Part shown: piece after piece, positions 1 through 64,000 of the stretch
Position numbering within the stretch: the stretch's first letter is position 1
How the letters are laid out: every line of letters starts with the position of its first letter
DNA from: Takakia lepidozioides
Taxonomy: Eukaryota > Plantae > Bryophyta
Reading direction: 5' to 3'
Assembly (NCBI GenBank): GCA_030704615.1
Contig: CM060731.1
Span: 34,100,001 to 34,164,000, forward strand
Length of the DNA: 64,000 nt
Notes under the pieces: model-generated
What the model was told of the DNA's origin: nothing
What the model saw: only the letters and a program-made list of their open reading frames with translations
Database searches by the model: none
Program-made: the position numbers and the translations under genes

Positions 1-623
1 ACAACAGGCCATGCTAGCACAACATCTTATAGCTCAAAGATACTTTTCAACCGTAGTTCAGGAGAAGGCAGGAGCGTACATGCTGTCAGGCTTGCGGGGT
101 ATGGTGATCTCCCACACAAACCAGCTGGAGAGAACAGCTCCCGCAATGTTTCCTCTTTCAACTGCAATAATTGCGCCAAGGGACCAGTCAACCCCTCCAG
201 GACAGGAAGAGGAGAACAGAGACATTAACCCACATCAATTGCAAACAATACTTTGATTTACTTTCAAGAATTGCAGTACCTGAAACGGAAGATTACGGAC
301 AATGAGTCGCCACTTTTTAAATCGTGAACCCTGTGTTTGCCAACTTAGGCCATTATCTGTAACAACACCCACAACCTAGATGTTTGCCTGAATCTCTGCT
401 GGCAGAGAAGTCTTCATTCATCGCCTCACCATTGACAGCATCATCTACTCCTAGCATATTTGCAACCAAGCACTGACAAAGACACTGTGAAGGCACGATT
501 TAAGTGATGCTTCCTCAACATTCAGAACCATGCTAATTGATTAAGATTATAAGAAGGAATTAAGCATAACAAACTATTGACTCGGAACTCATAAAAGCTT
601 CAAGCACACAAGTCTTGCATAAG

Positions 624-1000
624 TCAGAAAGAACCATTTTTCTTAGAGGGGCACAAGAACTGCTCCTACCATTTCACGCCCAGTTCCTTCTTGCTCACTC
701 AGTGTCCAATCCTACGAGCTATCAGACTAAAAGAAGAGAGGCTCGGAAGAAGACAAGTCAGAAAGGGATTTCTATGCTCAAACCATCTCTCTTCTTGACA
801 GAAGCAGCACTCATGATAATCAGTGTCCAGAGAACTGGTTCCTCTTACCCTCCCCTCAAATATGATAGTATTGGCCTAGATAAAAAGAGGCCTGAGAGAC
901 CAGGTCAGAAGGAGGTTTCTAGGGCTCAGCCATCTCCACCTTGCACAGGCACCAAGTAAGGCCCTACACACCACAGCATTTGGTTTCTTTTGCATCCATG
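624..1000 (-). pseudogene. Three degenerate older copies of the snoRNA-like repeat unit
   Basis: (a/g)gtcagaa..ttct(a).. starts at 624, 758 and 905, with guide remnants gcccagttcc (~678) and tcagtgtccag (~820). Box C has decayed. Counterparts lie at 12504-12663. Confidence 0.5.
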
Positions 1001-1019
1001 AAAGTAGGACGCTCAAGGT

Positions 1020-3093
1020 CTTTTCCATGGAGTTTGCAAGGTATTTGGGAGGGTTAAGACTGGCTGCTCAGCTGCTCCCGAACCTGTTCTCATGGCCTAC
1101 TCCAAAATCTCCAAACTACAGACACAAGCAGCGCACACAACAGGGCTTGTGGATTGAGGGTTGGTCCAATCCTCCTTCGCTAAAAGAAAAACTTATTGCC
1201 ATGCCACAAGACAGATCCACGGAGCCGTGCTGGCATGAGTTTTTTGAAGATCCTTCACAAAGGTAGGACAACTGCAATGGCAAGGTGTGGCTTTCTTAAT
1301 GTATAACTAGGGTAGCCTGTGCGGTTGGCCCAAGTGTCGAGTGTCATCCAAGTCCAAGTGCAATCCCCTATGTATCCAAGTGCATCTCCTATGTCGGGGC
1401 CATGTGCGAAGAACTGAAATCGATATACTGCGATTGAGTAGTAATATATCCAATCGTTGTTCCAGGAAAGCCCTACCATTTGCTCTTTCACGAATTTCCA
1501 GCGACCAAAAGCACTCGAAATCCCATATCTCCCACATCGCAGGTCCAAAAAATAGGAGACCAAGTCGGTGCACCCCTCCTCATCGAGGGCTTTCCAACGG
1601 TACCAAGCACCAGGGCTGGGGCCCCGCGGTTCGGGAGATCTCAACGCTACACAACAAAACGAAACAAACAAACAAACAAACTACCTTGCTTCATATATTG
1701 ATATGAAAAAGTTTGTCTGTTCTGCAAACATGGGCTCTTCCTGTCAGTATCATGATTTGTTCTTTTCCGTGGTGTTTCAAAGGTACTTGGGAGGGTCAAC
1801 TTGGTCTTAGGAGGCTATGTGTAAATCTATGGCTGCTCAGCTCCACAGACCAATCCGAGATCAAACACCAACTTGGTCTTAGCAGGCCGTGTTTCAATCT
1901 CTGCATGCTCAGCTGCACCGTGGTGGTTCTCACAGACCAATCCGACATTACCTGACTACAGACACAAGCAGCACACACAAGAGGTCCTTCTAGGTTGATG
2001 GTCGGTCAAATCCTCCATGGGTCATGACACAAGGTCAAGGACAATGTGGTGAGGGCACCTTCTTATTCAACCTATTTCAGCCTGTTTTGCCCTCTCATCA
2101 GACTCGGCCCTCAGATGCATATTGAATTCTGTAAGTTAGCTCGTTGGGTGGATCTGTGGAGGTTTGAAGTGACCTTGACAAGTTACTGCCCATGTGGCAG
2201 CAGGAAAGTATCCCAAAACAGATAACAGATATGAGGAGAAGCTTTGGAATGACCACTTTCCCAATCAAGAGGTCCCTTGGGTTGATGGTTGGTTGAATCC
2301 TCCTTGGGTGGGAGAAAAGCTAGCTGCTTTAAGGACGCAAGAATTGGGTGAGGGCACCTTCTTCAGCATATTTCAGCAATTTTCCCTCTTACAAGGTTTG
2401 ATTACATGGAGCAAAGGATGCGGGAAAGGTTAACGCCCAACTACATCACAATTGTTTGCATTTGCAATGCATGTGTGAGCCTGGCAGACCTGGAAAAGGG
2501 CAAAGAGGTCCATGGTGACATCGTCACAGCTGGAATTGTGCAAGATGTCATTCTGAAAACTGCACTTGTGGACATGTAGGCCAAGATGCGGCAGCATCCC
2601 AGATGCGCAGGGGGTGTTCGACAAGATGGCTGAATGAAATGTGGTGTCATGGAACGCAATGATCACAGGATATGCACAGCATGGGTGTGGGATGGAGGCT
2701 TTGAAGACCTATGAGCAAATAAAGTGGGAAGGGGTGAAACCAAACCAGTCACGTTGGCTTGCATTTGCAACGCGCATGCTAGGCGTGCAGCCCTGCAAAA
2801 GGGCAAAGAGGTCCATGGTGACATCGTCAAAGCTGGAATCGTACAAGATGTCATTCTGAACACTGCAGTGGTGGGCATTTATGCCAGACACCATGACATT
2901 GAGGATGCAAGGGGAGAGTTTGACAAACGAGATTTGGTGTCATCGAACTCAATGATCGCAGGATATGCACAGCATGGGTGCAGGATGGAGGCTTTAGAGA
3001 CCATGAGCAAAGGATGTGGGAAGGGCTGAAGTCCAACCGGGTCATGTTGGTTTGCATTTGCAATGTGTGTCAGGCTGGCAAAGGCAAAGAGGT
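1020..3093 (+). pseudogene. Duplicate, internally deleted copy of the PDF-PPR pseudogene
   Basis: Same motifs as 12670-15695, but the equivalent of ~13870-14995 is missing (junction at ~2392). Confidence 0.75.
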
Positions 3094-4250
3094 ATCTCAC
3101 TCAGGAACACAAGCACTGCTTGTGCCACTCGGTGCCCAGTTCCTTTCATCATTCCTGAGGCCTTCCCTAAGGAGCAATCTAATCAAGTGTTAGTCTAGAA
3201 CCAAACAGGGCTAAAAGACCGCTAAGTCAGACAAGGGTTTTCTAGGCCCAAAGCATCTCGCTCATGGATACAAGCACTGCTCGTGCCACTCAGTGCCCAG
3301 TACCTTTCATCATTCATGAGCCCTTCCCTACGGAGAAATCTAATCAAGTCTTCGTCTAGAACTAAACGGGGATAAAAGACCACTAAGTCAGAAAAGGGTT
3401 TTCTAGGCCCAAAGCATCTCGCTCATGGATAGAAGCACCACTTGTGCCACTCGGTGCCCAGTGCCTTTCATCATTCCTGAGCCCTCCCCTAAGGAGAAAT
3501 CTAATCAAGAATTAGTCTAGAACCGAAGGCTAAAAGACCAGTAAGTCAGACAAGGGTTTTCTAGGCCAAAGCATCTCGCTCATGGATACAAGCACTGGTC
3601 ATGCCAGTCAACATTCTTGAGCCCTACCCCAGGGAGTCCGTTCCAACAAGTGTTAGTCAACAACTAGAGAGGTGGGAAAAGCACTTCTAAGTCAGAAAGG
3701 GGTTTTCTAGGCCCAAAGCATCTCGCTCATGGATTCTAACACTGCTAGTACCACTCAGTGCCCAGTGCTTTTCATCATTCTTGATCCCCTTCCCCAAGGA
3801 GTCAGTTCCAGCAAGTATTAGTCCCACAACTTAAGATGAGCACTTCTAAGTCAGAAAAGGGTTTTCTAGGCCCAAAGCATCTCGCTCATGGATACTAGCA
3901 CTGCTAGTGCCACTCAGTGCCCAGTGCTTTTCATCATTCTTGAGCACCTACCCCAAGGAGTCAGTTCCAGCAAGTATTAGTCCCACAACTAAAGTGGGGG
4001 GCGAATGTACTTCTAAGTCAGGAAAGGCTTTTCTAGGGTCAAAGCATCTCGCTCATGGATACAAGCACTGCTAGTGCCACGCACTGGCCAGTGCCTTTCA
4101 TCATTCTTGAGCCCCTACCCCAAGGAGTCAGTTCCAGCAAATATTATTCAACAACGGGAAAAAGCACTTTTAAGTCAGCGAAGGGTTTTCTAGGCCCAAA
4201 GCATCTCTCTCAGGGACACAAGCCATGCTCATGCTAATCCGTGCCGAGTG
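3094..4250 (-). ncRNA. Duplicate copy of the box C/D snoRNA-like array
   Basis: Appears identical to 15696-16852. Units at 3227-3313, 3388-3474, 3546-~3614, 3692-3778, 3851-3937, 4018-4104 and 4175-~4250, plus a partial unit ending at 3152. Confidence 0.72.
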
Positions 4251-5177
4251 AATTCAAACTCAAAACACCCAATGAACAACCTGGGTTCATGCATACATAC
4301 TGAGTAGAAATCAGCCCCAGCATTGGAGTCATATCTCATGGAAAATCCAATGTCGTTTTTTATCCCAAGAACTTGTGGAAAAACTCCATGATGACCTGAC
4401 AATTCAAACTCGCAGCTATAGATTTATAACTTCGGGTCTTCTGGAAGACCTAAGGAGGTCTGCCACCTAAGGGGCAGATTAAAGACACTTGATTACTGAT
4501 AGAAATAGTTGAAACAATTTTCCTGCTTGACAGAGGTTGGGAGGATAGAATACCTCGCCACCAAGTTGGCGGGCCCAGACAACACCCCCTCCAATTGGCT
4601 GTCGATGAAGAGCCGCAACAGCCTGGTATGCTGCCTTCACAGATCCATACACAATTGCTGCAGCCATTTGCTGGGAAAATGGACTGGCTGGGAGCCACCC
4701 GTATGGAAATCTAGGGCGTTCTTTGAGAAAGGTAAGATGCAAAACCTCTTGGCACGTTACTTGTTCACTTCTCGGTTGTTCACAAACACTGTGTTGTAAT
4801 ACATCACGTAATTTTTGCAAGTTGAACAAGCATTGCAGAAAGACAGTCAGATATACAAGCTGAGAATCTATACACTGGCATTCCTTGAAAAGGACAATGG
4901 GAGATAAGATTCTTCATCCTTTGGTGACTCATGTTCTTGACTTTCTCAATAAATTATATGAAAATGCTTTAGGCCTCTCCTTTGACATACATGTCTAGTT
5001 CTTGGCAAACCTGGAGTAAATGAATCACTAGCCTGACGAAAGAATTCACCAGATAACTTCAACCACACTCTACAGATGCCAACATTACTTAACATAGAAG
5101 CAATGAAAGGATTGACTTGTGCTTCACTAATTTCTACTTACTGACCAAACACCTAAAATCTATCTAAAATCTTGCAA

Positions 5178-8100
5178 CTATTCAAACCATCGTTGCAAGT
5201 CTCCACTGGCCTTCCCACCAGCTTTACCCATAGCACTGGCCTTACTTGTCCCTGGTGAATTAAAGTACTTGGCACGATACTCAGCCACGAGCCTGTCCAC
5301 ATTGTCTTCACCCCTTGAAGCAGTACCACTTCCACGCAGGTGTTTTCTCTCACGTCTTGTCGTGGCCGCAACAGCATTAGTAGAGACTGCTCCAATGGTT
5401 TGATTTTGCATATTCTTTCCTCTCTGCGGTTTTTAAGAAAAAACCAACCCAAAGGAAAAGACTGGTCAGCTAATATTTCTGATATCAAGCACAATTGGGT
5501 AGAGTCAGAATATTATCGAATGTTTCATACAAAAAAGTTTCAGGAATACTCGGAATTTTCAGGATTGGCCTTTCCACCACAAACAAGTGTGAACTATACT
5601 GCCACAATCTCTCAGGAATAACAAAAACTCAAATGATCTGATTACTGTACTCTACCCGATTGTTTACCTGCAACGAAGGGTATTTTCTTGAGGGAGATTT
5701 CTGCTGCCGGCTGTGTGCATCTACTGTTGCCTCCTTTCTCGGTTTTCTGGCTGTGAAAGACATGGACTGCCTATCACTATTCCCACCAGAGCCAAAACCG
5801 ATAGCACGAGTACTCTGTTCCTCCCCACGGGAGCCCTGAGAAAGGTCCATTTTGGTCGCTTCAGGCCTATTGCCCTGTCTCTTCTTCACTCTTTTGTTCT
5901 CTTTAACGAGTTCAGAGTCTGCATTGCCTTCCACTTGTGTGACAACATCCTGGTCGGCAATTTTCAGAGGACCCTTTTTGTCTCTTTTCCGCTTCCCAGA
6001 CCTAGCTCCATTCTCCTTCTCAGTGTTGCCAGCAACTTTGATGCTTTCAACTGCAGCTCCACCTCCCTTCTTTAAAGAGTTCTTTGCACGGACTCCAGTT
6101 TTCTCTGCTGCATTACCTTTTTCCTCTTTACGCTCAGTTTTTGTTTTCCTTTTCGATTTCCCCGGATTTTCTCCATCACCTCCCTCCTCCACGCCTTTGT
6201 TTTGCTTGAACTTCTTTGCGGAGCCGCCTTTTGCCTGAGCTACCCGCGCTGCCCTCTTTCTTAGGATCTGGAGATTCTCAATTGCAAATTCCACAATTGG
6301 GCGATGCTCAGGTCCAAATGTTTCTGCAATAACACATGGATTCCCAATGCCATTCACACAATGTGATCATAGACACTTGACCACTTTCACGTTCTTTCAT
6401 GTTTCTGTCTCCTCAAAAGTCTATGACACCAAACCAGACCAAAAAGTTTGACAACACACACATGACCCAAGGTACAGGCCAATAGAGGGTTAAGAAGGTC
6501 ACTGAGAGCCTGCGGTAAGTGGAAATAAATATGAGCTTGCACATAATGGACCTTCACATAGAATTTATCACATGGAGGCTATGAGGAAAAGCAGAATTGT
6601 CAAATATCACAGTAAGGATGTCAATTGGGATTTGGGGGAGGAAAAAAAGAGATAAACAAGAGAAACATAAAGAAGAGATACCCGGATTGTTGTTAAGAAC
6701 TCGAAGGGAAACAAGTGCATGCTGGTGCTCAGTGAACTCCACAAAGGCAGCCCCCCTTGACTTCCCACCACTACCTGGCATCCCCTTTTCGTTGTCCCTC
6801 AAAATTTTCACCTGCCAGCCAGCCAGACATGCCACAAGCGCGGGAAATGGTTGGAAGAAAATAACAACCTCTTCAAAGTCCAGAAAATTTCAGGAAGGGA
6901 AAAGGATGCCAGTTTTTAAGTCGTCTTCCTAACAATTAAATATGTATACTCTCCAAGTCTTGCCATGCCATGACCATAAAGAACATATCTGTGCAAATAA
7001 ATAGGCAGTATGCAGCATACTATCGAAGCCTCCTCTCCATGTAAACTAACTAGAAAGTGTTTGTCATACAGTAGCCTGTCACATTTATTACAACAGTGGA
7101 CAGCGGTGAACCTGTTTGACAACAGGCTGCTGCTTGGACGCTCGAGACACAACAGCATTAAGAAATAGCTGCTTCAGCTCCTTGTCAGTTATATCCCTGG
7201 GGATATTGTGCACTGCTAGCCGTGTGGTTGAAACGTGGAAGTTCGGGCTCCGCAACTTTGTTGCTTTCTCACGTTCCAACCTTTCACACAAATCACACAC
7301 ACCAATAGTCAGTTTGGCTGATACATACACCCATTCTTCAAAGCCCACTCCTGTTCTTTAACTCCCTGAAATCGAGGAGAACAAAAGGAAAAAGAAAAAG
7401 GAGGTGGCATACAGTTGGCGTTTCGTCAGATCAGCCTTGGATACTCCCTCAGCTGCCGGCATGCCTTCCTCTATCAATCCCTCCTGTAGGCCAGGTTCCA
7501 TCACATAATCCATTTATCATCCATGAACATATTGTCAGCGAAAGAAATGTCAACTATAACAAACCTCCCATAATTCAATTTTTAAGTAAGCCCTGGGGCC
7601 CTTCCCCCAATTGAAGGTAAAATTATGGTATGGTACCTTGGATCCTTCTTTGAAAATCTGTTCTTATGAGAAATAGAAAAGAAGGCTGTTGCTGTCAGCC
7701 TCAGGGACAGAAGCTTGAAAGCCATGCTGAAGTCCCTATTTCATATTGACAATTTTCAGAGTTTTCGCAACTGTACTCTGAGACAAGAATGACAGGTTTA
7801 CAGAGATACTGGCCTTGGCAAGCTTTAAGTTCCGGCGATCCTGGTCATCCTGCTGTTTGAAATTTGGCTTCGCTATGTCACGTGCTTGGTCTCGATCAAG
7901 TGCAGGTTACAACCTTCCAGCTTCGCCCGTGCCAGGTTCACATCCACACCACCATTCCTCCTTTGTCATTGTCACTCTTTCTTGCTGCACTTACTATTGC
8001 TTCTGCTCCGTCTGTCGTAGCAAACTCCAGGAATGCAGTGCCTTTAGGCCTCCTGTCAGATTCAACCAAACCATGCCCAAGATAGATGAAAATACAAATA

Positions 8101-11100
8101 CAATAAAAGCCAGAAACAAAACAGTAGAAGGAGAAACCTCCATTCAAAAGCTTACTTGGTGGCCGGGTGGAGCACCATGCGGAATGACCTAACCTCGCCG
8201 AAGACGGAGAAATGGCGACGCATTTCTTGAACATTGGCATCTACTGGCAGGTTCCTGATAAACACAGTCCTTTTCAGACTTTCCTGCCGATCATCCTTCA
8301 ACTTTGCAACAGGGGGTTGAACTCCACCACCCTTTTTGGAAGCATTCTGTACTGACATTGGCACCTTCTCCTCAAGTGAAACTCCCAATGAGGATTGTTG
8401 GTTCTGATCAGGGACCTCCTCACCACTTTCCTCACCTTCCCTGACGGACTGGCGTTGATCCTTAGCAATTTTACATAGAACTCTTTGCACCAAATCCTTT
8501 TCATTGACAGTATCACATGGTTTGGCCTTCTCCTTCTCTTCCTCAGAAATGCTTTCAAAGCTCTCAGACTCATCACTGTCCTTTTCCAAGCCCTTAGCCA
8601 ATTCAGCATCTCTATTGCTATCCTTCTGTGTCTCTTTAGTTCCATCCCTACCCTCAACTTTCCCTTTTTTGTTGACTTTGTCCATAGCTTTCCTGTATGT
8701 TTGGTCGTCATTGTCATCTTCATCTTCACTAGCAGTGTCTTCGTCAGACATGTCACTATCTTTGTGTGTTTTTTCTGTGGGAAAGGCAAGGCATTAGTAT
8801 ACGGAGAACCTGGGTTAAAGGAAACAAACCTCAGGGAATAAGGGAAGGGAGCACAGAGAAATGAAATGAAATGAAATGAAATGGTGCTTTATAACGTCCG
8901 CGGAAAGCTCATAGAGCTTATGGGACAAAATGGAAGAAAACATGAGAGAGGAACAAATCCAGAAACCACAATTAATGTTCTAGCGATTGTCTAAGGGTGA
9001 AGGCCTCGTGCAGGTAGGCTGCCAAGCATTTTTGATCCTCATAGTGAAAGACATCAGTGAGAGTTTGGGTTCCACTGAATAAACAGTGGAATCGCCCACG
9101 GATCTCTTAGTATAGAGGGCAGTAGAAGAAGAAGTTTCAATTTCCTTGCTGCGCCCTATGCAAGCTGGACATAGGCGGTCCTCCCGTTGCAGGTTTTTAC
9201 AACTGCCAGTCTCTATCCGTAGGTGAATTCAAGGTCAGGTGGTGGGGTCAGCTGCAACATATGCCCAACACCAGATATCCTAAGTTATTCGACTCTATAT
9301 CTTGGAAACAGGACCGCCCTGTCAAACAGGCTAAGTCCTGGCAGAAGAGAGTAGAAGAGATCCTCAAGGACCTGGACCTGGATCCGCAAGTCTTGACCCT
9401 GCTGGATAAATCTGACTTAGAGGCTGTAGTGTCCTCAGCCATGTCTGTTGCCATGAGATTGTCTGATGAAAATGAAGTTAGGCAGAAAACTTCCCTGAAC
9501 TTGTTTCCAGTCTGTGACGTGGGGGAGGACATCTTGGATGACCTCAAGGGTCTACCCACTCTCGGCACTAGACTGAAATTTAAACTCAGGGCAGGAAGCC
9601 TACCTTTGAACAGCAAACAGAAGCAGAGAGGAAAGGGAGAGTGCAATTGCCCGTTGTGTGGGCAATCTGAAGACAATATTCATTTTCTGATACACTGTCC
9701 GGGGTTCTCTCACCAAAGAGACGCTCTCTTCAAATCTATTAAGGGAATTGTGCCTGTACCCCTGTTCACCAACTTTGAAAGTCTCGAGGCTGAGCCAAAA
9801 GCCCAGGCCCTCCTGAGGCCTAGTTTTTGGGCAAATCACACACAGCAGATTGATGCTTGTGTGAAGGGATTTCTAGAGGATATCTGGAAAACCCGGATTA
9901 ATTCTTTATATGGAGGTAAGTCTTACTACCAACGTCAGCCCCTGACAGAGGTAGGTTCTGTCCCTTTTGTTCCCGCTCAAACTGGGCGCGGGGTCAATGG
10001 CCACAAGGCTACGGCAAACAACGTCTTATGAGTACAATCTATCCGTAGGTTGTGGGAACCCACCCTGACCCGCCCCAATGCCCTCAGGAGGGAAGGAGAT
10101 AAGGGTGCTGAAAGGTAATTTGGTCTCAAGATTCTATCATCGCGGAGCACCAAGAATGTCTCTCGATAGAAGTGGAGCTTTGTCGTGAGATTTGGTAGCT
10201 TCCAAGTTCTCTTGACATGTAATTCCATAAGCTCTCTCCTAATGAGTCTGTTGCAGTCATGTCTGGATGTGATGTCCACCTCATCTGGATTCATTGGTAA
10301 TAGGAAAGCGGTAGAGAGTCCGTTACGTTGAAATAAACTGTCCACTCGAGCATACCAGGACCTGAAACCTGCAGCTTTGAGCCTCATAGATGTTGTGAGG
10401 GTCCTTGCCACTAGCCCTTTGGGTGGAAGGGCCTGTAATCTATGGAGAAAGATTGTAAGCCGGAAGAGGGCCTCGGATTGCAATGGTACACATGCGAACT
10501 CTGCACCTAGGATCTGAGATGGAGTTGTGCTCCTGGCGCCAAGCATTGCTTGGAGAAAAGATGACTGTAATGGTTCCAAATTCTTTTCCCACCAGGAGAC
10601 AGGGACACCAGAAAGAGAGAGAAATAAAATGAAATGGTACTTTATAACGTCCGTGGGAGCTCAAAGAGCTTATGAGACGAGAGGAAACGAAATGAAATGA
10701 CATGGTACTATATAACGTCCGCGGAAAGCTCAAAGAGGAAGATAGAAACAAGAGAGGTGAGAGAGGAAGAAGAGAGAGAAACCTGGAGCGGCATTTGCAT
10801 CTAAAATAGTCTCATACTTCTTCTTGCCCACAGCCCAGTCCACAGCTACAGGCCTCTTCCCAACAGTCTTCCCATTGACAACTTTTATAGCCTGCAAATC
10901 CCTTCACATCCGTCAACAAATCTCAACTATATTATGGCTTGGAACTTCAACCCCCTCAGAACAATCAAACTACCACATACTCACTCATAAACATGTTTTA
11001 TCTTGCATGCTTGCTGAAGATTTTTTCTGAGATCTTCTAGGTCAAGCTCCTACCCAACCCTCCTGTAGTTGTCTGAGTACATTTACACCTTCCAAACTGT

Positions 11101-14100
11101 GAAAAATGCTCTTCCGAACCAAAAAAGCCCTGCGTCTCATTGACACCAAAGTCAGTCTCACAAGCCGACATTCAACTTGTTCAACATCCTCAAGGTCTGT
11201 GGACTTATCCTGACACGTCAGGTATTGCAGTGAGATTCTCTTCTTGAGACCCGAAAATCGTCCAGAGACTTACTTTCTCTGCATCAGCCTTCCTGGTGAA
11301 ACCAACAAATGCAAACCCTTTGGACCTGCCAACAAGTGGGATGAATTTAAACTGCAGATTCGTGTAATAAGTTACAGACAGTTTATAACTTGGAATAATA
11401 CTTAGAAATGTTAATAAATCAAATCGAAGGTAACAACCATGGTTGAACTACCGCATTTGGCAGAGCAAGTCCATGGCTGCATCCTTCAGCAGACTCAATG
11501 CATAGCAGCATATTTTGCTTCTTCATCACTTCTCAGATTAGCACTGGAAAGTTTCCTTGCCTACTCAGGCATACTAGAGCAGACCTTAGAATGGAACAAA
11601 GGTATCTGACGAAAGATAGCTTCTGTCGATCAAGAGAATCATGTCTGAAACCCATGTCTCTTAACTTTAGAATAGAAAGGTTTCTACCAAGAACCTCAAG
11701 GAAAGATATGCTGTTCACCACCATGACAGCTAGGTTTGATGATGAAAGTGCAAAACCTAATTTTCTAGAGCTATCAGAAAAAGTCACCTAACAGCTAACA
11801 CGGAGAAGGGGACGATTCCAGTCACAAAGTATTTGAGGACAACTTGCAAACCAGATGGTCAGCTTGGCTCAGTAGGAAATTTCTCACAACAAGCCATGCT
11901 AGTTGAAACTGCTGAGGAAGCCCAACATCTTATAGCTCAAAAGTCTGTAGTTCAGGAGAAGGCAGGAGCGTACATGCTGTCAGGCTTGCGGGGTATGGTG
12001 ATCTCCCACACAAACCCAGCTGGAGAGAACAGCTCCCGCAATGTTTCCTCTTTCAACTGCAATAATTGCGCCAAGGGACCAGTCAACCCCTCCAGGAAAG
12101 GAAGAGGAGAACAGAGACATTAACCCACATCAATTGCAAACAATACTTTGAATTACTTTCAAGAATTGCAGTACCTGAAACGGAAGATTACGGACAATGA
12201 GTCGCCACTTTTTAAGTCGTGAACCCTGTAAAATGCCAACTTAGGCCATTATCTGTAACAACACCCACAACCCAGATGTTTGCCAGAATCTCTGCTGGCA
12301 GAGAAGTCTTCATTCATCGCCTCACCATTGACAGCATCATCTACTCCTAGCATGTTTGCAAGCAAGCACTCAGTAGTTAGGAGTAATTAACAAAGAAGGC
12401 GTGATTTCAGTGATGATTCCTCAACATTCAGAACCACGCTAATTGATTAAGATTATAAGAAGGCACTAAGCACTAAAAGAAGAGAGGCTCGGAAGAAGAC
12501 AAGTCAGAAAGGGATTTCTATGCTCAAACCATCTCTCTTCTTGACAGAAGCAGCACTCATGATAATCAGTGTCCAGAGAACTGGTTCCTCTTACCCTCCC
12601 CTCAAATATGATAGTATTGGCCTAGATGAAAAGAGGCCTGAGAGACCAGGTCAGAAGGAGGTATCAAGGTCTTTTCCATGGAGTTTGCAAGGTATTTGGG
12701 AGGGTTAAGACTCGCTGCTCAGCTGCTCCCTGTTCTGTTCTCATGGCCTACTCCGAAATGTCCAAACTATAGACAGAAGCAGCGCACACAAGAGGGCTTG
12801 TGGATTGAGGGTTGGTGCAATCCTCCTTCGCTAAAAGAAAAACTTATTGCCATGCCACAAGACAGATCCACGGAGCCGTGCTGGCATGAGTTTTCTGAAG
12901 ATCCTTCACAAAGGTGGGACAACTGCAATGGCAAGGTGTGGCTTTCTTAATGTATAACTAGGGTAGCCTGTGCAGTTGGCCCAAGTGTCCAGTGTCATCT
13001 AAGTCAGGTGCAATCCCCTATGTATCCAAGAGCAGCTCCTATGTCAAGGCCCATGTGTGAAGAATTAAAATCGATTTACTGCGATTGATAAAACCCATTT
13101 ATTTTTTTCCATGAATTTATTGAGTAGTAATATATCCAATCATTGTTCCAGGAAAGCCAGCGAATGTTTCACGAATTTCCAGCGACCAAAAAAACTTGAA
13201 ATTCCATATCTCCCACACCACAGGTCCAAACAATTATGAGACCAAGTCGGTGCACACTTCCTCATCGAGGGCTTGCCACCATGGGCACAATAACATAGGC
13301 ACTTCCTGTCAGTATCAGGATTTGTTCTGTTCCGTGGTGTTTCAAAGGTACTTGCTAGGGTCAACTTGGTCTTAGGAGGCTATGTGTAAATCTATGGCTG
13401 CTCAGCTCCACAGACCAATCCGACATTACCTGACTACAGACACAAGCAGCACACACAAGAGGTCCTTCTAGGTTGATGGTCGGTCAAATCCTCCATGGGT
13501 CATGACACAAGGTCAAGGACAATGTGGTGAGGGCACCTTCTTATTCAACCTATTTCAGCCTGTTTTGCCCTCTCATCAGACTCGACCCTGAGATGCATAT
13601 TGAATTCTGTAAGTTAGCTCGTTGGGTGGATCTGTGGAGGTTTGAAGTGACTTTGACAAGTTACTGCCCATGTGGCAGCAGGAAAGTATCCAAAAACAGA
13701 TAACAGATATGAGGAGAAGCTTTGGAATGACCACTTTCCCAATCAAGAGGTCCCTTGGGTTGATGGTTGGTTGAATCCTCCTTGGGTGGAAGAAAAGCTA
13801 GCTGCTTTAAGGACGCAAGGTCAATGGTGAGGGCACCTTCTTCAACATATTTCAGCAATTTTCCCTCTTATCAGAGTCGTCATCAATTTTCATGTTGAGT
13901 TCTGCAAGTGATCTCATCAGGATCTACTGTGGTATGGAGTGATTTTGACATGTTGCTGCCAATATGGCAACAGGCCAATATCAAAAAACAGGAAACAGAG
14001 ACGAGGAGAAGCTTTGGAAGAATGTTTTTCGACCCCAGTCAATGGTGGGACAATCGAGGAAAAAAGGTGAATTCCTGGTAGATTACAGCGAGAAGCAGAC

Positions 14101-17100
14101 AACAAGATGCATTGCAAGGTTTTCTTGGAAATTGTCATCTCCTCTCTCTCCCCAGCACATTTTTTAACTGTCGGCTGCTAGCAGCAAGGGGAGGATCTAC
14201 ACATTATTGGTGCGGGATCTGAATTTGCACAATGTGCTTGCCACTTTTTCAAAGGCGGCACTTCGGTGTGCGTGTTGTATCCATGCTGGCTGGCAGCCGG
14301 CACTTCGAACATATGTTCAATTTGTAGGGATCGCTAACAAGAAAGTAGCGTTCCTGCAGGGTAGCTGAAGCTCCATGCCCAAGCCAATCTTGTTCCATAA
14401 GACCAGCAAAGAAGACCAGCAAATAATACCTGCCACTAGACCTCCTTTCCCCAATTTCTCCTCTTAACTATATCCTAGGGATAGCTGAAGGAGCAGGGAT
14501 GGAGTGTGGGTCCAGATTCATCCGAGAGGGGCAGATTTCAAGAACAAGAGTACCCTGATTCCCTGTGGATTGATAGCTACAATAAACCTGCATGGGTATA
14601 TGGTCAACTGGAAGCAGTAGCAACGGCACAGTTTGACAAAATCAGGAACCTCCACCATGATAAAACAGGATCCAGAGAGGGGGTACACAATACCTCTTCT
14701 GGCACTTCTGGGCATGTGAGGAGGCTATGTGAGGCAGAGAGACTCAAAGGGACTATACAGATTTTGAACGAAGGAGGTATTTCAGCAGATTCTCATACTG
14801 ATATCTCTGTCTCTCGCATAACTGCATCAAAAATGCAAGGCCTGGAACCCAGAAAGCAGGTGCGCACTGCACACTCACATTATCCAAAGTGGATTCAAGT
14901 CCAACGTTTTTTCTACAAAACACCTTTGTCAACAAGTTTGTTAAGTGCAAGAGCATTGTGGATGCACACCAAGTGTTCAACAGAATGCCTGAACAAGGTT
15001 TGATTACATGGAGCAAATGATGCGGGAAAGGTTTAAGCCCAACCACATCACAACTGTTTCCATTTGCAATGCATGTGTGAGCCTGGCAGACCTGGAAAAG
15101 GGCAAAGAGGTCCATGGTGACATCGTCACAGCTGGAAATGTACAAGATGTCATTCTGAAAACTGCACTTGTGGACATGTAGGCCAAGATGCGGCAGCATC
15201 CCAGATGCGCAGGGGGTGTTCGACAAGATGGCTGAATGAAATGTGGTGTCATGGAACGCAATGATCACAGGATATGCACAGCATGGGTGTGGGATGGAGG
15301 CTTTGAAGACCTATGAGCAAATAAAGTGGGAAGGGGTGAAACCAAACCAGTCACGTTGGCTTGCATTTGCAACGCGCATGCTAGGCGTGCAGCCCTGCAA
15401 AAGGGCAAAGAGGTCCATGGTGACATCGTCAAAGCTGGAATCGTACAAGATGTCATTCTGAACACTGCAGTGGTGGGCATTTATGCCAGACACCATGACA
15501 TTGAGGATGCAAGGGGAGAGTTTGACAAACGAGATTTGGTGTCATCGAACTCAATGATCGCAGGATATGCACAGCATGGGTGCAGGATGGAGGCTTTAGA
15601 GACCATGAGCAAAGGATGTGGGAAGGGCTGAAGTCCAACCGGGTCATGTTGGTTTGCATTTGCAATGTGTGTCAGGCTGGCAAAGGCAAAGAGGTATCTC
15701 ACTCAGGAACACAAGCACTGCTTGTGCCACTCGGTGCCCAGTTCCTTTCATCATTCCTGAGGCCTTCCCTAAGGAGCAATCTAATCAAGTGTTAGTCTAG
15801 AACCAAACAGGGCTAAAAGACCGCTAAGTCAGACAAGGGTTTTCTAGGCCCAAAGCATCTCGCTCATGGATACAAGCACTGCTCGTGCCACTCAGTGCCC
15901 AGTACCTTTCATCATTCATGAGCCCTTCCCTACGGAGAAATCTAATCAAGTCTTCGTCTAGAACTAAACGGGGATAAAAGACCACTAAGTCAGAAAAGGG
16001 TTTTCTAGGCCCAAAGCATCTCGCTCATGGATAGAAGCACCACTTGTGCCACTCGGTGCCCAGTGCCTTTCATCATTCCTGAGCCCTCCCCTAAGGAGAA
16101 ATCTAATCAAGAATTAGTCTAGAACCGAAGGCTAAAAGACCAGTAAGTCAGACAAGGGTTTTCTAGGCCAAAGCATCTCGCTCATGGATACAAGCACTGG
16201 TCATGCCAGTCAACATTCTTGAGCCCTACCCCAGGGAGTCCGTTCCAACAAGTGTTAGTCAACAACTAGAGAGGTGGGAAAAGCACTTCTAAGTCAGAAA
16301 GGGGTTTTCTAGGCCCAAAGCATCTCGCTCATGGATTCTAACACTGCTAGTACCACTCAGTGCCCAGTGCTTTTCATCATTCTTGATCCCCTTCCCCAAG
16401 GAGTCAGTTCCAGCAAGTATTAGTCCCACAACTTAAGATGAGCACTTCTAAGTCAGAAAAGGGTTTTCTAGGCCCAAAGCATCTCGCTCATGGATACTAG
16501 CACTGCTAGTGCCACTCAGTGCCCAGTGCTTTTCATCATTCTTGAGCACCTACCCCAAGGAGTCAGTTCCAGCAAGTATTAGTCCCACAACTAAAGTGGG
16601 GGGCGAATGTACTTCTAAGTCAGGAAAGGCTTTTCTAGGGTCAAAGCATCTCGCTCATGGATACAAGCACTGCTAGTGCCACGCACTGGCCAGTGCCTTT
16701 CATCATTCTTGAGCCCCTACCCCAAGGAGTCAGTTCCAGCAAATATTATTCAACAACGGGAAAAAGCACTTTTAAGTCAGCGAAGGGTTTTCTAGGCCCA
16801 AAGCATCTCTCTCAGGGACACAAGCCATGCTCATGCTAATCCGTGCCGAGTGAATTCAAACTCAAAACACCCAATGAACAACCTGGGTTCATGCATACAT
16901 ACTGAGTAGAAATCAGCCCCAGCATTGGAGTCATATCTCATGGAAAATCCAATGTCGTTTTTTATCCCAAGAACTTGTGGAAAAACTCCATGATGACCTG
17001 ACAATTCAAACTCGCAGCTATAGATTTATAACTTCGGGTCTTCTGGAAGACCTAAGGAGGTCTGCCACCTAAGGGGCAGATTAAAGACACTTGATTACTG

Positions 17101-20100
17101 ATAGAAATAGTTGAAACAATTTTCCTGCTTGACAGAGGTTGGGAGGATAGAATACCTCGCCACCAAGTTGGCGGGCCCAGACAACACCCCCTCCAATTGG
17201 CTGTCGATGAAGAGCCGCAACAGCCTGGTATGCTGCCTTCACAGATCCATACACAATTGCTGCAGCCACTTGCTTGCATCCATCTTTTGCCAACCCTACC
17301 ATTTGTTTGCACATAGAAAACAGTAAAATATGCATGCCAATTACTTGATTAGAACCAAAAACTACACTCACTTTTTTTCTCTTCCCCTCTCTAGCGGTCC
17401 ATGCCAATGCCAAGGTTGTGGCCCTCCTCAGGAGAATTCTGGAATCAACATAAACAACCTGCCAGCAAGCAAACACAAGGTGCCAACCCTGGCCCATGGC
17501 CACCCTCAGATAACTTTCCCTATGTAGCATTTCCACTCTTGAGAAACTCTTCAATTAGAAGACTATGCCAACATACAGATGTACAAGCCAAACTCATGCT
17601 AGAATACTGTTTTCTTAGAGGTATGGAGATATTTCCATATTTCCAATCAAAGGTAACCATGCTAGAATGCAAGGAGACTAGTAAACTCTAAAGAGAAAAC
17701 CCAGCCCTGGTAGAGAGAACTGCCTACCACGACTGGCAAGCTCTGCCTCCTCCAATGGATGACGGATGTCTTCTACAGTTCCCAGCTTTCTGGCCTTTGC
17801 AAGCACAGGTTCTACCATCTCTGCGCTTTCCAACCCACCTACCACGATTGTTCGTGCAGGTCTGCAAGCAAATAATATAAGGATTGAATAAACCTCTTGC
17901 TATTTTGTATGCAAGTGTCAGATGTGACAAATACTGGTTACATTCTGTTTGTAGGTTGTGAACGATTAAAATAACAAGGAAAAATGATCTACCACAGACG
18001 TGCCTTATCAGACCAACACAGAGTTATGAGGAAGCTTTGGACCTGCAATACTTCAAAGCTCCTCGGCCACTTCTGATCCCCACACTAGTTGTAGGACCAA
18101 ATCATCAATTAGTTGTCCTTCACTCAAGTATCAGATATTTCGGTACCATAAAAAGAATTGAGTCATGGATTGTGTCACCTTTGTTTATCAGAGCTCTGGC
18201 CGTCATCACGCGTCCGCTTCCTACTGGCAGGTTTGTTTCCAACGTGACTGCGAACCCCTGCTGGTAGCATTCAATATAGTGAGCTTCATAATGCAGTAAC
18301 ATCCAATACAAGCCACCGGGAATTCATACAGTGGTGATTAACATGTTTCGAAGAATGCACGACGGATCCAAATTCCCCACACAACCAACTTGTCAAAGGA
18401 TTGACCATTTACATTGGGGCAATAGCAGGCAGAGAAATTTCAGGGGTTGTTTGTTGAACAGGTTCTGCTCAGAAAAGAATTAGACTGAGCATCCATGGAC
18501 ACAAACTGAAGTATCACCAACCATTATTACATTGGAGATGAGAGTTGTGCTCCGGGTGGGAAGATTAACAGTTTACTTCTAAGGCTGCTCTACTTGCTAC
18601 CATGAAACATAAAGAAGATCTAAAGCGCCTTTGCTACCACCTGTCCACTATGCTTGCAAAGGCCAAGCTTCTTCATATGTACTGCGTTCTAACTCCAATT
18701 TGGTTGAGGTCAAATCCCCTCATGCTACTGAACAACCCACTGAAACATACCAGTCTTTGACTTTTTACTCTCCTCATGCACATCTTGTGCAGCTTCCATC
18801 CCAGTCTGCACATTTTCCAAAGACTTCCGCTTCCTTTGCTTGCGCTTTGGATCAGCAGGATCACCTCCATTTTCCTCAATTGCATCTTTCTGGAGTACAT
18901 CCTCTTGTACTCCATCTTGATTGGAGTCTGCAAAACAAAACACTCAATACTTCGGACACTGGCTACATAACAAAACAATCCCTGTTCAGCATCAAGCCTT
19001 TCACCATCTCTGACAAAGTTGCAAACCTCAGCCATCCTTAAAAAATAGAATCAATCTGAAAAGCATGGTAACTTGGGTTTCTCAATGGAGATTAACATTG
19101 TGGCACAGAGAACAACTTCAACAGGTGTGACTAACCTTGAGGTTTTGGGGGAGGGAACCGCTGGTCAAGAGTTGCCCTCCGCTTGGCAACCTCCACCTTG
19201 ATCTTGCGGCCTTGGAGCAACACTCCATTCTTGATTTCAACAGCACGATTGGCATCCTCTGCCACAGCACTGATCATCCCCCACACCACCAACTTCTTTT
19301 ACGACAGGTCCTGACTATTTATCTGCCAACTCAAAGAACCCCCTCCAGGAGTCTCATAATGTACACTTCGATTCTTCAGGACCTGCACTGGCACTCATTC
19401 TAAACTGTGTACAGTATGCTATTATTAAATGCTCGATCTGTGAAAAAGAGAACGGCATGTGCATTGGCCAAAGGGCAGACAGCATGCACACCAAACACTA
19501 AGACCTTGAATTACCAATGCCAGTCCTGTTAATTGAAGTGCCCAGGTGACCAAAGGCTATGTCCCCACACCAAATCCGCCACGAACAGCTGAATTGCCTA
19601 CAATCTAACGAGCACTTCACCGAACCAGAGCAAGCTGGATTCGCATAGTAGTTCACATTCACATTTTAAAGTGAAGGATGACTCACAACTGCACAAAGCC
19701 AAAACCTCGGTGATGCTCAGTGCCTGCAAATAACCAATCAACCAACAAAATCAGTCTCCAAGATCCCATCGCCAGAATGTTGTCATGCAGCCCGTAGTTC
19801 CCGATTTTTATCACTAAATATCCCTCTGAACCAGAAAATGAAGGTGGCAAAGAGATAATTCTTCCAGTTGGCCAGTGAATTTCCGTTATCGTCCAATCAG
19901 ATAAAAATTAACACACACAGACGCAGATACAGCACAAAATGCAGCAGCTTCGCGGGATATGCAAAAGATCCACAAGATCTATGCAGAGTCGAGGCGTGGA
20001 GTTGCAAAAGCCCACCTTTTGTTTTAACAGTAAAGCAATGTCTAACAGGGCCCACTTCGCTGAAAATATCCTCTAACTGCCGCACAACACCCCAGTCAAC

Positions 20101-20399
20101 AGTATCAATTAATACCCCTGGCGAGTGAAGTCATTCTCACACATCCCCGATCCGACATAGATCTCAGCATCATCAGTGCAGCCTCATCCTACTCTTCCAA
20201 TGCATCAAACTTCCAGAATTCATCTCGGGCAACCTTGTCTCCCTCTCAATCGAGGCTACTGCACAGCAGAGACTCAAAAACAGACCTCTAAATCGGAGAG
20301 CGAGTATGGCAAGCTGCGAACGAACACAGTCCGCTTGTCAACTTCACTTTCAGCATGCCCAGCAGTCGTTGTTGCCTCCGGAGCTTTCTCCATCGCCAT
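5178..20399 (-). CDS. RBM28: RNA-binding protein 28 / Nop4-like nucleolar protein with 4 RRMs (multi-exon; one exon carries a stop plus frameshift)
   Basis: Exons deduced from splice sites and frame: 20399-20286 (MAMEK..RTVFVRSLPYSL), 20076-20016, 19723-19687 (HRGFGFVQF), 19269-19136, 18927-18751, 18260-18179, 17861-17728, 17295-17156 (VWARQLGGE), 12225-12175 (GSRLKKWRLIVRNLPFQ), 12056-11974, 11325-11274 (SKGFAFVGF), 10891-10783 (KRPVAVDWAV), 8774-8156, 8052-7814 (PKGTAFLEF..DRRNLKLAK), 7483-7413, 7280-7112, 6811-6682 (SRGAAFVEFTEHQHAL..LNNNP), 6323-5668, 5423-5178 (..LQRWFE*). These motifs are typical of plant RBM28/Nop4. Small exons in the acidic linker may be missed. Confidence 0.9.
8860..10580 (-). 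mobile_element. 3' portion of an RTE-like LINE, interrupted by a second LINE
   Basis: ORF 10579-: ..LQSSFLQAMLGARSTTPSQILGAEF..RVGSHNLRI, resuming at ~9220 as ETGSCKNLQREDRLCPAC. (TTTCA)n tail at 8860-8883. Further copies of the 3' tail lie at ~10620-10735. Confidence 0.7.
9225..10037 (+). mobile_element. 5'-truncated LINE (C-terminal CCHC/zf-RVT region) with a 13-bp TSD
   Basis: ORF 9261-10031 contains CPLCGQSEDNIHFLIHCP. Flanked by the direct repeat tctatccgtaggt at 9212-9224 and 10038-10050. Confidence 0.8.
12670..15695 (+). pseudogene. Pseudogene of a multi-PDF-motif (OSB/pTAC9-type) plus PLS-class PPR protein, antisense inside the RBM28 intron
   Basis: PDF-motif halves: PNYRQKQRTQEGLWIEGWCNPPSLKEKL, WHEFSEDPSQRWDNCNGK|gt, ag|TNPTLPDYRHKQHTQE..VDGRSNPPWV, EEKLWKN..PSQWWDNRGKK|gt, ag|IHPRGADFKNK..DSLWIDSYNKPAWVYGQL. 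These are followed by VRRLCEAERLK..GISADSHT and PPR motifs (LEKGKEVHGDIV..DVILKTALVDM*AK, NVVSWNAMITGYAQHG). There are several stops and frameshifts. Confidence 0.8.
15696..16852 (-). ncRNA. Tandem array of about 8 box C/D snoRNA-like units (snR76/SNORD88-type guide) in an RBM28 intron
   Basis: Best unit, minus strand 16539-16453: ATGATGA (C) AA AGCACTGGGCA CTGA (D') ... ATGAGCGA (C'-like) ... TAGAAAACCCTTTT CTGA (D), 87 nt, short AAG/CTT terminal stem. Units at ~15696-15754 (partial), 15829-15915, 15990-16076, 16148-~16216 (deleted), 16294-16380, 16453-16539, 16620-16706 and 16777-~16852 (degenerate). The guide is complementary to LSU rRNA UGCCCAGUGCU. Confidence 0.78.
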
Positions 20400-20450
20400 G
20401 TCTCCACACTCCTTCCCCCTCCGTCCCTCCCTCCGGGCTGCCGCTTCATG

Positions 20451-20467
20451 TTAGGGTTTAGGGTTTT
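20451..20467. promoter_or_regulatory. Telo-box pair (AAACCCTA on minus) just upstream of the RBM28 start codon
   Basis: ttagggtttagggtttt about 50 bp upstream of the ATG. Telo-boxes are typical of plant ribosome-biogenesis and snoRNA promoters. Confidence 0.6.
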
Positions 20468-20936
20468 TGGCCTTCGTTAGTAAACTAGCCCAACCGACGC
20501 AAGCATTTTTACTGAGTAAAAGTTTCGTAACGGCCGCCTCACGATATTCCGTTACCATGTCAATAGGTACATATACGGGTATATGTACGTAGTAACTTCG
20601 TATTTCCGTCGTGTCCTTTTTTATTTATCCTCTCCCCAACGAACAGAGACGCTTCATTCATCCAACGTATTCCCGGCCACGGCCGGGCGACCCCCCGACA
20701 ATTGGCCGGGTTCCCGCCATTCATGAGCAATAGACAAGGAGAGAGAGAGAGCGAGAGAGATAAAGGGGGATCGAGGATCCCTTGCGAGTGGGATTTGAGT
20801 GAGACATTTTTGGATTTTCCCACAGCGATGTTAGATCCATGTGGAACTGTCTGCCAACACTCATCTGGAAGGGATTATTGGGAGGTAAGTACAAATTGCA
20901 GCGAACCAAATGGAGTTGAGACTAGTCCTATATAAG

Positions 20937-23900
20937 ATGAGTCGAAGAATGTGGCCCATCTGCAGGATCCCCAAGACATTCTCGCGTCGTCATCTTGCAT
21001 GGTGGGTATGTGTGCCTGCAATGCTTATGTTGCTTTTTCTGTTTCCAACCACTTTCTTCCTTCGGCCCAGTTATCTGAGGTCGCCGGGGGTCGATGTTTC
21101 GACCCCACCTCTTCCTCTGCAAGGGAAATCTCTCGACGGACCCGTTCAAGCCTTAATTGATGCGATAAGAGAGGCCACCAGAGCAGCTTCTGGTGGTCAG
21201 ATACCGACCTTCTCGGAGCACGACGCCCAGGTAATGCAAGTAGTTTGTTGCTAGCAGAATGTGATTAGGACGTTTTTCTGATTGAGTGGAGCTTTGATAA
21301 ATGCCGCATGTCGCTTGGGACTGGCGTTGACTACATATAACCAAAAATCCCACCGGAATTCAGATTATGCCCTCAATCTGCAGGCTAGTCTTGATTGTAC
21401 GAAATTCGGAAGACAGTTTGGAGCTTAATTCCCAGTAATAGTACAAGGCATCAGGTTACCAGTGTGAGAAGCAAATCATAATAGTTTGAATCTTTCCAGA
21501 ATTTGGTGTTTCCCTCTTTCTTGTCTCTCTTTGTCTCACACCTCAATGTCACACTGTCTGAGACATTTTTGGCTGTTAGAGAGCTAGGGCTGTTTTTCAC
21601 CCCGCCAGAAGAGGATATGACCCAGAATTAATAGTCAAGGCTAAGTCTGGCAATGTATTGCACTCATTCTGTCCCCATGCCTCGTTCTTTTAGCCTTCAG
21701 CACAAGGCTATGCCTTTTAGTCTATGGCCACAAGGCTCCGGTAAACAATGTTGTATGAGTACGCACTTTTAGCCGGTGCCAGATTAAAAAAAACTGCATG
21801 GAATCTTCTGGAAAAATAAATATGACAAGGTATGGTAAACCATGGTTTGTGAGTTGCCATTGATGTCGAATGATCCTCCTTACACAGTTGGACCAACCAG
21901 GTAGAACTATGCCTTCGAACTTTTCAAGGTCTCAAGTTTTCTGAAGGATTGTATCGTCATGGTATACTTCTTAGTGTCAATTAACTTGTAGCTCCTCTCT
22001 GCCAGACTCACCAGTAGGTCAATATACTTGGCATTTTTTCTTTTGGAACCTAGTTTCTTTTTCAACTTTGTAGCATTCATACCACTTCTAAACATTCATC
22101 CCCAAAGCGTTTGTTGTTTCAAAAAAAGAATCCGTCCTCAAACCTTGTTCTGAAATTCAGTAGTTCTAACAGTATGCTGTGATTGTGAAGGGAAGATGTG
22201 GGAGAAACACAACCCCTGCCAAAGCCGCAAAGAGCTAGGACCCAGATATGACCGTAGACCACATGCAAAAGTCCTAGACTTGAATCCTCAATGGGCTGAG
22301 GTCCTCAATGAATATGCAGCCCTCCACCGTGCCTGCAGGGGTAGCATCAACGGCATTTCAAATTATTTTCTTGCCAATGACACTAGCAGCAGTTGCAAGT
22401 TCTTGGTGGCAGACATCCATGGAGTTGGCCTGGGAAACAAGGTCTCGCTCTTGACCTCAGCTGTTTTATATGCGGTCTTGACACAAAGAGTACTTCTCAT
22501 AAACGCATATTCGTACATTCCATGGACAATGTGTCAACCCTTTCCGGGCTCGTCATGGCTACTGGACGGGGGATTCCCACTCCCTCAGAAAGGTTGGGAG
22601 AGCACTCTCTGGGGAAAATGGACTGGCTGGGAGCCACCCGTATGGAAATCTAGCGCGTTCTTTGAGAAAGGTAAGATGCAAAACGTCTTGGCACATTACT
22701 TGTTCACGTCTTGGTTATTCACAAACACTGCTTTGTAATACATCTCTTTTTGCCAGTTGAGCAAGCATTGCAGAAAGGCAGTCAGATATACTAGCTGAGA
22801 ATCTATACACTGGCATTCCTTGAAAAGGACAATGGGAGATAAGAGTCGCAGGACTCAACTTTCTGTAGTACCTATTCAAGGTGGTACCGACCAGTGCATG
22901 GGCATGGTGATATATGGGCAAGGTAAAAGAAGGTTGAAAGGAGGTGGCAGTAGCTCTCCATGGTTACCTGCTGGCAGGGGCAGTGCTTTGCCAAATTAGG
23001 TACCTAGAGACTTCCGAGTTCATAGAGAGGACCATGCAACACAAATACCTTGGCCATTGAAAGTGTCTGTGAAAATGCTGCTATCCATATCAGGTCAAGG
23101 AGGCGCTAATAGTTTTGCTGGCTCTGGCTGACATATGTTGGCCCTTCTCTCTTGAAACAGTAGAATAGGAACACCATTCGTGTATGCTCCCGTGGTGGTG
23201 CCCGATGTTAAACACTCAAGGGCAGTGCTACTCATGAGACAATGTTCTTGTTTCCAGCTGTGTTAAATCCTCTTCTGTGACTGTGTTAGGTGTTGACTTC
23301 TCAAAAGCAGGGAGGCAGACATCTCCCCTGTATGCAGTGAAGATTGATCATTCTCATCCAGAGACAAAGAGATTCTTTTGCAACACAGAACAAGCATATG
23401 CAACCCAAGTTCCTTGGATGTATTTTACTGGGTGTCTCTACTTCCTACCGAAGCTTTTTGCCGTCCCTGCCTTTCGGCCAGCTCTAGAGGCACTCTTCCC
23501 TGACCCTTCGTTGGCTCTCACCCACCTTTTGCGAACGGTGATGCTTCCACTCAACTCCATATGGGAGCAAGTTAAACAAGAGGACAATGCCCGATTTAAA
23601 GGTGCTCATCGTAGCGTTGGTATTCAGGTATGGTTTTTACTAAACGAGAAAAAAATATTCTATCTTAAGTTGCTGGTGCTACAGTGGGTTACATGGTTGG
23701 GTATGTACCCTGCCAGCCATTGTTCCTAGAGTAGACAAGCAGAGGCCAGCCATGGGGTTCCAACATCATCAGGGTGTAAAACGTAGTCTGGAATTTCCAT
23801 TGGATTGCAATGGGCGGGAGAGAATGTGCTCATAAGACGTTTTTTGTCGTAGCCTTTTGGCCATTGACCCCACACTCAGTTTGAGCAGAACACAAAGGGA

Positions 23901-25088
23901 CAGAAACTACCTTTGTCAGGGGCTGACGCCGGTAGTATGACTTACCTTGGAGCAGACTATTAATCCGAGTTTTCCAGATATCCTCTAGAAATCCCTTCAC
24001 AAAGCATCAATATGCTGTGTGTGGTTTGCCCAATCACTAGGCCCCAAAAGGGCCTGGGCTTTTGGCTCAGCCTCAAGACTTTCAAAGTTGGTAAACAGAC
24101 CTTGATGGATTTGAAGAGGGTGTCTCTCTCATGAGAGTACCCAGGAGAATGAATCAGAAAATGAATATTGTCTTCAGGTTGCCCACACAACCGGCAATTG
24201 CAATCCCTCTTTCCTCTCTGCATCTGTTTGCTGTTCAAAGGTGGGCTTCCCTCCCTGAGTTTAAATTTCAGTCTAGTGCTGAGGGTGGGTAAACCCTTGA
24301 GGTCATCCATGATGGCCTCTCCCATTAGCCTCTACGTCAGATTTATCCAACAGGGTGAAGACTTGTGGGCTTAGATTCAGATCCTCTTGGTCATTCACCA
24401 ATTGGCACTCAATTGGCTGACTTTTGATGGAATGGTGCAGGTTCGATATCTTTGGGGTAGGAGTGTTGTCTTCAACAAGGCCACAAGCAAGAGAGCGAAT
24501 GCCCACATCAAGCAGTGTGCTGCTGAAAATAATATCCTCCCCAACATTATTGGCAAAGGGAACCCCAAAAAGTTTGTGCCCAATGAAAGCTCAAATTCAA
24601 CAGATATTCCTATGCACCGCGAAATACAAGTCCTCGTCACGTCCCTCCATACATCTCTCTATGAGGATTTGACAGAGACCTATTCACGGCATGAAACTGT
24701 GACTGGCGAGACGGTGCGTGTGGCACAATTGACCCACAACAGTAAACAGACCTTTAGCGCTGGTGAAGATAACCAGGCACTGGTGGAGGTTCTGCTGCTC
24801 AGTTTTGTTGATGATCTTTTTGTCACTCCTTTATCAACATTTGGTGGTCTGGCACAAGCCTACGGAGCGCTTACCCCTCGGTTCATTGAAATGAAGAAGA
24901 ACTATAGGTCTTGTGTGCAGGCTCAGACAGTAGATCTCTGCTATCAAAGGGCACAATTGTACTATGATTGTCCTCATGACTGGGATGTTGATTGGAAGCC
25001 CATTGAAAGGGTAGTTCCTTACATCAAAAGATGTTTGCCCATTGAAGAGGGTGATGGGGTACAATTAATGCCACCTCCCTTAAGCTGA
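20937..25088 (+). CDS. Xyloglucan alpha-1,2-fucosyltransferase family (GT37), about 584 aa type II membrane protein
   Basis: Exons 20937-21230, 22196-22670, 23290-23627 and 24441-25088 join in frame with GT-AG sites. N-terminal TM segment; motifs GLGNKVSLLTSAVLYAVLTQRVLL, CQPFPGSSWLL, YFLPKLF, GIQVR, VLVTSL, ALVEVLLLSF..TPLSTFGGLAQAYG. Confidence 0.9.
23828..24390 (-). mobile_element. Degenerate LINE 3' fragment of the same family as 9225-10037, in FUT intron 3
   Basis: ORF 24325-23960 DDLKGLPTLSTRLKFKLREGS..CRLCGQPEDNIHFLIH, with the same 3' terminus (cttatgagcac). A further 3' stub lies at ~21715-21763 (+). Confidence 0.8.
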
Positions 25089-26693
25089 AAAAGAGAGGAT
25101 TTGTCCATTGTACATGTTGTAAATAAGTCTTACAGGGTTTCATCATTTCAATGTTATTAAGGGCTAGCAAGCCTAATGTCCTAAGCTTCTGACTTTTGTT
25201 GAATCAGTGAGCCTGTTACTCTGTTGCAAAACTCGGATCAGATCCTTTGAAGACCCGCCAACGCATTTAAAGGAGATTTAAGCTGGATCTGGTCGATTAT
25301 GAATGTCAACCACATGCAGCCTTCACACGGCCCCAGTGAACTTTCTCCCTAACAAAAAACATATCCCCACTTTTCTGAGGATATGGGGGCCAGGGTGGCC
25401 ATGGAGCACACACTTCATTACCACAGGACTAGACAAGGATCCACTGCACACGGAAGAAGCCCGGAAGGGGAGATTTGTTCATTTACTTTCACAATTGTCC
25501 AGTGTCATCAACAGAAGAGTTGCTCCTAAGCTTCTAAAAAACTCAGCTGTACACAGTCCATCAGTCCGGTACCAGCATTGGCTTCCTTTCAGCAGAGGAA
25601 ATTCCGAGAAACCAGAGTGACAACTTCCTAATGTTGGAGACAAGCTTCCAAGGGTATTCCTGGGGCTAAAAGCTAGCAGCATCTGCAACAAGCAACTACT
25701 GAACAGCTTCAATGTGACAGATGGTCGAGATTCTTAGCCAGGTGTTTTGTCCTCGTCCTATTATGACACAGAAAGAGAAAGAGCAGCTAAGGGGCAGGCC
25801 AAAGAGCAGCACGAGTCTCAGGATTAATGACAGAACACTGGGACCTCCAGGAGAGAGTCTGGGGCCAGAGTTGAAAGAGTATCCTGCTACTGGTGCATAG
25901 TTTGTTCTGCTCTACAATCTCCAACAATTCACAAGGTGAATGAATGCAATGGACTATTAGAACCTTCGCACTTGCCCCCCAACCAAACGTTAGTGTCAGC
26001 GTTGTAAGAGGTTGAGGGTGGAGGTGTTTTGACATGACGCCAGTAAACAAACAATCTCGAAATGTGAGGCCAGCCAAGCACAGAAACCGGCACAGGTTAT
26101 CAACAGGTCCTTGGATCTTCATATGTATATAGCAGCAAAGATGATTTTCACATGAAGTTTTCCCTTTGCTTTCGAATTGCAAGTATCCTATGATCTAGCT
26201 CTTATGAGAAAACCTCCCTAACTCCCTACATCTAAAGATGAGATGCAAAAAACCCTTTAAACAAGACTACTGGCTACCTGGAGGAGCATATTGTACAAGC
26301 GGAGTTGAGGGGCCATCACTGGTTGTGCTGCGCCACCATGGATGAATAAGGTTTTTTGCAAAGGGGGGTTCCTGTACAGATTCAGGGCTTTTAAGAGGGG
26401 ATTCAGAGCGTAGCACGTCTCAACTAGAAGTCTAGGCACATCCCCCTCACTTGCCTTTGCACTAACAAGAATCCCCGCCACGTGAGTGACTTCAGTTCTC
26501 GAACAGGCCTGGTGAAGGCAATGACATGTCCATTCGACCTATTTCCTCCTGCACAACAATTACCAGTGCCTCCGCATCTCCCAAGTCCGCAATTAGGAAT
26601 CAGAGAGAGCCAAATCATTGGGCCATTGGATGGTTCGTGGTTTGTGGGCTGATAGCCCACAAAGAAAAACCATTACTTCGGCTGCGATCAAAC

Positions 26694-27137
26694 TCATGCA
26701 CTTATTCGAAAGCAAGTCGGAATAAGATGCATTCTGCATGAGGATGATAGACAGTCCCCACGCTTGCTAAACAGATGAGAAGCTCTAATGGTCCATTTGT
26801 CCTTCAGCAATCTGGCTTGAAGTGGGAGCCGGAAATTGCATGCAACCACAGCCCAGGCTGCGGCTTTCAACTTCATCAACGATGACTTCATCTTGTCAGG
26901 CAGTGTCTGTTCCCTTGAAAATGTATAAGTGCGAAGATATTGCTGCCGGATCCCGTAATCCCGAGGTGCTGTTGCAAAATCGAAGCCTTCATCATCTGAG
27001 TAGTCATTGTGAAGGGAAGAAAATGGAACCTCAATCAGTTTGAAGTTATCGACATCCGATCGCCGCTTGCTTAGACTTTCAAAATGACTGGTAAAGGGCG
27101 CTGTAGCGTAATTCCGTGAAACATAAGGGCTCATCAT
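26694..27137 (-). CDS. Uncharacterised small plant protein (RQxYLRxYTFSR motif), about 147 aa from the first ATG
   Basis: Open frame 27230-26694 with first ATG at 27137. RQQYLRTYTFSREQTLPDKMKSSL resembles a motif in plant proteins of unknown function. A CT/CA-rich 5'UTR-like tract lies at ~27585-27632. Confidence 0.6.
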   Translation of the reverse strand: MMSPYVSRNYATAPFTSHFESLSKRRSDVDNFKLIEVPFSSLHNDYSDDEGFDFATAPRDYGIRQQYLRTYTFSREQTLPDKMKSSLMKLKAAAWAVVACNFRLPLQARLLKDKWTIRASHLFSKRGDCLSSSCRMHLIPTCFRISA

Positions 27138-30100
27138 CCTGAATGTTTGATCCGCCACAAACTTAGCTCCTCCTGCTTTCCTAACAGCAATGTCTAAGGT
27201 CGAAGGCTCGTGATCAGCTTGGTTCGGCACACTGATTACAACCCACTACACGATATCTTCTGCGTGCAAAACGGCTGTCATATCAAATTTGTTCTCTGCC
27301 CCAAGCAGCATCGTCGAGTGTCAGCTAATGAGAATTGCTCCACTTTTTCTTTCACCTTCCTCAGCCCTCTACGGAAATCCGACTGCTTGTTCAGCTGGAA
27401 TACCTGCTCCTTCGCACTCACCGTTCTCTATTTAGCAGTAGTATTTCCCGATCTCAGTCAGAACAGATACGGAGAGCGAAACTCCTTCCGAATCATAAAC
27501 GTGAATGAGGAAATCGCAGAAGTCACAGATGACCACCCCAAAAACGGCCTTCCAGTTCTCTGTGATGCCTGATTTCCAATTATTAGTGTGTGTGTGTGAA
27601 CAGCACCGAGAGGGAGAGAGAGAAAGAGAGAGCTGGGTTTCTGAAAGAAATGGCGGTCCAGCTACCCAACACATACAATCACATAACCAACCGAGATGGA
27701 AGAGAGGGGAAAGCTGGGAGAGAGCGCTGAGTGCGAGATACCCACAAGAAGGAATGGTTGCAGAGAAACTCCGTTAAATAGCAGCGAAGCTTCTCTCAAC
27801 AATGAGCACGGCGGCTCGAAGAAGAAGAGACCTCTCAGCAGCACACACCCTGCCCACGTAAGTACTTGGAGACGCTTTGGTCCCCCTCCCTTTTTACCGG
27901 TCCACAGCCCTCTACTTTCACTAATTACCACCGATAAAGTTACTATTCCTTTTTCACTTGCACTTGAGCAGGTAGCCCAGTGTTGGGTGTTTGTGCCTTG
28001 CCTGTGCATGGCATGACCTGGGTGATCCTGGGTTCAATCCTTCAACATGTGCCTTCACCTATCCATCGGCCCCTCGATGGGCTGTAGGCTCTGTAAATCC
28101 ACTGGACGTTAAACAAACTTTAAACTGGGACGGTTGAAGCAACTACCACTGAGCATGAACTATGGGGATCAGGTTTCATGGGGTTTTTTCCCCCCCATGG
28201 AACCGGTTATGGTGGGATGGTTGAAGAATTTGCGATGAGCATAACTCAGTTTCATGGGGAATTTGGCGTTAAGTCAATTTTAGCGACTCGTCCCGCCGAA
28301 GTTTTTGAATCAATTTTCTGGGTGGTTTTCATTTCATGCCTTCAATAATAATAAATCCTTGTCCTCCTATTGTACCTCACTTGAGTCTACCTAGCACATC
28401 TTGTATTGATCTATTTAAATTAATCTGCTTTATCTGAGACCCGTAACAATTATTTCATTCTCACTTATAGCTACTTCCATCCAGATTCCAAAGGAAGTAA
28501 TGAAGATTTGACGAACACCTCATTCGTAAACTGATAGGCACAATTTGGTTATTTTGATCTTCATTCCTAGATCCTACAAGAGAGAAGATGCCGGCCGGGC
28601 AAAAATGTGCCCAACAGTTCCATTGGGTACAGTAGTAGTAGGCACTTAGTCACAAACACTCCTACCGACAGGGGGACTTTCTCAGTGCGATACTTGTTGC
28701 ATTTACGGGTGTGGACTTTCTTGCACGATAATCAAATATGGTTGCTATAGTCACCCACACAGTACTTGTGCGGATTCCGGAAGCGTCGATGCAGCAGTCT
28801 CACTCTCACCGAGGAACGACAGTCAAAAGGAGCGGCTGCTCCAGCCACCCTACGGGTCATGTCACAATGAACTCCCACCGGTCACACGAAAAACTGTTGA
28901 CTGAGGTTTACACCTTAGTATGATGTTTCGAGTTTCGACTTGCTTTGGGTCCCTGCATGTTTTGTATGTTTGACTCCCTCTTTTGTTGGGTCGGCCTTTT
29001 CCTAAAGGCAAGGACTCCTTACGCGATAAAATCATGGGTTGGAGAAGGGAACATTGTTACAATTATTGCCAACTGAAGTATGAGGATGGATGAATGTGAT
29101 GCATTGACAATCCAAGGCAGGGCTAGCCTGCATCCATGTGCCTGGCCTCCTTCCCAAAAAGAACTTGCTACTTACAGAATTTGCTTAACTTATAAAGCAA
29201 TCTCTCCCTACCTACTAGGGATTTGCTTACCTCTCTCCAAATAACATATAATCCCCAAATTAGAAATGAATGCTCTGGTTTGGCAGGGCAGCCGGCCGCA
29301 GCCGTCATCCATCCCTAAGATAGTAGAGATAGGCTCATGTCCTAGAAGGAACCAACTTTTGTTGGCAATTCACTAGGGTCCCTTCCCCAACTTACTGATG
29401 CATAAGGCTATTTCATAGATGAGGCAAAATATTTGGGGAATATATTGGGACCCAATTTGGGAGGTTGACAAAACCGCACACAACAAAAATTTGCCAAGAA
29501 TTGCGAAAAACTTGTTGACAAGAACTCGGCGAATTTCCGCCAAATTTCGACTTCAAAAAAAAGATGGAATATTCTGTTGAAAATTCCCTGTTTTTTTCAT
29601 TGATGAAATCGCAAAACTTCTCCAAATAAAAAATAAATTATGGATGAATTTGCCAAATATGGATGATATAAATGGATTAAAGTATGGAAGAGGATGATTC
29701 TATCCTAATTTCAATGGATGAACAGAATGTACAGCTAAAACGCTGTACATTGTAGCCACTGGTGCTGTTTTCCCAAAGTTTTCAGGAAAAAACCCTGATA
29801 CATAAGAAGTATGTGAATATAGTAAGGTTTGAATATTTGTCCTCCCTCAAATCTTCTGAGGAATCCCAAAATGAATGAGACACCGACACGCTTGGGATCT
29901 CCCATTCTTTTCTTTATTTTCCCCCTTCAACTGAGCCTGCTGCCAGAATGCAGCCTATTTGGGTGCAGACAATTCTGTGTAGGGAATTATAGCCAAGGGT
30001 CAACGACAAACAAAAGAAGAATCCCCGGCAGCCAAATCCTGAGGGGTGATCTGGACGCATCTGCCATTTTGCTTTCCTGGGTGTTGCCAATCTGGCCGAA

Positions 30101-30602
30101 CAGGGAGACTTCAATCCAGATGTGTGTGTTGGTGTGTCACTGTGGCCTGCAGCTCTGCCTGCCCAGACACTGTTGCAGCATGGATCGTCTGGCATCATTC
30201 TCCAGTTACATGAGTCAGTTCATCTTGACCGCATGGCATAGTTGGAAGAGCCCAAGTTCCAACCACCCGCGTTAGCTTATCCACATGCATCTAGAGATCT
30301 GTGATCGATGTGAGCTGTTAGGAATTTTTGGGCAACTGGAAAGTCATTAGTCATTACTCTGCACTCCTTGTTCAGAAGTAAAAGTGGTATTCTGATGCAT
30401 TTAGGCGGACCTGGTTGGCGCTTTTCTTGTGCTCCAAGAGGAGGCTTTTGAGCCATACAAAAGGCAAGGCCACGCACAGGCCGGTGGTCTACCTTTATTA
30501 TTATTAGTTGTGTTTTTGTAGCTAGCAGTCAGGAACCATGCAGAAACCCACTGTTCAAGCTGGAAAGGCATGGGGATGTGGCAGGCCCTGCTGCTCCCAT
30601 CG

Positions 30603-30790
30603 TTAAACCCAGCTGGACTGCAGTCTGCAATACCACAGCGGGCTACCTTGGCAAAGAGGACCTGACAAGCAGTCCATGTGAAATGCGTGGCAGGAGGAGA
30701 GCTTGAGCGACGATCCGCTCTCCCTGCACAGCTCTTGGGCGATGATCATTTGCGCGCCACCACAGTCGTGTGATAAATTTAGTGCCATTT
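30603..30790 (-). pseudogene. Possible degenerate PHD/RING zinc-finger exon fragment
   Basis: ELCRESGSSLKLSSCHAFHMDCLSGPLCQGSPLWYC resembles the PHD consensus C..AFH..CL..PL....WYC but lacks several Cys. Confidence 0.3.
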
Positions 30791-32671
30791 CAGGTATCCC
30801 ATCTTCCCCACAGGTTGCCTAAAAAAGACAAGACGCCGCCACGCACCCACCACACACACAACGCTTGATGAGGCATCGTGTGAGTGCTGCCTGCTTTGCG
30901 GACGTGCTTTACTTACCTAAGTTACGTCCTCCATTACTGCACCACCTCCACCACCCTCCCTTCCATGTCTTGTGGGTGTGTGCACTGTGCCTGTTTCCCT
31001 AAAGAAAAAGAACACCCATTTCTAGAAGGAAAAAAAACATGCACAAATGGGTTAAGAATGATCAGTCATTCAAAAGTTGGGTCACTCCAGAAAATCCGAC
31101 CATGTAAAGTTGGCACAACCTGAGGGTGTGACGTTGGCACGATCACAACCGCGGTCCCATGCGATTGGCTCTTCCCATAGTGTCGGATTGCCTGACCTTC
31201 CCAAACTAGCCAAATGAATTGGGGTACATAGAACGATCACAAAAGCATATAATCAGTCTTATATGTATGTAAAGCGTACATATAAGGCTGATTTCTCTTC
31301 GTTATTATCGGTATACAACCGTAATAGCCAGCCACGAGTGCGAGGGCAATACAAAAAAGTATAATGCACAGTGACGATTACACTCTCCGTAATGCACACC
31401 TCCGACGATGAAAGGAAAAAGAAAATCATCCCATTTCTTTCCGGAGAGGAGGGCCCCTCCAATTTTATGCCCTAGGGCCTTGGGCGGTACTGGGGCCTTC
31501 TTCTATACTTATCTCCAATTTGTCCCAATGGTGTCCTAACTTGAGATTTGTCTTGGTCCATTGATGGGTCCCTGTGCCCAGTGGGGTCCCTGAAAATTGC
31601 TTTCCAACTAATCAAGCTTTCCAATTGGACCACGTGGGACAGAGACAGAGTTTGGGGACACATGGTTGCTTCTTGCGGACCCCATGTGGCAGATCATAAT
31701 ACTTCTGTCGTTTCTGGAACAAAAAGGCTTAGTCAATACGGACCAACAAACGATCTGTTCTGTGTGGGCCCTGTCTTGCATGCATACGTACCACGTATTC
31801 ATCCAAGATACATACAGTCATCTAGGGTACGTCCAAAGACTAAGTCCAGCCTCACACAGCGTACCTCTAAGCCTATGCCACATGTTATGTTTCGTCTCAT
31901 ATGCTTGGACTCCTGTACCCTTCAGCTCCACGTCACCTGCCAGATGGATGTTTTTATCGATAGAGTTAATTCCACCTCAAGTCACCATTTATAAAAGCGT
32001 CCGACTCCTCTAGGTACATGCACCTCCTCTTAATATTTGAGGTGTAACAATCTTATTGGCTTGCTCATTCAATTCGGCCGATAAAATGCAGATGAAGAGA
32101 AGAAAACTCTTGTCGAAATAGATGTAACTTATGGTGTCATTTAACCCAAAAGACTATATTAACCTTTTGCTTTGGAAGGTGGCCACCTTTTGGTAGATAT
32201 ATTGTTGATCCAACCATCCTTTTTTACATGGTTGGGGTTAGGTATAATGGGTGACATCCAGCTTATACCTATGCTAACAATCTTATGGGCTTGTTGTTCA
32301 ATTTGAGTGGTAAATGCAAAGGAAGACAATAACACTCTTGTTGTAACAGATGTAACGTATGGTGTCACTTCATCCCAAGGAACGAAGAGGATGAGGGCCC
32401 CAAGGGAGAGTAGATTATGGCAACTCTTCATCGGAGGGACTAGTGCCTTTCATGGCACCCTAGAATACAAGAGATACCTACAATCCAGTACTAATAGGCG
32501 AGTTATTAAAACCCGAACCGGTGGCTGACGTCAGGCTCGGTTGAAGGACCCAATAGTCCACGAAAAGGTCAAAAGGTTGAATTGCTTTCTTTGTAGAATA
32601 GCTTGTTTTTTCCCCATGATTCTGTGAAACTAGATAATGTGAGGATGCTGGGTGGCAGCCAGCTAATACTC

Positions 32672-33357
32672 ATTATAATATTATAATATTTGACGCCTCC
32701 AAAAGGAAGCGTAAATTATGGCGTCTCTTCACCTCGAAGGGTTAGTGCCTTGTGCTAGGAAGGTGGAGACCTTTGTGACACCAATTGGTGGATTGAACCC
32801 ACAACCACTTCCGAGGTGGTATATGCCCATAACTGGGCTACAACTTGGTTGTCACTGATACTTAAATCGAATAAAAATATAGACACCTCCCGAACGGAGC
32901 GTAAATTATGGTGTCTCTTCACCACAAGGCTACTGCTGCGGAAAGGTGGACACCTTCATGACACACCGGACCATGGTTTGAACTCACAACCACATCCAAC
33001 GTGGTATGTGCCCATTACCACTTGGCTACATGTTGGTTGTCCGCTAATACTCATAGCCAAGGGAGACATTTGTTTGTAGACGGACATAGTAAGAGCACCC
33101 CCAAGGTAGGTACGCCATGCCATTTCCAACGCCATTTTGGCACGGCGGTTCCCCGGATCCTCACCCTACCCCGCCAACACTATAAAAATAATAATAATAA
33201 TAATGACTCTTTCCGAAGGGAGCGTAACTTATGGTGTCACTTCACCACAAAGGCTACTTCCTTCCGGCTGAAAGGTGGACACCTTCATGACACACCAGAC
33301 CATGGTTTGAACCCACAACCACATCCAACGTGGTGCCCATTACCACTCGGCTACATG
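32672..33357 (-). mobile_element. Three clustered tRNA-derived SINE copies (about 170 bp each)
   Basis: Copies at ~32672-32845, ~32870-33035 and ~33184-33357. The minus strand shows A-box TAGCC(C/G/A)AGT, B-box (G/A)GTTCAA(T/A)CC and an (ATT)n tail. Confidence 0.65.
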
Positions 33358-33503
33358 CTGGTTGTCCCGCCAACACTATATTTGGCACCGAGGGACCTAT
33401 GCAAAAGGCAGGGCCATATTTTACATCTTTGGCGTACCTCGCCAAACCTCCGCGTACACATGCACGCCCAAGCACTGGGGAGCAAGTCTCGTGTGTGCAC
33501 ATC

Positions 33504-36500
33504 TGTCGCGCACCTCACTTCGGTAAACTCCCCTTCAAGTCATAGTTACTCGCTTTGATGCGCGCGCCTGACTCCCAACCTGGCCGCCGGGCCAACTTGG
33601 AGCTTCGGCTGCTCACCGGGACATAACGGTCCCCCTTCGTTCCCCCACTAAACCCTCCACCTATTTGGGCCTAGTGGAATTCCCTTTGGTAGATGGCAGT
33701 CCGGAACAGCTCCCCACTCTTTGGTCGCTTTCCGGCTCGCTCGCTCACTCACTAGTTTTTGGTCACCAACGGGCTTGCACCGTTCTCGGGTTACTACTCC
33801 CTATATATACTTCTGTAGCTGTCCGCGGGGGTTTCACAACCAGCCATGCCATTTTATGGCGAACCACCACGAAAACCCTCGACTCCCGGTGATGAGTCGC
33901 GGTGAGTCTTGGCCCACTCATCACGGCCTCTATGGACCGTGATGAGTCCCAAGATTCCCCACGACTCCCACCACGAGGTCTCCGCCCCCATGGTGAGTCC
34001 TATGCCACCCCCACTAAGTCTCGCTAAGCTACCACCACCCCTTGTGGAGCCACCCCCCACCGCAACCCGGTGTGCGGGGCTCCACCTAGTGAGCGCCTCC
34101 GCCTCCTTGAGTGCCTTGGGCACTCAAGGGTGCTTCAGCCCCCCCATCCTATCGCTGCCGCTGCCCCCACCACAGGGGCAGCCCCTCACGTGTCCCGACC
34201 CCCCCTGCCCTCAAGGCAAAGGGCCGCGACACACACCCCTACCAACAGGGAGTCGATGTCCTCATCGACTTGTCCATTTTGTAGAAACGAACATCCAAGT
34301 TGTGGCGTCCCACATCAAGGAGTTTGTTTCCGTACCATGGCGTCCCATGGCAAAAAACCAAACCCCACACTTGACTCTACTCTCCACTAGCTAGTTCGGC
34401 CGACTTCCTCCAAGTCCCGGCCAAGGGTGGAGCCTCTCAAGCTCCTCCCAGTGCACTCTTTTTGGCCTACTTCAAGGCCAAGGAACGATCCTCCCCGAGG
34501 ATCAAATCGCCTTACTGCAACAACATTGCTTGCGACCGCTCATGATGCCGCTTTTGGCATCACCTTGAGCAAGGGTTCACCTGGAACCCTCTTTGACTAG
34601 GAAGATAACCTTGAACCAACCGTGCGCCCCAATCACTACAATTGGGTCCGCCTTGGAATGCTGGCCTGAGGTACGGGAACACGCCGAAGCCGCACTACGA
34701 CTTCGTCCCGAGGCTACACGATTATAGTACGTGAACGGAAGCACGTAGCTTCCGCGTTAGCCCGCACTACAAGGCAACCCTCTCGGTAGCGCAGTTATAG
34801 TACGCGCACACGCCAGGTGTGCGTACTAGCACGTGAACTCCCAAAGAAGGCACAAGTTTTTTTGCCCCTTGGATGGGAGTCACCCGATTTCGGCACTACG
34901 CAAACACACGGTTAACCCAATTTACCTCTCCCACTTTTATAAGCTAGCATGCATTCTACACACTAGCCAACCATACCATGCATCACCATTCCAAACAAAA
35001 TAGGACGCACAACATTTGGAAGCCATTTCATTTATAGCACGTTTTGTACAATACAAGTTTTTGCAATCGGATTCCTAAGCTAACTAAGCCGGGCTAAGCA
35101 TGCATTTCCTCCCCCACGCTCCAAGGTTGATGTCCCCATCAACGCTTCTTCCGCTTTTGAGGTCGCCCTTCGAAAACTGCAACCGCCTCGGATGCGTTTC
35201 TCATTTCTGAGGCACGCACCCAAGATGCCTCCACCTGATGATAGCCCTTCCATTTGACGAGATACTCCGTTTCTCGGTTCTTGAACCTCCTCGACTTAAG
35301 TATTGCCTCCACCCCGTACTCAGGTTCATTTTCATGATCCAACAGCATAGGTGGCGGACGCAACACTTGATGCCGATTCGGACGCGCTTCATCTTTGAAG
35401 TAAGGCTTCAAAAAGGAGACATGGAATACTGGGTGCACCTTGCTGTTTGCCGGCAGCTCCAATTCATACACATCCTCATTCATGACCTTCCGAATGCGAA
35501 AGGGTCCCGCATACAGAGGTACGAACTTCGGACTGACTTCCGGAGGTAATCGGAAATTCTTGATGTTCAACCAGACCTCTGTGCCTGCCTCAAACTTCAC
35601 TTCCCTCCACTTCCGATTCGCCTGCCTTTCATACCGTTTCCTAGTTTTGGCAATGTTGTACTTTGCGAGCTTCAACAAACGCTCGCGTTCTTCCAGTACT
35701 GCCGCTACTGCCGGTTCCTCAACGTCCTGGGCGGCCCAACTTGTCGGCACCAGAGGTGCTTTTCCATAGACCAATTTGAAAGGGGAAACTCCCGTTGCGG
35801 AGTGTTCTGTGTTATTATAACAGAACTCTGCCGCGTCTAAGTGTTCCACCCAGTCTGTTTGGTCTGCCGACACGTAATTCCGCAAGATTTGCTTCACTAC
35901 GGAATTCATTCTTTCTGTTTGGCCGTCGGTCGTAGGTCGGAAGGCGGTGCTCATCTTCAGCCTCGTCCCCATCTTCTTCCAAAGTGCCCTCCAAAATTTA
36001 CTTGTAAACTTTGGATCGCGGTCCGAGACAATATCCTTCGGGACTCCATGATGCTTTAAGACGTGGGCGAAGTAAAGTCGCCCTGTCTCCTGCGCCGTTG
36101 CCGTCTCCTTGGTGGGGATGAAATGGCCCATTTTACTGAACCTATCCACCACCACCATGATTGCATCGAATCCTTTTGACAGCGGCATAGCAGTGATGAA
36201 ATCCATCGAGACGCTTTCCCAAGTCCCCTTTGGAATCGGCAAAGGTTGTAACAGCCCCGCTTGCTTTTTGTACTCGCTCCGGTTTTGTTGGCATGTGGTG
36301 CATGTCTTGACATACTCCTCTGCCTCCTCCCTCAGTTTGGGCCAGAAATACTCTTTCTTCAAGAGTGCCGCAGTGCGCTTGGCTCCGCCGTGGCCCGCAA
36401 GCGGGCTATCATGGCATTCTCTCAAAAGGCTATCTCTGATCCCTCCCTTCGGCACGTAGAGACGCTTTTGTTTATACCGGAGCAGTCCATTTTGCAAGTG

Positions 36501-39500
36501 GAACTGCGATTTAACCCCCATCCTCAAGTCCTGCATCACGGACTTCGCCAGCTCATCCTTCCGACAAGCCTTCCGGATCTTCCTTTGGAGCGTCGTCTCG
36601 TTCTTGTACACCAACAAGAGCTGCTGCTTTCTACTTAAAGCATCGGCCACCACGTTGTCTCGCCCCGGTTTGTACTGGATATCCACGTCGAACACCGCCA
36701 AAGTATCTTGCCACCTAAGTTGTTTTGGGGACAACTTGGGCTGCGTGGTAAAATACTTCACCGTGACATTATCCGTGAACACCTTCACTGGGTTGGAACC
36801 AACATAGTGGCGCCAAAGCTCAAGACAGTGCACCACCGCCTTCATCTCTTTCTCGTGCGTCGGCCACCGTCGCTCCACTTCATTCAGTTTCTTACTTTCG
36901 TAAGCCACTGGACGTCCATCTTGCATCAGTACACCCCCAATCGCGAAGTCCGACGCATCTGTATGTATCTCGAACGGACGATCGAACTCCGGGATTTTCA
37001 AGACTGAAGCTTCCGCCATCCGCTGCTTCGATTCAGCAAAAGCTTGGCCACAAAAGGTGTTTCATGCCCAGACTTTAGATTTACACAGAAGGTCTGACAA
37101 CGGCCCCGCGATCTTGGCAAAATTTCTCACATACTTCCGGTAATAGGAGGCGAGTCCAAGGAAGGATCGCACTCCCGGGACCGAAGTCGGAGGCTCCCAG
37201 TCCCAGATCGCCCCCACCTTTCTGTCATCCATTTTGATCCCATCCTGTGTAATCACATGCCTCAAGAACTCCACTTTTGTGACCCCGAATTCGCACTTTG
37301 AAGCTTTGGCATACAGCTTCCCTTCCCGCAATTTCTGGAACACCCTTTTGAGGTGCTCCAGGTGCTCCTCCTTTGTTTTCGAATACACCAAGATGTCGTC
37401 GATGTACACAATCACAAAGTCATCCAACCACTCCTGGAAAAGGCTGTTCATCAGCGTGCTAAATGTCGCTGGTGCATTGGTGAGCCCAAAAGGCATCACC
37501 AAGAACTCATATGAACCATACCTTGTCCTGCACACGGTCTTCTCCTCATCTCCTTCCGCCACTCGAATTTGATGATAGTCGGAGCGCAGATCGATCCGGC
37601 TAAAATACTTCGCTCCTGCCAACCGATCGAAAAGGTCGTCGATCCTTGGCAAAGGGTACCGATTTTTTATAGTCACCTTATTCAGAGCCTTGTAATTGAC
37701 ACACATCCGCAGCGTCCCATCATTTTTATCTGCAAATAGCACCGGGGCTCCGTAAGGTGACTTACTCGGCCGGATGTACCCCTTTGACATTAGATCTTTG
37801 AACTGAGTCTTCAGCTCGACCAACTCTTTGTGGCTCAACCGGTAGGGCGCCTTGGCAGGCGGTTCCGATCCCGGTATCACCTCAATCTTGTGGGCAACTC
37901 CTCTTCGCGGTGGCAAGCCGCTTGGCAAATCCTCCGGCATCACATCATGGTATTTCTCCAAAATCCCCTTGATCCAATCTGGGCTCGGCTCTCCATCGCC
38001 TTCTCCCTTCACTTCTCTAATGTAGAGCAAAAACTGGGGCTCGTGTGCCTCCTCCACGGCCCACTCCCTTGCTGATAGAAGGTTTATTCGCCCTCCCACG
38101 GGTTTGGGCGTTTCCGAAACTCGTAAGACCTCGCCACCATTCCAACATGGCAGCGTGACTACCCTCTTGCGGCCATCTATGACCACTCCGGATTTGCTCA
38201 AAAAGGTCATCCCCAAAATGAGATCCACTCCATCGATCTCGCAGACGGTGAAGTTCTCACGTCCCTCCCAACTCCCCAGTTGAAGAGGAACATCGAACGC
38301 CAACCTCGTCGCCAATTGCGGTTCTCCTTTGGCAGAACGCACCTCAATAGAGGCCCCTACGTCAGTTGTCGGGAGTCCCAGCTTTTGTGCCGTTGCCGGT
38401 GTCATGAAGGAGTGCGACGCTCCTGTGTCCACCAACAATGACACGTTAGTTCCGGATATTATCCCATCCACAATCAATAAGTGACTCCCTTTACGCAATG
38501 CGCCAGTTTCCTGATACAACTCACAAGAATATTTGCCTACCTTGCAAGTCCTGGCGACCACCGCTTCCACCAAGCGACTGATGGTATCTTCCGACAGTTC
38601 TGTGGTCGCCCGAGTTATGTTCAATTGCCGGGGCTTCGTGCACTTCTTGGCCATGTGCCCGGGCTCCCCACAATTGAAACACACTCCATCAAAGGTTGTC
38701 TTCTGTCCGCCATAGGCCGCTCCACCCGCTTTTCCTTTCGAAGCACCGGGTGCCGCCTTGACTTGTGATGGCCCTCCCTTCGATTTCCACATGCTGTTGT
38801 CGCCGCGTGGCCTATCCCACTTCTTTTCCGGTCGGAAGGAGTCACCTTCCCGCCGGGTCTTCTTGTGGTTCAGCTCCGTACGGCCTTGTCTTTCACCCCT
38901 AGGTACATCTGAGAAACATTCAGCCCTCTCAATTGCCTCGTTCAAAGTCTTAGGTGGCTTCTCCTCCAACTTCCGCCTGGCCCATGGGGCCAACCCCGCC
39001 ACAAAGTTGAAGACCATTTCTGGTTCCGCCATATCCGCGACTTCGAGCAACAGCACATTGAAAGCCTGGACATATCCCCGAATGTCATCTGTTTGCTTCA
39101 AATTCCTCATCTTGTCCCGGGCAAGCCAGGACGCATTGAGGGGCACAAACTGTCTCTTCATCAATTCCTTGAACCCACTCCAGTTCAAGGTTTCCGGACA
39201 TGGACCTCGGTCGTGAAGGCGTTTCTGCCACCATTGTTGAGCATAGCCCCTCAAATAGGTGGGAGCCACTTCCACCCGATCCTCGTCACTCAACTTGGCC
39301 GCCCGGAAGTACTGCTCTAGCTCCAGGAGCCAGGTGTTGAGTGCCTTCCGATTTCGGACGCCCTCGAAGGTGCCGGGTTCCTTAGGCTTCACCTTAAATT
39401 TTGCCTTAGTGGAAGTGGCATTAGCCGCCTTCAACACGTCTTTCAACGTCCCGCCAAACTTCGCTTTCCGGCTCGCTCGCTCACTCACTAGTTTTTGGTC

Positions 39501-39967
39501 ACCAACGGACTTGCACCGTTCTCGGGGTTACTACTCCCTATATATACTTATGTAGCTGTCCGCGGGGGTTTCACAACCAGCCATGCCATTTTATGGCGAA
39601 CCACCACGAAAACCCTCGACTCCCGGTGATGAGTCGCGGTGAGTCTTGGCCCACTCATCACGGCCCCTATGGACCGTGATGAGTCCCAAGACTCCCCACG
39701 ACTCCCACCACGAGGTCTCCGCCCCCATGGTGAGTCCTATGTCACCCCCACTAAGTCCCGCTAAGCTACCACCACCCCTTGTGGAGCCACCCCCACCGCA
39801 ACCCGGTGTGTGGGGCTCCACCTAGTGAGCGCCTCCGCCTCCTTGAGTGCCTTGGGCACTCAAGGGTGCTTCAGCCCCCCCATCCTATCGCTGCCGCTGC
39901 CCCCACCACAGGGGCAGCCCCTCACGTGTCCCGACCCCCCCTGCCCTCAAGGCAAAGGGCCGCGACA
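33504..39967 (-). mobile_element. Ty3/gypsy chromovirus element A (possibly Galadriel-like); 5' LTR/PBS deleted
   Basis: TG..CA ends, TSD ACATC (33499-33503 and 39968-39972), 3' LTR 33504-34231, truncated 5' LTR 39461-39967. gag ([14 protein letters not shown]), protease (LVDTGAS), RT (YIDD), RNase H, integrase, chromodomain. Confidence 0.95.
35139..39488 (-). pseudogene. gag-pol of element A with one in-frame premature stop (TGG>TGA at 37062-37064)
   Basis: ORFs 39488-37062 and 37019-35139 are in the same frame. Sibling element B has Trp at this codon. Confidence 0.9.
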
Positions 39968-40266
39968 ACATCGCACAAAGTTATGAAGAACACACATTTT
40001 TGGGATATGAATAGCAGGTGTGGCATAGCCTGGAACCACCACGTGGCTTCCGTAGACTGGCCAGCCCAGCTTGGCGCTGGATTTAGCGTGACCCCGGTGG
40101 ACATCCTTCCGCCAAACTCCACGCCATGAGCAGCTTGGTGGGGCCGATGGCGGGACACCGTTGGAGATGCTTTAAGGCGTCAGCTCAAGCTGTAAGAATA
40201 AACAATCTTGCATGCAACAATACTAAAAACAGTGACACTTTTGTTGTATGCAGTTGGAGGTGAGAA

Positions 40267-41322
40267 TATTCGTACAAGGTTGTAAGCTTCTCTCAAGTCG
40301 ATCTTTGTGAAAAAATTTGTTCATCCAAGTTGTTCGATGAGTCCGGAAATCAATGGTAGTGGATAACGATTTTTTTTAGTGATTTTGTTGAGCCCATGAT
40401 AGTCCACACACATGCGTAACGATCCGTCCTTCTTCTTCACAAATAATATAGGTGCTCTCGCGGGTGATTTTGAATGTCGATGCATCTCTCTAACGGTTTC
40501 AACGTCTCTAGATACACACTATTGGCTGCATTCTAAGTTAATTTTAAACCTTATTTGATTTCAAACAATTTAGAAAAAGGGCTCAAAAGAAGAGAACATG
40601 ACTGAACACAAACAAGAGTTTAGACTAGAGGTACAAGATTAGACAAGAAGTCAAGGTCGGCGTGGCCGAGTGCATGGTGGATAAACATGAATCAAGATGA
40701 TCTTTATAAAAATGGACAAGAGTACAAGATACTGGAGCTTGACTCGAATACTAGAATGCTGGAAACTGGACTGGGGTACCAGATACTGGAAACTGGACTA
40801 GAGTACTAGGACTGGGAACAAGAGTAGCTTGAACTTGTGTTAGCGAGACTGAAGAGTGTCCAGTCTCGCCTCCTATATATACTGGCTACTAAGAAGCTTC
40901 CCTAATAAGCTTCCCCTATGGAGGTTTCTTGCTGGAGAAGTTTCCAAGATTAAACAAAGGTTTCTTGATGGAGAAGTTTCCTCCAAATGAAGCTTCATGA
41001 GTAGTTTCCCAAGTTACTCTTGGTAATTTGATAAACTCCCAGTAACTTGGTAAATAATGGTAAATCATGATAGATCATGGTGAATCACAGTAAGTCATGG
41101 TAACTTTCGGTAACATTGTAACTGGAGAAGTTTCATCCAAAAGAAGCTTCATGAGCAGTTTCCCAAGTTACTCTTGGTAATTTGGTAAACTCCCGGTAAT
41201 TTGGTAAGTAATTGATAAATCATGATAGATCATGGTAAATCATGGTAATTTTTGGTAATATTGTAACTTGGTAACTTCTGGTATTTACTCCTGGTAAGTT
41301 CCTCTGGGCTATGTCCGTGACA
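40267..41322 (-). mobile_element. Inverted 5' part of gypsy element C: 5' LTR (~40583-41322) plus N-terminal RT fragment
   Basis: The LTR is the reverse complement of 49457-49771 plus 54760-55039, with an extra ~147-bp internal duplication. 40485-40267 encodes [38 protein letters not shown]. Confidence 0.85.
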
Positions 41323-44300
41323 GTGCCTGCACATGCCCCTGAACCATCAGAATATGTGTAAATTGTTAAGTCTTCCATTTATGCGCCTGTAAGTAGAGAG
41401 GAGGCCAGACAAGCCTTTGTGGCAACTTTGTTGTTGCTCAAATCCGACATAGTGGTGTCTCCCAAACCCACACATGTTGTATGCCCAGGTCTGAGCTATC
41501 TGATGAAGTTCAAGTTGTTACCGGAGAGGTTCTCTTCTTTGGAGGATCTTTTTTTCTTGGACCGACTTGTAACACTTGTGGCGAGCTTTGAATTTTCAGA
41601 CGTCATGATGGGCAATGCCTACGGTGAATGGTGTGTCAAGCAGATGGTAATAGAGAGAAGACTCCGGCCGAAGCCAACGTAACTAAGAGGCACTTCGTCT
41701 TGCGGCTACTGCCCCCTTTCGAGGGTGGGCCCTATAAAGATGACAGGACACCAGGTAACCAGGGGTATGAGGTACCTAGGGTACCCAGGGGTACCCTGGG
41801 GTACCAAAGATGGATTCGAGTTTTCACTTGTTAGTTATGATAGCTGTAAGGGATTTGAAGCGTCGTGAGGTGGATGTCCTTGAAGCATGTATGAATGGAG
41901 ATGATGGGGAGTTTAAAGTTGTCTTGAAGTGTTGAGATGTTGTCATTGTGTATGCCACCTCTGGTGCCAACGGAGATGATGGAGAGTGGGCCGGTGGCTC
42001 ACCCTTGCCGGCGAATAGCTAGGATAAACTGGGCGTATTTATGACGTTTTTCAAGGATGGAGGTAGACGGGAAGCAGTCGTGGCAGTACGTAAATTCGAT
42101 GAAGTGTATGATGAGTGATGGGGAAGAAGTAGAGGGTGGGGGGGCATTTATGGGGAGTCCCTAAACTAATAGAATGTCCGGGCAAAGTCTTGCGGGGCAT
42201 GTGCATGTAACGTGGGGTTGACAAATACAGGGTAATAGCCAGGTAGGTACTGTGTGGTCTAGGGGTCTGCCTTGGTAAGTGTCCGCATTGATGAGTGAGA
42301 ACCATCTGGTTTCTTTATGTTGTTGTAATAGTTTGTGGAAGTGCCATACAGTGATGGTAATACCTATTATTCTTCATGACCTGCACCCTTATTATTTGTT
42401 CGTTATCATGTGTACATGTCATGGAGTTCTTTGCTTCCATGATTTACTCTTATGTTCTAATGTACAATTGGTCTGCTATGCCGGGGGAGCAACATGTTGC
42501 ACCTCCCAGGGAGAAGACAATTGTGGAGAAGACATTGGATACATTTGCCATGGAGTATCTTGTGACCATGCACTACATACCAGCAGTGCAAGGATGTTGT
42601 TGCACATCACAAGTACACTACCCCATTGATGGATTCTGAATTGAAGGTTGTTGCAGCTCAACCTGAGTTAGAGGAGTATAGTACTGCGTTTGTGGTATAG
42701 TATGGCAAAATGGGATAGGTATGTATATGAAGAAAAACATGAGGTTAAATGGGGCTGGTCCCACTCTATACCAAATTATCAAGACGGATGACATATCATA
42801 GGTGTTCCCTAACATGTTTACACATTCAGAGGATAGTGAAGCCCAGAAGTTGATGGATATTCTAGCGGTGAGTCGGAGAACCTCTTACTGTTCGAAGACT
42901 TCGATGTTTGTATGGGTCTTGCGTCTCATTTGGATGTATTCACACGGGGTGGCTTCTTACCCACCAGGTATGTCCTTACAGTGCTTGTTTATTATATGTT
43001 GTTGCCGTAAGTAGTAACAAAACTGTCAGCTTGAAGTTTCATGTTTTTTATTTCACTGTTGCATTTTAATGCTGATTTGTACTTATTTGTTGATTTTTAT
43101 TCCTTTGTGGATTCAAGCATTCAAGCAAGTATTTCATTCCTCAAATGTAATGTGCATAGTGCAGGATGTTTGGACTAAGGCAATCCAAGCATGAAAGATG
43201 CATTGAATTCAACCCAACACAGCCAACATGCTGTCCACAATACTAGCTGGCATTGAGCTGACAAGGCCCCTTTTGCTTCAAATGACACGTAGAAGTGGGG
43301 TATCCTCAAGCGACAGCACACAGACCCCCTCCTTGCCTGTCCCACCAGTAGAAAAATGGGGACACTCGTTCTTGCTGCTAACCTATCATCCACAAGCAGA
43401 TCATGAAGTTCAGTTGGCGGAAGATGTATCAGGACATGTTCATAGGCTCTAGCCCGAAGACAATGTGCCTGCTAATTAACGAGCGTGTGAGGACATTGTT
43501 TGCCCACTACTAGGTCCCGTGACTCAACTGTGCAGTCTGGGACTTCTTGAATTGATTGAACTGCCTCTGTCTGTGGCGTATTTCGATTGAGAAAAAGATT
43601 ATCTAAGTCCTCCCCCAATTAGTGTACGTTATCCAACTACTGATGGTCTCATTAATGTATCTGCAGCGCCCAACATTGCCTTCATTGTCGTCCACAATGA
43701 AGGTATTGGGGCGTCAGTCCACTTTTCATGCTTTTCATTTGTTGGTGTAGTGCCTCCATCCATGGCCGCAGATCCATGGTTTTGCACCTAACCGTTATAA
43801 TATACGCAAATGGAATGCCATTCAACCACTCATCAAAACACCATTATGGTGTATAAGGGATACGGCAACAATAGTAATGTGAAACAAGACTTACACATGC
43901 TGATTTGCATATGGACTCGAGGGAAAACACACAACATTTTATGTACAATACATTTTCAGATGTTTAAAAACATTGTGGTTCAAAGACAAACCTTTTTTTT
44001 TCATTTTTGTCCCAAAAATTGTGTCACACGCCATTATTCGAGAGAATGTCAGTGCTTGACCATCGTTTTTTTGGCCAATCAGTTTGTATGCCGAGCACAA
44101 ATGGGAGGTCCAGTTTCCGGTCATTCGAAGTCCATGTAAGGTGATTTTACTCTTCTTGGTAGTAGAAAATTCGCCTCAACCCACATTCGAATAGTACGTG
44201 CATCGCTTGAGTGCTTTTTAGATGTTTATTCATCGCACTTGTTGGCAATATTTCAAATGTCCCAAGAAAGAACGAAGGCATTTCCCTCACCCGCTGTGTG

Positions 44301-45738
44301 TGCTTCGTCATTATCTTATTGATGCTTAGTTCTAGATGCAAGTTGTGCAAAACCTATGCTTTCATTTCGTCGCTGAGGTGGGGAGCTAATGCAACACGTC
44401 CAATTTCATGTGCAGGCCCATGGCAGAACTCTCCAACTCCTTTGATATGTCTCTTCTCATAATACACGAGCTCCGTAATTTCAGGGTCCGCATAACATTG
44501 CTTTCATTACAACCGACACATGCATCCCCTCTTGATGCCTTCCCCCGATTTCATTTTTGTGGTCCTGACTTGTTTAGGCTTCTGCTCAGTAGAAGAGCCC
44601 GTGACTCTTGGCTGCCTCCCCTTCTCTCTTGGGAGGTCGTGCTCACCATTTCTTGGCTGCCATGGCGGCTGTAACCTCCAAGAGGGCACTAGTCTTCTCA
44701 TCTGGCCCATATGAGCAGTGATACCTGCTACATTAAATGACCTTCCAATACAAGGGGATGCACAGATGCAATGAAGACAATCGATACTACCGTAATACAT
44801 AGAAGCCAGAAACAGCTTGTACCTTGTTATACTTAAGACACTGTTTGTGCGTGGAGCTTAAAGAGATCCTTTCGAACAGCCTTTTTGCCAATGTCTGTGG
44901 AAAGTGCATGGGCTGTAGGGACGGGAGGACTCCCCGGTGATGAAATCATTCATGCGATTCCATGGAATGTAGGCTACTTCGGCATTGTCTTTTCCGGTAG
45001 GCTTGCCATGCCAATTGGAAATGCCATTGTACACATTATGATGGAAAGCACTTGGGTTCGGGTATTGCAATTGGTTTCGGAGTTTGCAAACAAGATGGGG
45101 GACAATTTCTTCTTTTCTTTTTTCTTTAGACATGATGATCATTCATGCACAATTGGGTTGTACGGGTGATATACGTTGCTATGTTGGGTTGCACTATTGG
45201 GTTGCACGGGTGATATACGTTGCTATGTTGGGTTGCACTATTGGGTTGCACGGGTGATAGACGTTGCACTGGTGCATGAACGGTGACAGGACAATTTGGG
45301 GATGAGGATGAGGGAAGGATGACAATGGAGAGACATCGACGATGACGTGCATTCATTGCGAACGGCAACGACGATTAACAAAATATATATTTCAAGTTCA
45401 AATTTGAATTTAGAATCTCATGTATCGCTACGCGTCGTGTATGACCAAGCCTAGATCACCATGTGTCCATATCCATTGGCATGATGGGACGATGGTGTTA
45501 CATGAATTATGTATTTCAGGGATGATGGGAGGATGGTGTGTTATATGAGTAATGTATTACGGCTTCAATCGAGAGTGGCGGCGGGCGGGCATGCAAATGG
45601 GGAGGAACACATTGCGGCGATTGCGGCCAGTGCAAGAGCCATCATGGGGGGTGAGGCGGCAGGGGAGGGGCGGGCCACGTAGGCACTAGGCGCACTCATT
45701 CATGCCGCATTCAACTCCGGGTCTTTTCTATTACTTGG
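41323..45738 (-). mobile_element. MULE-like (SWIM-family transposase) remnant, left arm with ~300-bp terminal repeat at ~45450-45738
   Basis: Decayed frames AYIPWNRMNDFITGE, IKRGCMC..YYEKRH..FCHG..APHLSDE and MACDTIFGT resemble plant SWIM/MULE proteins. The terminal repeat is shared with ~62790-63117. Confidence 0.6.
45155..45270. repeat. ~44-bp tandem repeat (about 2.5 copies)
   Basis: ttgggttgcacgggtgatatacgttgctatgttgggttgcacta is repeated. Confidence 0.8.
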
Positions 45739-45779
45739 CCCTTTTATAGCGGGGTGGCCTATAATGGGTGACATTCAAC

Positions 45780-46200
45780 AAAGCCACGTGTAGGTGCGCA
45801 TCCTTGAACCTGGAAGGCCAGTAGTAACCTGCCCTTAAAACCTTTTGCACGGTGAGTCGCCCCACAAAGTGTCCTCCGCACATGCTATCATGAGCTGACT
45901 CTAAAATTTGAGGAACCTCCTCCGGAGTGATGCATCGCCTCAAGAGTCCATCCAATCCCGTTCTATAAAGTTGTCCTCCCACAAGGGCAAACTTCATACT
46001 GCGCAACCAGAGTCGCCTCCGTGTGTGTCGATCCATCCCCGATGGGTGTTCCATAGTACTGAGGTACTGAGCAATGTGCTCATACCATGAAGAAACTGAC
46101 TCAATTGAGAACATGAATGCATCCGGGAAATCATCGTCAATAGGCTCATCTCCTGTCTTCACTGACAACCTAGAGAGATGGTCGGCCTGTGCATTGAGCC
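45780..46200 (-). mobile_element. Fragment of a non-chromovirus gypsy pol (RNase H end to integrase Zn domain)
   Basis: ADHLSRL..IDDDFPD..WYEHIAQYL..LRRCI..AHDSMCGGHF..KVLRAGYYWP. Confidence 0.8.
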
Positions 46201-49200
46201 TATCTGGTTCAAGTAGATTACTTTTTAATCACTCATGCGTAGGCGGGCCTTGCCCTAAATGGTGGATCCTTTGTTGGATGTTAAAGGGGCTAGCTAACAT
46301 AGTCTACCCATCAACATAGTGACTCCATTTGTCCAACTATGCACACATTACGCAATGACAAATTCAAAATGTTTTCTAGGTTAATTAACAAATGCCCTAA
46401 AGCATGAAATAAATTTGACGAAACACCTTTCCATTTGAAGGACAAGAATGGAAGACTCTTTTTGGCACAAGGTACAGACATTTTGAATACAGTGTTATGC
46501 CTTTCGGTCTTACAAATGCTCCAGCAATTTTTCAACACATGATGAATGACATCTTTCAAGAATTTTTAGATGACTTTGTAGTCATCTATTTGGACGACAT
46601 TTTGATATTTTCATAGAATGAAGAAGAACATGGTCACCATGTACACCTTGTCCTTGATAAATTGAGGGAAAAAAAAACTATATGCCAAGTTGGAAAAATG
46701 TCTTTTCCACCAATCTGAAGTCGAATTTTTGGGCTACATTATTTCCGACAAATGAATCTTTATGGATCAGAAGAAAATACAAACCATCATCGAGTGGATT
46801 AAACCAATTTCAGTCCGAGATGTACAATGTTTTCTAGGATTTACAAATTTCTATATAATCTTCATCAAGGACTACTCCAAAATTGCTGCACCATTGACAC
46901 GACTCACAAGGAAGGACAAATTTGTATGGGACGAGAAGGCTGACCAAACATTTGAAAGGCTGAAGCAAGCATTTACAACGGCTCCAATACTGGTACATGC
47001 AGACCCATCTAAACCATTCTTTTTGGAAGTAGATGCATCAGACTTTGCACTTGGCGCAGTACTCTCTCAACACGGTGCAGATGGCCGACTTTACCCTGTT
47101 GGTTTTCGTTCTCGCCAATTTTCTGCTGCGGAGATCAATTATGAAATCCATGACAAAGAACTTCTAGCGATTATCGATGCTTTTGAGGAGTGGCGTCATC
47201 TATTGGAGGGAGCTAAACATTAGGTCACTGTCTATACCGATCACAAAAACCTCGAGTATTTTATGAGTGCTCGTATTTTGAATCGACGTCAAGCGAGATG
47301 GAGTATGTCATTAGCAAGGTTTGATTTTTTTATTACCTACCGTCCCGGACATCTTCAAGGAAAACCAAATGCTCTTCTCGACGATCGTATCTTACGCCAA
47401 AAGAAAGGGATGCAGCTTTTGACCAACAGAAATCCATTATCTTAAAACCAGCAAATCTCCAATTGAATATGCTATCCATGTCCACCTATGACGATGTAGG
47501 GATCGTAAAGGAGATTCAGGAAGCACTGAAGAGCGACCAATTTGCCACGACACTACGAAGTCAACTAAATCAACCTCAAGACAATCCACATGTTACAAAC
47601 GACTTCGAATTCAAAAATGACTTACTTTATTTCAAGGGACTTCTCTATGTACCTCCAGGACCTACACGACTTCGAATTCTTCAAACATGTCATGATCTTC
47701 CGGCTGTAAGACATTTCGGCTTCAACAAAACAATGGAATTGATATCCAGGAACTATTGGTAGCCGCAGATGTGGAAACTCGTGAAAAAATTTATAAAATC
47801 TTGCGACACGTGTGCTAGAGCGAAGGGACCATGACATCGACCTTACGGCCGTCTTCAACCATTACCCATTCCCAAGGGTCCATGGTCGTCCGTGTCTATG
47901 GACTTTATTACGGACATTCCAATTTCCAAGACCACCGATTCAATCCTTCTTATTGTAGATCGTTTTACAAAGATGACGCATTTCATTCCATGTAATAAGA
48001 CGGTTACCGGCGAGGAAACTGCAAGACTCTTCCTCAATAATATCTACCGCATTCATGGACTCCCGAAGGATATCGTATATGATCGATGACCACAGTTCAT
48101 ATCAAATTTCTGGAGGGGATTATTTCACATATTGGATATTAAGATCAACCTCTCTACAGCTAATCATCCACAGACTGATGGTCAAACCGAACGTGTAAAC
48201 CAGATTTTGGAACAGTATCTTCGCTGTACGATAAATTATCACCAAGATAATTGGACGGACCTTTTGTCATTCGTTGAGTTTGCATACAACAACATTATAC
48301 ATTCTTCGACTAAGCAAACTCCATTTTTCTCCAACTATGGTCATCATCTTCGAACAAACCATTTCCACATGAAGACTATTGGAAGCCCTGCTGTAGAAAA
48401 CCTTGCTGCTCATCTTGCTACGATTCACAAGGAGCTTACATTCCACCTCGCAGAAACTCAAAAACAATACAAGGAGTATGCAGATCAAAATCGCCAACTC
48501 CAACCCCAGTTCAAGGTCGGAGATCGTGTGTGGCTTCTTCGACGGAACATACAAACCTCGCGTTCATCAAGGAAGTTGGATTATCAACGCCTGGGACCAT
48601 TCCAAATTATTCGACAAATACATCCAGTCAGTTTTCGGCTTGAACTCCCACGAAGTATGCTCATCCATCCCGTCTTTCATGTTTCATTATTGGAATTGTA
48701 TCATCCATCAAATATTCCAAGGAGAGTCTCCGAACCACCTCCACCAATCGAAGTCAATCAGGAAATTGAGTATGAAGTCGACGAAGTCTTAGACTCTCGC
48801 ATCAAGTATAAACGTCTTGAGTATTTCGAACATTGGAAAGGCTACGACATCAGCGAACGAACGTGAGAACCTTCATCCAACCTCGCCAATGTATCTGACA
48901 AAGTCCAAGAGTTTTATCAACGATATCCAACTAAGCCCCGAGCTACACGTCAATAAGACGTCACAACGATGATGTAAGCCAAGTTAGCTTCAAGGTGAAG
49001 ACACCACATTCAATGTCCCTGATACACGCTAAGGAGGGAGGAACACCACACATCAACATATATAGCTACACTTCCAGCACTGTTGTATCTTGTATTGGCA
49101 ATATGGAGTCACAGGAACCAGATACATTGGAGTTGTCGCTTACCCAGCTACCAGATTAGCCGTTCCGGTTCTCACGACCTTCAACATCACATCGACGCTC

Positions 49201-49771
49201 TCGAGATGATGGGCCACCAATGCGACGTGTACTTCCTCGTCTGGACCCCGTCGACGGCAAGTGGAGCCTACTCTAAGTCAGGTTGAGGCTTCGGACCCAG
49301 AGGGCAATGAAATCATGTTTGAAGGCAGCTTCAAAAATTAGAATGCGCAAATCACTGCTGGCGGTCGTTTTTAAAAAATTAAAAATTAAAAATGAAGTGA
49401 CCGCCGTCCAAGATTTTACCACTCCTCAAGGAACTCGGCGCTAGAGGAGGGGGTGATGTCACGGACATAGCCCAGAGGATTTTATCAGGAGTAAATACCA
49501 GAAGTTACAAGTTACAATGTTACCGAAAGTTACCATGACTTACTGTGATTCATCATGATCTATCATGATTTACCATTATTTATCAAGTTACTGGGCGTTT
49601 ATCAAATTACCAAGAGTAACTTGGGAAACTACTCGTGAAGCTTCATTTGGAGGAAACTTCTCCATCAAGAAACCTTTGTTTAATCTTGGAAACTTCTCCA
49701 GCAAGAAACCTCCATAGGGGAAGCTTATTAGGGAAGCTTCTTAGTAGCCAGTATATATAGGAGGCGAGACT

Positions 49772-52700
49772 CACTACAACAGATTGCGGCTTTTATGACT
49801 CCCATGGGTGCGCAGTCATGACAGATTTGTGGCAGAAATGCCATTTGCAGTCGTAAAATGCTTTTGAAGTCATAATGTAGGTCTGGAGAAGGCGTATATG
49901 CGACTGCATGGCTTCGGACTCTGCGCAACACAGGTCAAACATGTTTGACCACGAATATTGGCATGGCAGATATGACTACCAGTCACGGTCATGGCTACAC
50001 TAGAATGACGTGTGCATATTGCAAGACAGACATATGACTTCATGACTCTCACTCTAATGCATTATGCCAGATCATCACATGGATGAATCACTACATGACT
50101 ACACGTGTCGATACATGCTTTTCTGGTTATATATATAATATATGAGTATTTATATCTTAAAAAAACGGAGACTCTTACCACTAGAATGAATTAAAAAAAC
50201 CCAAAAAAAACAAAGATTTAAAAAAAATCACATCGGCTGGAAAGTGCACAGTGTGTCGCCCTTGTGGTTTGGGGTTCAAACCCGCTGCCCTTATCCCGTG
50301 TGTGGGATTGTTCGAGACGGTATGTCTTGACGTTGATCGTCCTGTAGGTCTTATGGCCCATAAATGAAGGCGGGTGAATTTTCCCCCTCCTCAAGGGCTT
50401 GTGGTTTCCTTTAAGAAAAAAAAAAATCAAAAAAAATCAAAAAAGGGCTTTTAGGGTTTACAAAAAGGTTAAAAAACTTAAAAAGTTGCCCATCACAGTA
50501 GCGTGAACAGACTTAGAGCGAGCGGGAGGGAGAGAGAGAGAGGGTTGGGACTTAGAGCGAGCGAGCGGGAGAGAGGGCAAACATGCATGGGAGGCCCGCA
50601 GTTGGATCAACCTTCGCATCTGGAGCAAGCAACCCTAGAAACGCTAGGGTATGTGTGCGAGGAGGTTTCGGCTGGGAGCCCGCCGTTCTTGGGAGAGTCA
50701 GCTTCGTCTTAGCAGGCCGTGTTTCAATCTCTACCCGCTCGGCCCTGATTTTACAGCACGGAGCAGAGCTGGCATGAGTTTCTAAAAGATCCTTCACGAT
50801 GGTGGGACAACCGCAATCGCAAGGTGTGGCTTTTTCTTAATGTACGATGTGAAGAAGTTTGTCCATCCTGCAAATGTGGGTTGGCTCTCATGTTAGTACC
50901 ATGATTTGGTATTCTTCCTGATGTTTACAAGGTTCTTGGGAGAGTTAGCTTGGTCTTAGTAGGCCGTGTTTCAATCTCTGCCCACTCAGCTGCACCGTGG
51001 TGGTTCTCACTGACCAATCCGACATTACCTAACCACAGACACAAGCAGCACACACTAGAGGTCATCTTGGGTTCATGTTCAGTCAAATCCTCCATGGGTC
51101 ATGACACAAGGTCGAGGACAATGTGGTGAGGGCACCTTTTTTTTCGACCTATTTCAGTCTATTTTGCCCTCTCATCAGACTCGGCCCTGAATTTGAATCA
51201 TGGAGCAGAGCTGGCATGAGTTTTTTTAAGATCCTTCACGAGGGTGCGACCGCAATCGCAAGGTGTGGTTTTTTTTTAATGTACGATGTGCAGAATTTTG
51301 TCCATCCTGCAAATGTGGGTTGTTGGCTCCTGTTAGTACCATGATTTGATATTCTTCCTGATGTTTACAAGGTTCTTGGGAGAGTCAGCTTGGTCTTAGC
51401 AGACCGTGTTTCAAAGTCTGCCTGCTCAGCTGCACCGTGGTCACCCTACAGACACAAGCATCACACACAAGGTCAAATCCTCCATGGGTCATGACACAAG
51501 GTCAAGGACAGTGTGGTGAGGGCACCTTCTTCTTCGACCTATTTCAGCATGTTTTGCCCTCTCATCAGACGCCCTGAGATGCATATTGAATTTTGTAAGT
51601 TAGCTCATTGCTCGTTGATAAGTAGGGTTGGGGGTGTTTGCTGGAACAATTCTAGGATGTCATTGTCAGCTGCTAGCAGGAAGGCAAGGATGTATGCATA
51701 GATAGCTAAAGGATTTTGTGTAGAGGCATAGATAGCTGAAGGAGCAGGGATAGAGTGTGGGCCCAAATTCGTCCAAGAGGGCCGGATTTCAAGCTCCATT
51801 ATTTCAGTGTCATCCATTCAGCCAGGGATTTCCTGGTGACATTGCCAAGGCTTTACTCGCAACACGATGCTTGTAAAGCTTCCTTAGCTTGAATGCTGAT
51901 TATGCTTGAATTATTAGGTTTGTAAAGCCAGTTTTGAAATTTTCATGGTAATCAGCTCTCTTGAAAATCTGTAGGTTGCAAGCCATTTACAGCGGGCCGT
52001 GGGTGGACTGGAAGACAGCCATTGAAAGTCCTGGTGCAAGTTAATACCAGTGGAGAGCAGAATAAGCTTCATATGCCCTTTTGATGCTAGTTATCTTCAT
52101 GTATGGAACTGTTGAACACCAACAATCTTTTGGTGAGATTCTGTCTTGGTGCACATGTCTGATAAAGAAAGACGGTAATGTTTGTTCTGAAACCTGAAGG
52201 CGTGAAATGATTCAACACAACAAGAGCATTACGCGTGTCACAGTACAAGCTGTAAGAAAGCAAGAGATACATAGTTATACAGTCAAACAGACAACTATCA
52301 GTTTCTGTGGAATCTCTTGCCAATGGCAGGATGGGTTGGGAATAGCCAAGTCAGAGGTGAATGCCTGTCAAATTACCACATGTCCTTTTGAACACTGCCC
52401 CTGCCCTGGTGGACATGTACGCCAATTGTGGGTGCATTGAGGATGCAAAGGGAGTGTTCAACACTGTGGCTGAACGAGATGTGGTGTCGTGGAGTGCGAT
52501 GCTTGCTGGGTATGCACAGCTGGGGTGCGGGATGGAGGCTCCAACCTTTGAGAAAATGATGGGGGAAGGGGTGAAGGCCGCCGACATAACGTTTGTGTGC
52601 GTTTGCAGTGCGTCTGCAGCCCTGGAAAAGGGCAAAGAGATCCCTGGTGACATCATCAAATCTGCAATTGTACCAGATGTCATCCTGAACATGGCTCTGG

Positions 52701-54756
52701 TGGCCATGTATGCTAAATGTGGGAGCATTGAGGATGCCAAGGGAGTGTTCAACACTATGGCTGAACTAGATGTGGTGTCGTGGAATGCGATGCTTGAAGG
52801 GTGTGCAGAGCAGGAGCGCGGGATGGGGCTTTGGACACCTGAAAGCAAATGATGGAGAAAAAGATGAAGGTACCTTCTTCAACATATTTCACCCTGTTTT
52901 CCCTGCTAGTGTTTGCTTTGACAATTCTAGGCTGTCATTGTCAGCTGCTAGCAGCAAGGCGAGGATGTATGCATGATTTGTGCAGAGGCATGGATAGCTG
53001 AAGGAGCAGGGATTTCGTGTGGGTCCAGATTCATTCAAGAAGGCCAGATTTCAAGCACAAGATTACCTGTGATTCCCTGTGGATCAATAGCTACAAGAAA
53101 CCTGCATGGGTAGATGGTCAACTGGGAGCAGCGGCACAAGTGATAAAATCAGGCACTGCTAATGAAGGCATCTTCTTCAACACATTTCACCCTGTTTTTC
53201 CCTCTTATCAGAATCGGCCGTTCAATTCTGCAAGTTAGCTGGTTGAGTGAATCTAGTTTGGAGTGACTTTGACATGATACTGCCAATGTGACAACAGGAA
53301 AGTGTCAAAAAATAGGTAACAGAGATGAGGAGAAGCTGTGGAATGAATACTTATCTGAGCCCAATCACTGATGGGTCAACCGGGGCAGAAAGGTGAATGC
53401 CTGCTACATTTCAGAGAGTAGCAGACGCAATTCAGCATAGGAACTAGTGTGCTACGCTGAGTTGGGTGTTTCCTAGAACAAATGTAGGCTGTCATTGTCA
53501 GCTGCTAGCAGCAAGGCAAGGATGAATGCTTGATTTGTGCAGAGGCATGGATAGCTGAAGGAATAGAGATAGAGTGTGGGTGACGCAGGGTGCTGGGCAA
53601 TGGGGCAAGATGTCTTTGTATAAACGTGAGTGACCTTCCTATCATCCTGGGTTTCATTTTTAGTGCATGTTTCTTTGTGAAGTATCTGACGACTTCGCCA
53701 ATACACACCAACCTTTTTGATTTGGTTTGTTTAGGACATGGGATAGAAGTTACCATAAACAACACTGGCATTGGTTTTTCATATACGGTATTAGATAATT
53801 CTCTTAATTGTTTCCGCCTTGGCAGGTTGCTCAGTGACCTTCCCTGGACGCTTTGGAGTATAGCGAGTGAGTGTCTCACAATGCAATATTGGTTGGTGCA
53901 TCTTATGCAAGAACTTGGAAAACAAACAAATGTCCTTGCTGTAGTAATTCTTAAAGCCATGCAAGCCGTTTTTGATGGGTTGTAGATTGATGGAATACAT
54001 GAGTAGTTAGAAGATTCTGGGTGAACACTTTTCAAAGTGTTATAGTTAGACAAAATAATTCACATGAGAACATGCGACTATTTAATGTATTTTTAGATCG
54101 CAACAAAAATGATAATGATAAATAGATTGGTAAATAGAGATGGTATGCAATCTCTTGGTTTTGCTCAGCTTGTTGCAGTTATGTCTTGCTGCCTTGTTCT
54201 CTTTGTATTATATATTATATTTCATTGTTGTAATAGACATGTACATGACTGCTATCATAGTCATAATAATGACTACATCTATTTTCACTCTCCAATAGTA
54301 CTACACCACGTGGCAGAAATACAAATATGTAAAAAAATAGCAATACACCCCAAAAAAAACACCCATCATGACACATGTCAATCTGCTGATGGACCACGTG
54401 TAAAAACTGCAACGCGCCACGTGTTGCAACCGGATTAGCACACCCGTAGTCATAGTTCGCAGTCATGGAGAGCTAAACACTCTGCCACGTGTCATTTCCT
54501 GCATCGAGCACGTGCCACTCTTGCACAGCCGCTGACATGGACTACAATGTCCGTTCAGTCATTCAGTAAAGCCAGCGTGTATGACTACCCCCACAGCTGC
54601 TCTGGCGCCACGTGACAGCCAGCCTGGAGAGTCATATCTGCCATGTCACAACTGACTAGGTCTTTACGTCTGTAGAGTCAAGAAGTCGTAAATGGCTTCC
54701 ATGACTGCATTTGCAGTCATAACACAGAGACGTAAAAGCCGCAATTTGTTGTAGTG
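49772..54756. mobile_element. Non-autonomous Pack-CACTA DNA transposon (4985 bp)
   Basis: 24-bp TIR CACTACAACA(G/A)ATTGCGGCTTTTA at 49772-49795 and 54733-54756. 3-bp TSD ACT at 49769-49771 and 54757-54759. Subterminal atgact/agtcat repeats. Removing the element restores the LTR seen at ~40840-40880. No transposase was recognised. Confidence 0.95.
50690..53590 (+). pseudogene. Shuffled PDF-motif and PPR gene fragments carried in the CACTA element
   Basis: IHSRRPDFKHKITCDSLWINSYKKPAWVDGQL (53029-), PSRWWDNRNRK|gt (~50790-50823), PPR ORF 52361-52852 (ALVAMYAKCGSIEDAKGVFNTMAELDVVSWNAML), and a tandem duplication of ~50760-51190 at 51200-51600. Confidence 0.85.
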
Positions 54757-55160
54757 ACTGGACACTCTTCAGTCTCGCCAACACAAGTTCAAGCTACTCT
54801 TGTTCCCAGTCCTAGTACTCCAGTCCAGCTTCTAGTATCTGGTACCCCAGTCCAGTTTCGAGCATTCTAGTATTCGAGTCGAGCTCCAGTATATTGTAAT
54901 CTTGTCCATTTTTATAAAGATCATCTTGATTCATGTTTATCCACCATGCACTCGGCCACGCCGACCTTGACTTCTTTTCTAGTCTTGTACCTCTAGTCGG
55001 AACTTTTGTTTGTGTTCAGTCATGTTCTCGTCTTTGACATGCACCTCGGTGTTTATAACGGACAACATCAACTCCCCATCTCAACAACTTTCTCCGGGTC
55101 ATTGGATGGAGTTCCTCCGCTTAACCTGTCGTGGAATGTTATCTTTTTCGATGTCATCCC

Positions 55161-58100
55161 TGTCGCGCACCTCACTTCGGTAAACTCCCCTTCAAGTCAT
55201 AGTTACTCGCTTTGATGCGCGCGCCTGACTCCCAACCTGGCCGCCGGGCCAACTTGGAGCTTCGGCTGCTCACCGAGACATAACGGTCCCCCTTCGCTTC
55301 CCTCTAAAACCCTCCACCTAATTGGGACTAGGAGAATTCCCTTTGGTAGATGACAGTCCGGAACAGCTCCCCACTCTTTGGTCGCTTTCCGGCTCGCTCG
55401 CTTACTCACTAGTTTTTGGTCACCAACGGGCTTGCACCGTTCTCGGGGTTACTACTCCCTATATATACTTCTGTAGCTGTCCGCGGGGGTTTCACAACCA
55501 GCCATGCCATTTTATGGCGAACCACCACGAAGACCCTCGCTTCCCGGTGGTGAGTCGCGGTGAGTCTTGGCCCGCTCACCACGGCCCCTATGGACCGTGA
55601 TGAGTCCCAAGACTCCCCACGACTCCCATCACGAGGTCTCCACCCCCATGGTGAGTCCTATGCCACCCCCACTAAGTCCCACTAAGCTACCACCACCCTT
55701 TGTGGAGCCACCCCCACCGCAACCCGGTGTGCGGGGCTCCACCTAGTGAGCGCCTCCGCCTCCTTGAGTGCCTTGGGCACTCAAGGGTGCTTCAGCCCCC
55801 GTACCTATCGCTGCTACTGCCCCCACCACAGGGGCAGCCCCTCTTGTGTCCCGACCTCCCTGCCCTCAAGGCAAAGGGCCGCGACACACATCCCTACCAA
55901 CAGGGAGTCGATGTCCTCATTGACTTGTCCATTTTGTAGAAACGAACATCCAAGTTGTGGCGTCCCACATCAAGGAGTTTGTTTCCGTACCATGGCGTCC
56001 CATGGCAAAGAACCAAACCCCACACTTGACTCTACTCTCCACTAGCTAGTTCGGCCGACTTCCTCCAAGTCCCGGCCAAGGGTGGAGCTTCTCCAGCTCC
56101 TCCCAGTGCACTCTTCTTGGCCTACTTCAAGGCCAAGTAGCGATCCTCCCCGAGGATCGAATCGCCTTACTGCAACAACATTGCTTGCGATCGCTCATGA
56201 TGCCGCTTTTGGCATCACCTTGAGCAAGGGTTCACCTGGAACCCTCTTTGACTAGGAAGATAACCTTGAACCAACCGTGCGCCCCAATCACTACAATTGG
56301 GTCCGCCTTGGAATGCTGGCCTGAGGTACGGGAACACGCCGAAGCCGCACTACGACTTCGTCCCGAGGCTACACGACTATAGTACGTGAACGGAAGCACG
56401 TAGCTTCCGCGTTAGCCCGCACTACAAGGCAACCCCCTCGGTAGCGCAGTTATAGTACGCGCACGCGCCAGGTGCGCACTAGCACATGAACTCCCAAAGA
56501 AGGCGCAAGTTTCCTTGCCCCTTGGATGGGAGTCACCCGATTTCGGCACTGCGCAAACACACGATTAACCCAATTTACCTCTCCCACTTTTGTAAGCTAG
56601 CATGCATTCTACACACTAGCCAACCACACCATGCATCACCATTCCAAACACAATAGGACGCACAATATTTGGAACCCATTTCCTTTATAACAAATTTTTG
56701 TACAATACAAGTTTTTGCAATCGGATTCCTGAGCTAGGTAAACCGGGCTAAGCATGCATTTCCTCCCCCACGCTCCAAGGTTGATGTCCCCATCAACGCT
56801 TCTTCCGCTTTTTGAGGTCGCATTTCAAAAGCTGCAACCGCCTCGGATGCGTTTCCCATTTCTGAGGCACGCACCCAAGATGCCTCCACATGATGATAGC
56901 CCTTCCATTTGACGAGATACTCCGTTTCTCGGTTCCTGAAACTCCTCGACTTAAATATTGCCTCCACCTCGTACTCAGGTTCATTTTCATGATCCAACAG
57001 CATAGGTGGCGGACGCAACATTTGATGCCGATTCGGACGCGCTTCATCTTTGAAGTAAGGCTTCAAAAGGGAGACATGGAATACTGGGTGCACCTTGCTG
57101 TTTGCCGGCAGCTCCAATTCATACACATCCTCATTCATAACCTTCCGAATGCGAAAGGGTCCCGCATACGGAGGTACGAACTTCGGACTCACTTCCGGAG
57201 GTAGTCGGAAATTCTTGATGTTCCACCAGACCTCTGTGCCTGCCTCAAACTTCACTTCCCTCCGCTTTTGCTTATACCGGAGCAGTCCATTTTGCAAATG
57301 GAACTGCGATTTAACCCCCATCCTCAAGTCCTGCATCACGGACTTCGCCAGCTCATCCTTCCGGCAAGCCTTCCGGATCTTCCTTTGGAGTGCCGTCTCG
57401 CCCTTGTACACCAACAAGAGCTGCTGCTTTCTACTTAAAGCATCGGCCACCACATTGTCCCGTCCCGGTTTGTACTGGATATCCACGTCGAACACTGCCA
57501 AAGTATCTTGCCACCTAAGTTGTTTTGGGGACAACTTGGGCTGCGTGGCAAAATACTTCATCGTGACATTGTCCGTGAACACCTTCACTAGGTTTGAACC
57601 AACATAGTGGCGCCAGAGCTCAAGGCAATGCACCACCGCCTTCATCTCTTTTTCGTGCGTCGGCCACCGTCGCTCCACTTCATTCAGTTTCTTACTTTCG
57701 TAAGCCACTGGACGTCCATCTTGCATAAGTACACCCCCAATCGCGAAGTCCGATGCATCTGTATGAATCTCAAACGGACGATCGAACTCTGGGATTTTCA
57801 AGACTGGAGCTTCCGTCATCCGCTGCTTCAATTCAGCAAAAGCTTGGCCACAAAATGTGTTCCATACCCAGACTTTGGATTTATACAGAAGGTCCGACAG
57901 CGGCCCCGCGATCTTGGCAAAATTTCTCACATACTTCCGGTAATAGGAGGCGAGTCCTAGGAAGGATCGCACTCCCGGGACCGAAGTCGGAGGCTCCCAG
58001 TCTAAGATCGCCCTCACATTTCTGTCATCCATTTTGATCCCATCCTTTGTAATCACATGCCCCAAGAACTCCACTTTCGTGACCCCGAATTTGCACTTTG

Positions 58101-61100
58101 AAGCTTTGGCATACAGCTTCCCTTCCCGCAATTTTTGGAACACCCTTTTGAGGTGCTCCAGGTGCTCCTCCTTTGTTTTCGAATACACCAAGATGTCGTC
58201 GATGTACACGATCACAAAGTCATCCAACCACTCCTGGAAAAGGCTGTTCATCAGCGTGCTAAATGTCGCTGGTGCATTGGTGAGCCCAAAAGGCATCACC
58301 AAGAACTCATATGAACCATACCTTGTCCTGCACGCGGTCTTCTCCTCATCTCCTTCCGCCACCCGAATTTGGTGATAGCCGGAGCGCAAGTCGATTCGGC
58401 TAAAATACTTCGCTCTTGCCAACCGATCGAAGAGGTCGTCGATCCTTGGCAAAGGGTACCGGTTTTTGATAGTCACCTTATTCAGAGCCCTGTAATCGAC
58501 ACACATCCGCAGCGTCCCATCCTTCTTGTCTGCAAATAGCACCGGGGCTCCGTAAGGTGACTTACTCGGCCGGATGTACCCCTTTGACATTAGATCCTTG
58601 AGCTGAGTCTTCAGCTCGACCAACTCTCTATGGCTCAACCGGTATGGCGCCTTGGCAGGCAGTTCCGATCCCGGTATCACCTCAATCTTGTGGTCAACTC
58701 CTCTTCGCGGTGGCAAGCCGCTTGGTAAATCCTCCGGCATCACATCATGGTATTTCTCCAAAATCCCCTTGATCCAATCTGGGCTCGGCTCCCCATCGCC
58801 TTCTCCCTTCACTTCTCTAATGTAAAGCAAGAACTGGGTTTGTGTGCCTCCTCCACGGCCCACTCCCTTGCTGACAGAAGGTTTATTCGCCCTCCCACGG
58901 ATTTCGGCGTTTCCGACACTCGTAAGACCTCGCCACCATTCCCACATGGCAGCGTGACTACTCTCTTGCGGCCATCTATGACCGCTACGGATTTGCTCAA
59001 AAAGGTCATCCCTAAAATGAGATCTACTCCATCAATCTCGCAGATGGTGAAGTTCTCACGTCCCTCCCAACTCCCCAGTTGAAGAGGAACAACAATCGCC
59101 AACCTTGTCGCCAACTGTGGTTCTTCTTTGGCAGAACGCACCTCAATAGAGGCCCCCACGTCACTTGTCGGGAGTCCCAGCTTTTGTGCCGTTGCCGGTG
59201 TCATGAAGGAGTGCGACGCTCCTGTGTCCACCAACAACGACACATTAGTTCCGGATATTATCCCATCCACGAACAATAACTGACTCCCTTTTCGTAAGGC
59301 GCCAGTTTCCTGATACAACTCACAAGAAAATTTGCCTACCTTGCAAGTCCTGGCGACCACCGCTTCCACCAAGCGACTGATGGTATCTTCCGACAGCTCC
59401 GTGGTCGCCCGAGTCATGTTCAATTGCCGGGGCTTCATGCACTTCTTGGCCATGTGCCCGGGCTCCCCGCAATTGAAACACACTCCATCAAAGGTCGCCT
59501 TCTGTCCGCCATAAGCCGCTCCACCCGCTTTTCCTTTCGGAGCACCGGGTGCCGCCTTGACGTGTGAAGGCCCTCCCTTCGATTTCCACGTGCCATTTTC
59601 GCCGCGTGGCCTATCCCACTTCTTTTCCGGTCGGAAGGAGTCACCTTCCCGCCGAATCTTCTTGTGGTTCAGCTCCGTACGGCCTTGTCTTTCACCCTTA
59701 GGGACATCCGAGAAACATACAACCCTCTCAATTGCCTCGTTCAAAGTTTTGGGTGGCTTCTCCTCCAACTTCCGCCTGGCCCATGGGGCCAGTCCCGCCA
59801 CAAAATTGAAGACCATTTCTGGTTCTGCCATGTCCGCGACTTCGAGCAACAGCACATTGAAAGCCTGGACATACCCCCGAATGTCATCTGTTTGCTTCAA
59901 ATTCCTCATCTTGTCTCGGGCAAGCCAGGACGCGTTGAGGGGCACAAATTGTCTCTTCAACAATTCCTTGAACCCACTCCAGTTCAAGGTTTCCGGACTT
60001 GGACCTCGGTCGTGAAGGCGTTTCTGCCACCATTGTTGAGCATAGCCCCTCAAATAGGTGGGAGCCACTTCCACGCGATCCTCGTCACTCAACTTGGCCG
60101 CCCGGAAGTACTGCTCCAGCTCCAAGAGCCAGGTGTTGAGTGCCTTCCGATTTCGGACGCCCTCGAAGGTGCCGGGTTCCTTAGGCTTCACCTTAAACTT
60201 TTCCTTAGTGGAAGTGGCATTAGCCGCCTTCAACACGTCTTTCAACGTCCCGCCAAACTGCGCCAACAACCCTTCCCAAAAGGCTGCCGGCATGGGAGAC
60301 ATCTCTTGGTTTGTCGGAGCTCTCAAGGATTCCTCGGGCTCCGACTCCTCGGATTCCTCCCGCTCTTGGGCGGCCTCGTTTTCGGAAACATGCATCGCTT
60401 CCTCAACGGCCGCCTCGGTGACACGCCGCCCCCATCGGGCTCACCGGGATCATCATCTTTTGGGCCGTTCCGCTTTCGCTTTCGGCTTGCCCGACCCCAT
60501 GATGAGGCCAATCCCAAGGACGATCGCGTACTGAACTCTAAGCTCTGATACCAAGTGTCGCGCACCTCACTTCGGTAAACTCCCCTTCAAGTCATAGTTA
60601 CTCGCTTTGATGCGCGCGCCTGACTCCCAACCTGGCCGTCGGGCCAACTTGGAGCTTCGGCTGCTCACCGAGACATAACGGTCCCCCTTCGCTTCCCTCT
60701 AAAACCCTCCACCTAATTGGGACTAGGAGAATTCCCTTTGGTAGATGGCAGTCCGGAACAGCTCCCCATTCTTTGGTCGCTTTCCGGCTCGCTCGCTTAC
60801 TCACTAGTTTTTGGTCACCAACGGGCTTGCACCGTTCTCGGGGTTACTACTCCCTATATATACTTCTGTAGCTGTCCGCGGGGGTTTCACAACCAGCCAT
60901 GCCATTTTATGGCGAACCACCACGAAGACCCTCGATTCCCGGTGGTGAGTCGCGGTGAGTCTTGGCCCGCTCACCACGGCCCCTATGGACCGTGATGAGT
61001 CCCAAGACTCCCCACGACTCCCATCACGAGGTCTCCACCCCCATGGTGAGTCCTATTCCACCCCCACTAAGTCCCACTAAGCTACCACCACCCCTTGTGG

Positions 61101-61281
61101 AGCCACCCCCACCGCAACCCGGTGTGCGGGGCTCCACCTAGTGAGCGCCTCCGCCTCCTTGAGTGCCTTGGGCACTCAAGGGTGCTTCAGCCTCCGTACC
61201 TATCGCTGCTACTGCCCCCACCACAGAGGCAGCCCCTCTTGTGTCCCGACCTCCCTGCCCTCAAGGCAAAGGGCCGCGACA
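55161..61281 (-). mobile_element. Ty3/gypsy chromovirus element B (sibling of A); integrase core deleted
   Basis: LTRs 55161-55886 and 60556-61281 (726 bp each, about 8 differences by eye), TSD ATCCC. gag-PR ORF 60395-58809, frameshift near 58840, RT-RH-chromo ORF to 56734. ~855-bp in-frame deletion at ~57262 relative to A. Confidence 0.95.
60542..60553 (-). other. Primer-binding site (tRNA-iMet) of element B
   Basis: TGGTATCAGAGC lies immediately inside the 5' LTR. Confidence 0.9.
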
Positions 61282-61286
61282 ATCCC

Positions 61287-63117
61287 GGTCTATCTTTATT
61301 GTGCTTTGTTTTGCACGAGGCATGAGACCATGCCCCCTGAGAGCACACTCCATGATCAATCTCTACCCCGCTTCAAACACATGGTACATTTTAAGTTTGG
61401 GCCCATCCTTCCCAACAACTCCGGTGAATGTTTGTATCAATATATATATATCACTATACACTTTATGACAGTAAATACATTTGAAGGGCATCTTGTTATT
61501 ATAACCAGGTTCATCAACCATTGCCTTTAATGAACCTCGCAAATTAGTGCTTCCCACTCATTAGAGTCGTACTCCTCATGGTATGTCCGACACGCTTCGT
61601 GCATGGTGGATTTTTTCCCTATATCGTACCCACTGGAAATCCTCTACCACTTCTGCCCTAAAGAATCCTCCAATACAACATACGTTGCTGGAATGTTAAG
61701 ACAAAAACTCACACTAACAATGGACACCTACAATGAAGTAAACGCGGATTGGATTGCAATACATGTAGGAAAATCACACCCATAACACGCAAAGCAGATG
61801 GAGTTCACCCGGCTTCATCCGCGATGAAGAGAAAGACAATAGGTCGAAAACAAATAGAAAATGAAACTCGGAATACCTGCAGTGAGACCCCTTAAGTGAA
61901 TTTGGAATGGCTTCTCGCTTCACCGCATCCCCTCCCACTCCGTGACGGAAATCAATCATAATATGCAATGAAATAAGAGTTCAGGAAAAATGATGATGGT
62001 GACAACCTCCTCAAAAAATGCTTGGATATAGGGCATTTCGTGCAAGAGACTGCTTCGGATGCTTCGAGAAGACGGCTCAAGGTGCACTAAACCTGCGATG
62101 TAGAGAGGGATAGACGACGTCTCGCCTCCAAAGCGACATCTTGGTGTGTGAGTGTGGGCCAGTGTTGGTCTGGTATGGGTATCTGACCCTGGTATCAGGG
62201 ACCAGACCAGCCTGGTCCTAATCTCTACATACCCAAGGCGATACCATTGCTTGCCTTAGTGTAGGGTTAGCACATACCATACCAGTTTGGTGTTGATGGC
62301 TAGGGTTTAGTATTGATACTCATTGCAAGCGTTTCGCAACCATTCTTCGACTGGTGTCAATTCTTGTTGACGGGAAGTACGAAAGAGTTTTATGGCGGCC
62401 ACTTCGCAGCTTAGGGTCGATGGATTGTTGGGCGAACAATCAAGGCTTGAATCAAGGCTCTGCCGGTGGCAATGAGATCATTTTCCGTGTGCAGTTCTCC
62501 TGTTCATGTATGATGCATTCATCAAGTGTTTTTTAAGTCAATTGAAGGTTCGTTTGATACCAGATCCCAGTATGTATACCAATTGGTATTACTTGAGCAC
62601 ATTTGTATTGATACCATTGCTTAAGTGATTAAAAATAGCTTGATAAATATCCCTGGTACCAATGTTCCCCTGGTATGTCATTTTGAGAGCCACCCATATA
62701 GCAGGACCAGCTTGGTATCCAAAAATGTTGATACCAAGACCAACATTGGTGTGGACCTCACAAGCTAGCACCGATTGCCATCAGATAGAGTCATGCCCAT
62801 GGTCCTGATGGGATGATCCAAAGGTAGTTACATGATTCATGTATTTCAAGGCTGATGCGACGATGGCGATGTTATATGAAGCATGGATTTCAGGGATGAT
62901 GGAATGATGGTGTGTTACATGAGTCATGTATTACGGCTTTCAATTGGGAGTGGCGGCGGGCGGGCCGGGGGCAAATGGGGGAGGGATCAACGCGGCGACC
63001 CCGGCAGCCAGCACAAGAGATGCCACAGGGGATGAGGCGGAAGGGGGAGGGGCGGCCCACGCAGGCACACCCGCTCACGGTGCCGCATTCAACTCCAGGG
63101 CCTTTTCTATTACTTGA
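61287..63117. mobile_element. Probable right arm of the MULE-like element, terminal repeat ~62790-63117
   Basis: The terminal ~300 bp is similar to ~45450-45738. Followed by ctataaaaaggg, which matches ctataaaaggg (reverse complement of 45739-45749). Confidence 0.5.
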
Positions 63118-63373
63118 CTATAAAAAGGGATCATTCTGGTCACCTAAAGACCCGGCCAGGCGTCACCCAGCCAGTCATTCTGGCCAGTCTCTTAGTTAGA
63201 GAGGACGGCCCGGGAATTTCCCGCCAGGTGAGGATGGCACCTTTCGTAGCGTAAGTTTCCTGCTCTTGTGAGCCGTCCGATCAAGGAAACCGCAGCCATC
63301 AAAATGCGAAACTCTTGCTGCTACATTAGGTGTAGGGTGAGAGCCTACACCTAATGTGCCGTACCCGGAGCAC

Positions 63374-63553
63374 CTAGTTGTAGCCGAGTGGTAATGGGTC
63401 ACATACCACCTTAGAAGTGGTTGTGGGTTCAATCCACCCTTGCTGTCACAAAGGTGTCCACCTTCCTAACAGACGGCAGTAACCATTGGGGGTGAAGAGA
63501 CACCATAATTTATGTTTCCTTGGGGAGGCATAAAATATTATTAATATTATTAA
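63374..63553 (+). mobile_element. tRNA-derived SINE, same family
   Basis: TAGCCGAGTGGTAATGG ... GGTTCAATCC ... gaagagacaccataattta ... AT-rich (tatta) tail. Confidence 0.65.
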
Positions 63554-64000
63554 GTGGTACCCAGCACTTCCGAGTCTTGCCGAGGTTGCCCAAGTTACCC
63601 AAGTTAGAGGGGTGAAAGCTCACACCATAATTTATGCTTGCTTCGAACAGGATTCAACCTTCAGCCCTTACAGATGCTACCTTTGTTTTGCACATTTATA
63701 CATACATATATATGAACATGGACTTGAGCAAGAATGAGATCTCACCAACCTATATCCTCAAACAGTCTTGCACCTACCTTCACCAATCAACTGTATTGGT
63801 TCCTCCCTTTCTACCTGGTCTCTAGTAACTTGGAAAAATCAACACTGATTCAGCATACACCCCTCCAATTAAACTTTATTTGGTTCAGGACTCATGACTG
63901 AAACCTGATGGAGTGAAGCAAGGCTCTCTCTGTTGACCTCCACATGAGCCTGTGTTACTCACGCCACCACCACCTTGACATTGGCACAGTTCCGTCAAAT

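What the first reader, a model, noticed from the sequence alone, without database searches (positions are those of the whole stretch)
15696..16852. Intronic 'satellite' is a tandemly amplified box C/D snoRNA array inside a ribosome-biogenesis gene
Seen: a ~160-bp-period repeat. On the RBM28 sense strand each unit holds an 87-nt core bounded by ATGATGA and CTGA with an internal CTGA/CCGA, and cores are better conserved than spacers. Known: AGCACTGGGC followed by a D' box is the guide of yeast snR76 and human SNORD88. It pairs with LSU rRNA UGCCCAGUGCU, and the +5 rule points to the third C (yeast Cm2197 equivalent). Inference: a homo-polycistronic array of about 8 copies (plus older decayed ones) of one snoRNA is hosted in Nop4/RBM28, itself a 60S assembly factor. 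Plant clusters usually mix families with few copies each, so this amplification looks unusual.
Basis: partly seen in the sequence, partly recalled or inferred. Interest (0 to 1): 0.85.

Follow-up and report, generated by a model that had tools for sequence, protein, structure and literature searches.

The report
Tandem snoRNA genes inside RBM28 intron
The 160-bp repeat is a real tandem array of one rRNA-methylation guide RNA (the plant counterpart of yeast snR76 and human SNORD88) in an intron of a ribosome-assembly gene; only about four of its eight units look functional, and the layout is a high-copy example of a known plant arrangement.

Summary
Confirmed. Window 15692-16864 (minus strand) holds eight ~161-bp units. 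Four of them (u3, u4, u6, u7) carry an intact 87-nt box C/D core. The other four are decayed, deleted or truncated, and older remnants lie at 12500-12662.

Rfam aligns the intact cores end to end with yeast snR76 (46.4 bits, E 1e-8). This is below the gathering score of 55.

The D' guide pairs 11 bp with the conserved LSU rRNA stretch UGCCCAGUGCU. The +5 rule selects the third C, which is yeast Cm2197 and Arabidopsis C2198 (guided there by snoR118). [quoted passage not shown]

The array lies in a 4.9-kb intron of an RBM28/Nop4 orthologue. A spliced transcript contig ends at the donor site. Short contigs from two studies cover unit u3 (one carries u4-type letters), while no contig lies on the rest of the array or on the intron between it and the donor.

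New points:
- An identical second array sits 12.6 kb away (3090-4253) in a truncated gene copy.
- A 3-kb PPR-like insertion splits the array.
- RBM28 genes of Riccia, Selaginella and Cephalotus carry no such snoRNA.

The scan has unchecked notes of other tandem snoRNA arrays, and of one snR76-type copy, elsewhere in this genome. Intronic same-family clusters of 2-3 copies are already known in plants, so novelty is modest.

The parts
16773..16864 (-). Unit u1, decayed: no C box, D' reads CGGA; the 3' half and D box are kept
   Evidence: Alignment A1; snR76 21.4 bits, E 0.15
16617..16710 (-). Unit u2, probable pseudogene: C and D boxes kept, guide mutated, D' box lost, 3' element mutated
   Evidence: snoR118 29.5 bits; guide duplex only -14.6 kcal/mol
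16453..16539 (-). Unit u3, intact 87-nt box C/D core: C box, 11-nt guide, D' CUGA, C' UGAGCGA, 3' accessory element, D box
   Evidence: snR76 43.9 bits, E 6.4e-8; core listing; a 153-nt contig of run X2 covers 16442-16592 with no differences
16294..16380 (-). Unit u4, intact core
   Evidence: snR76 46.4 bits, E 1.3e-8; the 174-nt contig of run X1 carries u4-type letters at 16496, 16500 and 16511
16145..16227 (-). Unit u5, pseudogene: C box reads ATGTTGA, and a 17-nt deletion removes the guide
15990..16076 (-). Unit u6, intact core with D' CCGA; the guide keeps pairing through one G.U
   Evidence: snR76 38.9 bits, E 1.7e-6; duplex -21.8 kcal/mol
15829..15915 (-). Unit u7, intact boxes; two guide positions changed, both to G.U-compatible letters
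   Evidence: snR76 36.2 bits, E 9.9e-6; duplex -19.8 kcal/mol
15692..15754 (-). Unit u8, first 63 nt only, cut off by the PPR-like insertion
   Evidence: nhmmer hit to model positions 1-63
12500..12662 (-). Old decayed remnants on the far side of the insertion: a possible rest of u8 (weak match) and one further unit
   Evidence: nhmmer hits 12596-12662 (model 76-152, E 1.8, weak) and 12500-12577 (model 13-95, E 1.9e-10); sequence
12663..15691 (+). About 3 kb of PPR-like sequence on the opposite strand that interrupts the array; not part of the snoRNA system
12226..17155 (-). Host intron of 4930 nt, with donor GT at 17155-17154 and acceptor AG at 12227-12226
   Evidence: A spliced 3476-nt contig ends at 17155; homologue residues are colinear across 17156 and 12225; sequence
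17156..17296 (-). Upstream RBM28 exon (end of an RRM)
   Evidence: tblastn 83% identity to the Riccia RBM28 homologue P0014
12175..12225 (-). Downstream RBM28 exon
   Evidence: tblastn 62-81% identity to the three homologues (81% to P0005); sequence
3090..4253 (-). Second copy of the whole array, inside a truncated duplicate of this part of RBM28
   Evidence: Self-BLAST 2391-4672 against 14993-17274, 99.6%; no differences between 2541-4666 and 15143-17268; nhmmer

Best explanation
This is a cluster of box C/D snoRNA genes of a single family, all inside one intron of the RBM28/Nop4 gene and on its sense strand. The family is the functional counterpart of yeast snR76, human SNORD88 and Arabidopsis snoR118.

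Proposed mechanism (inferred from the named families, not shown here):
- RNA polymerase II transcribes the host gene.
- The intron or pre-mRNA is cut in the spacers and trimmed back to the ends protected by the C/D snoRNP. This is how plant polycistronic and intronic clusters are processed.
- Three or four units (u3, u4, u6 and probably u7) give snoRNAs of about 90 nt.
- Their D' guide pairs with 25S rRNA at UGCCCAGUGCU, and fibrillarin methylates the third C (the equivalent of yeast Cm2197 and Arabidopsis Cm2198).
- A second conserved element, GGGCCUAGAAAA, pairs with the rRNA just upstream of the target and probably assists methylation.

The array grew by unequal crossing-over and is in birth-and-death turnover. 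Four of the eight units are dead, older remnants persist, and a PPR-like insertion has split it. Part of the gene, with the array, was later copied 12.6 kb downstream.
For: Anatomy and homology:
- Full-length Rfam alignments to snR76 for four units, E 1.3e-8 to 9.9e-6. Boxes C, D', C' and D are in place, and both the guide and the 3' element match the consensus.
- The guide forms an 11-bp duplex with the consensus of 89 LSU rRNA loci. Energy is -21.8 kcal/mol against -7.8 +/- 2.4 for shuffles, with 0 of 2000 shuffles as good. One such locus is confirmed as eukaryotic LSU rRNA.

Constraint on the cores:
- Core identity is 0.92 against spacer identity 0.68 among the intact units.
- Of 13 variable core sites, 10 fall in linkers. 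The two guide changes keep pairing as G.U. Boxes C, C' and D and the 14-nt element are invariant (Fisher p 0.03).

Function of the family elsewhere:
[quoted passage not shown] The same geometry is found here.
- The Arabidopsis 25S C2198 methylation is mapped and assigned to snoR118 (PMC8053127).

Intron position and RNA:
- A spliced contig stops at the donor site. Short contigs lie on unit u3 in two studies, and none lies on the other array units or on the intron between the array and the donor (only 15600-17200 was laid).
- Exons are colinear with RBM28 homologues. Their best solved relative is yeast Nop4, and the Selaginella homologue is named RBM28 by NCBI.
Against: - No match reaches an Rfam gathering score: snR76 46.4 against 55, snoR118 29.5 against 44.
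- No discrete RNA of about 90 nt has been shown. The contigs are 153-174 nt, include spacer, and come from runs whose RNA nature is only guessed. They fit a precursor as well as a mature snoRNA.
- The intact units u6 and u7 have no contig of their own.
- The energy of the accessory pairing is not significant by itself (p about 0.1).
- This species' own 25S rRNA and its methylation state were not available.
- Half of the units are dead, so part of the amplification may be neutral.
Confidence: 0.8

Rival explanations
1. The array is a dead relic. A snoRNA gene was amplified by unequal crossing-over into a satellite-like repeat that is no longer processed into functional snoRNA. The working copy of this guide lies elsewhere in the genome.
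For: Four of the eight units are visibly broken and more remnants exist. A 3-kb insertion has been tolerated inside the array. An unchecked scan note reports a single snR76-type snoRNA in a PTI1 kinase intron of the same genome. No mature-size RNA has been shown.
Against: Four cores keep every box, the guide and the accessory element unchanged, while their spacers have diverged to 68% identity. The guide changes are wobble-compatible. Contigs from two studies lie on unit u3 and none on the other array units or the intron between the array and the donor.
Confidence: 0.12
2. The amplified units have a role beyond rRNA methylation. They might act in cis on the splicing or level of the RBM28 pre-mRNA as a feedback between snoRNP supply and 60S assembly, or serve as a source of snoRNA-derived small RNAs.
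For: The host is itself a 60S assembly factor. The copy number is high for a plant same-family cluster. The array sits about 290 nt from the donor site.
Against: Nothing in the sequence calls for it. The conserved parts are exactly those needed for canonical guiding. RBM28 genes of three other plants lack any such snoRNA, so the host gene does not depend on it.
Confidence: 0.05
3. The second, identical array (3090-4253) is an assembly artefact and not a real duplication.
For: There are no differences over 2126 bp, while the flanking duplicated segments are only 93-98% identical.
Against: The flanks of the two copies differ by substitutions, by a 1.1-kb indel and by different decayed units. This fits a real, older duplication with a recent gene-conversion tract. 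Neither reading affects the status of the primary array.
Confidence: 0.2

Closest known systems
Arabidopsis snoR118 (Rfam RF01424), yeast snR76 (RF01209) and human SNORD88A-C / HBII-180 (clan CL00071)
   Same: Same D' guide with the same spacing to the D' box, and so the same target C in LSU rRNA. Same box order and a similar size (87-nt core, about 96 nt aligned). Same conserved 3' element as in the snR76 consensus.
   Different: Scores are below the Rfam gathering cut-offs. Gene context differs. Yeast snR76 sits in the mixed snR72-78 polycistron. Arabidopsis snoR118 is a single gene in a mixed, non-intronic cluster snoR161/snoR66/snoR118. From my own knowledge, the human copies lie one per intron. 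Here 8 or more copies of the one family share a single intron.
Plant intronic snoRNA gene clusters, for example Arabidopsis snoR155a/b/c in RPL23A intron 2, snoR100a-c and snoR79a-c; rice intronic clusters
   Same: Several snoRNA genes within one intron of a protein-coding gene, often one tied to translation or ribosome biogenesis. Same-family copies sit side by side with short spacers (PMC8351944).
   Different: The known same-family examples read here have two or three copies and are H/ACA. This array has eight units plus remnants of a C/D family, half of them decayed, and the whole array is duplicated.
Mammalian SNORD115/SNORD116 tandem arrays
   Same: Tens of tandem copies of one box C/D family with birth-and-death turnover and copy-number variation (titles and abstracts).
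   Different: From my own knowledge, those are orphan snoRNAs, with one snoRNA per intron of a repeated non-coding host unit. Here the guide has a canonical rRNA target, and all units share one intron of a coding gene.

Membership tests
Box C/D snoRNA | C box (RUGAUGA) near the 5' end and D box (CUGA) near the 3' end | tested here: met
   AUGAUGA and CUGA bound the 87-nt core in u3, u4, u6 and u7. Not met in u1, u5 and u8.
Box C/D snoRNA | Internal D' and C' boxes | tested here: met
   D' is CUGA (u3, u4, u7) or CCGA (u6). C' is UGAGCGA, invariant in the four intact units.
Box C/D snoRNA | Short terminal stem joining the 5' and 3' ends | tested here: inconclusive
   Only 2-3 of the 4 model pairs form (AAG with CUU) in the Rfam alignments. 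Single-sequence folding is not better than shuffles, z -0.5 to +1.0. This is usual for this class.
Box C/D snoRNA | Guide of 10 nt or more, complementary to rRNA, ending next to D or D' so that the fifth paired position is the target | tested here: met
   An 11-bp duplex with UGCCCAGUGCU of LSU rRNA. The fifth position is the third C.
Box C/D snoRNA | Accumulates as a discrete small RNA bound by fibrillarin, NOP56, NOP58 and 15.5K | not testable with these tools
   Only contigs of 153-174 nt covering unit plus spacer were seen. No small-RNA reads were available.
snR76 / SNORD88 / snoR118 (Rfam clan CL00071) | Score at or above the curated Rfam gathering cut-off | tested here: not met
   Best snR76 score 46.4 against 55; best snoR118 score 29.5 against 44. 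The E-value is still 1.3e-8 with a full-length alignment. The cut-off is a curation rule, not a biological feature.
snR76 / SNORD88 / snoR118 (Rfam clan CL00071) | D' guide directed at the C equivalent to yeast 25S C2197 / Arabidopsis C2198 | tested here: met
   Guide and D' spacing match the snR76 consensus exactly. Pairing is confirmed on real LSU loci. Arabidopsis assignment from PMC8053127 and PMC2875012.
snR76 / SNORD88 / snoR118 (Rfam clan CL00071) | Conserved extra base-pairing element next to the target | tested here: inconclusive
   The element matches the snR76 consensus and is invariant in the intact units. It pairs 4+5 bp with AUUUCUGCCC, overlapping the guide's target as the paper describes for snR76. 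The energy is not significant against shuffles (p about 0.1). That this is the same element the paper mutated is my inference.
snR76 / SNORD88 / snoR118 (Rfam clan CL00071) | The target C is 2'-O-methylated in this organism, dependent on this RNA | not testable with these tools
   Needs RiboMeth-seq and a deletion experiment.
Plant intronic polycistronic snoRNA cluster | Lies in a spliced intron, on the sense strand of the host gene | tested here: met
   A spliced contig ends at the donor. Flanking exons are colinear with RBM28 homologues on the minus strand.
Plant intronic polycistronic snoRNA cluster | Several snoRNA genes separated by short spacers and lacking their own promoters | tested here: inconclusive
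   Spacers of about 70-80 nt separate the cores. Plant promoter elements could not be tested, because the only promoter scan available is bacterial.
Plant intronic polycistronic snoRNA cluster | A polycistronic precursor is processed into the individual snoRNAs | tested here: inconclusive
   Contigs that include spacer (16442-16592 and 16394-16567) fit precursor fragments but do not bridge two cores.

The most novel reading that the evidence does not exclude
Tandem amplification of single snoRNA families inside introns of ribosome-biogenesis genes may be a recurrent, lineage-specific way of organising snoRNA genes in this (probably bryophyte) genome. Here it has reached 8 or more units, followed by a segmental copy kept identical by gene conversion. 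The truncated downstream copy may be on its way to becoming a non-coding snoRNA host.
Probability: 0.25. Interest if true: 0.5.

Novelty: new member of a known kind. Interest (0 to 1): 0.35.

Why it matters
The finding annotates an otherwise anonymous intronic "satellite" as snoRNA genes. It assigns a guide to one conserved 25S rRNA methylation in a plant lineage with little snoRNA annotation; the closest RBM28 found is from the liverwort Riccia sorocarpa.

It also shows that both the guide and the accessory pairing element of snR76 are shared between fungi and this plant. This supports the view that extra base-pairing is an old, functional part of this snoRNA.

The array is a compact natural record of snoRNA birth and death: intact, wobble-variant, box-mutated, deleted, truncated and interrupted copies lie side by side. 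It could serve to study copy-number dosage and processing of many snoRNAs from one plant intron.

It does not reveal a new kind of system.

Tried and rejected
- Rfam at gathering threshold over the whole window gave no hit. Only the E-value mode showed the family.
- Single-sequence folding of four units gave energies no better than shuffles. This is expected for box C/D RNAs and is not informative.
- The duplex energy of the accessory element against shuffles was not significant.
- The bacterial promoter/terminator scan and the plasmid BLAST are irrelevant to a plant locus and gave nothing.
- A search for relatives of the array through the spurious ORF that each unit encodes found no candidate. 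Such a blank means little.
- The contigs of the two closest exon-level protein hits (L118, L119) were too short to reach the intron. P0005 and P0088 are not on record as genes.
- The Chlamydomonas and rice snoRNA papers (PMC2390600, PMC156054) are not held. What I say about them rests on citing papers and on my own knowledge.
- I considered and rejected a TE or satellite with chance boxes. The full-length snR76 alignment, the exact guide and the selective conservation of functional elements exclude it.
Full report
**The observation**

Tandem Repeats Finder reports an array at 15696-16825 with period 161, 7.1 copies and 80% matches. Read on the minus strand, the region holds eight units, located by their C boxes and by alignment.

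Four units carry an 87-nt core with all expected parts:
- u3, 16453-16539
- u4, 16294-16380
- u6, 15990-16076
- u7, 15829-15915

Each core reads, in order: AUGAUGA, a 13-nt segment, CUGA or CCGA, a short hairpin, UGAGCGA, a 27-nt segment, and CUGA.

The other four units are damaged:
- u1 has no C box.
- u2 has lost the D' box, and its guide and 3' element are mutated.
- u5 has ATGTTGA in place of the C box and a 17-nt deletion that removes the guide.
- u8 stops after 63 nt.

So "each unit holds an 87-nt core" is true for half of the units. Cores are better conserved than spacers: identity 0.82 against 0.70 over all units, and 0.92 against 0.68 among the intact four.

**What the units are**

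Rfam gives no hit at gathering threshold. In E-value mode the four intact units align over the whole length of the yeast snR76 model, at 46.4, 43.9, 38.9 and 36.2 bits (E 1.3e-8 to 9.9e-6; gathering score 55). Weaker matches go to the fungal Afu_513 and to plant snoR118 of the same clan.

Two stretches match the snR76 consensus exactly. One is the guide with its D' box (GCACUGGGCACUGA). The other is a 3' element (GGGCCUAGAAAACC).

To test the target on real sequence, I fetched eukaryotic rDNA loci from metagenomes with a 20-nt pattern. One locus was confirmed as eukaryotic LSU rRNA at 2650 bits. The consensus of 89 loci around the site is invariant over TGTGATTTCTGCCCAGTGCTCTGAATGTCAA.

The guide of u3, u4 and u6 forms an 11-bp duplex with UGCCCAGUGCU. 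Its energy is -21.8 kcal/mol, against -7.8 +/- 2.4 for shuffled guides, and none of 2000 shuffles did as well.

The literature agrees. AtsnoR118 (98 nt, D' guide, 12 bp, 25S Cm2187 in that paper's numbering) is listed as the homologue of snR76 and HBII-180A-C (PMC2875012). RiboMeth-seq maps a methylation at Arabidopsis 25S C2198 and assigns it to snoR118 (PMC8053127).

**Signs of constraint**

Among the four intact cores, 13 of 87 positions vary:
- Ten lie in linkers, mostly the D'-C' hairpin loop.
- Two lie in the guide, and both keep pairing as G.U. The u7 duplex is still -19.8 kcal/mol.
- One turns D' CUGA into CCGA.
- Boxes C, C' and D and the 14-nt 3' element do not vary at all.

Functional positions against linkers give Fisher p 0.03. 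This is modest because there are only four sequences.

The 3' element pairs with AUUUCUGCCC as 4+5 bp with a 2-nt bulge. That stretch lies immediately 5' of the guide's target and overlaps it. The energy alone is not significant (p about 0.1). The geometry, however, is what van Nues et al. describe for snR76: a conserved extra base-pairing region whose rRNA target overlaps that of the guide, and whose mutation lowers methylation at L2197 two- to three-fold (PMC3116282). That the element here is the one they mutated is my inference from the shared consensus.

**The host gene and the intron**

Stored RBM28-like proteins were laid on the window with tblastn: P0021, P0005, and P0014 from Riccia sorocarpa. 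They map colinearly to minus-strand exons from about 20380 down to 5181. P0021's best solved relative is yeast Nop4 (E 1.9e-51), with human RBM28 also hit. The Selaginella homologue P0106, whose gene was scanned below, is named RNA-binding protein 28 by NCBI.

The exon ending at 17156 is followed by GT. The next homologous residues resume at 12225, after an AG. This gives an intron of 4930 nt, roughly the seventh by my exon count, which was not verified against a cDNA.

Independent support comes from run X1. A 3476-nt contig matches 17155-17200 exactly and leaves the genome at the donor, as a spliced mRNA would. I did not build a joined coding model.

No other Rfam snoRNA family appears anywhere in the gene. 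As far as Rfam can tell, the cluster holds a single family.

**Expression**

Only contigs were available, from runs whose RNA nature is a guess; the spliced contig argues that X1 is RNA. I laid only 15600-17200, which holds the array and the donor-side part of the intron. There, contigs lie at two places only: the PPR-like end (from paralogues, 4-9 differences each) and unit u3.
- X2 has a 153-nt contig at 16442-16592 with no differences.
- X1 has a 174-nt contig at 16394-16567. Its three listed differences are the u4 letters (compared).

Two studies therefore hold these units, while no contig lies on the other units or on the intron between the array and the donor. The contigs include spacer, do not bridge two cores and say nothing about a mature 90-nt RNA. 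Processing remains inferred.

**History of the array**

A profile of the units finds weak remnants at 12596-12662 (model positions 76-152, E 1.8) and 12500-12577. Unit u8 ends at model position 63, exactly where that sequence begins. The simplest reading is that an insertion split an older, longer array.

The spacers fall into two types, u2-u4 and u5-u7. This points to stepwise duplication.

**A second array**

Self-comparison shows that 53-4672 duplicates 11947-17274, so a second array lies at 3090-4253. Between 2541-4666 and 15143-17268 there is not one difference. The other duplicated segments are 93-98% identical, and the copies also differ by a 1.1-kb indel and in their decayed units.

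The duplicate begins about 500 bp beyond the last RBM28 coding exon, and it holds only two exon copies plus part of a third, one of them frameshifted. It is either an older partial duplication with a recent conversion tract over the array, or an assembly artefact in that tract. The tools here cannot decide.

**Relatives**

The RBM28 genes of Riccia sorocarpa (L121), Selaginella moellendorffii (L122) and Cephalotus follicularis (L123) were fetched with 3-kb flanks and scanned with Rfam in E-value mode. No snR76-like or other snoRNA hit appeared.

Their orthologous introns are short: about 250 bp in Riccia, about 50 bp in Selaginella, and at most about 750 bp in Cephalotus. The residence of this snoRNA in RBM28 is therefore specific to the window's lineage.

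In Arabidopsis the family is a single gene in a mixed, non-intronic cluster. The window's exons are closest to the liverwort protein (70-87% identity). The source is thus probably a bryophyte, but it was not identified.

**Comparison with what is known**

Plant snoRNA genes are typically clustered and polycistronic, and intronic clusters are known in rice (PMC8351944). Arabidopsis has same-family intronic clusters of two or three copies: snoR155a-c in RPL23A, snoR100a-c and snoR79a-c. Duplication into multiple isoforms is described as the rule in plants and Chlamydomonas (PMC7671301; PMC5122169).

Hosting in a translation or ribosome-biogenesis gene is also the common pattern. What stands out here is copy number (eight units plus remnants, and the whole array twice) and the visible turnover.

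Unchecked notes of this scan report other tandem snoRNA arrays in the same genome (an RRS1 intron; a 306-bp triplication) and a single snR76-type copy in a PTI1 kinase intron. If these hold, the array is one instance of a genome-wide habit and not the only source of this guide.

**Verdict**

It is a new member of a known snoRNA family in a known kind of plant gene arrangement, at unusually high copy number, with about four working copies at best. I put the functional-array reading at 0.8. Interest is moderate to low (0.35). The finding is good annotation and a neat evolutionary snapshot, not a new system.

Noticed in passing
window 53-4672 against 11947-17274: Partial segmental duplication of RBM28 (two exon copies plus part of a third, the array intron and the PPR-like insert), lying just downstream of the gene's 3' end. 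A 2126-bp tract is identical between the copies, while the flanks are 93-98% identical. This could be a gene-conversion tract or an assembly artefact. At 4672/4673 the copy joins sequence resembling the + strand ORF at 22196-22738.
   Followed up: partly
window 12663-15691 (+ strand): About 3 kb of PLS-type PPR-like sequence, itself internally repeated (2456-2770 against 2759-3063 in the duplicate, 80%). It sits inside the snoRNA array and truncates unit u8. It looks like an insertion into the intron and not a nested intact gene: the reading frames are short and broken.
   Followed up: partly
window 33500-39970 and 55160-61280: Two related Ty3/gypsy chromodomain LTR retrotransposon copies, about 95% identical. 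ORFs carry gag, protease, RT, RNase H, integrase and chromo domains.
   Followed up: partly
window 9520-10044 against 23817-24324 (inverted): An 85%-identical inverted pair encoding a cysteine/histidine-rich ORF (256 aa at 9261-10031) with no Pfam match. It is possibly the tail of a non-LTR retroelement. One copy lies inside an RBM28 intron.
   Followed up: no
window about 16895-17010 (- strand): A possible still older, heavily decayed unit between the donor site and u1. It repeats the GAGTTTGAATT start of u1 and has CCATGAG and CTGA at the expected spacing. The unit profile did not detect it.
   Followed up: no
window 649-936 (- strand): The duplicate keeps more of the old remnants than the primary copy: a 3' half-unit at about 895-935 and one extra decayed unit at 649-730. 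The primary copy has therefore suffered deletions since the duplication.
   Followed up: partly
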